A program made the translations under genes and the position numbers. Shown piece by piece: positions 1-64,000 of a stretch of DNA of 64,000 nt (position 1 is the first letter of the stretch; every line of letters starts with the position of its first letter). Location of the stretch: the NCBI GenBank assembly GCA_009602735.1, contig WELA01003517.1:643473-707472 (forward strand). Direction: 5' to 3'. This DNA comes from Mesotaenium endlicherianum (Eukaryota). The notes beneath the pieces are model-generated. The model searched no databases and was not told the origin of the DNA. It saw only the letters and a list, made by a program, of their open reading frames with translations.

Positions 1-606
1 CCCCCCTCCCACTGAGAGACTCTCTCCCGGCCCCCCAAGGCCTCCCTCCTCTGGCTGGCCCCCACCCCGCAGGGTGCATTTGCTGCTCCCTCTACCCTCG
101 AGCCAGCTGCCCTGGTGCAAAGAGGGGCCGAGCCACTGCTACTCTTTATCCACTTCCTGCAAGTTGCAAGGTGTTGGCACTGGCAGTGCCACTGGCGCAC
201 TGGCTTGGCGCCGGCGCTGCTGCTCTTTCTGTTATTCACCAGATTTTAGAGTACTGCCGGACTGGCACTGCATGGCCCTGGCAGTGGCGATGGCAATGGT
301 GCTTCTTATCTTGCAGGTTTCTGGCGATCAAAGAGGCATGCACATAGTGTAATTCCTTTCCTTGCGCATGCACGCGCATGCAACCCCACGTACGCCCTCT
401 CGTGCTCCGCAAATCTCTCACGCCCGCCCCCGCCGCCGAGCTGTTGTTACTGCCAGGGCGAATTGGGCCCACCGCTTTCTCTGCAAAAAGAGACTCCTCC
501 TCGTTTGCTTCCGGATATGAACCGAGACTCTCAGGGGACAGGGAGGGAGCGAGCGAGTTAGTGAGTGGTCCTGAGCGAGCAAGTGCGGATGCACGCCGGG
601 CGGCAG

Positions 607-2686
607 GCTGCTGCCGCTCTACTTCCCTCGGGACAAGGGGGAGGAGGACGTGGCGCGCCAGGAGCTGCCGGCTGACACGGGCGGCGAGTACGGCGGCACC
701 GTGTGCGCCGAGCGCAACATCCGCATCTCCGCGCTGCCCAGCCCCTCCTGCAGCAGCGTGCACTCGCCCGCGGCCGGGGGCCACCGCAGCGGCGCCTTCC
801 TGGGTGACGGCTCTCCCGCCCGCGCCTACTTGGCTGGGCCCCAGTTCTCGCGCAGCACCAGCACCAGGTGCATTGCTGCGCCCGCTTTGCCCCTCCCTGT
901 CCTGCTACACCTTAAGCCCTCCTCTCCGGCCGCACCAGCACCAGTTGAGTTGGCTGGGCTCCCACACTCTGCCCTTCGCTACCCTCTTAGACCCAAAACC
1001 CCCTTGGGGCCTACAGGGGAACCCAGATGCTCAGCGTGCTCACTCTTGTTGGTACCGTGAAAGGCGACACAGGATAGCAGTGGGGGGGGCGAGGGAAAGA
1101 AGATGAGACGGTAGGGGGAGGTGTCAGTGTCCGTCTGCACGAACAAGGTCTCAAATCACGGGCATGTCAGGGCTGCACCGGCAAGAGGCTGCATGGGAGA
1201 AGGCACAGACACAAACCCTCACAGTTGGAGAGACAGAGAGAGAGGGAGGGAGGGAGAGAGGCGTAAGGGGGGGGGGGNNNNNNNNNNNNNNNNNNNNNNN
1301 NNNNNNNNNNNNNNNNNNNNNNNNNNNNNNNNNNNNNNNNNNNNNNNNNNNNNNNNNNNNNNNNNNNNNNNNNNNNNNNNNNNNCCCCCCTCCCCTTCCC
1401 TACCCTCCCCTCCCCTCTTCCCTTGCCTCCCATCCCGTCCCGCCCTCTCCTGCATTTGGCCGGGGAGCATGCACGTGGTGTACACGATGAAGCTGTTACA
1501 ACAGTGTTTGCTTGACAAACTGCTGCAAGGCTCCTCAATCTCCCTCCTGCCCCCTCCCTTGCCCTTCTCTTCCCTGGCCTCCCTCCTCCTCTCTACATCC
1601 CAAGGGCCGGAGGCATGCGCATGTGAACCGCCGCCGCCACCCTCCCTTTCTCACTCCACCTTCTCATCCTTCCCCTTCATTGTGCGGGCGGGCGGGCGGG
1701 CGGGCGGGTGGGCGGCAGGCAGGAGCCGCTGGAGGCGCTGCTGGACCCAAGCTTCATGATGATGACGCGCGACCCCGACGTGAGCCGCCGCGAGCAGTGG
1801 GAGCGGGCGGCGTACATGCACCAGGGGGGCGGCGCGTGGTCGTTGCCGGCGCTGCTGGGCCTTCAGGGGCTGGGGGGCCCGCCGCTGAGCGCCGCGGAGG
1901 AGGATAGCGTGCACGCGCGCTACCTGGCGCGCGCCAACCGCGCGACGCTCTCCGACATCGCCGACATGAAGATCCTGTGAGCTCCCCCCCTCCGCCCCCC
2001 CTTTCGCTCTCTCTCTCTCTCTCTCCCTCTTTCTCTTTGTACGTGTGAGTGCGTATGTCTGATTGACTCTGTCTTATTCATTCGCTACACCCTTGGCTCA
2101 CTGGCATGTGCATGCATCTGCTCCGTTGCTGTCCTGCAAGAGGGCGCCACGGGGTGAGGTTGGCCCTCTGTAATTCTCAGGCAGCACATGCCAGGAGAGG
2201 AGAGGGGAGCTGCACGGGGCACGGTGTGGGTGCGATCGGCGGTGGTTTAATTTTGTCTTGGCTAAGGCTGAGGTCGCATGAAGAGGTAGCAGTGCTCAAG
2301 CGGAGCAACCATCCATCTTATGAAAGCGCTTGATGTTTTTACTTTCTTCGCGATAGCTTTTAAGGCTCGCAACCATCCCTGGCCGAGTGGGCACGCACTT
2401 TAGCACGCTCCGGATGTTGACACAGTCACTATGATGCCTTCCTGCGCGTGCTTGCATGCGTGCTTGCGTACGTGCTTGCGCGCGTGTGTGGGCGGATCCA
2501 TGGATGGCTGGAGAGGGGGGGGCGCACAGATACCGGGGGGGCGTGGACGCGCAGGGGCGCGCGCTGATGCTGGTGCTGGGCGCGCACTTCCTGCGCCGCT
2601 CCATGGACCTTGACCTCTTTGTGCTCCATGCTGTCAAGGTCCCTCCTTTCCTCCCACCACTCCACCGCTCACCATTTGCATGTGTC

Positions 2687-2756
<70 letters not shown>

Positions 2757-5700
2757 TGCGTGTGTGTGTGGGTGTGAATCGACACATGACTGAGTGCGTA
2801 TGCGGGTATCTACGTCTCTGTGGTTGCAGACATAGGGACGAAGGCCTAGGTGTTTAGCATTTGGGGTGGTGTCTGCCGATGTCAGCGTGAGCGCGTGCGA
2901 ACGGAGGTGCATACGGCCTGCGGGTCTGCGGCTCCCTCTGCGCCTGCCAGTACTCATGGCCCTGCCAGGATAGAGCCCTTGCTGAGGCGGAGGAGGCTGC
3001 TAAACGCAGAGGCGTTTTGCTCTACAGTCTTACTGCTCTCCCCTCACAAAGGGGGCATGCTGCCCTCAAGAGCAACATCGATAACCTGCCTTCCCACAGG
3101 AGCAGGCTTGACTCCCCGACCCCGTGCTGACAGCTGGCTCGTTCGCTCCCTCTCCTTGCCTCCCTCTCTCTCCCCGCGCTGACTAGGTGCACTTGCGGTC
3201 GCATGTGGCGGTGGTGCTCCTTGTGAGGGGAGCAGGAGATGGAGCAGGTGGTGCAGCAGGGGCCCTACGTCCTCATCTACTTCCACTCGCTCGCGCACCT
3301 TCCCGTGTGGGTCGCCCTTTTCCTGGCACCCTCACCTTTTCTTGCCTTGCCTTGCCTGACCTTGCCTGGCCAGATGCTGTACACAGCTACATGCAGAGCA
3401 GCATAATCGAGTCTGATGCTTCTTCACCACTCCTCTTCCCCTCCTCCCCCCTCCCTTGCTTTCTCTGTCTTGTCCTCCCCCCCTCCTTTTCCTCCCTGCC
3501 TTGCCCCGCCTGCACGCGCAGAGGCAGTGCTCTTCTGTTGCCGAGACAGCTGTGAATCAGAAGCTATACACACGGGTACTGGTCCTTGCTGCCCCCCTGT
3601 GGGACACTGCTACTGCTGCTGCTGCTTCTGCTGGCCGCCTTTCTTGGGGTGTAGATGCAGCAGCACACCTGCTTGCCTGCCTGCGTGCCTGCCTCTCTCT
3701 CTGCTGCTCCCACCCCAGCACAGTCTGTCATGGCGTGGGCCACACCTGCGCACGTGCTCCCAGGGGGCGTGACTTCTCTCGATGTGCTGTCGACCGGGGT
3801 GCCACTCTCTGAAGCCCCCCCTGCTGGTGATCAAAGCTTCCTGCTTGCCCCAGACGTTATATTCGTAAGCTCTTCATGTATGATGGTGTACGTGCATGCA
3901 AGTAGGTGACGTTGACGCCCTCCAACTCCATTCATATCCTCTGCTGAGCTTCTAGTGCTTCCACCTGTCAAGCATGCCCGCTTTGCATGCCATCATCTCC
4001 GTCCATGTGGCATTTCTGTGGGACTGTCATACTTCCGGCTGAAGCCGAGCAACGAGTCATGTCGCAGAGTGATCGCATACGCAGGGTGTCCTTCTGAGCG
4101 CGGCTGCGTGCGCGGTGGCTCTTGGGGGGGGGGGCGGGGCAGGCGGCCAGACTTTGGGTGGATGAAGAGGCTGCACCACATTCTGGGCCGCAAGCACCGC
4201 TCCAACTTGCACGTGAGTGAGGGCACGCGCCGCGTGCTCCCCCCCCCCTGTTTCGTTCCCCTCTCCGGTCTGATGCATGTAGACGTGTGCACATGCGCTC
4301 CTGCGTGCATGAGTGCATGCGCGGGCGCTTGCACACACTTGCACGAACGTGCACATGCATGTGCCTCGCTTGGGGGGGCGTTTCTTCTACCTTTTGGGAG
4401 GGGGAGCGGTCATTACAGGGGCCGGAAGCTTCAGTCCAAGCAAGCCAGCCAGCCTGCTGGTGGTGCCTGCGCTTGGCTCCCAGAGAGGTCAACGACGTGG
4501 TGCGCGGCTAATTGCGACGCTCGTTCTGCCCGCTGCCTGGCTGTGCCTCAGCCCCTGCCCTGCCCATCTTGCCCTCTGCTGTGCACTAGCTCCTTCTGCT
4601 GCGCACGGCAGAGTAGGTCTTAACTCTCACCAGGATAGCGATGCCCCCTTTCCTGTCCTCTCTCGTGTGTGCGCAGGCCATCTACATGGTGCATCCCACC
4701 ATAGGGCTCCGGACAGCTGTCCTCACTCTGCAGCTGCTGGTGGAACCCGAGGTCAGTCAGTCCTCACACTCATATAGCCAGCCAGTCAGTATGTGGTTTG
4801 GCTCTCCTCTGCTGGCTGCTCTCTCGGCTCACGCCACCGCAGGCAGAGGAGGCATGCAGCCATCAGTACCTGCGTGTGTCCCCCCGGGTTTCGTGTTCCG
4901 GGTCTTCCGCGAGGGCCTTGAGTACCAGACTTCAGCTCTTGGGAGTTGTGAGCCGAGTCGTTGCTGGCTTTTGGGCTTGGCAATTGGAGTTGATTGACTC
5001 AGGGTTTGGGGCCGTTGCACTACGCTCAGGCAAGCAGTGCGGACAGAAGACTCAAACCGCATGCGCCTTGCACACGTCCTTTGTTGGCACCAACCAAGGA
5101 GTCATGTCATACGGTGTCGCAATGAAGCTCCGCAGCGCACAGGCTTTTCCACGCGTGCAACGTGTGGGGCGGATACGAAATGTTTTTTAATCCTCTGAGC
5201 TGTCGCGGCTCAGCTGGAGAAATGTCGGAATATCTTTGGCCCCCTACGCTGTCGTTTCACGTAGATCAGTGACATCGCGTGCTAGCAAATCTTGCTGGCG
5301 GCCCTCCGTATGGAGGAGCCTCAAACTCTGTGCTGTCACAAGAGGAAAGGCTGAGAGTATCTGCGCACATGTGCGCGTGCGCGCTCGCACGGGAGAGAGA
5401 CAGGGAGACCTGGAGAAGAGTGCGAGCACCGCAATTTGGCTACCTGGCAGAGGCTCTTGTGGGCAAGCTGGCTGTGATTGGTTGCCGTGTGCGGCACAGG
5501 TGTGGAAGAAGGTGAAGTACTTTGACCGCCTCAAGGACCTGTTCAAGCAAGTGCCGCGTGACCAGCTCACCATCCCCGACTTCGTGTTCCAGTGAGTTTC
5601 CCCTGCTATCAGCTCTCTGGTGTCCTCGTGCCAGAGCTAGGACACGCGCAGCGTTCCTCGTCTGGCACGCACAGCATGTGCTCTCATTGGGCGCGTGCGC

Positions 5701-6205
5701 TGGTCTTATGTCTCGTCTCGTTGTGGAGGAGGATCACCCTTCAGCTTGTTTGTTCAGGCTTGTATCTTCTGGGCGTGAGAGTGCCTTCTATGCGCAAAAG
5801 TGCTTCGCTTGGCAGAAGCAGTCAGCCGTTCTTTGCTCGCCTGCAGATTGATTGGCATGGGAGTTCCAGGGTGGACTCTGTGGCTGTATGCGTTGTCGCT
5901 TGCGACTTATTTGTCTTGGAAGGGAGGCACACTTCAGAAGCACTTTCAAAATTCCACCGAGGCCAGCGGTGCTTGTTGCAGCTCCTTCCAGTCAAGTGCA
6001 AGACTATTAAACCAAACTGCGATACTAGTATATCACTGCCACTTCCAACACATGGATAAGCCTCAAACAAAGGACTGCCTTGGCCCCTCCTATTTCTCTC
6101 TGTCTGTGTGCTTGCAGGCATGACCTGGAGCTGAGCCCCCCCAATTTAGTGAGCCACGCCGACCACCACGCTCGCCCCGACACTCGACGTCTTCTGAGCG
6201 CATAA
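607..6205 (+). CDS. GDAP2: GDAP2-like protein (Appr-1-p/macro + CRAL-TRIO family), 3' part; 5' exons lie upstream of the window
   Basis: Eight GT-AG exons with consistent phases: 607-867, 1719-1976, 2530-2638, 3236-3306, 4143-4212, 4677-4751, 5500-5591, 6118-6205 (TAA). The spliced product RLLPLYFPRD..ERNIRISALP..LDPSFM..GGPPLSAAEE..YRGGVDAQGR..YFHS..PDFGWMKRLHHILGRKH..AIYMVHPT..VWKKVKYFDRL..QLTIPDFVFQHDLE matches plant GDAP2 homologues as recalled. Confidence 0.92.
2690..2775. repeat. (GT)n microsatellite in a GDAP2 intron
   Basis: Directly visible run. Similar (CA/GT)n tracts occur at ~9817-9841, 11829-11875, 15368-15417 and 17302-17480. Confidence 0.95.
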
Positions 6206-8799
6206 CACACATCGATCTCTTTTGCTCTCGACCCCCCTCTGGACAAATAGTGAGCTCCTGTACAGTCCCTAATTATGCTGCTCATGAAGATGGTGGAGTT
6301 GCACGCTGATCCCTCACACTCAGGGTAGTTGTTGACGTGTCTCCCGTGCACAACTTGAGCTTATCCGTGATGTTGATGCATGGCGGCATAAGCACTTGCA
6401 CTGAAGCCAGATGTATGTTTGAGTAGGGCAACATAACTACAACTTGAAGCACCACTTCATACAAAGAAGAAGAGAAACAGAAAACAACACGAAGAAGAAA
6501 AGAGGTGGTCAACATTAATAATGAGGTCTAACAAAAGCCCAATGTCATCACTACTTTTCCGGAGCAGCAGTCATGCTCAAATGAATGTCACGGTACTGCA
6601 CATATAGAGGAGAAAGGGGGGGGCTCACTTGGACATGCAGGGCGTACAAGAGGGTGCTCGCAATTGGCAGCCAGCTCTCCTCGAGCAAAACCTGGAGGCC
6701 AATCCTGCACGTCCGCTCAGAGGTGAAGACACATCCGATAGATAGCGAGAGTCAACGCCCACCAACTTCTGGCTGCCACAGTGGAGAGCATGTCAAGAAG
6801 TACCAGTCTGTGTGCCCACTCTGTCTCCTGACACTGCCACACACTGCTCTCTTTCTCGTTGCCATTCTTCGTGAGAATATGACACCCCTAGTAAGAACCC
6901 ATGGTGAGAGCACAAGTGGATGCGTACGTGTGTTCGTGAAGCCAAGGAAGCACATATTGGCTGCGTGGCTACTCCAGGCCAGAAGTTTGGCAGCAAGGAG
7001 CTGATGCTCCACACACGCCCCACGCCTAGGGACTCCTTATGGCCCTGTGTGTGTGCGTGTGTGTGTGTGTGTGCTTGTCTTGGTTTGTGTCTCTCTTAGA
7101 GAGTGTTAATGAGTAATGCAATTGAGAAACATCAGAGGGAGAGTGTACAAGGGCGCGGGATCCACCAAAGCATAACACTCTTCATAAGCACCTCGCTGTG
7201 ATAGAAAGTTTTGGTCGAGAGCATTCAAATTGTAGTTAACGTTACCAGTGTGCCTGCTGTCGATTGAGCTGTTGTGGACCACCTCGTGCTAGGCAATGAT
7301 TTTATTCTTTTGGATCTACTACGTCCATTTCCATGTTTCTGAAAGGAACATAGAGGTTGGAGACTTGTACCAAGGCAACTAGAAATTGAAACGGCGGTAC
7401 ACATCTTCTCTTCCTCGCCCAATATGAGCAATGTTATGTGCTATTATCCCCACTCTGCAAAGGAACTCCAGTAATATATATGTAGCAAATTTTGACGATA
7501 TAATCAAGCAGCTAGGCAGGCAAATCGCAGGAAGGATCGAATGTAGGGTCTCCTTGATCAGTTCCCTACACCCTATATATAGACGGTCTTAACACGAGGT
7601 GAGGTGATGCTATGCTGGTTATATTGAGGAGGCATCGACAGCTGGCTGGAGAACACAGTTTCTTCCACTTGGCCAAATTTGACAAGGTGCTTTGATTCCA
7701 GCTTGATCACCTTGAGTCTCCGCTCCTCCCTACCTGTCCTAACCATCACCGTGCCTCCTGCTCCCTCCGCTCCTCCTGCTCCTTCCGCCCCCCGCCGGGC
7801 CCAGCCTGGCCCCTACCTCCATCACCTTATCCCAGCGTGCCTCACAAGTCTCGGCTGGGCTCGGTTCCACCCTCGGCCCTCTAGTTGCCTCTAGAAGTAA
7901 ACCATTTTTGTTGACAGTTGTATACGGAACTTTGTTGACTATTTATGACCACCTTCGCCAGAACGGGGAAGACTGTTTCCGTCGGTTTGTTTCCGTTGCA
8001 TGTCGAAACAAAAAAACGGATTGAAAATGACCGCAAAACTTTCGGTTACCGACATCTTGAACGTCAGGCTCTCTCCACCTTGATACCACCTCGTTCGTTC
8101 AAGCGATGTTATAGCCCTCGTTAAGAGTCACAAATGCCGAGCCAGGCCATTTTCTGTTAGGACGCACAGAACAGAGATAGCCCTTCACAGGCATTTGCAC
8201 TTCAGTCAGAGCACTCGCTGTTACCGTCGTAGTGCTGCATCAGGCTCGTGCATGCATAAGCTTCAGAAGTAACTTATATATCCCTGACCCTGCTACTTCC
8301 TAAGATTCAACTCACAGGGAACAACCCGTAGATACTCCCAAAGTCCGAGAGGGTAGCCTTATTCAAGAAGTGAAGCTTTTCTATTTGGAGACGCCTTTGA
8401 CAGGTCTGTGTTGCTCTAGTCAGGCTCCCTGTCAGTTTCAAGTATGTGTGCTTGCCCCTGCTGCCAGCTGTTTGAGAGGCGTCGTATGCGGGTGCTCATG
8501 TCTCAAAATAAGTCGGGGTTGCTGTGTCTGCATGCATGTTCGTAAGGTGTTTCCCGCTTATGACTCTGGCTCCACTTGCCAGCTGTCTTGCATGTCATGG
8601 CCGGCCAGCCTGCTTCTTTTGACATTGTTTGTCATCATATTTATGTATTTGAGTAGAGTGGTCGTAAGGGAAGGCATAGCAAAAGGTGTTGGAAGTTGAC
8701 ACGCCAAGGAGGGGCTGTATATCCGCCTGGAAACTCACCTTTTGTCGAAATTGATGGGCAGATATGAGATAATTGTTACTGGCTGAGTGGCTGTGACAA

Positions 8800-11700
8800 C
8801 AACGCTCAGGGCCCAAGAAGGCTGTGCTGCCCAACATGGCACAACATGCGTGGCTGCCTGCTGACGCCAGCCACCAGTCGTCGTGTCGTCATGTGCCACC
8901 TGGCAACGCTGCAAGGGGGCATCTACTTGCAAGTAGGCGCCAGCTGGAGGCGGCCATCTGTCTTCCCCATCAGCTTCGTCAGAATCCGTCATGGCCTCCA
9001 AGAGCAAGCAACTGTCACGTCCAAGAGAGAGCACGTGCGCATACGCATGCTCCTCCTGCCCCGGCATTGCGAGCTCGCCTCGCCATCCCCATCGTGGCAC
9101 AATAGTCAACCCCCATTGACAAGTAAATGCCAGCTGGTGCCAGGAGGTGGCCCCTGCCCTGACCCTAATGTATGTTACTTTGGCATTTTTTGCTAGTGTG
9201 GAAGTTGCTGCTGCACTCGCGTCATATTTGCTAATTTGACTCCGAGCAGCCCCCCAATGAGTGCCTGGAGCGCCCTGCGTCCGGGAGCGAGCAGCCAGCG
9301 TGTGTTTTGCGCTGCACTGCTCGTCTTACAACATCCTGGGGTCAATTGTTGCTCGAGTGAATTTGACACATGTTCCTCCTCGCTCTTCTGTGTCAGCCAG
9401 AATCAGTGTGCTTGAATGGTGTGGGTGTGAGTCATGCGACGGCCAGCCTAGTAGGGCCCAGCCACCCGCCCTCCGCTCCCACTCGCCGATGGCACCCTGC
9501 ACCCTCCTGACGTGGATTTGGGCTTCTTCTTAGTGGGGAGGAGGATTCACTGTCCAGTTCATGCATACTGAATTCACAGCAGCCAGACCATCACGTGCCG
9601 TCTGTCCGCCACCTGTCGTCCACCATTCTGCTTAGCCTGTCTGCCACCTGTCTGCCACATGCCTGCTGAACCATCTGCCACCTGTCTGCTGAGCCCATCT
9701 GGCACTTGTTTGCCACCTGTCCCTCAAACCCATCTGCCGCCTGTCTGCCACCTGTCAGTCCGTGGATAAGCGACCAGCTCATTGTGACCCACATTTGCGG
9801 GCGCAGCAACTGAGCATGTGTGTGTGTGTGTGTGTGTGTGTACGTGAGCAGAGAGGCAAGCCGAGCACGCACGGACCAGTTGGCCAAGGCTGCTGTCGTG
9901 CTCCTTGGACCAAATCTTGGGGAGCCCCCTCGCCATACTCGGGGGCATCCACGCTGCTCCCCCGCGTCACCGCCCCTCCTCCAAGGTGATGATGCGTTTC
10001 GTCAGACAGACACGCAAGCAGGAGCCGGTGTTGCATCTGGGTGGCGATGGGTGCACCGTTGCGATGTGTTTTGTCTTGTTCCGCCCACAGCCCGGTAGAA
10101 GGTCACCCTACGAGCTCCATGCGCCAGCTGTCCTGGCCCTACCATCCCTGCTGCTCTTTGAACTGTTGCAGCGAACTCGTGTTCGTAAGTTCAGTGGAAT
10201 TTGGGGGGGAGGGGGGANNNNNNNNNNNNNNNNNNNNNNNNNNNNNNNNNNNNNNNNNNNNNNNNNNNNNNNNNNNNNNNNNNNNNNNNNNNNNNNNNNN
10301 NNNNNNNNNNNNNNNNNNNNNNNNNNNNNNNNNNNNNNNNNNNNNNNNNNNNNNNNNNNNNNNNNNNNNNNNNNNNNNNNNNNNNNNNNNNNNNNNNNNN
10401 NNNNNNNNNNNNNNNNNNNNNNNNNNNNNNNNNNNNNNNNNNNNNNNNNNNNNNNNNNNNNNNNNNNNNNNNNNNNNNNNNNNNNNNNNNNNNNNNNNNN
10501 NNNNNNNNNNNNNNNNNNNNNNNNNNNNNNNNNNNNNNNNNNNNNNNNNNNNNNNNNNNNNNNNNNNNNNNNNNNNNNNNNNNNNNNNNNNNNNNNNNNN
10601 NNNNAGGGGGGGAGGGGGGAAAGGGGAGAGGGCGTTTGGGGCGTCCAGGATGGAGGGGTGCAGATGGGATGGCAGAGCTGGCTGGAGATCTGAATGTTAT
10701 GTGACTGGTGTTGGGAGGTCTGCAGATGAAATGGCTCAGGGGCTGCCTCAGCAACGGCGCCCTGGGCCCGCGGAGGCTCTGTTGCCCGGCATGGCACCCC
10801 ATGCATGCTGCCTGCTGACGTCAGCCGTCCGCAGCCACGTGCCACCTGGCGGCGCTGCAAGAGGGCTTCTATGTACGAGTTGGTGCCAGCTGGACGAGGC
10901 GGCCCACCTGGCTTCCACGCGAATCTCTTCAGGGTTCAGCACGGCCTACTAGAGAGCGAGCCACCTGTCACGTCTGAGAGGTGGCGCATGGACAGACGAG
11001 CTCATTCCCCCCGCCCGGCATCCGAGCTCGTTACGTCGTCCATGTCATCTGCTCACGGCTATTTGCCCCCCCCTGGCCAGGGAGCGCCAGGTGGTGCCAG
11101 CTGGCCCCAGGAGGTGTCCGTGGCCCTGACGCTTTTGTAAGTTACAAATTGCTGTGCCTGCAGTGTTGACTCTTCATGCTCCGAGGTCCTTCTGTCACTC
11201 AAGTTTCTTGCTGTGGGGAAATCGGCTGCCCAGCGGTGGGCTGTTGACTCGCACATTGGCACAGCGTGCAGCCAGGCAGCGGCCAGCCAGCCGTGGGCCC
11301 TCCTCCTCCTGGGAGCTCCTGCAGAGCTGGTTGCCGATGTCGTCTCTAGGGCAGACAAGGAGGGGGGATGCATGGCCCTGCACCGCCTGAGTCCGCGTGG
11401 AGTCCAGCTGGCAGCCAGCACGCGCCAGCTGGTTGTTCGTGCGCGCCTTGATACTTATTTTTGTGCTCCCGTTTTGGGTCTTGAAATTTGGTTGGGGTAC
11501 TTACTGCGTGTGTCGCTCTACGCAGTGCGTGTCTCAGGGGGGAGGAGAAGGAGCGAGAGGAGCAGCAGCAGCAGCAGCAGCAGCAGCTCACTCGTCCAAG
11601 CCCATCACTCAGAAGATAAGCAAATCGCCTCTTTACACGCGTTGCTGAGAAATTTTATCTGTATAATATTCTGATTGTGCTGTTTCAGAAGAGAAGGCTG

Positions 11701-11826
11701 GACGGGCATGGGGGCACGTGCCTGGCCAGCACGCGCCGGCACGCGCGCTTCACACATGCTTGCACGTCTCTCTCTCAATGCTCGTCGTGATGGAATCATT
11801 TCAGTTGATTTGTTTACTGGGCGTGT

Positions 11827-11878
<52 letters not shown>

Positions 11879-14800
11879 GCATGCACGCAATCTCACTGCA
11901 TGCACAAATTTTGAACGTGACTGTTGAGCGTGGGTGTGCGGGTGCGTGCGGGCTCTCAATCAGAATGACATCCATCATGGAGGGAGGGAGGGAGGGAGGG
12001 GGCCCCTGCCGGACTGACTACGGGCACGTGCAGGGCCCTCTTGTCATATTGCTGCTGGCTCCCAGAAGTTATGCATGAGGTAAACTTTCCCGTTCCCGCC
12101 CCCCCAACCCCCACCCCCNNNNNNNNNNNNNNNNNNNNNNNNNNNNNNNNNNNNNNNNNNNNNNNNNNNNNNNNNNNNNNNNNNNNNNNACCCCACCCTC
12201 CATGACCCCCGTAAACCGCCTCTCCCCCAGCTGACTATAGAGATGTCCATTGCTCCAAGGTGTTGCCAGCTGTCCATGTAAGGCCTAACCCCAAAGTAGT
12301 TTCAAGTGATTTGCACCCCCCGCCCTCTGTAAGCAGGGAAGCGAAGTGCCTCTCGCATCCGCTCTGCTCTACTCCGCAGTGCTGGGTTGGCTGTACCAGC
12401 GGAAGTTTCCCTCGTTGCTCGCCCTCAGCTGCTTCTCATGTGATGACTTGCTGTACTCCCATGCTGACCTCTGACTTGTTCAACCATGGCGTGCATGAAG
12501 GGTGCAGTGTGAGCCGGTCGGCTGGTTACCCGAGGTAATGGCGCGCGCACGCAGGGAGGGAGTGGCCGGCAGGAGCAACAAGCATGATGCAGCAGCAGCC
12601 GATGGGATGGTTAGGACTGCCTGCCCTCCCCTGCAATTGAGCGAACGTGCGCCCCTCCCTCCCTCCGTCCTTCCTGGCTCCCCTTGCCTGCCGCCACCTG
12701 CCTGCCTGCCTCCCCCCTTGTGCTTTGTGAGTGTGCTCTGTGTCACGTCTTTGTGACGGAAAAGCGTCGGGAATGATGGCTGACCCTGAGTGTCATGGGA
12801 GGGATGCATGCGCCCACTTCCTGCTGGAGCCTGAAACTTGCTTGCTTGGCCTTCTGTCTCAAGGGGGGCGTGCAGGCGCCAGAGGGGCCAGGGTGAAGGA
12901 GGGGGAAGGGGAGGACAAGCTCCACCGGCACGCTCCATGGGGGGGGGGGTGAGTTTTCCAGAGACGTGCCTGAGCACGGTCGCGTGCCGGTGTGCGAGGC
13001 CAGCAGCACCTTCTCGCGTGGAGTCTATGTCTGTGTGCGGTCCTTCTACGGTCTGTCTGCCGTCTCCGCCCGCGTGTGTTCCTATGTGTGTCTGTCTTCT
13101 TTGACCATCGCTCGGTTGGTTGCTCTGCCTGCCCACCCTGCCAGCCTGGCAGTCTGTCCGCCAATCTGGTCGCTCGGTCAGGCGCGCCAATACGCCGGGT
13201 GGACCGTTGCATGCCCGTTTGTCAGACAAGTAAGCATAGCTTTGGTGGGTCGAATGCATGGGGAGGTGGCGGGCGAGGTAAGGAGGGAAGAGTGCTTGCA
13301 CCCGTGTCCGCTTGACGACGACAACAAGGAGGAGGAGGAGGAGGAGAGGCAGCAGCAGCAGCAGCAGCAGCCCCGTCTGCCGTCACAAGCCATACGCCTC
13401 TCAACACCCACCGGTAAGTCGAGGTGGAGCCTGTCGGTCTGTCGTCTGTCTAGTGTGCTTGGAGATGACTCGGTGACTTTGCGGGCGCTGCTCTTCTTGT
13501 CTTTCGGCAGAAGATGGCTGACCATGGAGGGTTTCCGTGGGGGGTGGGCATGTGTGGCCTTGTGCTTCTCCTAGAACAGAGGGGAAAGTCCACCAAGAGC
13601 AGCAGCCGCAGCAGCAGTAGCAGCAGCGGCAACCGCCATTGCAGACATCAGCCGCCGCGACTTGAAATTTGAAAATTTAAGTCAGATTGCCTCTGAGGCA
13701 TGCGCCTTGTCCTCCTCCAAGCCAGCCTGATCCCTTCTCAACATCTGCAGCTGCTGCTGCATGCTCAACCTCCTCTCGCGCACCACTTGGCACCCCGCCT
13801 GCCTCGCCTCGCCTATTGCATAAGGTCACAGACAATGAAGCCCTCATAAATGATAAAAAATAAGAACATGAGAAATCTGCTCGTTCATTTCTCCTCGCAC
13901 CAGTGCGGGCGTTTGTGTTGGCTCGTGCCTGGCCAGCACACGCGGGCATGGACGCTTCGCGTCTTTGGATGCAAGTGTGTGTTTGCGTGTATGTCTGTGT
14001 GTTTGTCTGTGAGTGCTTGTGCTCGTGTTTATTTGCAATGGGTGGATGGGACAAGGTGCCAGCTTTGCGGGCAGTAGACTCGTCTCCCCCACTCTTTGAC
14101 AACTGCACGTGTGTTGTATGTTGTGTCTTGCGGTGGGGGGTTGCATGCTTGCGCCATTTGGGACTGGTGCGGCAGCCAGAGGGAGACTAAAGCGAGGAGG
14201 GGCGAGAGCCACGTGCGGAGCATGGCGCCCCGAACGCTCCTCCTCCTCCTGCCTCCGGCAGTTGCAAGCTCGTCTCCTCGCCCCCATCATATGGGTTCAC
14301 GCCTAGTCGGCCCCCAAGGCCAGGAGGTACAGGTGGTGCCAGGTTGGGCCAGGTTGTGCCCGCTGGCACCTGGAGGTGCTCCCGGCCCCGACCCCGATGT
14401 ATGTCCCCCCGACAAGCTGAGCTCGTTTGAAGATCTCTGCTCTCGAGTCGCCCAAACTCTTTGACAACATGCATGCATCCCGCCTGATGAGTAACGAGCA
14501 CCCCCTTTGTGCTGAGGATGCGAAACAAGCTTGTCGCAGACTCTGGGTGGCTGGCGTGGTAGACTCAAACACGTCTGTGGTTATTTACGTGGGTTCGATG
14601 CAAAGTCCCTCCTTGCTCTTCCCTGTCAGTCAGAATCGGAGTGCCCAAAAGTTTGTCGGGCGACCAGCCTGAGGTCCTCTGTCTTGTTCCTTTCCTCCTG
14701 GAAGCTCCCGCGGAGCTAGTCGCGGATGTCATGCCCGGTGCAGGTGAGGATGGGGGCATGCCTGATGCCGCCCAGCATAACATCAGCAGAGCTCCTGCTT

Positions 14801-15365
14801 CTATCAGCCTGGATACGCTGAGGAAGTTTGTTGAGGTGCTCCTTCCCTCTCTCTCTCTTCCTGTGTCTTATCCTTGTTTGGGTCACTTTTTGTTGGGGTA
14901 TTACGTGTCGCAGGAAGGCAGGTGGACGAGCAGGAGCAGGAGCAGCACCACCAGAGGCAGCAACTCTCTCGGCTGCCTCGGCAATTCAAAGATGAGCAGA
15001 CCACCTCATGACGCAATCCACGCGTTCCTCTACTTTTGCTCTTCAGACCCAGAAAACTATAAAGTGAGTGGATGTGTGTAGCATTCGTATAAAGATTTGA
15101 ACATAAAAGGTGGACATGCGTGCGGGCGTGCGCCTGGCCAGTGTGCGTCAGCACGCACGCTCCACGTCTGCGTACGTTTCTCTTCCAGCGCTTGTGTCTT
15201 ACTGGGTGTGTCTACACGCACACAAGCACGGACACAGGCACACATGCATACACACACGCACTCACGCTCAACTCACCCACACCCCAGCACATCCACGCCC
15301 ACACACAGGCGCACACATGCACATGCACATGCACATGCATACGCACATGCATATGCATGCAGACA

Positions 15366-15421
<56 letters not shown>

Positions 15422-17299
15422 AAGACACACGGACATGCTGACACGCACAGGCACACGCACAGACACAGACGCAGTCACGCGCCCAATCTGACAGGACGTG
15501 CAAATGTGATCCCGGGCTGTTGATCGTGGGTGCGCGTGTGCGCGAAAAGACTTGCTCAGGGCAACGTGCATCAGGAAGGGAGGGAAGGGTCCTTTGGGCG
15601 TGGCCTCTGTCATCGCCCTCTGCGCCACCGCATGTGAGCGCTGGCTCTGGAGTCCCTCACAAGGTAGAAGTTCCTCCCTCCCTCCCCCCTGTCCTTGCCA
15701 AACTAATCATATATAAAGGGGACGCAGGGGCCTGGCCCCTTCTCTTCCACCTGCTCTGCTCTGCTCTGCCGGGTGGCCCAAACAAGAGGGTGCCGCATGT
15801 AGGGCTTGCTTTCAGTGCTTCCTCCTGTGCCAAACAGTCACTTTCCCTCCCAGGCTGACCTTCAGATTGCTCACATGCGACTTGTGTGGATGACGCAGGC
15901 CGAGCTGGCCGGCTGACTGGGGCGCTGCCACAAGCGCTCGGAGGTTTGGAGAAAGGGGCTGGCCGGCCACGACATGCGTGCAGCAGCAGCAGCAGCGGAC
16001 TGTCGGTAGGTGGACTGGCTGCCTTTGCCAGTTGAGCAGCAATGGCGTCCTTCCTTCCTGGCTCCCCTTCTTTCCTGCCTGCCTGCCTGCCTACCTGCCT
16101 CCCTCGTGCGCTCCTGCTCGCCTCTGCCGTGTCATCTCAAGGGAAAAAACATGATCAGGACTGAAGCCTAACCCTGTGTGACGCGCACACTCTCCGCCGG
16201 AGCTCGACACATGGCTCGCCTCGGTCTTTTCTATTGCAGGGGAGGCCGGAGGTGCCAGACCAGAGAAAGAGCGAGGGAGGCCAACGCTTGCTTCTCTCCC
16301 GAGGGTGAGTCCCTGGGGGGCGTGTGTGTCGTGCATGAGCTCCGCCGAGTGCGGGTGTGCCTGGCCAGCACCCTCCCGCGCCCGAACTAGCTCAGCTCTG
16401 GGAGTCTGTGTGTCCGTCCGTCCGTCCTTCCGTCTAGCGGTCCCTTCGTCTGTCCCTCGGTCAATGTGTCGGTCTGTTGGTCTGTCTGCCAGTCCGTCGG
16501 TCCACTTGTCTTTAGGCCGTCTCTCTGCCACTGTGGCTGCCGGTCACCCTGCCCGCCCGCCCATCTCCCTGATTGCCTGGCCGTCCGCGTCTGGTCGTTT
16601 TCTGTGCAGCGCGAGTACGGTGGGTGCTCCATTGCGTGCCACTTGGTCAGCTTCTGAGCACAGCCCCTGTGCTGCTTTGGCGGGTGGGAATGTGCGCGGG
16701 GTGGGCAAGGAAAAGCTGGAGAAGCTGTTATGTCAACGAGGAGGAGGAGGTGGAGGAGGAGGATGAGCAGCCGCAGCAGCAGCAGCGCCGTCTGACGTCA
16801 CAAGTCAGTCGTCTCTCTACACCCCGTATAGAGGAGCAGTCCATCGATTTGCATTGTATCTGCTGCATATATTTCTGAGCTTTGCTGTTGCTGTGTTCCA
16901 GCAGATGGCGGCCGACCACAGAGTTCCTCTGTGGGGCGGTGGGGTGTCTCTCCAGGCAAAGTAGAGCAGGAGCAGCAGCAAGAGCAGAGGCGGCCGCAAC
17001 AATCTGCCGTCGCAATTTCAAAGCTGAGTCAAGTTGCCCCTAAAGCATGCGCCTCTTCCTCCTCCTCCCAGCCAGCCCGTTCCCTCTCCGAACTCTGCAT
17101 TTGCTTCACTTCTTGTTGCTGTTCTTCCTCCCAACACCCCGTCTCTCTACCTCTGCTTGCGCATACGGACTTATAGTGTACGTATTAAGATATTTAGAAA
17201 TAAAAAAGAAAACATATGTTTGATCATATATTGCACCAATGAGGGCGTCTGTGCAGGCGCGTGCCTGGCCAGCATGCGTCGGCGCAAACGCTCCGCATC

Positions 17300-17349
<50 letters not shown>

Positions 17350-18600
17350 CGCGTGTGTGTGTGTGTGTGTGCGTGCGTGCGTGCGTGTGTGTGTGTGCCT
17401 GCGTGTTTGTGCGTGCGTGTGTGTGTGCATATGTGTGTGCGTGTGTGTGTGTGGGTGTGCCTGTGCGTGTGCGTGTGCGCATGTGCATGCACGTCGCACC
17501 TCACAGGCTCTCTTAATCAACGAATGAGAAGATGATGCCAGCCTTGCTAACATTAGACTTGTCTCGCGTGCCCTCTGACGACTATATGCCTGGGATTTCT
17601 GATGTCTTTGGGAGTTGTGGAGGGCTGAATGGCAGGCAACGTTCAAGACGGGTGCAGCCGCTTGTGGGAGAAGGCGAGGAGTCGCAAGAGATCCACATGC
17701 GAGTGGAGTGCAGGCCACCTTCGGAGTCCCTTTCTCTTTCCCTCCCCGTCGTGTTCTTTCAAGTCTTAGCAATATCCATCCAGGGCAAGCTGAGCCCGAA
17801 AGACATCTCCCTTCTTTTTTACTTTCTTGTTGCAAGGGAGATGGGACGTGGGAGCAGGACCGAGAAGCTGCATGGAGCGCGTTGCAAAAAGGAAGGAAGA
17901 ACGCAAGCACTCGCACTCGCACCTCCCAAATGCGGCGCTGCAGCTGCGGCAGTGCCGTGCACGGTTACCCGAGCATTGCCACCGGCCCCCTGTCGCTTTC
18001 TTGCAAACTTATTTTCTTATGGCAAGTGTGAGGTTGTGCTTGCGTATTGTCTCCCCACGCCTAAGTTGGGACAGGCCAGGGATGTGATGTGGTGGTGCAG
18101 GACTATCTGGTAGACACGCCTGCACGTGCACAGGCGGCCAGGTTCCACATACCCACGTGTGCCAGGTGGTAAGTGGTAGTCGGGCGCACGCTAGCTGGTG
18201 CCATTGTTTCTGCTCTCTCTTCCCCTGGTAAGCGCTCCTCCCCACCCCCTACCAATTCCTGCCAGCCAGGGCTGAAGGTAAGTTTTTGTATGCTGAATAC
18301 AGTCACTCACTCTTGCCCTCACTGACTCCTCTGTGCTTCTTCCTCCTTGCTGTGCTGACTCTTGACTCTTCCGTTCAGGTGCTCACTCGCGGGCGTGGGT
18401 GGGAGCGGGCGTGGCTGCATCCTCAACGCGCGCGCGCGCTCATGTGTAAGTACAAGCTGGTGGGGGCCATCTCATCTCCGGGCGGCAGGTGAAGCTCCTG
18501 CAGCACCTTCCCTCCGTGTCACCTTCAGGTATGTGCTTAACATATGCGTTTGCCCAAGGTGCAGCAGGCCTGGAGTGTTCGATGAGCACCCTCTCCGTCC
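8800..18600. repeat. Degenerate tandem duplication, period ~3.4 kb, with partial extra copies
   Basis: Homologous blocks recur at ~11300/14690 (CCTCCTGG(G/A)AGCTCC(T/C)GC..GATGTC), ~13330/16740 (GAG/CAG runs then CCGTCTG.CGTCACAAG), ~11720/15133 and ~13929/17265 (CCTGGCCAG), and ~8835/10790 (CATGGCAC..TGCCTGCTGACG.CAGCC..GTGCCACCTGGC). Confidence 0.65.
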
Positions 18601-18644
18601 TGCTTGCACTGACAGGGAGGGGTCCATGTGGGTGTGGATGCGGG

Positions 18645-18995
18645 ACTGGGATACGTGCAGGTTCTGGATCTGGATTCTATATTTGAGATAATTTGGAATT
18701 GGACTTTGGACTTGGACTTGGATGTACAACTCAAGATGCAATTGGACATGGATATGGATATAAATTTGGATTTGGATTTAAAATTTGCATTTGCGTTTAA
18801 AATTTGGATTTGGATATGGATAGAAATATGGACATGGATTTGGATATGGATATGGATATATATTTGGACATGGATATGGATATAAATTTGGATTTTTGGA
18901 TTTGGATTTGGATTTGGATTTGGATTTGGATACGGATATGGACATCGATATGGATATGAATTTTGATATGGATTTAAATCTGAATTACAATTTGG
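18645..18995. repeat. Hexamer minisatellite (TGGATT/TGGATA)n
   Basis: Directly visible degenerate 6-bp array. Confidence 0.9.
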
Positions 18996-20148
18996 AGGCA
19001 GGGAGAGAGGGGGCGAGGGGGAGGGAGGGAAGAGGACGGNNNNNNNNNNNNNNNNNNNNNNNNNNNNNNNNNNNNNNNNNNNNNNNNNNNNNNNNNNNNN
19101 NNNNNNNNNNNNNNNNNNNNNNNNNNNNNNNNNNNNNNNNNNNNNNNNNNNNNNNNNNNNNNNNNNNNNNNNNNNNNNNNNNNNNNNNNNNNNNNNNNNN
19201 NNNNNNNNNNNNNNNNNNNNNNNNNNNNNNNNNNNNNNNNNNNNNNNNNNNNNNNNNNNNNNNNNNNNNNNNNNNNNNNNNNNNNNNNNNNNNNNNNNNN
19301 NNNNNNNNNNNNNNNNNNNNNNNNNNNNNNNNNNNNNNNNNNNNNNNNNNNNNNNNNNNNNNNNNNNNNNNNNNNNNNNNNNNNNNNNNNNNNNNNNNNN
19401 NNNNNNNNNNNNNNNNNNNNNNNNNNNNNNNNNNNNNNNNNNNNNNNNNNNNNNNNNNNNNNNNNNNNNNNNNNNNNNNNNNNNNNNNNNNNNNNNNNNN
19501 NNNNNNNNNNNNNNNNNNNNNNNNNNNNNNNNNNNNNNNNNNNNNNNNNNNNNNNNNNNNNNNNNNNNNNNNNNNNNNNNNNNNNNNNNNNNNNNNNNNN
19601 NNNNNNNNNNNNNNNNNNNNNNNNNNNNNNNNNNNNNNNNNNNNNNNNNNNNNNNNNNNNNNNNNNNNNNNNNNNNNNNNNNNNNNNNNNNNNNNNNNNN
19701 NNNNNNNNNNNNNNNNGGGGGGAGGGAGAAGAAAGAGGGGAGGGGGAGGATGGGGACCTAGTTTAAAAATTCGGCCGTACAGGCTGCATGTGCCGTATTG
19801 TACGATTTTGTACGCCGTATTTTCGTACGGCACAATTCGAGTATAAGTCGTTGTTGGTTTAATAATTTTTTTAAAGCGGAGTCGTTTTCTTTAGCACAGC
19901 ACTCTTTGTTCGTTCACATGAACCAGTTGGATCCCGATACGTGCCATTCTAACACGCTGTATGTCATACAGAATGACGTAGAGGAAGTACACGCGTGTTT
20001 GGTGCAAACGGAGTGTGCTCACGATAGATGCCGGCTTAATTGAGCATTTTGACTTTACGTGAGAAGTAATCTTATCTCTACCCTCTGTCTGCCGGGTCGA
20101 TGCTTCGTCATGCAAATTAAGCTACTCCATTGCTGTGCATGTTTGTAG

Positions 20149-20814
20149 CATCCGCGCACCTCTGCAAAACAAGAAAGTAAAAAGTCACGTCGCGAGAAGG
20201 TTAGGGGGGAGGACGACGTCTTTGGGGGCGCCTTCTTCAATTCTCTTAGTGTTGGAGATTTACGGCAGGTTAGATTTTTTACAAGTAACTGACGCCAGTG
20301 CACATGAAAATTACACCTATCTAGGCGAATATATACCTTTCCGGAACTACTCAGCATTTTATTTTATATGCAACGTCCTTCCTCCCCATCACTTATTTTC
20401 TGCCTCTGCCTTGCAGGTTTTTGCGGGCATGGATGGGATTGATTTGCCTATCACACGAGCCCATATTATTCAATGTCAACAAGAGGAGTGGCCGTCTGCC
20501 TTGCAAGGCCTGTTCGACTCCTGTGAAATCTACATTTCATGTCCTCTTCACTCTGTGTAAGATAAAAACAACATTCAGACTGCTGTACATCCTTGTGCTG
20601 TAGGGTTCAGGTTTTAGTTTTTCAGGGCTTTCTCCAGGTCCTGGGTCTGCTGGTTGTCTCTTTATCTCTTGCTCGCTTGCTTGGCTGGTCTAGTGGTCTC
20701 CTCCTCTCTCTCCTCTCTCTCTTTGTTGCTCGCGTTGTTGGCTGGTGTTGAGGTCTGCTCGTATGCTGGTTCTTCTCTCTTTCTCGCTTGCGTGGCTGGT
20801 CTGTTGGTCTGCCG

Positions 20815-20882
<68 letters not shown>

Positions 20883-23335
20883 NNNNNNNNNNNNNNNNNN
20901 NNNNNNNNNNNNNNNNNNNNNNNNNNNNNNNNNNNNNNNNNNNNNNNNNNNNNNNNNNNNNNNNNNNNNNNNNNNNNNNNNNNNNNNNNNNNNNNNNNNN
21001 NNNNNNNNNNNNNNNNNNNNNNNNNNNNNNNNNNNNNNNNNNNNNNNNNNNNNNNNNNNNNNNNNNNNNNNNNNNNNNNNNNNNNNNNNNNNNNNNNNNN
21101 NNCTTGCTTGCTTGCTTGTTTACCCGCTGGTCTGCTGGTGTGGTGGTTCTCTCTCCTCGCCCCCCCCTCTCTCTCTTCCCCCCTATCTCTCTTGCTGGCT
21201 TTCTTCGCTGGTGTTGGAGTCTTGGTGGTGTGCTGGTTCTTTCCCTCCTCTCCTCTCTCTCTCTCCACTCTCCCTCTCTCCCCCCTCTCTCTTGCTTTCT
21301 GTCTTGGTTGGTCTTTTGGTCTGCTGGTCCGCTGGTCCTCTCTCTCCTCTCTCCTCTCTCCTCTCTCTCTCCCCTTCTTCTCTCTCTCCCCCTCTCTCTT
21401 GCTTTCTTGACTGGTTTTCGGGTCCGGTGAGCTGCTGGTTCTCTCTCTCCTCTCTTCTCTCTCTCTCTTTCATGTTCGCTTGCTTGGGTGCTCTCTGTCC
21501 ATCACTCCTGCTCGCTTTTTTCGGCTGGTTTTGAGGTCTGCTCAGCTGCTGGTTCTGTCTCTCTTGCTTTTTGCTTGGCCGGTCCTCTGCTCTGCTGGTT
21601 GTCCCACTTCCCTCCTCTCTCCCCCCCCCTCCTGTCTCTCTCTTTCTCTTTCTCTCTATGTCTCTCTTTCTCCCTTGTTTGCTTGCTTGGTTACTCTTCT
21701 GGTCTGCTGGTGTGCTCGTTCTCTCTCCTCGCCTCCCCCTCTCTCTCTCCCCCCTCCTCTCTCTTGCTTGCTTTCTTGGCTGGTTTTGCAGGTTAGCTGG
21801 TCTGCTGGTTCTCTCTCTTCTCTCCTTTGTCTCTCGCCTCTCTCCCTCTCTCTCCCTTTCTCTTTCTCTTGCTTGCTTTCTTGGTTGGCTTTTAGGTCTA
21901 CTGGTCGGCTGGCCTCTCTCTTCTCTCTCTCTCCTATCTCTCTCTCTCCCACTCTCTGTCTTGCTTGCTCTCTTGGCTGTTTTCTTTAGGTCTTGTGGGT
22001 TGCTGGTTCTCTCTTGCCTCTCTTCTCTCTCTTTGTGATGTTCGCTTGCTTGTATGCTCTTTCTCCCTCATGCTTGCTCGCTTTGTCGACTGGTTTTGAC
22101 ATCTGCTGGTTCTGTTTCTCTTGCCTCATTGCTTGGCTGATCTGCTAGTTGTCCCTCTCCCCCGCGCTCTCTCCCCCCCCCTCTCTCTCTCTTTCTCTTT
22201 CTCTCTCTCCCTTGCTTGCTTGCTTGTCTACTCTGCTGCTTTGTTGGTCATCTCTCTCCTCTCTTCTCTCTCTCCTCTCTCTCTCCTCTCTGCCCCTCTC
22301 CCCCTCTCTTGTTTGCTCGCTTTCTTGGCTGGTTTTCAGGTCCTGTTGGCTACTGGTTCTCTCTCTCTTCTCTCCTCTCTCTCTATTGCATGCTTGCTTA
22401 GTTGCTTGTTGGTCCTCTTCTGTCCTTTCTCTCTCTCCTCTCTCTCTCTCTTACGCATTCGTTGTGCCGCTGCTGCTATGGTTCTGTTGAGCTATGCTCT
22501 CTGCTTGCTACTCTGCTTTGCTGCTGCAGTATTGCTGTGGTATTTTCCTTCTGCTGTGCTGTTGTGCTGCGAGGGGGTGCTGCTGTTCTGCCGTGCTGCT
22601 AGGCTTCTTTGCACCTGCTGCTGCTAGGGGATGCTGGTGTTCTGCTGTGCGCCTAGGTTGCTTTGCACCTGCTGCTGCTGTGTTTGTGCTGCTGTCCTGC
22701 TCTTCTTTGCTGTGCTGTGTTGTGCTGCTGTGTACTGTGCTACTCTTGCTTCTTTTGCTTTGATGCTTGATTATGCAGAACCTGTGCACCCACTTCACAT
22801 GCAGCAACCCCCACTCCCAAGCTGTTGCTGCCATGACGCTGCGGCGATTGTCACATGAAGTGGTTATGTACGGAGGGTGCTTGGCAATGGACCCATCACC
22901 AAGTGTGACGCATGTGGTCGTGTACTCCTTGCCAGACCAGCCTGTCTTATTTGACAACATTTTGACGTGGTACGTCACGACACACTCTGAGACCGTCCCT
23001 TTTGCATGTGTTTCATAGTTCTAATATCAGCATGCATCTGCATTGCTCTGCTCTGCTTTGCTTTGCTTTGGTGTACTCTTCAGTATACGGGACTTTGGGC
23101 TCTATATGGCTTGCTGACTTTTGCACAATTTTGTAATATTTGCCCTCCCATGGCATGAATATTTGTCTTATGTGTTTATGTCCTTTGGGAGGATAATGTG
23201 GGCAGTCTTGGAGAGAGTGCGCGCTCTATGCTCTTATCCCCAGGTACCAGTTTGTTGTCACACTTGTGGCTGGAGGATAGCTATAAGGCCGGCAAGCAAG
23301 TTCCATTAGCAGAATATGACCTTAGGTCTAACTGA
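20149..23335 (+). CDS. DNA ligase IV C-terminal fragment (XRCC4-interacting region + BRCT2) carried inside the hAT element; start codon unresolved
   Basis: Exons 20149-20268, 20417-20556, 22805-22969 and 23206-23335 (TGA) have canonical AG/GT borders and matching phases, giving 184 aa without stops: ..EKVRGEDDVFGGAFFNSLSVGDLRQ|VFAGMD..GLFDSCEIYI..|NPHSQAVAAMTLRRLSHEVVMYGG..VTHVVVY..|..LLSHLWLEDSYKAGKQVPLAEYDLR. This is collinear with the LIG4 XIR (D.YGDSY....D...LK.VF) and BRCT2 (GG, THVV, W..DS) as recalled. Confidence 0.75.
20640..22760 (+). repeat. Compound low-complexity repeat (CTGCTGGT / (CT)n / CTTGCTTG units) filling intron 2 of the LIG4-like gene
   Basis: Directly visible. The same family occurs in inverted orientation at 23650-24380, 25600-26524 and 36998-37840, inside transposase introns. 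Confidence 0.85.
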
Positions 23336-24261
23336 TTTACAATGTAGCGCTCATGTCATTCATTGTTTGTTAATGGCACTATTGAGACTTATTTGTCGTA
23401 TCATAATTTCACGTGTTGAGTGAAGTTGTCAATTTAATCACAGCTTCTCTTCATCTCTACACTAGCTTCTATCCTATGCTATACTAATATGTGTTTGCTG
23501 TATTCTCTTTAGCTTAGCCTCTTATATGAGTATGCATTAATTCTATTATCTCATACTTAATAATATTAGACACCCAAATTCGATGCAATGCTCACAAGTA
23601 CTGCACAATATGAAGATGAGTAGGTATGTAAGAGATGCTATGCACTAGCAAGAGAGAGAGAGGAGAGAGAACGAGTGGACCACCCAAGCAAGGCTGAGCG
23701 AGAGAGGAGAGAGCAACCCTCCAAATCAGCAAAGAAGGCAGGCAAGCAAGAGAGAGAGAGAGGGGAGAGACGCGAGAGAACCAGCAGGCTGGGCAGGCAA
23801 GCAAGCAAGGGAGAGAGAGAGAGAGAGGAGAGAGAGACGGCATACCAGCCGACCACCAGATTAGCCAAGCAAGCAAGCAAGAGACACATAGAGGGAGAGA
23901 GGAGAGAGGAGGGAGGGGAGAGAGAGAGACAAGAGAGAGAGAGAGAGAAAGAGTGAGAGAGAGAGGAGAGGAAACCAGCAAACTAGCCAAAAAAGAAAGC
24001 AAGAGGGAGATAGAAAGAGAGAGTGAGAGACAGAGAGGAGAGAGAGACGGCAGACCGGCAGACCAGCAACTCATCCAAGCAAGCAAGCAAGAGACATAGA
24101 GGGAGAGAGGAGAGAGAGAGAGGAGAGAGGAAAGAGAGAAATAGAGAGGAGGTGTGAGAGAGGAGAGAAAACCAGCAGACCAGCCAAGCAAGCAAGCAAG
24201 AGGGAGATAGAGAGGAGAGAGGCAACAGACCTGCAGACTTGCATATCAGCCAAGCAAGCAA

Positions 24262-24337
<76 letters not shown>

Positions 24338-24338
24338 N

Positions 24339-24381
<43 letters not shown>

Positions 24382-26660
24382 AGACAAATTATGGAGAATT
24401 TATAAAAAAATGTCGGAATTATGTACATGGAATTATGGAATATGGTATTATTACATCACATGGTAATGAAAGTAATACTCAACTAATGACTATGAAAGCC
24501 TATACACTGTCGATGTATGATGCAAAGTTAATCTAAATGACCTCACATATGCGAGCACTTTAAACTGTGAAGTACGACGCTATTACTCACATGGATCATC
24601 ATCAGAGAAGTATTTTGGCTCCTCTACTAGGGGCCATGACTCACTATCTAGTGCATCCTCTTCAGGATTCTCAAAAGCACCCTACTCTGCTTGAATGTAA
24701 GCCTCAATGAACCTCCCAGGCACAGGGGCTTTACCAGCACGCCTCTTGCCTTCCAATAGGTGAATGTTAGAATGGACCTTAACCAACTTCTCAGCTCTAA
24801 TCTGTGTTAGACGGTTCCGCTTCTTGTTATGCACAAAGTCATACTCAGACCAGATACGCTCATAAGAGCTCGCTGACGTACACAGGCCTAAGACCTTAAT
24901 AGCAAGCTCTTGCAGCTCAGGATTGCTAGAACCATACTCATGCCACCATGCAGGAGCACTAAATTCTGTGCATTCATCATCAGCATCTGGAGCAGCAAAG
25001 CTGCCTGATTTAGCCTGATACATCCTCACCTGCTCCGTTATGACCTTTCTGTCAGCCTTATGAGGCACCAAACGCTCCAAAATCAAATTCCACCCAGCCT
25101 TAACCTCTTTCACACTATGCTGGGCATGGTCCTGGTATTGAGGGTGCAAAACATAGCCAGCTGCGTGCATAGGTGAGTGAAAAAAGTCCCACCTATCTTG
25201 GACAAGGTCCACAAAGAAGTTCCTCTCCGCAGCGGTAAAGCCAGGAAGCTTCTTGATGAACTTCACGTAGTCACACAACTTACACCACACCTGCCCAATG
25301 ACAGGCTGGACCCCGTCACATAGTCGAAACAGCTGCACGATTGGCTCCGCCAACTTGATGATCTTCTCCACTTGCTTCCAGAAGACGGGGTCGTTGATGC
25401 ATTGAGTACGCTCGTTGCACTTCGCATACTCATCAAGAGAGAGCTTGTCCTTCCACTGGGTCCAAGCATCTCTGACCACCATGCACTTCAAGCCCTCTTT
25501 CACCTGCAGTATCATGAGGAACACAGATGTAGCCCACTATTAGTGGCAACAAGGAGAAGCACTACAACACAATTGGGACAAAATATAGCAATAGAGAGTG
25601 AGAGACTGAGGAGAGAGAGAGGGAGAGAGGAGAGAGAGGAAAGAGCGAGCCAGCAGACCAGCAGACCAGCAGAATAGCAGAACAGCAAACCTGAAAACCG
25701 GCGAACAAAGCAAGCAAGAGTGAGAGAGGGGGAGAGAGATAGAGAAGAGAGAGAGAAAGGAGAGGAGAGAGAGGCAGCAGACCAGCAGACCTGCAAACCA
25801 GCCAAGAAAGCAAGCAAAGGAGAAAGAGGGGGAGAGAGAGAGAGGAGAGAAAAGAGAGAACCAATAGACCAGCAGACCGGCCAAGCAAGCGAGCAAGAGA
25901 GAAGAACCAGCATACCAGCAGACCTTAAAACCAGCCGACAACTTGGGCAAGAGAGAGAGAGGAGAAAGAGGAGAGAGAGGAGAGAGAGGACCAGCAGACC
26001 ACCAGACTTCGAAAGTAGCCAAGAAATTGAGCAAGAGGGAGAAAGAAAGCCAGAGAATGGAGAGGAGAGACTCCGAAAGAGGGAAAAAAGAGGAGATAGA
26101 CAATGAGCAGACCTGCAGACCAGACCAGAAAGCGAGCAAGGGAGAGAGGAGAGAGAGAGGAGAGAGGAGAGAGGAGAACCAACAGACTAAACAAGCAAGC
26201 AAGCAAGGAAGAGGGAGAGAGGGAGGGAGAGAGAGAAGAGAGGAGAGAGAGAACCAGCAGATCTACAGAGCCGCCAAGCAGGCGAGCAAGGGAGAGGAGA
26301 GAGAAAGGAGAGGAGAACCAGCAGAGCAGCCAAGCAAGCAAGCGACAGAGAGAGAGAGAGGGGAGAGGAGAGAAGTCTAGCATACTTCCTGACCAACCAA
26401 GCAAGCGAGCAAGAAAGAGGAGAGAGAAAGGACAGAACCAACAGAGCAGCCAAGCAAGCAAGAGAGGAGAGAGGAAGGAGAGACCCAACAGAGCGGCCAA
26501 GCAAGCAAGCGACAGGGAGAGAGGTGTCGTGCGTTACGAGGTTGAGTGCGCACCATAGGCATAAGCAACACATCATAGGCAAGCAGGCTTTGCTGCAATG
26601 GAGTCTATAATACATGTGGCGTTATAGCCAAAAAGGGAGTCAAGTCGAAAATGTTTCAAT

Positions 26661-27661
26661 TAAGAAATGTGTACTCTCCAGAGTGAGCACCTCAAGACTG
26701 TACTCTGGTAGGAAAACAACTAATGAAGTATGGCCCAAAAGATCACTGGAAGCACATCTTGATCTTCAGAGTAGTCCTATGGCAAGGGCGTAAGCTGTGA
26801 CTTTGCTCACCACTTGTGAAGTTCTTCGAGTGACTGGAAGCCTGGAGGGCTTGCTCTTCACAAGAGAGTAACTAAGTGGTCCTGAAAACACAAGAGATAA
26901 AAGTGTAAGCTTTACTAATAATCTCTGTTACTTACACCTGGCATAATGAACTTCTAAAAGATGTCTCTTCTAGGGACATCTCTAGTACTTATACTCCTGG
27001 AATTCCGGCGGGGTATGCGGCGGATCCAGTGTATGTAGTCACTCTAGGAGGCTCTCCTATGTTCACTAATGTGTACAAGGCATGTACTAGCACTCCTATA
27101 GGCTAAGCATAACTCAAACCAATCAAAGCAAGGTGCGTAGGATATGCTACGTGGTCCTCATTGGCCGAGCATACCTTGGGTAATTCTACCTACATAGCGC
27201 CTCAAATGTAGATCTGGAAATTAAGGAAGCTTCCTCTAGGAGTAGGTGATGCAGTCACCAAGTTATAGCCTCAATGATGCACATATACTATGGAAATGCA
27301 AAGCTTATGTAGGCTAAGGGGCTCGCGGATTTGTGCGCACAAAGCTTGGGGTCACGAAGAGCCAACAATGTCACCTTTGGGGACATTGAGTCACAAATTG
27401 GGCTTTGGGGAAGTTTCGCTAGGGATCGGTAGGTGACGCGGACTAGATCGCACCTATCTCGCTCGATACTTGACCAAATGACGCGAAATTGGTGTCATTC
27501 GGAAGATGCTTCGACGCGCTACACGTTGGTGACTTGGAAATCTAGAAAAGGTCAACATACGGATGCGTAAAGTCAATGCAAAGTCGGCCTTCCTAGGTTG
27601 ATGTTCCGCACATGTGGAGCTTGGTTTTTATACGACAACCTCGACTCAATAAATCATGACA
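26661..27661 (-). repeat. Split direct repeat X, internal/3' copy (1001 bp)
   Basis: About 97% identical to 35997-36997. Confidence 0.95.
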
Positions 27662-27663
27662 GC

Positions 27664-27799
27664 TGTCGTGCGTTACGACGTTGAGTGCGCACCATAGGCA
27701 TAAGCAACACATCATAGGCAAGCAAGCTTTGCTGCAATGGAGTCTATAATACATGTGGCGTTATAGCCAAAAAGGGAGTCAAGTCGAAAATGTTTTAAT
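27664..27799 (-). repeat. Split direct repeat Y, internal copy (136 bp); second copy at 26525-26660
   Basis: Near-identical to 26525-26660. It is preceded on - by a polypurine tract (G8 at 27808-27801). Confidence 0.95.
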
Positions 27800-27813
27800 T
27801 CCCCCCCCAGCTC

Positions 27814-29292
27814 TCAGCCTCTAGCTGATGGGCTGTGTACGCTGCCTAAGGCTAGCTCAGTGCAGTCTCCGCAGAACCAGTCTCCAGTTGGCACGCGGGC
27901 AAGCGGCGGGTCGAGGCAGCCGATGTGGAAGCCGAGGTTGCAGCTGTTGCAGAGCAGCATCTTGGCCTCCTGGCCAGTGCTGTGACAGATCTGGCACGCC
28001 CAGTCTTTGGGCGGCCGCGCGTTGCGGGGACGGACCTGCAAGTCAAGTTCAGGAAGGTGGCACGGCCCACAGTTCTTCGTGTGGTCCTTGTGGAGACGGC
28101 CATCTGCGCCTTCCAGCTCCAGGACTCCTGACGCCAAGGCACGCTTGACGCGCAGGATGACCGGCGAGCTGCTGGTGTCGAGGGTGTTTTTCGTCTGGCG
28201 TCGCAGGTACACGAAGTCACCTGCGGAAAACTGCAACACCCGCGGATGATAGGATCCTCCACGAGTCATGGCGTACCTCAGTGTGTCGCGATGCTGTGCG
28301 GTGCTGAGGTTATCCATGGCCATGGGCATCAGGCGCCGAAAGAGCTGAGCACGCTGCCCGATAAAAGCACTCCATGTCTCGGGACTGTCCAAGTCCAAGA
28401 CGTTCTCGGCCACAGTCCTGGCTGCTGCTGGCAGGATGGGCTGTCGGCCGTAGAGAAGGAAGTAGGGAGAGTGCGAGGCCAGGGAGGCCTGCTTACTGAA
28501 CCTGTACCCCATCGCCAGCCAAGGGAGGGCGTCATCCCAGTGGGTACGGTCGTGGGCAAGGCAGTACTTCCGCAACCCTAGCTTGACGGTCTGCACCATG
28601 CGCTTGGCGAGGCCGTCAGCCTGAGGATGATCGCGGGAGGTGGTGCGGTGGTCGATCATAGAGCGCTCCAGAAGCTTCTGAAAGCTGCCCTGGAACTCCT
28701 TGCCCTGGTCGGTCAGCACCTCAGCGCAGCCACCAAAACGGCTAAGGACCTGATTGAGGAAGGCCTGAGCGATCCCCTCACTGGCCTTGCTGGGCAAGGG
28801 CACGAGCTCGATCCACTTGGACATGTGCTCAATCATCACCAAGACATAGAGGTTGCCCTGGCGAGACTTGGGCAGCTCTCCAGCCAAGTCAAGCGACCAC
28901 CTGTAGAACAACCCCTGAATAGGAAGGGGGCTGAGGGCGACGGTGCGCGCTGTGAAGCTCGAGCGCACACGGTCGCAGAGAGTGCAGCTGCTGACGACAG
29001 CGGCGACGACCTTAGTCATGCCGTGCCACCAGTACTCGGCCTGAAGAAGACTGAGGGTGTGCTTGACACCGAAGTGCCCGAGGGACTCGTGCACTTGGCG
29101 CACCAGCTGACTGCGTATGGCAGGCTCAGGGACCACCAGGATGGAGCCGTGTGCCATCACGCGCCGCACGCGCCCCTCTATGAAAATGAAGTCGCGGCTG
29201 TGCCTGAGGATGCGATCGCACTCGCGTGCGCTGACATCGGGTGCCATCTCCTTGGCCGTGACGTACTGCAGCACTAGGGCGTCGTCCCACAC
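27814..29292 (-). CDS. DDE integrase with C-terminal PHD finger (pol segment)
   Basis: HHCC motif (HESLGH..CTLC), core WSLDLAG..VLTDQGKEF..HPQADGL, and C4HC3 PHD finger CQIC..CNSCNLGFHIGC..WFCGDC. Confidence 0.9.
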   Translation of the reverse strand: MWDDALVLQYVTAKEMAPDVSARECDRILRHSRDFIFIEGRVRRVMAHGSILVVPEPAIRSQLVRQVHESLGHFGVKHTLSLLQAEYWWHGMTKVVAAVVSSCTLCDRVRSSFTARTVALSPLPIQGLFYRWSLDLAGELPKSRQGNLYVLVMIEHMSKWIELVPLPSKASEGIAQAFLNQVLSRFGGCAEVLTDQGKEFQGSFQKLLERSMIDHRTTSRDHPQADGLAKRMVQTVKLGLRKYCLAHDRTHWDDALPWLAMGYRFSKQASLASHSPYFLLYGRQPILPAAARTVAENVLDLDSPETWSAFIGQRAQLFRRLMPMAMDNLSTAQHRDTLRYAMTRGGSYHPRVLQFSAGDFVYLRRQTKNTLDTSSSPVILRVKRALASGVLELEGADGRLHKDHTKNCGPCHLPELDLQVRPRNARPPKDWACQICHSTGQEAKMLLCNSCNLGFHIGCLDPPLARVPTGDWFCGDCTELALGSVHSPSARG

Positions 29293-29296
29293 GTCA

Positions 29297-30900
29297 TCAG
29301 GGACTGCGTTGCCAGCTGTCTTGATCCTCTGCCGCTGCCAGGGTCAATCGTCGAGTGGTGACGGTCACCATGTCCAAGCTAGTGAGCCCTGCGGGCCACA
29401 CATCGCCGTCCACGGTGAAGGCCAGGAAGGCCGCCGCGTGCCAGGCCACCGGCTCATCCTCATCGTGGCGGGCCACAGTGAGATCCCTCGAGGAGGGCAG
29501 CGGGTTACGGCTAAGACCGTCAGCCTCCAGGTTGGTCGAGCCTGGACGGTGGTGCACGTCGAAGGTGTACTCCTGCAAGATAAGCGCACACCGTGCGTAC
29601 TTGCCGGTCAAGCGCTCCGACGTCATGAGCCACTTAAGTGGCTGATGGTCGATGACCAGGCGGAAGTGCGTGCCATAGAGATAGTGCCTGAAGTGCACGA
29701 TCGCCCAGACCATTGCCAGGCACTCCCCCTCGTAGGAGCCGTAGTTGCCTTCCGCGCGGTTGTTGCTGCGGCTGGCGTAGGCCACCACATGCTCGAAGCC
29801 GTCATGCTCCTGCACCAGCACAGCGCCCAGCCATGCCTGCGACCAGTCGGTGTGGAGGATGAAGGGCTTTGCGTAGTCAGGACGCCGAAGCACAGGAGCG
29901 CTCACCAGCAGCTCCTTGAGCTTATCGAATGCCGCCTGCTGCTCTGGTCCCCACACGTAGGCAACGCCTTTGCGGAGCAAGTCGTTGAGCGGCTTGGCTA
30001 GCTCGCTGAACCCTGGCACGAAGCGGCGGTAGTAGTTGGCGATGCCGAGGAAGGCCCGCAGCTGCGAGAGATCTGTAGGAGGTGGGATGCCTGTGATGGC
30101 CAAGATCTTTGCCAGCTAGGGTGCCAAGCCGCTGGAGGAGAGCAGGTGGCCAAGGTACTCCACCTCGCGGGTCCTAAAAGTGCACTTGCCTGGATGGCAC
30201 TTGAGCCCAGCGGCCTCCAAGCGGTCCACGACAGCAGTGATGTGCGCCACGTGCTCCTCAAACGTCTGACTGAAGACGAGCACGTCATTGATGTAGCATC
30301 GGGCAAAGGACAGCCCGGCAAGCTCCTTATCCATCACCCTCTGAAAGGTAGCTGGCGCGTTCTTCAACCCAAACGGCATCACCACCCACTCGTAGAGCCG
30401 CTGTGCTCCCCAAAACGCCGTCTTATGCTGGTCCTCCTCGGCGATGGGAATCTGGTTGAAGCCCTGACGCAGATCCAGCACTGAGAACCAAGTGCACGTG
30501 CCAATGTCGTCAAAGATCTTGTCAGGCGTCGGCATAGGATATCTGTCCTGCTCGGTGACCTCGTTCAGCGTACGATAGTCACCGCACATCCTCTTCTCGG
30601 ACCAGTTGCCCGAGGCATCCTTCTTGGCTGGCATAACCGTGGGTGCGACATAGCGAGAGGAGGACTCCCAAATGAGCCGACTGTCCTCCAGCTTGCCTGT
30701 CTGCGCGCTGATCAAGCCATCCTCAAAGTGGCTGTAGCGATAACGCTTCAGGAAAATGGGCTCCTGCGACGTGAGAGTAATCCGCATGGGGTCCCCCCTG
30801 TAGTGCCTGAGATCGTGCATGCCGCTGGCAAAGCTGGTGCTGCGCCTCCCGTCCAGCAGTGCCGTCAACTGTGCAGCCTGCGCCTTGGTGAGTGTCTCCC
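29297..30900 (-). pseudogene. Reverse transcriptase + RNase H (pol segment), interrupted by TAG at 30116
   Basis: RMCGDYRTLN..DRYPMP..LDLRQGFNQI..MPFGLKNAPATFQR..CYINDVLVF (YxDD altered to YIND); RNase H FILHTDWS..VAYASR..EGECLA..DHQPL. Confidence 0.88.
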
Positions 30901-31369
30901 CCAGCTTCCATGTCGATGGAGCTGGTGGCGTTGCCTGGCCTGCAGCTGGAGTCTCTTGTCTTGCCGCTGGGGTAGACTGTGGTGCTGCAGGTGTCACCTG
31001 CCTTGCAGCGGTTGGCGCTTGGCCTGCCGCGGGTACCTGCCCCGTGGCAGCTGCGGCCAGCTGCCTGGCACCGTCTGCCTGCGAGCGAGGAAAAAGAAAG
31101 GGTGACCGGGACTCTCTGGGTCGCTGTGAGGACTCCTCTCTCCGCCGTCCCCCCCCAAGCGAACCAAAGTCCTCCCTGCGCGGCGGTGGGGAGGGGGGGC
31201 GCGCGCGCGCCGGCGGTGCAGGCCCTGCGCGCTGAGGATGCCACGTCGTGCCGGGCGGGGCCTGATTGTCATCGTCGGTGGAGTCATCGTCCATATCATC
31301 GGCAGGCCGAGGCAGCTCGGGATGCCGGGCTGCGGCGTAGAGAGGCGCCAAGGCCTGCGTCTGCAGCAG

Positions 31370-32310
31370 AATCCACGTGAGGACGTTGGCGTCGATCGCC
31401 TGCCCCAAGAGGCGAATGCGGTTCACCTCAGTGAGACCGTCCACCTGTGTGAGATGCGGCGGGAAGCCCATGGCACGCTCCATCTTCGCAGGGCGCGGCC
31501 TGTCAAACATGCCAGTCTCCAGGTCGATGACCATCCCGCGCTGATCTCCGACAAAGGCGTCGCTGTCGTAGCGGCTGACAAAAGTCGGCAGCGCGCGAGT
31601 GACGTCATGCAGGACCTCACACTGCGCCACGGAGGGATGTGGTAGTGCAGTCACGCGCTGGGCCATACGAGGGGCATCGAGGATGGAGTCAACGGTGCGT
31701 GGGTGACGTGGATGAGAGGCGGCCAACGCCTCGAGAGTACCTGGCATTGCCAGGTTCGTGAAGTAAGCGCGGACGCGGTGCGCAAAGGAACCAATCTGGG
31801 CAGCGTCGATGACGGCCTCGTGGCCGACGTAGCTGCTGCAAAGAGCAAAGTCGGCGCTAACATTGGGTCGGTGATCGTGGCGCGCGGCCACGTTCTCCAG
31901 GACCCACGCGAGTGTGTGCGGCGGCTGGCGATCCTCAACAATGTTGAGGACGCGGAGCAAGGCCAGAAGAGGGCCGTGCGGGGATCGCTGAGCGCCCTGC
32001 CACGCCCGGCTCTGGAGAAGCCCTGGCACTCCCAACCGGCGATGACGAGGTCAATGGGCCCAAGGCGGGTGACATGCTCGACGGTGATGTCGCGGATGTC
32101 CATGGGCCAGTCTGTCTGAGCGCGGCGGAATGCGTGCGCGGGAAGGAGGTCTGGGAACCGCTCGTGGCACAACGCCATCTGCCGACGGGCCACCTGCTGG
32201 GCCTCAGGATTGGGATCGTTGTAGACGTAGCGGTGCACCGGGATGCCGGCCTCTAAGGTCGCGAGCAACCCGGTGGCGATGCCGGCGAAGAGCTCGACGA
32301 GGACGATGCC
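31370..32310 (-). pseudogene. C5 cytosine DNA methyltransferase domain (DNMT3/DRM-like motifs) inside pol; frameshift near 31960
   Basis: Motif I VELFAGIATG, motif IV DLVIAGWECQGFS, motif VI WVLENV, motif VIII HRVRAYFTNL, motif IX MERAMGFP, motif X RIRLLGQAID. The motifs are split between ORFs 31651-32481 and 30116-32035. Confidence 0.88.
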
Positions 32311-32556
32311 CTGTCGGAGACTAGACATGAGCCGTGTGCGTGCGGCGGCCGTAAATGGGTTGCGACTGGGCGGCCTGCTGTCGGTGCGGGCCACCTTGGA
32401 AGGAGGTGACCCGGAGGGACCGTCGCCAGCGATGTGGCTGCGAGGGACACTGGCGCGCGGAGCTGTAGGGGCCAATATCACAAAATCTGCCTCGGAAGAA
32501 AACTGAGCGTCGTCGCCAGCTGAGAGGGGCCGGAAGGGCAGAGTGCGGCGTCGGTC

Positions 32557-33609
32557 TCAGGTCTCGCCAGTTTGATGCGAGGCGGCGTGAGGGGGCGGCA
32601 GAGAGTCCATACTGTACTGAATGGCCACGCCAACAGGCACGTCGTGGCGAACGCGGACGTCGGTCCTCGCGGACGGCTCGCCGCGAGAGGCCGAGACCCC
32701 CTGATGAGCCGTAGGCGCTGCGGCCGCACCGCGAGCAAGGGCGGCGGCAGCGATGGCTGTGCTGGCCATGGCGAGGGCCTCAGTGGCATCGGCCGCCATC
32801 TGCCTCATCATCGCGCTGTGGGCAGTGCAGATGCGGATCTGCTCCCTGGCCTGGGCTGCCAGGACATCCGCCTGCTGCTGCGGCGTGAGGTGGAGCTCGG
32901 CACTAGGTAGGTCCGGCTCCTCGTCCTGTGGCTTGAGCAGGTCCACCCCCACAGAGATCTCCTTGTCCTTGGGCCCGTCCTTATCGGTCTTGACCACTGG
33001 CCGGCCATCGCCCAGCCCCATGAAGCCATAAAGAGCGAACACTGCAGGGCGGCAATCGACATTATCAAGGGGCAAGGATGCGGTGCGCGTCCCCCCTGTC
33101 CTCCAGTCGGGACGATAGAAGACGCGCTCCGCCCAGTTGTCGGCCGCGGCGCCAATGGGAAAGAGCACGTCTTGCCCTAGGAGCACATCAAAGGACTTGG
33201 AAGGAGTGACGAGTGCGTGCCGATGGATGGTTGTCTCGTCTGCCGTGCCTGGGCGCAGAGTGAACAGTAGCGCCAACCTCGTACGGCTGGCGACGGTCTC
33301 GGACGTGCCGGCGGCGGTGTTAAAGCGCGTCGGAGAGTCCTCCAAGTCGACGGAAGAGAGTCCCAGCTGACGGAAGTAGCGGAGGCTTATGAGAACCGGC
33401 TGCGCGCCTGTGTCGAACATGATGTGCTGCGGCGCCTGGGTGTTGACGAGCACGATCCCCTGCGAATTATCCAAAAACGCGGCATTAGGAGTGCTGATCA
33501 TCCTGCGCTCATGCGCAGAGCGCGCGGGCGTGGATCGCACCGCGGTGGCGGCATCGGCCGTCGACCTCCTGGCGGCGGTGCGCAGCGTGTCTCTGCGCGA
33601 CTGGAGCAT
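32557..33609 (-). CDS. Retropepsin-like aspartic protease segment
   Basis: IMFDTGAQPVLI..FDVLLGQD motifs; flanked by in-frame stops at 33613 and 32557. Confidence 0.75.
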   Translation of the reverse strand: MLQSRRDTLRTAARRSTADAATAVRSTPARSAHERRMISTPNAAFLDNSQGIVLVNTQAPQHIMFDTGAQPVLISLRYFRQLGLSSVDLEDSPTRFNTAAGTSETVASRTRLALLFTLRPGTADETTIHRHALVTPSKSFDVLLGQDVLFPIGAAADNWAERVFYRPDWRTGGTRTASLPLDNVDCRPAVFALYGFMGLGDGRPVVKTDKDGPKDKEISVGVDLLKPQDEEPDLPSAELHLTPQQQADVLAAQAREQIRICTAHSAMMRQMAADATEALAMASTAIAAAALARGAAAAPTAHQGVSASRGEPSARTDVRVRHDVPVGVAIQYSMDSLPPPHAASHQTGET

Positions 33610-33612
33610 CAG

Positions 33613-35948
33613 CTAAGCGGCCTGCCTCGTTGCCTCCATGGCGACGCCGAGCTCTACGAAGGAGACCACCGGCATGCGGTGCAGTGCTAGAGAGATGACC
33701 TCGGCGCTGAGCTGCACCGTCGTCATAGGCAAAGCGAGCGCATGTGGCGTCGGCTCTGCTGAGGTCGTGGAGGGCTCTAGGATGCGGAAGGAACGGGGCA
33801 ACCGCGGTGCCTCCTCCGTCCGGCGTCCCTGGTCTGGCCTGGCGCGCTTATGCGGGACAACGGGCCGACTGGCCGGTGCTACGAGCGTGTGCTCGCGGCT
33901 TGCGCGCCCGACTGCGGAGCGGTTGCCGAGTGGCTGCGCGCATGCGCAGCAGGCCAGAATGGCCGCTGCTGGCGCAGCCGGCAAACCTGCCGCGCATTCT
34001 GCCGCGGGGCCTGTTGCAGCGCCGTGCGCGCAGCTTGCCGCGAGGCCTGCCGCGGGGCCCGTTGCGAGATCTGCCGCCGCGCCTGCCGCGCAGCCGGTGG
34101 CGGGAACTNNNNNNNNNNNNNNNNNNNNNNNNNNNNCAAGGACGGAGAGGGAGGCTGCGGCCGGACCAGCTGTAGCCGTGCACGCCGCCAGGTGCCCCCG
34201 TCCCTGCCTGCCAACTGTCGCTACGCGGGCTGACGGGAGGCCTGCTGGTGCCAGCAGGGAAGCGCAAGCCAGGGGCTCTATCGGGGCCTCGGCTGGCGTG
34301 CGGGCTGGCCCGCGTGCGCGCGAGCTTGCGCCGGGAGATGGCGCAACCGCGCAGTCGTGCAGCCTGCCATTCGGCAGCCTGTTGGGACTCCAGCTGTCGC
34401 TACTGACAGCTGTCAGGGCGGTGCGCACAGGGCTAGAAAAGCTGCTTGTGCGGGCGCCTGCAGCTCTGGCAGCGGGCGCTACGTCGTAATGCGGACGTGC
34501 GCGGGGCTGCGGCGCTGTCGCTGAGCTTGATGTGTGCGCTGAAGCTGTGCGTGCGCCAGCTGTCAGTGCCGTGGCATAGGACGGTGGAGCGGACGCGAGG
34601 AGTGCTCCGCACACGTCATAGTTATTGACGTCGACGAGGCCACGGAGTCTAGCGATTTCCGCGTTGGCCTCCACGAGGGCGTCGCTGACGTCGTCGAAGC
34701 TGCAGTAGTCGGCTCCAGGCATCAATGCGGCGTCCGTCGTGGCCGTAGCTGCTGTCATCGCGGGGCGGCCACCCATACGAGGGTTGCGTGCGCCTCGCTG
34801 TCCTGCTGAAGGCGTAGGGCCGTCGCGAGCGCGTCCGTTCTCGACGTCGCGCTTCTTCTGCAGACAGACGATCTGCAGGTGGCCGGCCTTGTCACAATAG
34901 GTGCAGTCGCCGGGCTTGCCATTCTGCGCGAGAGTGCAGTTCTGGCGTGAGTGGCCCGTCTTCCCGCAGGACCAGCAGGGATCGCTCGTATTGGCAGCCA
35001 TGGCAATGCGGCCACGCGTAGCTCCGCGCTGCTGCGTCTGCTGGGGCAGCTGAGAGCGCCGAGGCTGCTGCTGCTGCGACTGGGGCTGGCGGGCAGGCGT
35101 AGTGCGCGTCGTAGAAGACGGCAGCACTGAGGCCTCCTGGCGCACGCCCGTGGATGCTAAGCCCACACGATTGCTAATGTTGCTCCGTGCGGCGGCCAAG
35201 CTTTGCTTCTCAACGGAGAGGTAGGCCTGCTTCAGAGAATACTCTGAACCGTGGCGGTCGATGAGGGGGACTACGGCCCTCTCCCTCAGACGCGGCTCAA
35301 CGGCGCGCAAGAAAATCTCCGCGGCCTCCCGGTCAGTGACAGTGCCGGCATCGCGGCGGAGGTGCACCAAGCGGCGGTACATCATGCGGATAGTCTGGTT
35401 CTTGCGTCGGAAGAAATGGTGCAGCTCGTACACCTTCTCTTCAGTTGCAGCCTGGAATTGTGTCTTCAGGATGTTCCAGAAGGCTTGCACTGGATCAGCT
35501 AGCAGGGTTGCACTGGTGGGTCACCCACAAGCTCAGTGCGGGTTCGGAGCTCGGCCTCTTTCTCACGGAAGGTGTCGCGGGCCTTGTGCGAGAGGTAGCG
35601 CATAAGCGTGTCGAAGACGTCGCGCTTAGTCAGCGTGGGTGTCTTGAGCTTTGCGGCCGCGAAGTCAGCCTGAAACTCCGAGATGGTATCTTCCAGATCA
35701 CAGGTGCCTGGCCTACCGCTGAAGCGGTAGGCAGACCTGTCAGTCTTGACCTCGTGGTCACCTGCCATGGGATACCAGAAATCGTAGTGAGCCCACTGGG
35801 GAGATGGCTCAGAAGCAACTGCCGTGTGCTGGAGAGTAGGTTGCTCTTCTTCGGCGGGTTCAGTGATAGTGCTGAGATCTAAGTCTGAGTCTTCTCCACT
35901 AACCCCTTTGTAGTATGGCTGATAAGAAAACCCACTACGGGTAGGCAT
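33613..35948 (-). pseudogene. Gag with two CCHC zinc knuckles; frameshift near 35500
   Basis: ATG at 35948 lies just downstream of the primer site; knuckles CWSCGKTGHSRQNC and CTYCDKAGHLQIVC. Confidence 0.8.
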
Positions 35949-35984
35949 ACGCTGAAGGTTCTAATTGCTTGCAGGCAAAGAGAG

Positions 35985-35997
35985 ATCTTTTAGAAGT
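35985..35997 (-). promoter_or_regulatory. Putative self-priming primer-binding site
   Basis: ACTTCTAAAAGAT on - abuts repeat X. It is a perfect 13-nt complement of 36298-36286, which starts 31 nt after the TATA-like box. No tRNA-type TGG PBS is present. Confidence 0.7.
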
Positions 35998-36997
35998 AAG
36001 GAATGTGTACTCTCCAGAGTGAGCACCTCAAGACTGTAATCTGGTAGGTAAACCACTAATGAAGTATGGCCCAAAAGATCACTGGAAGCACATCATGATC
36101 TTCAGAATAGTCCTATGGCAAGGGCGTAAGCTGTGACTTTGCTCACCACTTGTGAAGTTCTTCAAGTGACTGGAAGCCTGGAGGGCTTGCTCTTCACAAG
36201 AGAGTAACTAAGTGGTCCTGAAAACACAAGAGATAAAAGTGTAAGCTTTACTGATAATCTCTGTTACTTACACCTGGCATAATGGACTTCTAAAAGATGT
36301 CTCTTCTAGGGACATCTCTAGTACTTATACTCCTGGAAATCCGGCGGGGTATGCGGCGGATCCAGTGTACGCAGTCACTCTAGGAGGCTCTCCTGTGTCC
36401 ACTAATGTGTACAAGGCATGTACTAGCACTCCCATAGGCTAAGCATAACTCAAACCAATCAAAGCAAGGTGCGTAGGATATGCTACGTGGTCCTCATTGG
36501 CCGAGCTTACCTTGGGTGATTCTACCTAGATAGCGCCTCAAAAGTGGATCTGGAAATTAAGGAAGCTTCCTCTAGGAGTAGGTGATGCAGTCACCAAGTT
36601 ATAGCCTCAATGATGCACATATACTATGGAAATGCAAAGCTTATGTAGGCTAAGGGGCTCGCGGATTTGTGCGCACAAAGCTTGGGGTCACGATGAGCCA
36701 ACAATGTCACCTTTGGGGACATTGAGTCACAAATTGGGCTTTGGGGAAGTTCCGCTAGGGACCGGTAGGTGACGCGGACTAGATCGCACCTATCTCGCTC
36801 GATACTTGACCAAATGACGCGAAATTGGTGTCATTCGGAAGATGCTTTGACGCGCTACACGTTGGTAACTTGGAAATCTAGAAAAGGTCAACATACAAAT
36901 GCGTAAAGTCAATGCAAAGTTGGCCTTCCTAGGTTGATGTTCCGCACATGTGGAGCTTGGTTTTTATACAACAACCTCGACTCAATAAATCATGACA
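35997..36997 (-). repeat. Split direct repeat X, 5' terminal copy; contains a TATA-like box (TATAAG on -, 36329-36324)
   Basis: Direct repeat of 26661-27661; starts TGTCATG on the - strand. Confidence 0.95.
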
Positions 36998-39900
36998 GAG
37001 GGGAGAGAGGAGAGAGAGGACCAGCGAACCAGCAGAACAGAAAACAAGCCAAGTAAGAACCATCAGACTGCAGACCTGAAAACAAGCCAGCAAAGCCAGC
37101 AAGAGGGAGAGAGATTGCCAAAGAGAGATAGAAGAGAGAGAGAGAGAAGAAAAGAGAGGAATGAGAGGAGAGAGACAACCAGCAGTCCTGCAGACCAGCC
37201 AAGCAAGCGAGCAAGAGAGGAGGGAGAGAGAGAAGAGAGGAGAACAAACAGAGCATCCAAGCAAGAAAGCGACAAAGAGAGAGAGGAGAGAAGAACGAGA
37301 AGAGAGAGGAGAGAGGAGAGGAGAGAGAGAAAGGAGACAAGAGAACCAGCAAAGCATCAGACCGGCCAAGAAAGCGGGAAAGAGAGAGAGGAGAGATAGG
37401 AGGGAGAACCAACAGACTAGACAAGCGAGCAAGCAAGGGAGTGAGAGAGAGGGAAAGAGAGAGAGGAGAGGAGAGAGGAAGGAGAGGAGAGTGACAACCA
37501 GCAGACTTGCAGACCAGCCGAGCATGCGAGCAAAAGAGAGGAGAGAGAGAAAGGAGAGGACCAAGAGAGCAGCCAACAAGCAAGCAACAGAGAGAGAGGA
37601 GAGAGGAGAGAGAGAACCAGCGGACCGGCAGAATAGAAAACCAGCTAGAGAGTGAGATGGGAGGGAGAGGAGAGGAGAGAGAAAACGAGCAGACCAACAG
37701 ACCAGAAACGAGCCAAGAAGGCAAGCAAGAGAGAGAGGGGGAGAGAGAGTGAGAAGAGAGACAAAGGAGAGGAGAGAGAAGCAGCAGCACAACAGACCAA
37801 CTAACCACCCAAGCTAGCAAGCAAGACAGAGAGAGAGCCAGCAGACACATCACAGCAGCACACCATATCGAGCCAATAGCAAAACACCAGCACCTCAAAC
37901 CAGCAGTTACTGAACTACAGCAGCAACACAAGCAAAAGCACATTAAAGCAATGTGGAGGCCCTTTGCTAAATGTAGTGTGAGTAGCATGCATGAGGCCAG
38001 CACAAGCATCGCTTCATGAGCAGATTTGTTATGAATGCATATTTTATTCAGCCGCTCCAAGAGGATGAAGGAGGTAAGAAATCGCGTCGCGTTGGGTAAT
38101 TTGAGCTTCAACTGGCCTTCTTCATGATAGAGAGATAGAGGCTTGTGGTGGTTTTTGATGAATTTCACAAGATTCCTCGCCCGCTCCACAGTTTGTTGAA
38201 CCCAATCAACCTTCACGATAGCTTCCAACATGAGGTCCAAGCCGTGCGCCGCACACGCACTCCACGTGATGGCAGGGTACTTAGCTTCTATGAGTCTACC
38301 TACCACAGCATGACAGCCTTAGCACACGGAAGAATAAGTAGCATCACAGCAGCTGACACTAGATTGCACAGCTCTGTGACAGCAGCACAAGAGAATTGCA
38401 GCCTCACACCAACACAACAGCATAGAAATAAAGCAAAAAAAGCAACACAGCTGCGCAAAACCAGGCCTCCACACTTGCAATACAACATCACGATATAGTA
38501 AAGTATAAAAACACAAGGACATACCTGCATTCTTGCATGCTCTAGCAAAATTTGTGCATATCATGAGAACATGCTCTGCACCAATCTCTGCTATGACCTC
38601 CTCAAAGCATTTGGCGATGAACTTGCCACTCTTGAACTTGCCGTCACAGTTGACCCCCTTCACCATTTTTTCACCCATGGGAGTCAAAAAAATGAAGTTG
38701 ATGATTGGTCTTTTGGTGATGTTGGTCCTGTATATGAATAAAAAACAAATTATTAGGCACAAAAAAAGAAGGCGAGATAAGGATAAGGTAAATACAACAG
38801 CAACACAGCAGCACAACAACAGCAGCAGCAGATCAGCAAACCAGTCTACCAGCACACAACCCAAGGGCACATAATATATGAGTACAGCAGCAGAGCAAAC
38901 CAGCACAAGCACAAGCGCAAGCATAAGCAAAGCAAGCAACAGGCCAGCAGCAGCAGCAGCAACAACAAAGCAAAGCTACAATGCAGCAGTGGTAGCAGAA
39001 GACTTACCAGCCATCGGAGCATATGACACAGCCTGTGACTTTTAGCTTCTTCATGAATTGGCGAAGCTCGATGTCACAACATGCCATTTCTCGATCCAGA
39101 AGCTTTGTCCTTAGGTGCCACATTTGGGGTCCAGAGTAGTTTGGCCCAGCACGGGATATAGAGTCAAGCATGAGTCCATAGGACGCACAATTGGCAGCAT
39201 TAAAAGATATGCCATTGGCATAAAACCACTTGGCAATTGCCTAATCTGCTAGGTCACGAAAACCTGGTTTCCATACCTCAGGGAGGTCAGTTTGCCTACC
39301 AGAACCTTTAGCAGATCCTCCAGAGGAAGAGGAAGGGCAAAGATTGCCGCTCCTCTTCATTTCTTTCTCAAATGCCAGCTGCTCCATAGTCCGCTCATGA
39401 CGTGAACGCTTTTGCAGAAGCTTCATTTGAGCAAGAGGAACTTTGTAAGATCTAGACCTTTCATCTCATAGCATTGGGCAGCAAAGAAAGCATGAACGTT
39501 GAATGGAACTTGAGGACAGCCTGCGATTCCTTGCCCTTGAACACACCCCAAATGGTACCTAATTCTAAATGCACCTCCCAAGTTGATACGGCCACAATAC
39601 GTACAATTATTTTGGTAGGCACCTGGGGAATCAGGCTTGTCTACCTTATGAACTTGGTCATGCTCTGAGAGTAGAATCAGATAGACCTTGGTTTTGCCCT
39701 TCTCAAATTGATGTCAAGCGAGAAGTGCTGCAGGGAGTAACTAGCTCACATTCCTCCTCGTTGTCAAATTGACTTGAATGAGTGTCGTCTACGTCCTGTT
39801 CAGACATTGCAGGATATGAGAAGAGATAAGTAAGAGTGAGGACCCTCGAATCCATAAAGCAGTATTAGATACAGCGTTCAACGTGAGGTATGAATTTCGG

Positions 39901-41901
39901 CTGAGACTCCTTACCAGATGCATTCATACGCGGCTCGTCAGTTAGCGGATACTACCACAAATGCTGCTGTAACCAACTCCCTTTCCTCTGTGAATGGACA
40001 AGAGACAGATAAGTGTGGTAAAATACGTATTCTATTGGATACGCGAGTAACAAAGTTAGAAGAACACACATTTGGTGCAGCGGGAAGGAAACACGAGTTC
40101 TAACTTTTGGTTCCTTTTCCCGCTAGGTTCATCTTTTTTGAAGTGTTGAAGCCAAACATGGCCGGCTGCTAAGCTACGAAGGCACGACGTTATCAGCACG
40201 GCCGTTAGCTTAACTAGTGCCATGACGATCTTCCGTGAAACACAAAACGTGTGACGCGATGACTGGACTCTGACGGACCGGATCGAAAAACTTTAAAAAG
40301 CCTGCGCAAGGGTGTCTGCCACACACGTTTTAAAAATGGAAAACAATTTTAATGACCAACACCAACGTAGTAATTCGACGAATATTGCCGAATTTAATTA
40401 GTCATCACGTATTGTACGGATAACCTGTACGCCCACACGTGTACGCCGTATACAAATTTTTAAACTAGGGATGGGGAAGATGGAGGAGGGGGAGGAGGGG
40501 TGAAGGAGGAGAGGAGGGGAGGCTGGAGAGGAGAGAAAGAAGCGGGGGAGGAAGAGGAGAGGACTGGAGGAGGAAAAGAGGGGGAGGCAAAGGGAAGGAG
40601 GAGGTGAGAAGGAAGGAGGAGGAGGAGGAGGACGTGGAAGTGAACGAGGAATGGAAAGGGAGGAGGGAGGAGGGGAACGGAGAAGAGAGAAAGGGCGAGA
40701 GGGGTGAGAGGGGAGAGGGGTCTTGGAGGTGGGTGGAGGAGGAGGAGGAGGAGACGGTGGAAGAAGAGAGGGAGGGTGGAGGTGGGAGGAGAAAGAGGGA
40801 GGAGGGAAAGTGGGATGGAGGAGGGGAGGAGAGGCAGGGGGGAGAGGAGGTGTGGAGGAAGGAGGAGGAGGAGGTGGGTTTGGAAAAGTAGAAACGAGGG
40901 GGAAGGAGATGATGGAGAAGGAGAAAGGGGGTGGAGGAGGCAGGGGTGAAGCAAGAGAGGAAGGGGAGGAAGGAAATGGAGGAGGTGAGGAGGGGAAAGG
41001 GGAGGTGGATTTGGATGAGGGTGGCAAAGAGGGGAGGAAGAAGGAGAAGAGGTTGAGGAGAGGGGGGGGATGAAATGAATCGACTTACCAAATAGGCGAT
41101 TAACAATTAATAAAGATCTTTATATCAGCAAGTAATCTTTATGGTATTTCCCGTTAACTGGTTAAACGGCAAAGGACAATACACTAGCAATGAATAATAC
41201 TCGTATGTCAAATGCGAGTAAACTAGCATCAGTAATGCAATTTAGTAAACTCATACATAAGCAAGGTTAGAAGACAGTGCGTATCAATGGCTTCTCGCCT
41301 TGGATTCAGATCTCTCTCAGTAAGCTGTGCAAGAGAGTTGGCCTCGTTCCGAATGCCGAACTCGAGAGCAATGCCTAGCATATGTACATGGAATAAGTTT
41401 ACTGTTCAACGGTCAATGCGATGGCACAGCCTACCCGGGAGTTAACCATGTTGGTAGGACCTCGGTTAACCAAATCCACCGCCATCTCCCATCATCCCAA
41501 ATCGCCATCCATCATAGGGATGTCATCTGGCCATTCATCTAGCACACCACACTTGAAAGCATATCGAGGCATTTCGCTGCTACCGAGTACGGAAGTCAGC
41601 TGGCTGTCAAAGAATGTGTCAGCAAGCTGACTTAAGTTGACCTCAGCCTGCTACTTCCGGCCGAGTCATTAAACTGATAATTANGGCCGAGTCATTAAAC
41701 TGATATTAAATATAAAGTCCAGCAGACTGATCATTAACTAGAGTTCAGCAGGCTGAACTTATTTAACTATATTATTTAAACGACTATTATGTCAACCAAT
41801 ATACGGATTCATTACAATCCCTCCAACTTATCATGTTGTCGCCTCGACAACACTAACACTAGTAACAGCGTGCTGTCCCTCTTGTCCCCAGCCTACTGCT
41901 C

Positions 41902-43578
41902 TTAGGAGGGAGATGTCTGTGAGGCCCTATACTCAGGGGAGCCAGACCTCCTCCTGTCTTGGGGTCTTCTGAAGCCTGTCAAAGAAGGAGGTTCCGTGTA
42001 AGGACCCAGCGGAGAACGCAATAACTGGGCTGTTTCCTCCTGCACAGTCTGAAACTGAAGGGAGGCAGACTTCTCCTGGGCAGCCCTCAAACTGACAGGT
42101 ACGTATACCGGCATCCCAGAAGGATGTTGCATGACATGAGCCAAGTGTACATGCCCTCTCTGCGAGGGAGATAATGGCAGGCCTCTGGCTATCTCCCGAG
42201 CAGCCCTCCTGTCTGCCCTGTCTGACTGGGTCTCCTTGCCTGGAGATGGGCTCTGTCCTCTGGCAGTTCCCAGCCAAGTGATATCCTCCTCTTCAGCGAG
42301 TTGCTGCATGGCCAACCCCGTCTTCTCCCTTATAGGGGATGTGGCAGGTGTCAGGATCACGGCGGGGCTAGTGTCCTCCTCCTCGCCTTCCTCCTTGTCT
42401 TCCTCTGACTCCTCCTCCTCGCCGTCCCCGGGTTCCTCTGAGACTTTTGGGGTCTCTTCTGTCAGTTGCTCCAGCTCTTCCCGAGAAAAAGAATATCCTA
42501 CTAACCTTCCCCTTTTAGGTGCTGGTGGGGGCTGCTGAGTCCGGACCGCATAGGGGTCCCTTTCCCCCTGCTTACTTGCCCATTTGGCATAAGCGTGTTT
42601 CCCTTTGGAGAATGACTCTCGGGCCCTGCTTTTGTCCCCTTGCATCTCTTGGCTCATGCAGTCTCTGACTCCATCCAATCTTGGGTCCCAAGCCGCAATG
42701 TGAGGGGGCAATACTATGTTCCCCTTTAGGTTTGTCAGGAAATCCTCATCGGTCGCCCTGTCATTCTGCTGGTCCCTCATGTTGATGGTCATCCACCGCC
42801 AATCAGTGGGCTTTTGGAAGAAGGCAGGGTCTGTCTTTTTAAGAGTACAAGGGTACCAGTGCCCTGCAAAGTCCAGCTGACTGGTTTCCCTGGCCAATAA
42901 TTCCCAGCTCATCCTCTCCACCTCATTGTACATGGCCTTGAACCTATTATGGGGTGTTGAGTCCTTGAAGCTGTCCGCGTCCATGGGGATCATCCTGATG
43001 ACCCTATCTGTCCCCCAGATACCAGGAATCGAGACAGCTCCTGCTTCGTTCACCTGGGCCATTGCCTTGGCCTCTCCGGTGGTATATCCTACCATCCTGG
43101 CGTAATCGTGGTAGAGGAGGAGCCCTGTGCCGACCTCTATATACTTGTCAAAGTTTTCGGATGTCTTCCCTTCCTTCTGGAGGATTTCCTTCTGCGACTC
43201 ACTGCGACTTCTCTGGGCATACTTGAAGGCCTCCTCCAATAGATCANATAGATCAAAGCCCCTGCCCAGCACCGTGTAGCGGTAGCTGCTGATTCTCCTC
43301 TGTTCTTCTTCTTCAGCCTGCTGCTTCCGTTTCTCCGCGGCTTGCCTCTCCTCCTCTGCTTTCTTGGCCTCCTCTGTAGCTTTTCTGTCCATTTCTTCCT
43401 GCCTCAGTCTGGCCTGTTCCTCCTCCTCCTTCTTCTTCTGCACCTCCCGCTGTTGTTGGAGTCGTTGTGATTCCCGAGCGGAGATGGAAGATGATTCGAT
43501 GTCTCCACAAAATTGCAAGTATTCTGCATGTGCCTCTTTCGCCCTTCTCTTCCTCTTGAGATCAGACTTTTGAGTCAT
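41902..43578 (-). CDS. Extra ORF of unknown function between pol and the 3' LTR (~558 aa; coiled-coil N-terminus, acidic/low-complexity C-terminus)
   Basis: Long open frame (one ambiguous base). The ATG at 43578 directly follows a CAG acceptor-like site. KRKRR basic cluster near the N-terminus. Confidence 0.7.
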   Translation of the reverse strand: MTQKSDLKRKRRAKEAHAEYLQFCGDIESSSISARESQRLQQQREVQKKKEEEEQARLRQEEMDRKATEEAKKAEEERQAAEKRKQQAEEEEQRRISSYRYTVLGRGFDLXDLLEEAFKYAQRSRSESQKEILQKEGKTSENFDKYIEVGTGLLLYHDYARMVGYTTGEAKAMAQVNEAGAVSIPGIWGTDRVIRMIPMDADSFKDSTPHNRFKAMYNEVERMSWELLARETSQLDFAGHWYPCTLKKTDPAFFQKPTDWRWMTINMRDQQNDRATDEDFLTNLKGNIVLPPHIAAWDPRLDGVRDCMSQEMQGDKSRARESFSKGKHAYAKWASKQGERDPYAVRTQQPPPAPKRGRLVGYSFSREELEQLTEETPKVSEEPGDGEEEESEEDKEEGEEEDTSPAVILTPATSPIREKTGLAMQQLAEEEDITWLGTARGQSPSPGKETQSDRADRRAAREIARGLPLSPSQRGHVHLAHVMQHPSGMPVYVPVSLRAAQEKSASLQFQTVQEETAQLLRSPLGPYTEPPSLTGFRRPQDRRRSGSPEYRASQTSPS

Positions 43579-43902
43579 CCTGCTCAATCATAAACACAAT
43601 GCAGTTAATGAAGTCATGATATTTTGCCGCTACTGAGTGCCCTTGATGAAGAGGAACGTGATCGGGAGAGTTCCTAGTGTGGAATACCTGGTGTGAGTGA
43701 ATATAAGGGAAAATTGAGTTAGAGAGCAAGTGAGTGTGAGCGCAGGTTGAGTGTGTAATATGGTGATCAGAGAATACCACTCCCTCCAACTTAATTTTAA
43801 AGGTGGGCTGCCTGTCACAACTGTCACTAACTGTCACATCCCCCTCCAACTTATATGGAGACAAGACCTCCTGTCACCTTCCCGTGTCAACTGAAATGAC
43901 TG

Positions 43903-46900
43903 TTAGGGAGGTGCCCCAGCCGCCCGAAGGTGGAACCGTTTCAACGCCCCTTTTGCATTGGTCAGCTGATCTTTAAATTCCCCAGTGTCCCCAGAGGCAT
44001 CGTAACCCTTCCATCGGATGAGGTACTTCATGACATATTTAGACGATCGACGGACCGAGCGAGCGTCTAAAATCTCATCGACCTCATATTCCTCAGGATC
44101 GCCGTCCCGGACAGCGGGGACCGGTCCCGGTTGGACAGGTAACCGACCTGTGAACAGTGTATCACCTTTGATGTATGGTTCCAGGAAGGAGACATTAAAG
44201 ACCGGGTGACCCTTGTAGTCAGCTGACATGTTCAGTTTGTAAGCATTCTGACCGACACGACGTACCACCGAATATGGACCGACCCAGACAGGGCCAAGCT
44301 TTTTCTTGACCACACCAGGGAGGTACAGGTGCTGAGAATGCAGTTTGACTAAATCCCCCTTGGAAAATGTCAGTTCCCGACGGTGTTGATTAGCGTATTT
44401 TTGTTGGTTTTCTTGGGCCGTGTGCAAGTTTCGTTGGACTTCTGACAGGGTGTCAGCAAACTCCTGAGTTAACTGGAGGGAGACCGGGTTGTCAATCCCT
44501 TCAGGGTGAGTTAAAGATTCCCCTAGCACATCTAGAGGAGACTTAGGGACTCTACCCAGGCTGAGTTCAAAAGGAGTTTTGCCCGTTGACGCGTGCACCG
44601 CACTGTTGACCGCAAACTGAATTTGAGGCAACAGGTCATCCCAATTATCTTGTTTTTGGTTAATATATGCTCTCAGCACCTCCTGCAGAACTCGGTTAGT
44701 TCTTTCAGTCTGCCCATCAGTCTGAGGGTGGTTTGCTGTGCTGAGCAGCTGTTTGACTCCCATTAACCCCATTAAAGCTCTCCAGAACTTAGAGGTGAAT
44801 TTTGAGTCTCTGTCTGAGATGATATTAGAAGGGAGCCCATGTTGGCATACTACATGGTTGTAAAACTGTCTCGCTGTTTCGAGTGCAGTCACTTTGACAG
44901 TTGTGGGGATAAAAATGACCATTTTTGTCAGTTTATCCACGACTACCAGTATTGAATCATGCCCGTTGGCAGTTCTTGGTAGTGAGACCACCCAGTCCAT
45001 GGATATAGTTTCCCAGCGTCCCGCTGGGATGGGTAGCGGTTGCAAGAGACCTCCGGGTGGTGTGTGCCGAGACTTATTTCTCTGACACTGGTCACAGGAC
45101 TTGACATATTTCAAGACCTCCCGGGGTAACCCCTCCCAATGATAATGTTTTGCCAGTTTGCCAACAGTTTTGGCCTGCCCCAAATGTCCACCCAGGAGAC
45201 TGTCATGAGCTTGACTCAGTAAGAGAGACCTTATTTCCAAATTATTAGGAATGACCAGCTTCAGCCTGCCTGAAGTGGTTTCAGTCACCCAGACCCCTCC
45301 CTTGAGCTTATACCCGAGTGCGGTAGCACGACACATACCAGTAGTGGGGCTGGGCTCAAATGTTGGGTCAGAAAGGTAGGCTTTCCTAAGTTGTTCAAGG
45401 AAGGACTTTTTCACCTTTAGTGAAGTGAGTGCACACAGGACTTTATCTACAGCATGCTGACTAAAGTTCCTTTCTTGCAAGTCAGGTCTTCTAGAGAGTG
45501 CATTAGCAGGATTCAACTTCCCTGGTTTGTAGTCGATCTGGACTTGGAACTGCTCCAGCATCTGGCTCCAGCGGTTCTCCCTCCTCGACAGCTTGGACTT
45601 CTTCTGAAAGTGGGTCAGAGCTAGATGATATGTAATCACCTTAAAAGATTTACCATGTAAGTATGCTCTCCACTGTTTGAGTACATGAAGGATAGCTAGC
45701 AGCTCTTTATTATGCACTGAGTAATTAATCTCCGCTGGATTAAATTTCATAGACTCATACAACACAGGATGCCACTCCTGCCGTACCTTACCATCCTTTG
45801 TGGTTTTGACAGCAGGCTGCAACAAAATAGCACCCATGGCAAAGTCAGAGGCATCAGTAACCACCTGCACCGGTTTGCTGGTGTAATACACGGCTAGCAC
45901 TGGGGCAGAACAAAGGGCATCCTTAAGGGTCTGGAAGGCAGCCTGCTGCTCTTTCCCCCACACATACCCTATGTCTTTCTCAGTAAGGTCAGTCAGTTTA
46001 CTGGCCTTTGTGGAATAATTCTCAATAAATCTCCTACAGTAGTTAGCCAACCCGAGGAAGGATCTAACTTCAGAGACAGACTGTGGTATTGGCCAGTCCC
46101 TTATGGTCTGGACTTTCTTAGGATCCACGCTGATGCCATTTTTAGTGACAATGTGGCCTAAGAATTCAATACTGTCTTTAAAGAAATCACACTTGCTCAT
46201 ATTAGCATATAAGTGATTCGTTCTAAGTGTTCAGCGTGCTGAGCTTCATCTTTAGAGAAAATTAAAATATCATCCAGGAAAACTTGCACAAACTTATCCA
46301 AATAAGGTCTAAAAATGTCATTCATAGCACCCATGAAGGTGGCAGGAGCATTAGTCAGTCCAAATGGCATGACGTTGAACTCATAGTGTCCATAACGTGT
46401 ACGAAAGGCAATCTTGTGTTGATCCCCCTCAGCAATTTTGAATTGATGATAACCACTCTTGAGATCGATCTTATTGAACACCTTAGCACCAGACAGGGTA
46501 TCAAGCAAGTCCTCGATTCTGGGTAAAGCATACTTGTTCTTTACTGTAATTCTGTTCAGGGCTCTGTAATCCACACACATCCGCATACCGCCATCCTTTT
46601 TCTTAACAAATAGGATGGGTGCGCCGTAAGGTGATATACTGGGAGAAATATAACCATTTTCCTCAAGCTCTGCAATCTGTGTTTTCAACTCCTCGCTCTC
46701 CACATAAGACAAGCCATACGTGCGTTGCCAAGGTGGCTGACTCCGATGTAATGAATCAATCCTATGATCTACTTCCCTCTCAGAGGGTAGTCCTGGAGGC
46801 ATATTAAATACATCCGTGTACTGAGCAACAATTTTTGCAGCAGTAGGGTGCTCCGGAGGGCTTACCTTTTTCTCAATCACTTCTTCAGGTTGAGGAGGTA

Positions 46901-47597
46901 CCTCTCTTAGCAACAGACGAAACATTCTGTCTTCCTTCTGGTTCCAGCTTTTGACGAAGTCCATTGCATTCAGCAACTTGCATCCTTCTGGAAGCCTCTT
47001 CTTTTCCTTCATTTGCCATCCACACAGGACAAGAGGAAGAGCACTGGTGGGTGCCAAGTCAGTCTGCCCATCACTGGCTCCTCTCACTTTAACTGTACCT
47101 CTGCTCCAACACACTTCAGCTTGATGTCTATTAAGCCAGGACCTGCCTAGCACGAGATCATAAAAGCCAGTGTTGAGTACCTCAAATGTAAGCGTTTCAG
47201 TTAGAACTGCAATGCCAGAACCTAACTGGACCTCAATAGGCTTGGTTATAACTCCTCCCGGGATACTTGAGGCATCTCCAAGGAATATTTTTCTATTCCC
47301 TTGGGTGACAGTAGGCAGCCTTAGCCGCTTAACTAAGTCCTTGTGGATAAAAGTATGTGACGCCCCTCCGTCAACAAATGCCCTCACCTTCCTACCTGCA
47401 ATCATGCAATGCAGTAGGATAGGGGGGACTGTCTTTTCCTGACTTTCGCATTGTTCTCCTGACGTAGCAAAGAAATGTTGGACATCAGGTGGAACAAGAG
47501 CATCCAGAGTGTGCACTCTCTGGACGTCTATATTGCTGATGGTCTCCTTTATCTGGTTGTCAGGCATGCATAGTGAATCCAGTTCAGCAGGACCCAT
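43903..47597 (-). pseudogene. pol (protease, RT, RNase H, integrase, chromodomain) with a frameshift near 46200
   Basis: [66 protein letters not shown]; chromodomain [19 protein letters not shown]. Confidence 0.92.
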
Positions 47598-47665
47598 AAT
47601 ACCTGCTACGAGGGCAGCTAGTGACGACTCACTATCTCTAGCATCCTCACAGTCAGTAGACTGGA

Positions 47666-49143
47666 TTACTGACTGTTGCTGTCTTTTAAAGGCTGGTCTT
47701 TTCTCTCGACCTTAGGAAGGTGCTTGACTGGACACTGCTCTTTGAAGTGACCTGGCTGCTGGCAATGAAAGCAAATCGATTTTGCTGAGGCTGGTCTCGG
47801 CTTAGTCCTACCACCACCCCTTCCATAGCCACCTCGAGAGGAACCACCTCTACCTCTAGACTGAATAGCGTTGTACTCATACTCATACTCATCACCCTGA
47901 TTATCCTCAGCCAGGTCTCCTTCAATTGCATTGTAGCAGCCGTGGGGCTTTTTGACAATCTTAGACACCAAAGCATTACTTTGGCGCTTGTGATTGAACT
48001 GCTGCTGATCCCAAGCGTCAGCATCCTGGGTCAAGTCAGCCAGTTTCTCATACTTCTTCTCAGCGAAATGACCAGAGACTTCGGATTTCAAGCCATACCT
48101 GAAGTATGCTATCCTATACCGTTCTGGCAAGTCTGGCTGTTTCATCATGTTCTCCTGGAACTTTTGAGCAAACTCAGCAACTGAAGTGGTCTGCTTCAGT
48201 GTCAGGGAGATCATCGCATAGATAGCTTTCTCCTGCTGGTTGATGACATCAAACTTCTCATGCAGCTTCTCGACAAACTCTCCCCACGTAGGGTCACCGA
48301 GTTGCCGAGCCTAAGCTCTTCCTTCCAGTAAAGCCACCAATCTGCGGCACTGCCTTCCAGTAGCACACCGGTGTTCCTGACCTTCTCGTAATCTTGCCGT
48401 TCTGGGTAGTTCTCCAGCCACTGCCCAACATCCGCGAGAAACTTGATCAGGTAATATTTTCTGTTTCCCTCAGGATCATATTCCTGAGGAGGTTTCTGCT
48501 TGGGCTTACTAGGCCCTCGACCACCACCACTAGTGGTTTGAGACCCCAGTTAGTCTCTGTCCCGTTGTAGGGACATTATGATTCTTTTGTCCTCCTGTTG
48601 GGACTGATACATGGCCGCCATTTGCGACTGCATCTGAATGAACAATGCTCCCAAGTCTACACTCTGGGGTGGTAGATTAGCAAATGCAGCAGCAGCATTG
48701 ACCTCTACTCGTTGAGTAGGGTCCTCAACAGTCCCTCTCGCTCCTGCAGCAGCAATTCCTGCCGCATTCAGCCGGTCACGTATTTGACCTAGGGGTACAT
48801 TGAGTTGTACAGCAGGAGGTGGGTTCAGAACATTGGCCCTTGATGCCATAAGTTCTTCAACAGTGCGCTCGTCAGCTGGCTGTCCTTCCCTCCTTTGTAT
48901 ATCTTCAGCGGCCTTTGCTACTTGTTCAGCTTCTAGTCTGGCTATCTCCTCCTCAGCTTGCTGAGCTGCGACTGAGGCAATAGCAGCTGCCTCATCTGCA
49001 GCCTCCCTAGCTGCAGTATCCGCTACTGCTTCCGAATAGGTACGGTTTCCCGCTACATGGCTTTCCGCCTGGTTTTCGACATTCTCGTTATCCTGGTTCT
49101 CCATGTCTCGGGAGTTGCTAGTTTGAGACCTTGTCCTTACCAT
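47666..49143 (-). pseudogene. gag with CCHC knuckle, interrupted by stops/frameshift
   Basis: MVRTRSQ start after the PBS; stop at 48550 and further lesions near 48310; LKQTTSV..YFRYGLK; CFHCQQPGHFKEQC. Confidence 0.85.
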
Positions 49144-50329
49144 ACAAAGAAGACTGTGATAACTGCTCCGATACCACTGAAATGAATCGACTTACCAAAT
49201 AGGCGATTAACAATTAATAAAGATCTTTATATCAGCAAGTAATCTTTATGGTATTTTCCGTTAACTGGTTTAACGGCAAAGGACAACACACTAGCAGTGA
49301 ATAATACTCGTCAGTCAAATGCGAGTAAACTAGCATCAATAATGCAAATCAGTAAACTCATACATAAGCAAGGTTAGAAGACAGTGCGTATCAATGGCTT
49401 CTTGCCTTGGATTCAGATCCCTCTCAGTAAGCTGTACAAGAGAGTTGGCTCCGTTCCCGAATGCCGAACTTGAGAGCAATGCCTAGCATATGTACATGGA
49501 ATGGGTTTACTGTTCAACGGTCAGTGCGATGGCACCGCCTACCCGGGAGTTAACCACGTTGGTAGGACCTCGGTTAACCAACTCCACCGCCATCTCCCAT
49601 CATCCCGAATCGCCATCCATCATAGGGATGTCATCTGGCCATTCATCTAGCATACCACACTTAGATGCATATCGAGGCAGTTCGCTGCTACCGAGTACGG
49701 AAGTCAGCTAGCAGTCAAAGAATGTGTCAGCAAGCTGACTTAAGTTGACCTCAGCCTGCTACTTCCGGCCGAGTCATTAAACTGATATTAAATATAAAGT
49801 TTAGCAGACTGATCGTTAACTAGAGTTCAGCAAGCTGAATTTATTTAACTACATTATTTAACTGACTATTATGTCAACCAATATACTGATTCATTACAGG
49901 GGAGGACGGGGAGGGGGAAGGGGTGAAGGAGGAGAGGAGGAAGGAAGAAAGAAAGAAGGTGGAGTCCAGGGACGAGGGAGGAAGGGGAAGGAGACGAGGA
50001 GGGGGAGGAGGGGGGAAGAGGGAGGAGGAAGGGAGATGAAGGAGGAGGTCTCGGGGGGCGAAGGAGGAGGGGGGGAAGTGAGGCAGAGAAGGGAGGTGGA
50101 GGAGGAGGAAATGGAGAAGTGAGAGGAGGGAGGAGGTGGAGAAACCTGAAGGAGGGGAGGTGGATGGAGCGTGCTTGAAGGAGGAGGAAGGGAAAATATT
50201 GAGGGGAAATGACGAACAGTGTCCAGATTTAGGAATGCAGTTGATGGCCAAAACACATTGTTGACATAAGCAATGACGGCACCCTCACAAGGGTGCTAGC
50301 CTCTAGGGCCTCCGTGTAACCAACGGGAG

Positions 50330-50660
50330 ATTTGGAGTCTGCAGGCTGAGAGTGCGCGAGCTCCTTTGGTGTCCTTTAATATATTACGCCTACCTTGGCA
50401 TTGCAAAGAAGCATTAGTGCCTCGCGAGGCACTTCTGTGGCAGTGTCCATGCGTTACGAGTATGCAAGGCTCGCTGTGCGGTCCTGCACGCTTGCAAAAG
50501 CAAAATACTCACAGGGCTTGCAGGCTGCAATTCGGGAGCACCTTTGGTGTCCTTTAGTGTAAATGATAGGCCTACACTAGCAATGCAAAGAAAGCAAAAG
50601 TGCCTCGCGAGGCACTTTTGCGTAGAGTTTGTGACGGCTTGAGGCTGCAGCTTGAAGAAA
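50330..50660. repeat. Two imperfect ~180-bp tandem units, each with a perfect palindrome
   Basis: AGTGCCTCGCGAGGCACT (50416-50433) and GCAAAAGTGCCTCGCGAGGCACTTTTGC (50594-50621); both units share CCTTTGGTGTCCTTTA. Confidence 0.8.
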
Positions 50661-52407
50661 AGGAGGCTCACTAATTCATGGGACTTTAGTGGGTGGGGCG
50701 CTGGGGGAGGGGGCGCTGGGACGGGTGGAAGGTGGAGGTTGGAAGGTGGCTGGCCCGGTGACTCGGAGTGCGTGCGTGCGTGGGGGGGCATGCCACGCGC
50801 GTGAGGCGAGCACGGATGGTCGCCGCCCGCACGCACGCACGCACTCCCTTGTTTCAAAAGATAAGTGCTTTTTGGCTCCTCCTTGGCTCACTCATCTCGA
50901 CTGAGCCAGTGCTTGTGCGTGCCCGCCTGGTTGGGGGTGTGTATGTGGTGGCCCGGGGGGGGGGGGAGCTTGCTGATTGCAATTGACTGACTTATGCGGG
51001 TCGAAAGACTTTCTTGTTGCTTCTAATATCTCTTTACTGCTTGTGCTGCTTCTGCTGCTGCTTGCTTCTAGATGATGCTTGCGCCAAGGGTGGGACTAGG
51101 GCTAGAACTAGGTGTGAGTGCTTCTGGGATGGACCCCAAGTGTAGTGAAACAGATAGATAAAGTACTTAGTAAAACAGAATACTTTATCTATTCAAGACA
51201 AGGATCTTTGAACACAAGTGGTAGCTTCTTGAAAGAGAGATAGCTTCTTGAAAGTTAATATATTTCTGAATTTTGGCAAGTACAAGAGTGATTCTCGAAT
51301 GTCTTTCTATGTTCTAGCTCTTGTTTATATACTTGCTACATAAGTAATTTCTAGGAAGGTGTATGTTGATGTGTTGGCACCCAACACATCCCAAAACTTG
51401 CCACCTCTTTCTAGAATAATGTACACATGTCCTTTTGACCTAAAAATGGCACATCTGACTTTTGCCACTTGGAGTTCCAAGGTCTTTCCTCTAACTTCGA
51501 AAATGCCTTGGAAGGTTCAAAAGACATGAACCAAGCTAGAGTACCTATTCACACTTGACTCCACACAATACTACTCCAAATATATTTGAAAACATTAAAA
51601 TAAATGCGAACTAATATATAATAACTCAAATCACTACATGACCCCCCCGATAGAAAAAGCGACGTCTCGGCGCGTCAAGTCAAGTTTTACACATGTGGAG
51701 CAAACTAGTCAACAGTTTCAAGTCAGATGCCCCACATGTGAAGAGGACTAGTCAAAGGCGCCAAGTCAGGTGCTACACATGTAAGGTAGACTAGGCAAGG
51801 TCGTAGGTGGTGTGACCTTATTGGCTAGCCTACTCCTTAATGATAAAGAAAATTGTACAAGTTGGCCCAGAATCTGCCACGAACTCAAAAATTCATAGCG
51901 GCCACAGAACTGCTCCAAATCTAAAAATTCGAGTGCCAGACGGACCGCGTCGGAGAACTCTACCGAGTCACCAAATCTGAGAGCATTCTCATTTCTGGAC
52001 TGTCGTTGAGAGCTGAGAGAGTAGGCACTCCTCCAAATCTGTGCAGAAACTTCTGAAAATCATAAGTCCTTCTATACTTCTCCAAATTCTGCAAACTAAG
52101 TCTCAAACTGGGCGCTGTAAGATGTTCTACCAGAGTCTTGAGTTTCAGAGCATTCCAAGTTCAGGGGAGGGCACAATGTCAGAAGGCATATTCTGCCCTA
52201 ACAATGCCAGCAGCCTGACCCCCTTCTACTTAGAGCATCATATCTCTCTCACCAATGCTCCAAATTGAGAAAACTTGGACTCTAAATGACCGGCTACTCA
52301 TGGACTACAGCCAGGTAAATTTTTAGAATTTATTATGCAGAGACCTATTACCAGTAGCAGTTTTAGTTTTCTGTTTAGAAACTGCGAGAAGAGAAGAGTG
52401 TCTAATG

Positions 52408-55400
52408 TCAATATTTCCTCTTTCTTGTTCTTGCAGGCTGCCTCCAAGGGGTCTTCTGCTGCTTCTTGATGGTGGCAGGCTGCCTCCCTGAAGTCTTCGG
52501 GCTTCTAGTAGAGAGACTTGGGGCTGGTCCAAGATGGGGGTTGGCGGCATGGAAGCGCTTCAACTTTCTCTGAACTTTGTCAAGGTAGTGCGCCGCCACC
52601 CAACTATTCTCCGAATCTGGATATCCTTTCCACTTGATCAAGTATTGCTGCTGTCTCCTGAAATTTCTCATAGCCACTATGTCTTCCACTTCGTACTCCA
52701 AATGATCATCCACTATTGTTGGGGCTGGTGGGGTTGTCACACGTCCTGGGAACTTGTTGTCGGGTTGCACATATGGCTTGAAGAGGGAAGCGTGGAATAC
52801 GGGGTCGATGTGCATAGTCTGGGGAAGTTCTAGCTTGAAAGCAACGGGGTTGACTTGCTGGATAATCTTGAAGGGTCCCAAATACTTGGGAGAGAACTTG
52901 CTGCCGGCAGGCCTGTTGTTCAGGGAAATGTTCTTGGATGATAGTAACACGTTGTCACCCACTCTGTACGTAATTTCTCTTCTGGATCTGTTCGCCACTC
53001 TTGCTTGAGCATCTTGCGCGTGTTGTAGAGCTTTCTTCGCTGCTGTAAGGGCTGCTTCTAATGTCTCCATAAAATCTGTGGCTGCAGGTACTTCATCATG
53101 GCCAGCCGTGAAGCTCAGTGGCGTGGTCGGATGGAAGCCATAGTTGAGGAAGAATGGGGACTCTTGGGTAGAGGCCTGCGTAGTGTTGTTGTAGGCAAAC
53201 TCGAGGGGGGTCAAGTACATGTCCCAGTCTTGCTCGAGGGTAGACACGTAGGCCTTTAGAGAGGTCTTTAGGGTACGATTCATACGCTCGGTTTGCCCAT
53301 CTGATTGTGGGTGGTAGGCAGTAGACATATCCAGCGATGTACCCAAGTTCTTGAAGAGATTTTTCCAGAAATGGCTTGTGAATCTTGGATCTCTATCTGA
53401 CACAATTCTTGATGGTAGTCCATGGAGTCGGAAGATGTTGTCAAAGATGAGTCTTGCAAGTTGTGGTGCTGTAGCCTTAGTCGTCGTGGGAATAAAATGA
53501 GCCATCTTGGTAAGTCTGTCCACCGCCGTGAGTATTGCATTATGGCCTCGAGGTGTCACGGGCAAGTCCACGATAAGGTCCATTGAGATGTCCGTCCATT
53601 GTCTTTCGGGGATTGGTAGTGGTTGGAGGAGTCCTCCCGCCTTTTGCGATGATGGCTTGATTCTTTGGCATGTGTCACAGCTCCTGCAGTACTCCTTGAC
53701 TTGCTTAGACATGCCTGGCCAACAATAAGTCCTAGCTAGAACGCCCGTGGTCCTTAGGATTCCAAAGTGTCCTCCAAGAGGGTTGTCGTGTGCTTCTCGT
53801 AGAAGCAAGAGCCGGAGGTCTAAGTCATTAGGAACACATCTCTGGCCCGTATCTTGCCTCACCCAATAATTGCCTTCTTGCTTCTTGCATGGGTCCAAGG
53901 CTGCTTCTCCGTTCTTGTAGTAAGGGTCTCTTTCATAGGCGGCTGAAAATCGAGCTTCCAGATCTGTCTTCAGGGATACCATCACTGCATTTAATTGCAG
54001 TCTTGAGAGGGGGTCAGCCGGGTTTGTCTTGCCGGGCTGGTACTGAATCGTGATGTTGTATTGTTGCAAGTATCCGCTCCATCTTGCTTGTCTCCTTGAG
54101 AGATACGGCTGCGTTTGGAGGTGCTTTAACGCCTCGTGGTCCGTGGTGACCAGTACTTTGCGTCCTTCAACGTAGCAGCGCCAAACCTTCAAGGCATGTA
54201 CAATCGCCAATGCCTCTCGCTCCGTGGTTGTATAATTTTGCTCGGCTGGATTTAGCTTCCTTGACTCGTAGGCGATGGGCTGCAGTCCCTTGCCTTGGTC
54301 TTGAAGCAGGATTGCTCCTATTGCATAGGAAGATGCATCGGTGATGACGTGGAAGGGCCAATCTGGGTTTGGACTTGGGAGTGTGAGCACCGGGGATGTG
54401 GTCAATCTTCGCTTTAACTCTTGAAATGCCTCTTCCTCTTTCTCGGTCCATGTATATAGCCTGTCCTTCTTGAGTAGATCTGTCAGGGGGGCTGCTATGT
54501 GCGAGAAGCCTTGGATGAATTTTCTGTACCAATTGGCAAATCCCAAGAATGACTGGAGTTCTTTCTTGGTCGTGGGGGTTGGCCATTCCTCCACCACCGT
54601 GGTCTTCTTGGGGTCCATCTTGATGCCATCAGCAGTCACGTGGAGACCTAGGAACTCCACTTCTTGTTTGGCAAACTCGCACTTTGACTCCTTCGCAAAT
54701 AGCTTGTTTTGCTTCAATACTTCAAGGACTTCTTTCAAGTGTCTCGCATGCTCTTCAAGGGTCTTGCTGTAGATAAGGATGTCATCGATGAATACCACCA
54801 CAAATCTGTCCAACATGGGCTGAAATATGGTGTTCATCATAGTCATGAAAGTTGCTGGCGCGTTGGTGAGTCCAAATGGCAGGACCATGAACTCAAAATG
54901 TCCATATCTTGTCCTGAATGCCGTCTTCTCTATGTCCGGTTCTGCGATGCGAATCTGGTGGTAGCCGCTCCGTAAGTCAATCTTCGTGAAGTACTTGGCT
55001 CCAACCAGCCGGTCCATGAGCTCATCCATGCGCGGCAGCGGGTATCGATTCTTGATGGTGATCTTGTTGAGGGCGCGATAGTCCACACACATCCTCAAGG
55101 TACCATCTTTCTTCTTGACAAATAGCACCGGGGCTCCAAATGGCGACTTGCTAGGTCGAATGAAGCCATGCTCCAGTAGCTCCTTGATTTGCTTCTTGAC
55201 TTCGTCTAGCTCCGTGTATGACATTTTGAACGTAGGCCGAGAGATGGGCTTGCTTCCGGGCTCCAACTCTATCTTGTGGTCTACGAATCTTTTGGGGGGT
55301 AGGCCCTTGGGCAATTCCGGGGAGAACACTTCTTTGTAGTCCTCTAAGACTTCTTGTATCTCCTTGGGAACGGGGCTGCCTTCTTGACTCTCGATGTCTT

Positions 55401-56073
55401 TCTTGATGTCTTTTGGCGTGATCAAGGCCAAAAGAAGCTCGTGTCCCTTCCTCACAAGTCTCTTGAGTTGGAGGGCGGACAATAGTATCTCGTGTGCCGG
55501 CTTCTGGATGTCTTGGGTCTGGATATTCTGGATTGCGCGCAAAATACAGATTCTTGAAGTGATGTCATTCTTGATCTTGATAGTACCGGTCCTCCAATCA
55601 ACTTGGGGGTTGTGCTTGGTCAACCAAGGCGTCCCTAGGATGACGTCGTACTTGCCCAATTGCATGGGGGAGAACACTACTCTATCCTTGAAGGACTTGA
55701 TAGAGAGTGCCAAGGGGTACGTCTTCTTGGAAGGGGTAGTATAGGAGAATCCATCGGGCATCATAATCTCCTCGTCGTGGTCAAGAGTTCGCATAGTAAT
55801 ACCGTGCTTGGTGGCAAAATCTGCAGCAATGAAGTTGCCTTGAGCTCCGCTATCCACCAAGATGTGGACCTTCTCTCCTCCAAGGTAACCTCTCAAACTC
55901 ATTGGGGCTGGAACGTCGTCTTCAACGGGGGTCTCCACCTCACTTGGCGTGTTGCCTTCTCGTGAAGTGGGTCTTGGGGTGGTAGGCTCCTGGCCTACCG
56001 GCGCTGTCCGTTTTTTGACAACTTTTTGGGGCATGAAAGTGCACGATGGCCCTTTTCCTTGCAATAAAAGCAT
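52408..56073 (-). CDS. pol polyprotein (protease, RT, RNase H, integrase, chromodomain), probably expressed by -1 frameshift
   Basis: [89 protein letters not shown]. No internal stops. Confidence 0.95.
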
Positions 56074-57275
56074 AGTCCAGCCGTCATGAGAGCTTCTTTT
56101 TCAGCCGGGGAGAGTCTTGCTTTCACTCCTTGCTGGTTTCTTGCATCATAAGTGTCATTGGAGGGTCTTCCACTCTTCCGGGCAGCCGCGGGGTCCCTTT
56201 TAATAACTCCGATTTCCATGGGTGTGGGTCCAGATTCGGATGTGGAAGGGGCTGCGTACACCCGCGTCGTCGGTACCCGTGAAGATGAAGGCACGGAGTG
56301 CTTGAAATCCAAGGTATCCACCTTTTGGGCCACTTCAATGATCTTTGAGAAGTCCGTCAAGTCGCGTAACTCCACTTCCTTTGCCACCTTGGGTTTGAGG
56401 CCAAAGATGTAGCGGTCAATCTTCTCCTCGAGAGACATGTTGGGGATCTCAAGAGTGAGGGCGTGAAATCTGGATGTATACTCTTGAACGGACGTCGTTT
56501 GCTTGAGATGGTGGAGCTTTCCTCGGGCAATCTTCTCCGCATTGATGGGCATGAATTGCTTCTTGAGGGCCTCACGAAAATCTGCCCATCTTGCATATGA
56601 TGGTGGGGGCTCTTGGCCGAGCATGGGGTGCGCCATAGCTTGATATATAGCCGCTTGATAGTTACGCCACCATGATGTTGCTGCTCCTCTAAGTAAGGTA
56701 ACGGCAAAGGGAACGTAGTCCTCCTCGGGTACTTCAAGGAATGCGAGGTACGTCTCCACTTGGTAGAGCCATAAATTCAGGTTGGCACCTTTCCCGGGGT
56801 TGAAAGTGTCGGGTTTGCCGGGCTTGATGAGTTTCCTTGCTCTCGTTGGCTCTTGTGGAGGCGCTTGAGCCGGGGCTGGATTTTGAGCATTGCTCGCAAT
56901 AGGGGCAACCATGGCAGCCATAGCTTCTCTTGACGCTTGCACGGTTGCTTCATAGGTGGCCAAGCCCACTTGGTTGTGGACGGTCATTAGGAAGGCTGCC
57001 CACTCATTTGCGGGAACTCCTTGTGGTGGGGTCAACTTTGCTATAGCGGCTGCCACGGGATTTGACGGTGCTCCTCCTTGTGGTGCTTCTTGTTGTTGGA
57101 GATTTCCTTGAGTAGGCTCTCCCATCGACGCTGGAGGAGGGTGTGCTCCTCCTTGTGGTGCTTCTTGTTGTTGCAGATTTTCTTGAGTGGGCTCTCCCAT
57201 CGGCGCTGGAGGAGGGTGTCTTGGAGAGGAAGGGCTTCCTTCGAAAGCTTGCTGTTGGTCTTGAGGATCGGCCAT
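55995..57275 (-). CDS. gag (retrotransposon capsid + CCHC knuckle)
   Basis: 426-aa ORF starting after the [44 protein letters not shown]; tandem duplication of PPPA(P/S)[18 protein letters not shown]. Confidence 0.93.
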
Positions 57276-60200
57276 CTTCTTGTGCTACCAAAGTGCCTAG
57301 CTCCGATACCACTGTAGTGAAACAGATAGATAAAGTACTTAGTAAAACAGAATACTTTATCTATTCAAGACAAGGATCTTTGAACACAAGTGGTAGCTTC
57401 TTGAAAGAGAGATGGCTTCTTGAAAGTTAATATATTTCTGGATTTTGGCAAGTACAAGAGTGATTCTGGAATGTCTTTCTATGTTCTAGCTCTTGTTTAT
57501 ATACTTGCTACATAAGTAATTTCTAGGAAGGTGTATGTTGATGTGTTGGCACCCAACACATCCCAAAACTTGCCACCTCTTTCTAGAATAATGTACACAT
57601 GTCCTTTTGACCTAAAAATGGCACATCTGACTTTTGCCACATGGAGTTCTTCTAGGTCTTTCCTCTAACTTCGAAAATCCCTTGGAAGGTTCAAAGGACA
57701 TGAACCAAGTTACTAGAGTACCTATTCACACTTGACTCCACACAATACTACTCCAAATATATTTGAAAACATTAAAATATATGCGAACTAATATATAATA
57801 ACTCAAATCACTACACCAAGTCCTCTAGCGTAGCACGCGTGTCACAGTTGGTTACGCCGCGTATATTGACTCTCCATTACTGCTTCGCTCTCGCGGTGGT
57901 GTTGGTGTTGGCTGGTGTGGTGGGTGCTGATGGTGTGCAGCACGCTTCGGACGGGGGGAGCGTATTTTTGTAACGTTTAAAAGGAACCCACTAACCCGGG
58001 GGCGGGTGAGCTAGTCATGTGCGACCGGGGAGGAGGTTAGACTGAGGGCAAGTTCGACGAGAGGGGTCTTCTGGAACTGTTTCTCGTGGTGCTGTTATGC
58101 CTCTTCCCGCAGATCTCGGACCCGTGCATTTAAGCGAAAGCTCATTACGCCGCGCCACTTGTCCGTGCGTGCGTGCGCTCTCCTGCCTGCCAGCCGGGCG
58201 GGAGGGCGCACGTGCTCATGGACAGGTTGCACCCAACCCCGGCCCTTGTGCGTGTGGGGCTTTGCTGTCGGCTTCACGTCGACTGGCGGGTCTCATTTCT
58301 GCGCAAAGGCCAACAACTGCTGCCACTTGGCAGCACCCTTCATCTTTTCCTATTGCATCATTGTTGCTGTGCTGTGTTGTCTGCCTGCCTGTCTGTCCGT
58401 CTGCTCTTTGCCTATTTTCCTGCCTGCCTGCTTGCGTGTCTGGCTGCTTGCCTGCTTGCCTGCCTTCTTTTGGTCTTCCTGTCTGCCTGCCTGTCTGCCA
58501 GTATGCAGTCTTTGCGTGTCTTACTGTCCTTGGCAGGCGGGCGTGGCATAGCCGAGAGCACCCCATGGAAGTGCAGTGGCTGGTCCCAAATAACAACAGT
58601 CCTCGCTGTCCTGAGGTAACCACTCCATGCCAGCCCACCCGCAACTGACTTGCGTGGCTGCTCCATTGTATAGACGTCTGCGAAATTTTTGGGTTGTGAC
58701 CAGCTGCCTGTTCTTGTCTCTGATGGAAGGCGGCAGGCAAGGCATGAGAAAAGGCAGGCAGGGCGGCAGGAAGGTGGCCTGCTACAGTGTGTGTGTGTGT
58801 GTGTATAAATATGATTCCTTGTTTAGTCCTTGGCTGAAGGCAAGGCAGGAAGGAAGGGGGCGAGGGGGGNACTTGTATAATATGTGTCCAGGCAGCTTAC
58901 TGTGAGACTGATTGACCCTAAAAACTCCTTCATCGTGACTGCAGATATGGACAGCTTCGGTACCGTCAAAGAGGTGAAGACATAGAGTTACATACACTTA
59001 GCTTGATCGTCAGAGCAGCACTGCCGTGATATGTGATACTAGAGACAGGTTCCAATTGACAAATTACTTTTTGTTGATAAATTTAGTGTAGTGATCTTTG
59101 AATTGCAAAAGTAGCAGCACATACTCAATAGGCCGTAGAGGGGCACTGCATGCGCACATAAGCGTAGCACAAACTCCACAGTACATTCTGTTTTATTTTA
59201 TTTTGGAAATATTGTGGTCCGATTGCATGGTGTCGTGCCTAACATTGTCGGTCCCTCGGCACGTGCGTAGCCTTCCAGCACGCGTGCCTTCGACCTGGTC
59301 GATGTGTCGGTGGCCCTCTTCACGTGTGGGCAAACATGGTCGATCGACCTTTGCACGTGTGTCGGTGACAAGCCTTACCAGGGTTAACCCATCCCTGGGC
59401 TCCTGAACTTGCACCATGCAACCATGACCAACACTCAGAGCAACGTTCTCCTTCACCCAGCTCTCACCATCTGCTTATCCTAAGACTTAGCAGAAAATTT
59501 TAAAAATACTTGCCTTGTCTTAATTCCTCTTACAAGGACGAAAGTCTCTTACTTCCACATAGGCTTTATACCTTAAGGTTCTTGGGTTCACAGGCGAGCA
59601 AATTGTAATTTGCAAAAATCACACTCTAAGCAGCTTAACATACAACGTCAAATTCAGAGAAAATCGCCCTTCAGGCTTTCGCTTAACTTTCACAAAGTTA
59701 CAGCTTACAAAACTCTGAAACTACACGTCTATGGTGGCCTGGGTCAAGCTCTTCACTTAACACCGCACCTTAACAGCTCTTCACTGCCAGGCTAGGCTCA
59801 CTCAGTTCTTCACTGAGAGCTTTATCTGTCAATACTACTCTTTCTCTTCGAGATGCAAATGCGACTTCTGAGAACTTGGAAACCAACACACAACTCACCA
59901 TTTTAAGGCTGCTTCACACACACTTGTGGCGTTCGGCCGAATCTGTGCCAATCTCCTAGCAAATTCTATTCTGCAGTTCTCCTACTTTCAACAGTGAGAT
60001 TCCCTCTTTGGGAACTCCTACAATCTTAACTTATCTATGATACACTGAGAAGAAACTTCAGCGTCGGCAGAAGCGTGGGGCCTCGGCTCTCCAATGGCCT
60101 TGGGAATTCCTTCTTCTTCTTCGCGCCCTTCTTCTCCTTCTGCTCCTTCTGCTCCTTCTGCTCCTTGGCAAAGGTGCGTGAGAGTGAATGACATGTCTCA

Positions 60201-62475
60201 GGCAAGATTCGTGCCTTTCGCAGGCACCACACAGCGTCATCTTTCGAGAATGCCGTGCTTAGTCACAAGGCTTAGCTGCATGTCGCTTCTGCCTAGCCAT
60301 GCTCAACTCAAACTCGTAGTCACTTAGCATGCATGCACACCTCGTGACTGTCGCGCGTGGCTGCTTAGCTTCTCAGCTGGCAGTCACGCCTAATTGGCTC
60401 ATGGCTAAGAACTCCTGAGCGGCGTGTACAAGCAAATGCCACTTGCTCAAGATTCCCAACCGGGCGGCCGTAGCCTATCTTGGTATTGCGGCCATGACCT
60501 GGTTTAATCTGCCGGTCACACAGTACCTGACCTGGTACCTGCTGGGCGGCTCATCTCTGATCCCCAACTTCTAGCCTCACGGCTGTCTATGCTGTCAAAA
60601 CCTCCCCCATTCCTGGGTGTGGGGCACATTGACATTGACCCCTTGCCAGTGGTCTCGACGCCGACATAACCGCTGACTGCGACGTAATCAGTCAAGTGGT
60701 CGGTGAGTCAACGTTGACTTTTCGTACTTGGATGGCCGTAGCTTGCGCTGCGCGTGCGACACCGTCAAACGGATAGTAGTTGCGACAATGGTGCCTGCGG
60801 GCATGCATGCGTGGAGAGACAGGCCGCAGAGGCCCCTCTCCTCAAAGTGAAGTGCTAATGATAAATATATACCGCTAGACATCCTCGATTCGGTAGCACC
60901 TCCTTTCGACGAACAATTCCCCCAATCGAGTAGTTTACGCACTGCACTAGGTAGAGGCTGGCCAACCCACTCCACAAGCTCGGAGTGCCTCCCGTTAATT
61001 AGGACCCCGTTCTCACACGCCGTAGGGAATCCGATCTAGGACCCCGCTCCGACTACGAGACCACGTCGCCTTAGCCCGGAGACCACGTCGCCTTAGCCCT
61101 AAAATTCGATGTAGGTCCGAGACGTTAGCTATCATCCTCACCCTGTCTTATCAATATGTATGAGCATTTCACGTGTTGTGCTTCTTGCTGTGTGTGGATG
61201 CATTGAGTGGGCTTTAGTGCTCCAAGGAACAGTTGCCTGCATGTCACATCATGCCGTCGCACAATGGCGGTGCCGCCCAACTACGTTTGAGGTGTTTCTG
61301 GGTTCGAATCCCGGGGCTGATATAAGTACAGCCATGAGTCATTTGCGTCTCTTTCCCTCTCCGTAGATGTTGCTTGATAGATGCTTTTTAAGAGTAGTGT
61401 TCTTTGTTTATGCTATTATTGTGGCTATCGAACAACTCATCGCAACCCACTTACACACGTGCATGTAGTTGCATGATTGCTCTTTCACTTACAAGATAAA
61501 GCACTGGTATAATTGATCTCCCTTCCTAAATTGCCGTTTAAGCAAGAGTGGCCACGGAAATTAATATAGTGATAGTCAAAATGTGCTTCTTCGGAAAACA
61601 CTGTTAAAGCAGAATAATTCTTTAGTGTGACAAAGAAGTAATTTCTCACGTACACTTGAAGGCTGAAAGGGATTAATGCTTAGTTGTTTCTATCAAACTT
61701 TGTGCCAGAACTTTGTTAGATTGGTCAGTTGCATACACCAGCTTCTTCTTGGTCTACTGTATTTACAAGCTACTAGTGGAACGCTACACCCACAACCCCT
61801 CTCCGCCAATGCAACAAAACATAGGGCTAAGGCTAGCCTGGAAGCAGCTGCTACAAAGAGGCCTGGCACTCGTCACCGCTCTCTCCAGCGTGGCTGGCCC
61901 ACGCAACACATGGGCAGAAGGGCTCTCATTGATCAAGTTCGACCCTTCGGCCACTCACAGTCTTTTTGTTTAGCTAAGTACATAGAAGTCCTGCGGCCGG
62001 GGCATGCAGGCTAACTTTGTACAGACAACTGTCTGCATGCTACACTCATATGCGGTTCAGCAGAATGGCAAATTTTTACATTAAATGTGCTACTTCGCAT
62101 CTTACGGAGGCCTTTTCCAAGCTTTAATGATCACAACCTGTGTACTCCCCACTCACGGTACTCCTCTTGCAGTCAGTCCAATCTCTGCTGGTTCATCATT
62201 TCGTAGTCTCAGACACTAATTTGCAGGCTTTCACACTTGTGTACCATTCAGAGCATGTGTTATCAACATTTACACTCCAACTAATCTGCAGTTTTGTGCA
62301 ATAATTGTGATGATTGGACCGCCTCATATTGTCTATGGCACCTACCTGTACATAGGAAACTCGTGCATGTACCATGTTAATCTACCATTGGGACTCTCAT
62401 ACACTACACAAACCTCACGCGATTATTCCCACATGTGTGATATAGGACACTAATCCGCGTCTCTGCAAGCTGCGC

Positions 62476-63999
62476 CTACCACCTATTGGGATACGCCTCC
62501 CGGTACTGACGGTCTTCGTCCCTGTTGATCTGGGCAACAGTCGCGTCCTTCACCTTCACATTCAGCAGCTTCTTGGCAACCCTGTCTTTTGCGGTCGGCT
62601 TCTTCTTCAGCATGGCCGACAAGCTGGTGCCCTGCTGGCCCCGCCGGCTCCTTCGCCCCCCCGCAGCTGCAGCTGCCTCGCCCCCTTCCCCGCCGTCGAT
62701 GCCGAGCATCTCCTCAAAGCCCTGGGCCGTGCCCGCAAGCGCGGAGCCTCTCAGGACGGCATCATTGTGCTCCCTCACTTCGCGCGCTCTCTGCCGCGAG
62801 GCCCCCCCGCCGCGCTGCCTCTTTCTCCGGGCCGCCTCCTCGTCCTCCCCCGCCCTCCGCCGCACGTTTGCCACTGCCTGCTTGGCAGCGCGTGCAAGCA
62901 CTTCCTCCACGCTCTCCCCCTCGCAGCCAGTACCACGCGCCTCGCCCACGGCGCTCTTCTCGTGCTCGGTGTGCACTATGCCGCTGCCGCCTGGCCTGCT
63001 GGGAGCAGCCCCCCTTGCTGTTGCTGCAGCCCTGCGAGTGCTTGAGCTTGGCTGAGCTTCTACAGGCTGGCCCTTGGCGTCCCTGGGGACTATGGGGCCG
63101 TGCATGGGGCACTTGCGCAAGTCTCGGCGCTGGCAGAAGCCTCCGCTCTTGAGGGGAGCCCCGCAGGGCTGCCCCGGGTGCGTGCTGAGGGGCTGGTAGT
63201 AGCTGGCCTGCATGTGCATGTCGCGCACCATGTCAGCCGGCATGCACGCGTCGTGGTCCACCCTCCCCCAGTGGTTGTCCACCAGCAGCCCGCGTGCGTT
63301 GACTGGCACATGCTCTTCTGCGCCCCAGTGGTCCAGGTGGGCTCCCCACGCGACAGCTGGCGCCTCCTGCATCAGCTTCTGCTTGAGCGCATCCGCCTCG
63401 GAGGCTTGCCCGCTGCTACGGCCAGGACCGCTTTCCCCTCCGCTGCCAGCTGGCGCAGCGCCTTGCCCTCGCTCCTCTCTCCCCCTGCCGCCGCCGTCCG
63501 CAGGCGTCGCATCTTCCAATGCCACATTAGCTCCGCCTGCTTCCACATCCAGCTCCCAAGCCTCTGCCAGGTCAGCACCGCCGCCAACGCCACCTGACTC
63601 GCCCAGAAGCGGTCCGCTTTCCCACTCGACATCCTCCATGGCGGCGTCGAGCTCGTCCTCCCCTCTGGAGCCACCCCCCCCAGGTCCCTCCTCCTCCGAA
63701 AGTGGGGGGAGGAGGCCCAGATCCTGGCACCTGGCGCACATGCGCTGCATCTCGTTCCGCAGGTCAATCACCTCCTTGAGCAGCGTGTCGCGCTCGGCCC
63801 TCTCGCTTTGCGGCGGCTCTGCGCGCGCGAGCACGTGCAGCCACTCCAGGACCGCAGGCAGGTGGCGCAGCACCAGCGGCCGGTGCAGCTCGCGCAGGCT
63901 CTCCAGCACCGCCGGATTTTCCGCCACTTCCCGCCCGGCCGCCTCCGCCGCCTCCGCCTGCCTCTCCGCCTCCCTCAGGCCCCTCAGCCCATACTCCTC
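62476..63999 (-). CDS. UVSSA: UV-stimulated scaffold protein A homologue, final exon (gene continues beyond the window)
   Basis: APAVAWGAHLDHWG..NHWGRVD..CGAPLKSGGFCQRRDLRKCPMHGPIVPRD..YREAYPNRW* matches the conserved UVSSA C-terminus as recalled; the frame stays open to the window edge. Confidence 0.9.
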   Translation of the reverse strand, partial: EEYGLRGLREAERQAEAAEAAGREVAENPAVLESLRELHRPLVLRHLPAVLEWLHVLARAEPPQSERAERDTLLKEVIDLRNEMQRMCARCQDLGLLPPLSEEEGPGGGGSRGEDELDAAMEDVEWESGPLLGESGGVGGGADLAEAWELDVEAGGANVALEDATPADGGGRGREERGQGAAPAGSGGESGPGRSSGQASEADALKQKLMQEAPAVAWGAHLDHWGAEEHVPVNARGLLVDNHWGRVDHDACMPADMVRDMHMQASYYQPLSTHPGQPCGAPLKSGGFCQRRDLRKCPMHGPIVPRDAKGQPVEAQPSSSTRRAAATARGAAPSRPGGSGIVHTEHEKSAVGEARGTGCEGESVEEVLARAAKQAVANVRRRAGEDEEAARRKRQRGGGASRQRAREVREHNDAVLRGSALAGTAQGFEEMLGIDGGEGGEAAAAAGGRRSRRGQQGTSLSAMLKKKPTAKDRVAKKLLNVKVKDATVAQINRDEDRQYREAYPNRW

Positions 64000-64000
64000 C

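Follow-up and report, generated by a model that had tools for sequence, protein, structure and literature searches.

The hAT element and its transcribed cargo

The window, by which we mean the whole stretch of 64,000 nucleotides analysed, is eukaryotic draft sequence with N gaps, and it contains a hAT element spanning positions 19757-40469. This span is set by 15-bp TIRs that form a perfect inverted pair (left, 19757..19771, plus strand; right, 40455..40469, minus strand) and by an 8-bp TSD, of which the left copy (19749..19756) is repeated exactly on the right (40470..40477). A multi-exon hAT transposase pseudogene occupies 23566..39800 on the minus strand and was recognised both by the Pfam Dimer_Tnp_hAT domain (E 2e-8) and by tblastn with P0001, a protein containing DUF659 and Dimer_Tnp_hAT that aligned to the element in five blocks; a word-indexed homolog search with the transposase returned 1 match among 1029 candidates. 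The element thus shows the short TIRs, 8-bp TSD and hAT transposase domains that define the hAT superfamily. It is not an autonomous copy, since its transposase carries at least two frameshifts (near 39715 and 39470) and at least two stop codons (at about 39243 and 24682). One transposase intron hosts a nested gypsy-type LTR retrotransposon (26525..36997, minus strand) with LTRs that are 97.0% identical over 1005 bp. The gene upstream of the element is of the CRAL/TRIO type, and an Rfam scan of 19717-26600 gave 0 matches.

Between the left TIR and the transposase, on the plus strand, lies the cargo gene, whose four exons join in phase into 184 stop-free codons, as the initial annotation had proposed. 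Exon 1 (20149..20268) encodes the XIR hairpin and most of helix 1, and exon 2 (20417..20556) the end of helix 1, the sole in-frame AUG (at 20429), the loop/helix-2 region and the start of BRCT2; exon 3 (22805..22969) encodes the BRCT2 core, and exon 4 (23206..23335) the BRCT2 C-terminal helix and the stop. The gene is convergent with the transposase, and the two stops are 230 bp apart, in agreement with the distance first read from the sequence. An open join is weak proof by itself, because many other GT-AG choices in the same enumeration are also open.

We compared 6 of the 24 listed sequencing runs with the locus, including the RNA runs X1, X16, X21, X22 and X24 and the DNA run X13; RNA junctions were listed when supported by at least 3 reads or one contig. 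All three introns of the model are represented in RNA: intron 1 (20268>20417) by 5 reads in X24 and one contig each in X1 and X16, intron 2 (20556>22805) by 19 reads in X24, and intron 3 (22969>23206) by 36 reads from 22 starts in X24, 1 read in X21 and one X1 contig. The proposed exon start at 20149 fared differently, as no junction or loose end into this position was listed in 4/4 runs, at an X24 depth there of about 20, and RNA coverage is continuous from about 19777, where depth rises. The three introns of the original gene model therefore stand, and its first exon boundary lacks support from the RNA.

The RNA begins with a 5' leader exon (19777..20058, plus strand) whose donor at 20059 is used. 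From this donor, an exon-skipping form (20058>20417, GT..AG) omits the XIR exon; it is supported by 12 reads in X24, 2 in X22 and one X16 contig, and in raw reads it is commoner than the form that retains exon 1 (12 versus 5 in X24, 2 versus 0 in X22). Among contigs, X16 shows both leader forms and X1 only the exon-1 form. The segment 20059..20148 (plus strand) may be an ancestral 90-bp intron, with its donor used and its acceptor at 20148 unused; failure of that acceptor would explain both the exon skipping and the intron retention. Intron 2 (20557..22804, plus strand), filled with a CT-rich satellite that recurs in the transposase introns, has an alternative acceptor (20556>22779) that shifts the frame and accounts for 15 of the 34 exon 2-3 junction reads, against 19 for the in-phase junction. 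The cargo introns are retained in part of the RNA.

The stranded poly(A) runs X21 and X22 contributed 6 and 5 reads, respectively, with exon depth on the first-mate-minus side, which in most stranded libraries indicates sense RNA. Contigs of X1 and X16 extend upstream across the left TIR, so some cargo transcription begins in the flank, which may drive it. Expression in X24 amounts to roughly 30 FPKM, as a rough estimate, and one X1 contig spans 23205-23636, across the cargo end into the convergent spacer and the transposase end.

LIG4-type identity and coding potential

The joined cargo aligns with P0003 at 76 of 160 identical residues (48%), gap-free, with an E-value of 5e-49. P0003, listed under the source name jgi/Mesen1 ME000070S09131, which we take to denote the alga Mesotaenium endlicherianum, is a 211-aa model restricted to XIR and BRCT2, with a Met start just ahead of the XIR. 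Together with P0005 it was retained from 7 phmmer matches; the other five, P0002, P0004 and P0006-P0008, being repeat proteins, were set aside as due to chance. Identity to P0003 extends over all four exons (8/18 in exon 1, against P0003 residues 2-19; 16/47 in exon 2; 30/55 in exon 3; 22/40 in exon 4), with the loop/helix-2 region the least conserved part (5/22). P0003 itself matched Pfam DNA_ligase_IV (PF11411) over residues 2-24 (E 0.01) and Pfam BRCT (E 0.054), both below the cut-off, and its residues 2-105 matched human LIG4 759-865 at E 0.047, behind the Pol lambda BRCT at E 0.019; its AlphaFold model has a pLDDT of 35.

In the register of the human protein, D23, F30, F42 and M45 of the cargo correspond to D759, F766, F778 and I781, with G27 in place of D763. 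The XIR residues at the F766 and F778 positions are kept, and Met45 is also found in P0003. Exon 3 was scored as BRCT at 0.93 in the ESM Atlas (188/256 features) and matched P0003 by phmmer at E 3.6e-8. The ESM Atlas gave no usable match with exon 2, single exons searched against Pfam and PDB gave blank or irrelevant matches, a word-indexed homolog search found nothing at E 10 or better for exon 3 (16 candidates) or exon 4 (5 candidates), and a search with profile A2 reached LIG4 only at E 0.32. A metagenome locus, L001 (24 aa, 58% identity), was set aside as a chance match, being surrounded by stops and leaving the other exons unmatched.

The cargo covers the XIR and BRCT2 interaction region as described in PMC4786802, where the XIR of human LIG4 comprises a hairpin (759-770) and a clamp (771-803). 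The LIG4 assignment is indirect but coherent in order and register, and the LIG4 XIR-BRCT2 origin first proposed is supported by the LIG4/BRCT-type match to P0003. The feature is genuine and expressed, and its identification was correct. That the exons are simply the host LIG4 locus was rejected: they sit between TIRs flanked by an exact TSD, the RNA shows no splicing from an exon further upstream, and the neighbouring gene on that side is of the CRAL/TRIO type.

The coding potential of this copy is more restricted than its 184 open codons. Exon 1 contains neither an AUG nor a near-cognate start, in line with the remark in the initial annotation that no start codon was resolved, and we found no usable start in the cargo frame ahead of the XIR in either the leader or exon 1. 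An AUG at 19918 is in the cargo frame and is closed by two TGAs just ahead of the used donor at 20059; the frame of another, at 20110, ends with the TAG in 20146-20148. These are the same letters that had earlier been read as an acceptor. The first in-frame AUG is therefore that at 20429, which opens a 140-aa frame, the sole long AUG-started frame in both leader isoforms; it is preceded by 5 other AUGs in the exon-skipping form, all within the leader exon, and by 8 in the exon-1 form. The leader ORFs matched no Pfam family.

Because the AUG at 20429 (M45) maps to human I781, past the hairpin and helix 1, this copy yields at most a 140-aa piece from helix 2 to BRCT2, in which the hairpin and helix 1 are missing and the helix-2 region is kept. 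A translated product with hairpin and helix 1, as in the dominant-negative fragments, cannot be assigned to this copy. The proposal that this particular copy produces an XIR-BRCT2 decoy is consequently unsupported, given the lack of a start in exon 1, the unused acceptor before 20149 and the position of the AUG. This copy is decaying, and an XIR-containing protein is not supported for it.

Age, composition and selection

The initial annotation had also argued from the contrast between the open cargo frame and the lesioned transposase. At the lesion rate of the transposase (at least 4 in about 2.27 kb), the probability of 0 lesions in 552 nt is 0.38, or 0.23 with 6 lesions; an open frame next to the damaged transposase is expected by chance and this argument carries no significance.

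Other features point to a longer history within the element. Over exons 3-4, 143 X24 reads fell into identity bands as 136/7/0/0, all at least 95% identical and with no variant rows, and down to 82% identity they gave no sign of another LIG4-like RNA; a host gene that is quiet or nearly identical to the cargo could go unnoticed among these reads. In simulations of neutral drift to 82% nucleotide identity, the 552 nt remained stop-free in 2.6% of cases (12% at 91%), with indels uncounted, and drift to 48% amino acid identity left the frame open in 1.1%. The GC3 of the cargo (97/184, 0.53) is close to that of the transposase (0.58) and far from that of six host exons (277/302, 0.92; P 8e-23), for which frames were picked by eye and one was confirmed by Pfam. 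Furthermore, cargo intron 2 shares 47-90 12-mers per kb with three stretches of transposase intron, about 100-fold more than the 0.1-0.8 per kb obtained by the same measure for the flanks and the retroelement.

From the DNA run X13 came 41 contigs, with 10/16/8/7 in the successive identity bands, that cover exons 3-4, the spacer and the end of the transposase; they are short and may lie outside hAT elements, and the comparison extends over 22760-23640. Of 77 variant rows, 40 were listed, 21 of them exonic, with rows private to one low-depth contig dropped. Among the rows listed, 10 exonic changes are synonymous and 11 nonsynonymous, where 24-30% synonymous would be expected; this excess corresponds to P 0.014-0.065 and an omega of about 0.34-0.47, with rows that are non-independent. 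On two diverged contigs at 22805-22885, 6/8 of the rows listed are synonymous (P about 0.005-0.011). When the listed nonsynonymous rows were polarised by P0003, 2 were private to this copy, 5 were derived elsewhere and 4 remained unpolarised. The private changes gave this copy His104 and Tyr168, in contrast to Leu and Cys in P0003 and in every X13 contig that covers these positions, a pattern that fits a copy in decay. Cargo sequence of 430 bp is absent from one contig, and the host gene may be among the contigs. Neither the window nor the X13 contigs (22760-23640) showed an intact copy of the family.

The lack of a close LIG4 RNA, GC3, the shared satellite and the X13 versions together make it likely that the cargo is an old gene of the family, long resident in the element and kept under purifying selection. 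The X13 pattern would fit, if weakly, an active lineage under selection whose inserted copies decay. A quiet or weakly expressed close donor, or an element that arrived horizontally, would explain both the divergence and the GC3 without selection on the cargo. As for the expectation in the initial annotation that a passively captured fragment would be silent, confined to one copy and free of constraint, the cargo is transcribed, and the X13 rows listed show further versions with a synonymous excess, if a weak one. Overall, its observations are partly confirmed and its interpretation is partly supported.

Candidate functions and known systems

Copy gain by cut-and-paste transposition depends on host repair of the empty donor site. 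We tentatively favour, at a probability of about 0.4, the reading that a broken hAT element carries a long-standing, selected accessory gene of LIG4 XIR-BRCT2 type, which in intact copies would act as an XRCC4-binding decoy. This reading is preferred because clamping XRCC4 without an enzyme attached would be the simplest role for the captured span. The catalytically empty clamp is predicted to compete with ligase IV for XRCC4; such competition would slow end-joining of the hairpin-opened donor site, slower end-joining would favour gap repair from the sister chromatid, and this repair would in turn restore the donor copy and raise copy number. A bolder form, in which the hAT family makes an anti-NHEJ factor of its own out of the tail of LIG4 that binds XRCC4, with this copy worn and others in the genome intact, is rather improbable; it would hold at the family level and not for this copy. 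Hairpins left by hAT excision are opened and then end-joined at donor sites, and plant Ac/Ds footprints show microhomology in 85-100% of cases (PMC5873905), so the limiting route may be one other than LIG4. The Gly at the D763 position, the weak conservation of helix 2 and the missing start ahead of the XIR also weigh against the decoy.

The main rival, which we regard as quite possible, is passive transduplication: the element would have taken the LIG4 3' end from a close but silent paralogue of the host, or from a different organism prior to horizontal transfer, and amplified it, with transcription from the TIR or the flank and splicing at inherited sites yielding no useful protein. It is favoured by the XIR without an AUG ahead, the 5-8 upstream AUGs, the 15 of 34 exon 2-3 junctions that are out of frame, the retained introns and the chance-level openness of the frame, and it agrees with accounts that captured fragments are mostly pseudogenes (PMC13317346) and that transcription is common in Pack-MULEs, about 40% being transcribed and 9% translated (PMC5861414). 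It sits less well with the absence of RNA from a close donor (82% identity or above), with the transposon-like GC3 and the intron satellite common to cargo and transposase, with the synonymous excess among versions and with a 160-aa gap-free alignment at 48% identity. If capture was passive, the locus represents an ordinary, though tidy, gene capture by a transposase-coding hAT.

The remaining readings are less probable. It is improbable that, here or family-wide, the protein at work is the 140-aa one started at AUG 20429, with loop, helix 2 and BRCT2, acting on XRCC4 via helix 2 or on another repair factor. Its frame is the only long one with an AUG in both leader isoforms, Met45 is shared with P0003, X24 expression is roughly 30 FPKM, and helix-2 fragments compete with and displace the XIR from XRCC4 in vitro (PMC4786802); yet helix 2 is its least conserved region, the untranslated exon 1 is conserved about equally (8/18), many AUGs lie upstream, and BRCT2 alone does not block XRCC4/LIG4 assembly (PMC4786802). 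Still less probable is a selected accessory gene acting as a recruiter, which would bring XRCC4/XLF to transposon breaks for donor healing or gap filling and lower the cost to the host. This idea shares the evidence of age and constraint and agrees with the repair of hAT donor sites through hairpin opening and end joining (PMC5873905), but the cargo has no DNA-binding or transposase-fusion part, being a separate, convergent gene, and LIG4 fragments make human cells more radiosensitive instead of aiding them (PMC4786802). A role at the RNA level, in which cargo RNA overlapping the convergent transposase RNA would give small RNAs acting on host LIG4 by silencing or titration, is very improbable: the convergent arrangement with its 230-bp spacer, the X1 contig across it and the use of captured sequences as siRNA sources (PMC13317346) would suit it, against which no expressed host target was seen at 82% identity or more, stranded exon reads are essentially all sense and Rfam gave no match.

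Returning to the selected decoy gene, a family-wide XIR-BRCT2 gene, if true, would allow a single small protein to show directly whether a transposon steers host repair, and plant gene targeting could gain a natural NHEJ inhibitor that is genetically encoded. The transposon accessory genes known to us counter silencing. Purifying selection on captured domains in other TEs has been described in 8/24 testable cases (PMC3597677). The accessible text of the review PMC13317346 mentions no DNA-repair cargo ("DNA repair" occurs 0 times), and searches of open-access literature listings showed neither a LIG4 fragment nor an NHEJ modulator borne by a transposon.

Among known systems, Pack-TYPE elements such as Pack-hAT (Gisby and Catoni 2022, PMC8903248) resemble the element in combining TIRs and a TSD with a transcribed, intron-containing coding fragment of host origin, and an intron-bearing captured gene fragment does lie between the TIRs here. 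They are defined as lacking a transposase, whereas this element has a broken one and would fall into the class that packFinder treats as autonomous-derived (PMC8903248); in addition, its cargo forms one coherent module for interaction, distant from the closest homologue known and element-like in composition. The human LIG4 XIR-BRCT2 fragment (PDB 3II6; PMC4786802) has the same hairpin, helix-loop-helix clamp and BRCT2 without catalytic core or BRCT1, and the F766 and F778 positions are common to both; the cargo differs in its Gly at D763, its weak helix 2, and a hairpin and helix 1 that are not AUG-translatable in this copy. P0003 shares the XIR-BRCT2-only layout over the gap-free 160 aa, and may be either part of a full LIG4 gene whose model was split or another mini-gene that stands alone.

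Viral NHEJ antagonists, such as adenovirus E4orf6/E1B-55K, which degrades LIG4, and phage Mu Gam, likewise place a mobile element in opposition to host end-joining, for which the cargo would be a candidate under the decoy reading; unlike the cargo, neither is known to derive from LIG4 or to travel on a cut-and-paste transposon. The cargo is expressed at the RNA level, as accessory genes of the KIU/VANC kind are, and several diverged versions in X13 tile the cargo, the spacer and the transposase end on short contigs. KIU, the Ulp1-carrying VANC genes of Vandal MULEs, belong to another superfamily, have anti-silencing as their target and have a function shown by experiment, while the cargo is known from sequence and RNA (PMC13317346 for KIU). 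KIU, and probably the cargo as well, represent a domain of host origin that a family of transposase-coding DNA transposons has kept as an additional gene, and in this respect the cargo most resembles the KIU/Ulp1 genes of Vandal elements.

The nearest homologue of the cargo and its RNA level

The gene model of P0003, the 211-aa algal protein nearest to the LIG4-type cargo, comprises only the XIR and BRCT2, with a methionine placed immediately before the XIR; the model is either one part of an annotation that was split or another LIG4 mini-gene. At the RNA level, the cargo showed a spread of about 20-fold among the RNA-seq runs X21, X22 and X24 (6 reads in 6.9 M records for X21 vs 143 in 9.3 M for X24), a run-to-run difference that could reflect condition or library type.

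RNA from relatives at the left end of the hAT element

RNA reads from related element ends agree with this element over its first ~130 bp and are divergent beyond, at 19885-19934, and in three reads other sequence is joined at 19934. These divergent and joined reads derive from other members of the family, which are expressed. The same interval is a possible capture boundary.

Intron satellite and neighbouring genes and elements

Across the convergent cargo and transposase genes, copies of the CT-rich satellite in the introns are arranged as long, imperfect inverted repeats, with 20600-22760 opposed to 23640-24380, 25600-26520 and 37000-37900. Elsewhere, the window carries a multi-exon host gene at about 565-6200 (+), with a CRAL/TRIO_2 match and a GC3 of about 0.92, and, where the window ends, a gene with DUF2043 (62479-63999, -). 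Two gypsy elements with a chromodomain lie at 41900-48300 and 52400-57300, both on the reverse strand, and the gag and pol frames of the latter are long and open.

The nested LTR retrotransposon

The first ~135 bp of the left LTR are duplicated at 27664-27800, immediately following that LTR, and this stretch is not included where the left and right LTRs match; it is a rearranged or nested LTR end. The element also encodes a PHD finger past its integrase (27817-29343, E 5e-11) and, upstream of its RT, a C-5 cytosine DNA methylase domain (31654-32556, -; Pfam E 3.9e-6). Retroelements carrying a methylase are already known from algae.

Follow-up and report, generated by a model that had tools for sequence, protein, structure and literature searches.

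How a retroelement could integrate when the sequences expected at its two ends lie abutted in its interior is the question raised by a Gypsy-type element on the minus strand of Mesotaenium endlicherianum contig WELA01003517.1, within the 64,000-nucleotide stretch of DNA analysed here (the window, to which all coordinates refer). Direct sequence comparison reproduced exactly the order given in a preliminary description of the locus, A1-ORFs-PPT-B1-GC-A2-B2, in which A and B are the repeats there called X and Y and PPT is the polypurine tract. A1 (35997-36997), which begins TGTCATG and forms the integrated 5' end, differs from the downstream copy A2 (26661-27661) at 29 of 1001 bp (20 transitions, 9 transversions, no gaps), and B1 (27664-27799) differs at 3 of 136 bp from the terminal copy B2 (26525-26660), which ends CACGACA and forms the integrated 3' end; the divergence of the two pairs is not different (Fisher p = 1.0). 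The PPT, a G8 tract (27801-27808) adjoining B1, precedes B rather than the TG end, and the integrated ends are the start of A and the end of B. These meet inside the element across a GC dinucleotide (27662-27663), forming on the plus strand the near-palindrome CATGACA-GC-TGTCGTG (27655-27670), both arms of which recur as the outer ends, as had been noticed. GAGG flanks the element on its 3' side (26521-26524) and its 5' side (36998-37001), in agreement with the 4-bp target-site duplication (TSD) claimed, which is weak on its own, the probability of a chance agreement between two 4-mers being ~0.03 in this AG-rich flank. No further copies of A or B were found within the window by sequence comparison. 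The A|internal, B|PPT and A-GC-B joints are present in contigs from other public runs, B|PPT being spanned in runs X5, X8 and X11, so that the element order is not a product of the window's assembly. Exactly at the outer end of A1, reads or contigs of runs X10, X11, X23 and X24 continue into dissimilar sequence.

A domain search recovered the Gypsy domains already stated, including a DDE integrase, and added to them a C5 cytosine methylase and a PHD finger. From the 5' side, all on the minus strand, the element contains a fragmented gag-like region with a weak zinc knuckle (33616-35960, including 28 N at 34109-34136), an aspartic protease (32560-33612), the N-terminal part of the DNMT3-like methylase (31654-32556), the C-terminal part of the methylase followed by a linker and the reverse transcriptase (30119-32050), RNase H (29300-30115), and the integrase, with an H2C2 zinc domain, an rve core and the C-terminal PHD finger (27817-29343). 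The window copy is dead and decayed, with the methylase frame broken, the YxDD motif of the reverse transcriptase altered and the catalytic Glu of the integrase substituted. The best solved match of the reverse transcriptase is that of Ty3 (E 5e-40; next family 3e-27), the methylase matches in the PDB are DNMT3A/B/C in 29 of 29, and the integrase (IN) has foamy-virus IN as its best solved match. The order Gag-PR-RT-RH-IN, the Ty3-type reverse transcriptase, the DDE integrase, the TG..CA ends and a TSD in the range of 4-6 bp place the element in Ty3/Gypsy. What it lacks is a pair of equal LTRs that are delimited by the primer site and the PPT and serve also as the integrated ends.

The layout, at first held to be undescribed, is already known. 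It is stated in the legend of Fig. 4c of a 2018 report for KnitGypsy-Dnmt3 of Klebsormidium nitens (PMC5890265), which has, like the window element, Gypsy domains, a DNMT3-like methylase in Pol and DIRS-like repeats; the main text of that report is silent on ends, att, TSD, primer and mechanism. The window integrase stands, in a quick IN tree, beside a K. nitens IN-PHD protein, P0010, to which it is 52% identical, in a clade of 15 rows with SH-aLRT 99. Library consensuses of Chlamydomonas show the layout as well: Gypsy-14a, -18 and -22_cRei and a C. incerta record (repeat library v3.4, supplement of PMC9940879) contain a PPT, a short B, GACA-GC-TGTC, A and a terminal B, and their integrase motifs and PHD are by eye of the same type as in the window element. 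A G run precedes the core motif in 9 of 11 library matches. These records differ in having a B of only ~45-55 nt and are classified plainly as LTR/Gypsy, and the sections of PMC9940879 covered here leave their layout undiscussed. The active Chlamydomonas family Gypsy-7a_cRei, whose left LTR is short by 8 bp, was dropped as a member with a B of 8 bp; it differs in the type of both LTR and primer site, and the family is a distinct one with paired LTRs. A conserved internal att, self-priming and a mechanism were not found for this clade in the literature covered.

An att role for the internal palindrome, which had been proposed from the window alone, is supported by its conservation across relative clusters. 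The relatives contain CAYGACA-GC-TGTCAYG once per locus and always downstream of the integrase; of 89 loci with an IN match 35 have it, as do 18 of 29 relative clusters and 14 of the 16 clusters having at least 2 kb downstream of IN. The rule for the motif was set after matches had been seen; the controls gave 4 matches in 5.56 Mb of shuffled sequence, 0 in 0.47 Mb of upstream sequence and 2 weak ones in 80 distant RT loci (29-41%) from the viral collection, which served as motif control only. A single IN query found no relatives in that collection, and an alignment query found 3 distant loci. The 16-bp site is kept across integrases 37-60% alike to that of the window, and changes in one arm are mirrored in the other in L016, L028, L075 and L012. 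A G run lies 13-190 nt ahead of the att in most relatives examined, which are mostly short-read metagenome contigs where repeats may be collapsed or mixed. Both ends were available for six loci, five of which (window, L033, L044, L046 and L071) have an exact 4-bp TSD; L054 matches at 3 of 4 letters, and a 5-bp TSD occurs in none of the six. The layout is therefore common to several independent insertions, each with its own duplication, as the preliminary description had led one to expect.

The primer site (35985-35996, directly after A1) does bound the copied unit opposite the PPT, as described, but it has no tRNA-type start, and no tRNA genes were found within the window. It is instead complementary at 12 of 12 positions to a stretch inside A (36287-36298), the predicted self-primer, which would lie close to where the transcript begins. 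A TATA-like box (36324-36329) precedes it by 31 nt, and its A2 copy is at 26951-26962. Such complementarity was reached in 5 of 20000 shuffles, and it leaves B-GC-A as the copied unit originally proposed, with the PPT on one side and the self-priming site on the other. Among eight L033-type 5' ends, a self-priming complement of 9-16 nt follows A directly in five, and the exact primer match in the own A is at most 6 nt in three; elsewhere the complement measures 12 nt (L084), 14 nt (L012, L016, L040), 15 nt (L051) or 16 nt (L001, L006), and that of L075 was seen by eye. The Tf1, sushi and Tcn1 chromoviruses (PMC4600332, PMC6317226) likewise have a primer site whose complement lies close to the start of the transcript, but they are described with ordinary paired LTRs and a chromodomain, whereas the window element has a PHD finger after the integrase and an internal att. 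Sense RNA depth near the A2 copy of the self-primer climbs in run X24 (13.6, 28.7 and 67.5 over three bins), where 11 read ends fall at 26933, ~20-30 nt off the predicted start; the step is not clear in run X23. The RNA reads are mostly 87-95% alike to the window element and hence derive from other copies. A poly(A) tail was found in none of the 15 of 27 loose ends listed.

The reading that we favour, with a probability of about 0.7, is that the integrase would cut the upstream internal palindrome in the geometry of foamy virus and that the free ends would then be joined, as judged from the genomic products. The transcript is predicted to begin within A1, and its 5' end would prime, as in Tf1, on the site right after A1 with which its complementarity is observed. 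Plus-strand priming at the PPT and standard LTR reverse transcription would then give a linear B-GC-A-ORFs-B-GC-A, with ends different from the integrated ones. At the upstream palindrome a multimer of the integrase would cleave each strand after CA, and the two ends so produced, with 5'-GC overhangs, would be inserted 4 bp apart; such cutting would account for the ends, the loss of GC and the 4-bp TSD seen in the insertions. Sole use of the upstream att would be explained if that site became double-stranded first during reverse transcription. The free A end would be joined to the start of B, and the A2|B2 joint (26660/26661) would be the sealed joint of two reverse-transcription ends, probably sealed by host repair, as its variation suggests. 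The odds are nearly even between joining before the cut, by way of a 2-LTR circle, and joining after it, with a slight preference for the former. The short form A-ORFs-B would arise if a 1-LTR circle, or both att sites, were cut.

In foamy virus, IN cleaves both strands of a CA-AT-TG junction and leaves 5'-AT overhangs (PMC1180852), and HIV-1 IN cuts the 2-LTR junction after CA (PMC1905944). The proposal shares with both the cutting of a CA-NN-TG palindrome on both strands by a DDE integrase, and with foamy virus the 2-nt spacer. In the viruses, as reported, the palindrome is built from cDNA ends and its cleavage is a side or reserve route (PMC1180852, PMC1905944, PMC4372172). The window element, by contrast, has the palindrome encoded internally and copied every cycle, and its predicted cDNA ends would be without att. 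Activation of abutted ends with a 2-3 bp spacer by a DDE enzyme occurs in the bacterial IS3, IS30 and IS21, which are DNA transposons without reverse transcription.

The A|B joints were compared at seven long-form loci of one family, where five show a 1-nt overlap, L034 carries extra PPT-side letters and L044 a 20-nt patchwork of neighbouring sequence, a variation that resembles end-joining scars. B1 and B2 of L073 have seven non-majority letters in common, and B1s and B2s show no fixed difference at any position, as would be expected if B2 were remade each cycle. The joint might instead be made by the reverse transcriptase, through a jump from the strand end to the start of B or by copying B2 from RNA ending in B2, as proposed for split-repeat tyrosine-recombinase (YR) elements, the integrase cutting the att afterwards. 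Most joints, library records included, are precise or overlap by 1 nt, RNA reads span A|B (7 in run X23; 10 and 9 in X24), so that B2 can occur in RNA, and a jump during synthesis would also produce an asymmetry between the long form and its mirror. This origin is nevertheless unlikely: the self-priming site makes the minus strand begin at the end of A and would leave B2 in the RNA uncopied, and the patchwork of L044 resembles host repair.

The frequencies of the insertion forms bear on how the palindrome would be chosen. If, as in the simplest version of the preliminary interpretation, free closed 2-LTR circles formed first and the integrase cut either att at random, the long form and a variable A|B joint would follow directly; host end joining is reported to make retroviral 2-LTR circles (PMC5314604), and such circles can be cut and integrated (PMC4372172). 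Random cutting predicts the mirror form A|B-GC-A-ORFs-B, a permutation that the preliminary description had also foreseen, at the frequency of the long form; in the one family counted, a different one from that of the window, where unitigs and 150-nt reads are too short to span B with both neighbours, the mirror was seen at 0 of 7 independent 5' ends and the long form at 7 of 17 3' ends (p ~0.024 if equally common). The 3' form is present in all four Chlamydomonas library records with a visible 3' end, consensuses that hide minor forms. That the mirror form is missing from these genomic ends weighs against a free circle being cut at random, which we regard as improbable. The short form, the other permutation foreseen, does occur among relatives; short forms could equally arise by B1/B2 recombination after insertion.

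Integration by a tyrosine recombinase acting in trans, with the integrase as a passenger, is very improbable. Split-repeat DIRS elements share the order A1-internal-B1-A2-B2 (PMC8969392), and in Ngaro, PAT and VIPER, as here, the B1|A2 joint equals the joined termini; those elements have a tyrosine recombinase and no TSD, whereas the window element has a DDE integrase, a PPT and a 4-bp TSD. Split-repeat DIRS elements are described without TSDs (PMC8969392), whereas the relatives have 4-bp TSDs and lose GC. The 44 ORFs of at least 90 aa on both strands, read with the 28 N of the gag-like region as unreadable, include no tyrosine recombinase, as had been claimed, and the integrase Glu is retained in 85 of 88 scorable homologs. 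An ordinary LTR element (LTR = A, or A+B) altered by one-off rearrangement, tandem insertion or misassembly is hardly credible, for although A alone spans TG..CA in families L033 and L084, one layout is common to independent loci whose repeat sequences are unrelated and which each have a TSD of their own, B2 terminates all seven long forms of one family and A2 none, the joints occur in contigs of other runs, and an ordinary chromovirus in the window was assembled normally with paired LTRs, a 5-bp TSD and a tRNA-type site.

Somewhat short of even odds is the further proposal that these Gypsy elements form an old clade of the green lineage whose att has moved inside the LTR, with propagation only through a 2-LTR circle or an intasome-bridged equivalent. 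In that case cutting of an encoded palindrome would replace cDNA-end processing, circles would be an obligatory productive intermediate and the precision of cDNA ends would be irrelevant; LTR-type elements would thereby have a third logic of integration, in which a DDE enzyme converges on the layout known from YR elements. Retrovirology has long asked whether a productive main route can ever run through 2-LTR circles and cleavage at an internal junction, with evidence so far from in vitro cleavage and drug-release experiments. A natural clade seems to be built on junction cleavage, and a retroviral side reaction would there be the main insertion route, testable in Chlamydomonas, where members occur. 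The clade integrase may accept any circle with a short palindrome. LTR finders requiring paired TG..CA LTRs will overlook or misannotate the clade. The idea that the methylase helps to select the att was set aside, L080 and L086 carrying the att with the methylase undetected. Dropped as evidence of circles, as they fit 1-LTR circles and collapsed assemblies equally, were the contigs in which B-GC-A runs directly into the primer site (L001, L084, L051-L053, L076 and L080), some of them with terminal overlaps.

Self-comparison of the window reproduced the element coordinates of the preliminary description. On the minus strand and in element order, A1 (X1, 36997-35997) is followed by the ORFs, a G8 tract (PPT), B1 (Y1, 27799-27664), the dinucleotide GC, A2 (X2, 27661-26661) and B2 (Y2, 26660-26525). 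The A copies are unlike at 29 of 1001 positions and the B copies at 3 of 136, which is compatible with a single age. The arms of the internal palindrome (att), with GC removed, are the outer ends of the element. GAGG at both ends is a candidate TSD, although alone it has p ~0.03 in an AG-rich flank. The element lies in an AG-rich stretch with a hAT transposase piece on either side (24685-25536 and 38180-38975, minus strand; dimerisation domain and DUF659; AG-rich repeats between), and AG and CT blocks resembling these repeats are found at ~23600-24400 and 20600-22500.

The Pfam matches follow the Gypsy order, with a weak zinc knuckle, protease, C5 methylase, RT, RNase H, integrase and PHD. Every one of the 29 PDB matches to the methylase part is a DNMT3 protein; the RT is nearest to Ty3, the integrase (IN) to foamy-virus IN and Ty3, and no recombinase was found among 44 ORFs. 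The window copy is dead, given several frame breaks and substituted catalytic positions in RT and IN. The named integrase homologs belong to Calypogeia, Klebsormidium, Closterium, Riccia, Marchantia and Haematococcus, which makes a green plant or alga the likely host. Among relatives the methylase lies either between RNase H and integrase (L022, L024, L025, L039, L045, L050-L053, L063) or between protease and RT (L001, L033, L084), and none was seen in L005, L008, L021, L080 and L086; the varied placement suggests that it was gained repeatedly or relocated.

The architecture is real and clade-wide, neither an assembly artefact nor a one-off. The family is multi-copy in public runs, where sequences depart from the reference precisely where A starts and continue in mixed letters (X10, 3 contigs; X11, 1; X23, 7 reads; X24, 19 reads), agreeing at 0.67-0.73 where there are several, as independent insertions would. 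Run X5 contains the A|primer-site joint, one contig across B|PPT and one across att (short side 26 letters), and B|PPT is also bridged in X8 and X11. In the neighbouring chromovirus, which served as assembly control, the assembled LTRs are normal, the TSD is 5 bp long and the primer site is of tRNA type; this chromodomain Gypsy (51141-57815, minus) has TG..CA LTRs ~97% alike and a long open pol ORF (1230 aa). A second one (41071-49898, minus; LTRs ~91% alike) carries an extra 447-aa ORF (41905-43245) with no Pfam match, and a 507-aa open frame with DUF2043 (62479-63999, minus) runs off the window end.

Relatives were taken from an integrase alignment (the best 80 of 219 metagenome loci, 3 viral and 7 genome-bin loci), and the 87 with a sufficiently long core formed 29 clusters at 80% identity. 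Under a rule fixed after matches had been seen (CAYGACA-GC-TGTCAYG, 12 of 14 arm letters), att is single and downstream of IN in 35/89 loci and 18/29 clusters, including 14 of the 16 clusters having at least 2 kb downstream; the two without it are L088, which stops within the motif, and L090, an outlier at 26%. The rule gave 4 matches in 5.56 Mb of shuffled control, none in 0.47 Mb of upstream sequence and 2 weak ones in 80 distant RT loci. Clusters bearing att occur throughout the group in a quick tree, next to chlorophyte and streptophyte proteins alike. The spacer variants GT, AC and AT would be expected from methylated-cytosine decay in CAGCTG. B ranges from ~13 to ~190 nt; the shortest, from G run to att, is found in L045 (7070-7100), L050, L051 and L053, a family for which no integrated 3' end was seen. 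The contigs L051, L052 and L053 represent one 16.2-kb sequence, circularly permuted, in which the B-GC-A unit is present once; this is either a true 1-LTR circle or a collapsed assembly. L084-L090 carry retrotransposon integrases of this type on contigs filed in prokaryote bins, which are likely contaminated by eukaryotic DNA. At L078 (9458-9571) the 3' end of one family is nested within another att-bearing family's element.

Insertion forms were counted within one family, loci with identical flanks being merged as duplicates. Seven 3' ends are long, B-GC-A-B (L013, L027, L033, L034, L044, L058, L073), and ten stop after B (L048 degenerate); one contig has its end at B, and two loci are truncated earlier. 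Both ends are present in the long loci L033 (TSD AAGG) and L044 (TCTC), and L007, L078 and L085 show the long 3' form with unrelated repeats. The predicted short form, A-ORFs-B, exists, with both ends in L046 (TSD TGTT), L071 (ATTA) and L054 (3/4 TSD letters); later B1/B2 recombination or assembly collapse may also produce it. The predicted mirror form, A|B-GC-A-ORFs-B, did not appear: all seven 5' ends read flank-A-primer site (p ~0.024 if used equally), one further 5' end being truncated.

The complement of the 12 letters 3' of A1 is found at A positions 700-711 (5 of 20000 shuffles), with a TATA-like box 31 nt above. In the L033 family a complement of 9-16 nt is present in 5/8 5' ends and is weaker in 3/8; it also occurs in L084, L001, L006, L012, L016, L040, L051 and L075, and in several of these a TATA-like box lies at a comparable distance. 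This arrangement is a putative Tf1-type self-priming signature (PMC4600332, PMC6317226). In RNA run X24, under the usual stranded-library assumption, element-strand depth climbs from ~14 to 68-106 immediately below the predicted start, with 11 molecules ending at 26933. X23 lacks the depth to reveal such a step, and in both runs the reads come from other copies. With the primer site following A and the PPT preceding B, the expected product of standard reverse transcription is a linear B-GC-A-ORFs-B-GC-A, whose ends would differ from the integrated ones; B2 would not be copyable from RNA by this route.

A staggered cut of CA-GC-TG after CA on each strand would leave a 5'-GC overhang on each of two ends, as normal 3' processing does, and insertion of these ends would lose GC and duplicate 4 bp. 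Foamy-virus IN makes the same staggered cut in vitro on CA-AT-TG (PMC1180852); HIV-1 IN cleaves its own junction as a tetramer (PMC1905944), and 2-LTR circles can supply integration after drug release (PMC4372172). The upstream att would be finished long before the downstream one, so that integrase could commit there, which would explain the asymmetry of forms. Genomic products are compatible with A|B joining either before or after the cut. The A|B joints may be end-joining scars: that of the window has a 1-nt overlap, as have 5/7 in one family, L034 still carries letters from the PPT side, and in L044 an insertion of 20 nt is built from nearby A and B sequence. Retroviral 2-LTR circles are made by host end joining, with ~40% perfect junctions (PMC5314604). 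Against this reading, however, most A|B joints are precise and RNA reads span A|B in other subfamilies. B1 and B2 have zero fixed differences across loci, and in L073 they have rare letters in common.

Full-text searches gave no published account of how these elements integrate, of their internal att or of self-priming. Such an account may exist in theses, Repbase entries or subscription papers, among them the REM1 paper and a 2021 Chlamydomonas thesis. The type and layout of the element are already on record (PMC5890265, PMC9940879 supplement), the mechanism apparently not. KnitGypsy-Dnmt3 likewise combines Gypsy domains with repeats in a DIRS arrangement, with no mechanism in the parts of that paper covered (PMC5890265). 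The layout is not discussed in the portions consulted of PMC9940879 and its preprint, PMC8557442, PMC8969392 or bioRxiv 2026.05.21.726589. The Chlamydomonas repeat library (PMC9940879 supplement, in part) contains the full layout and same core site in Gypsy-18_cRei, Gypsy-14a_cRei, the record preceding Gypsy-2_cInc and Gypsy-22_cRei, the last with ends and att seen, and 9 of its 11 core-motif matches sit after a G run.
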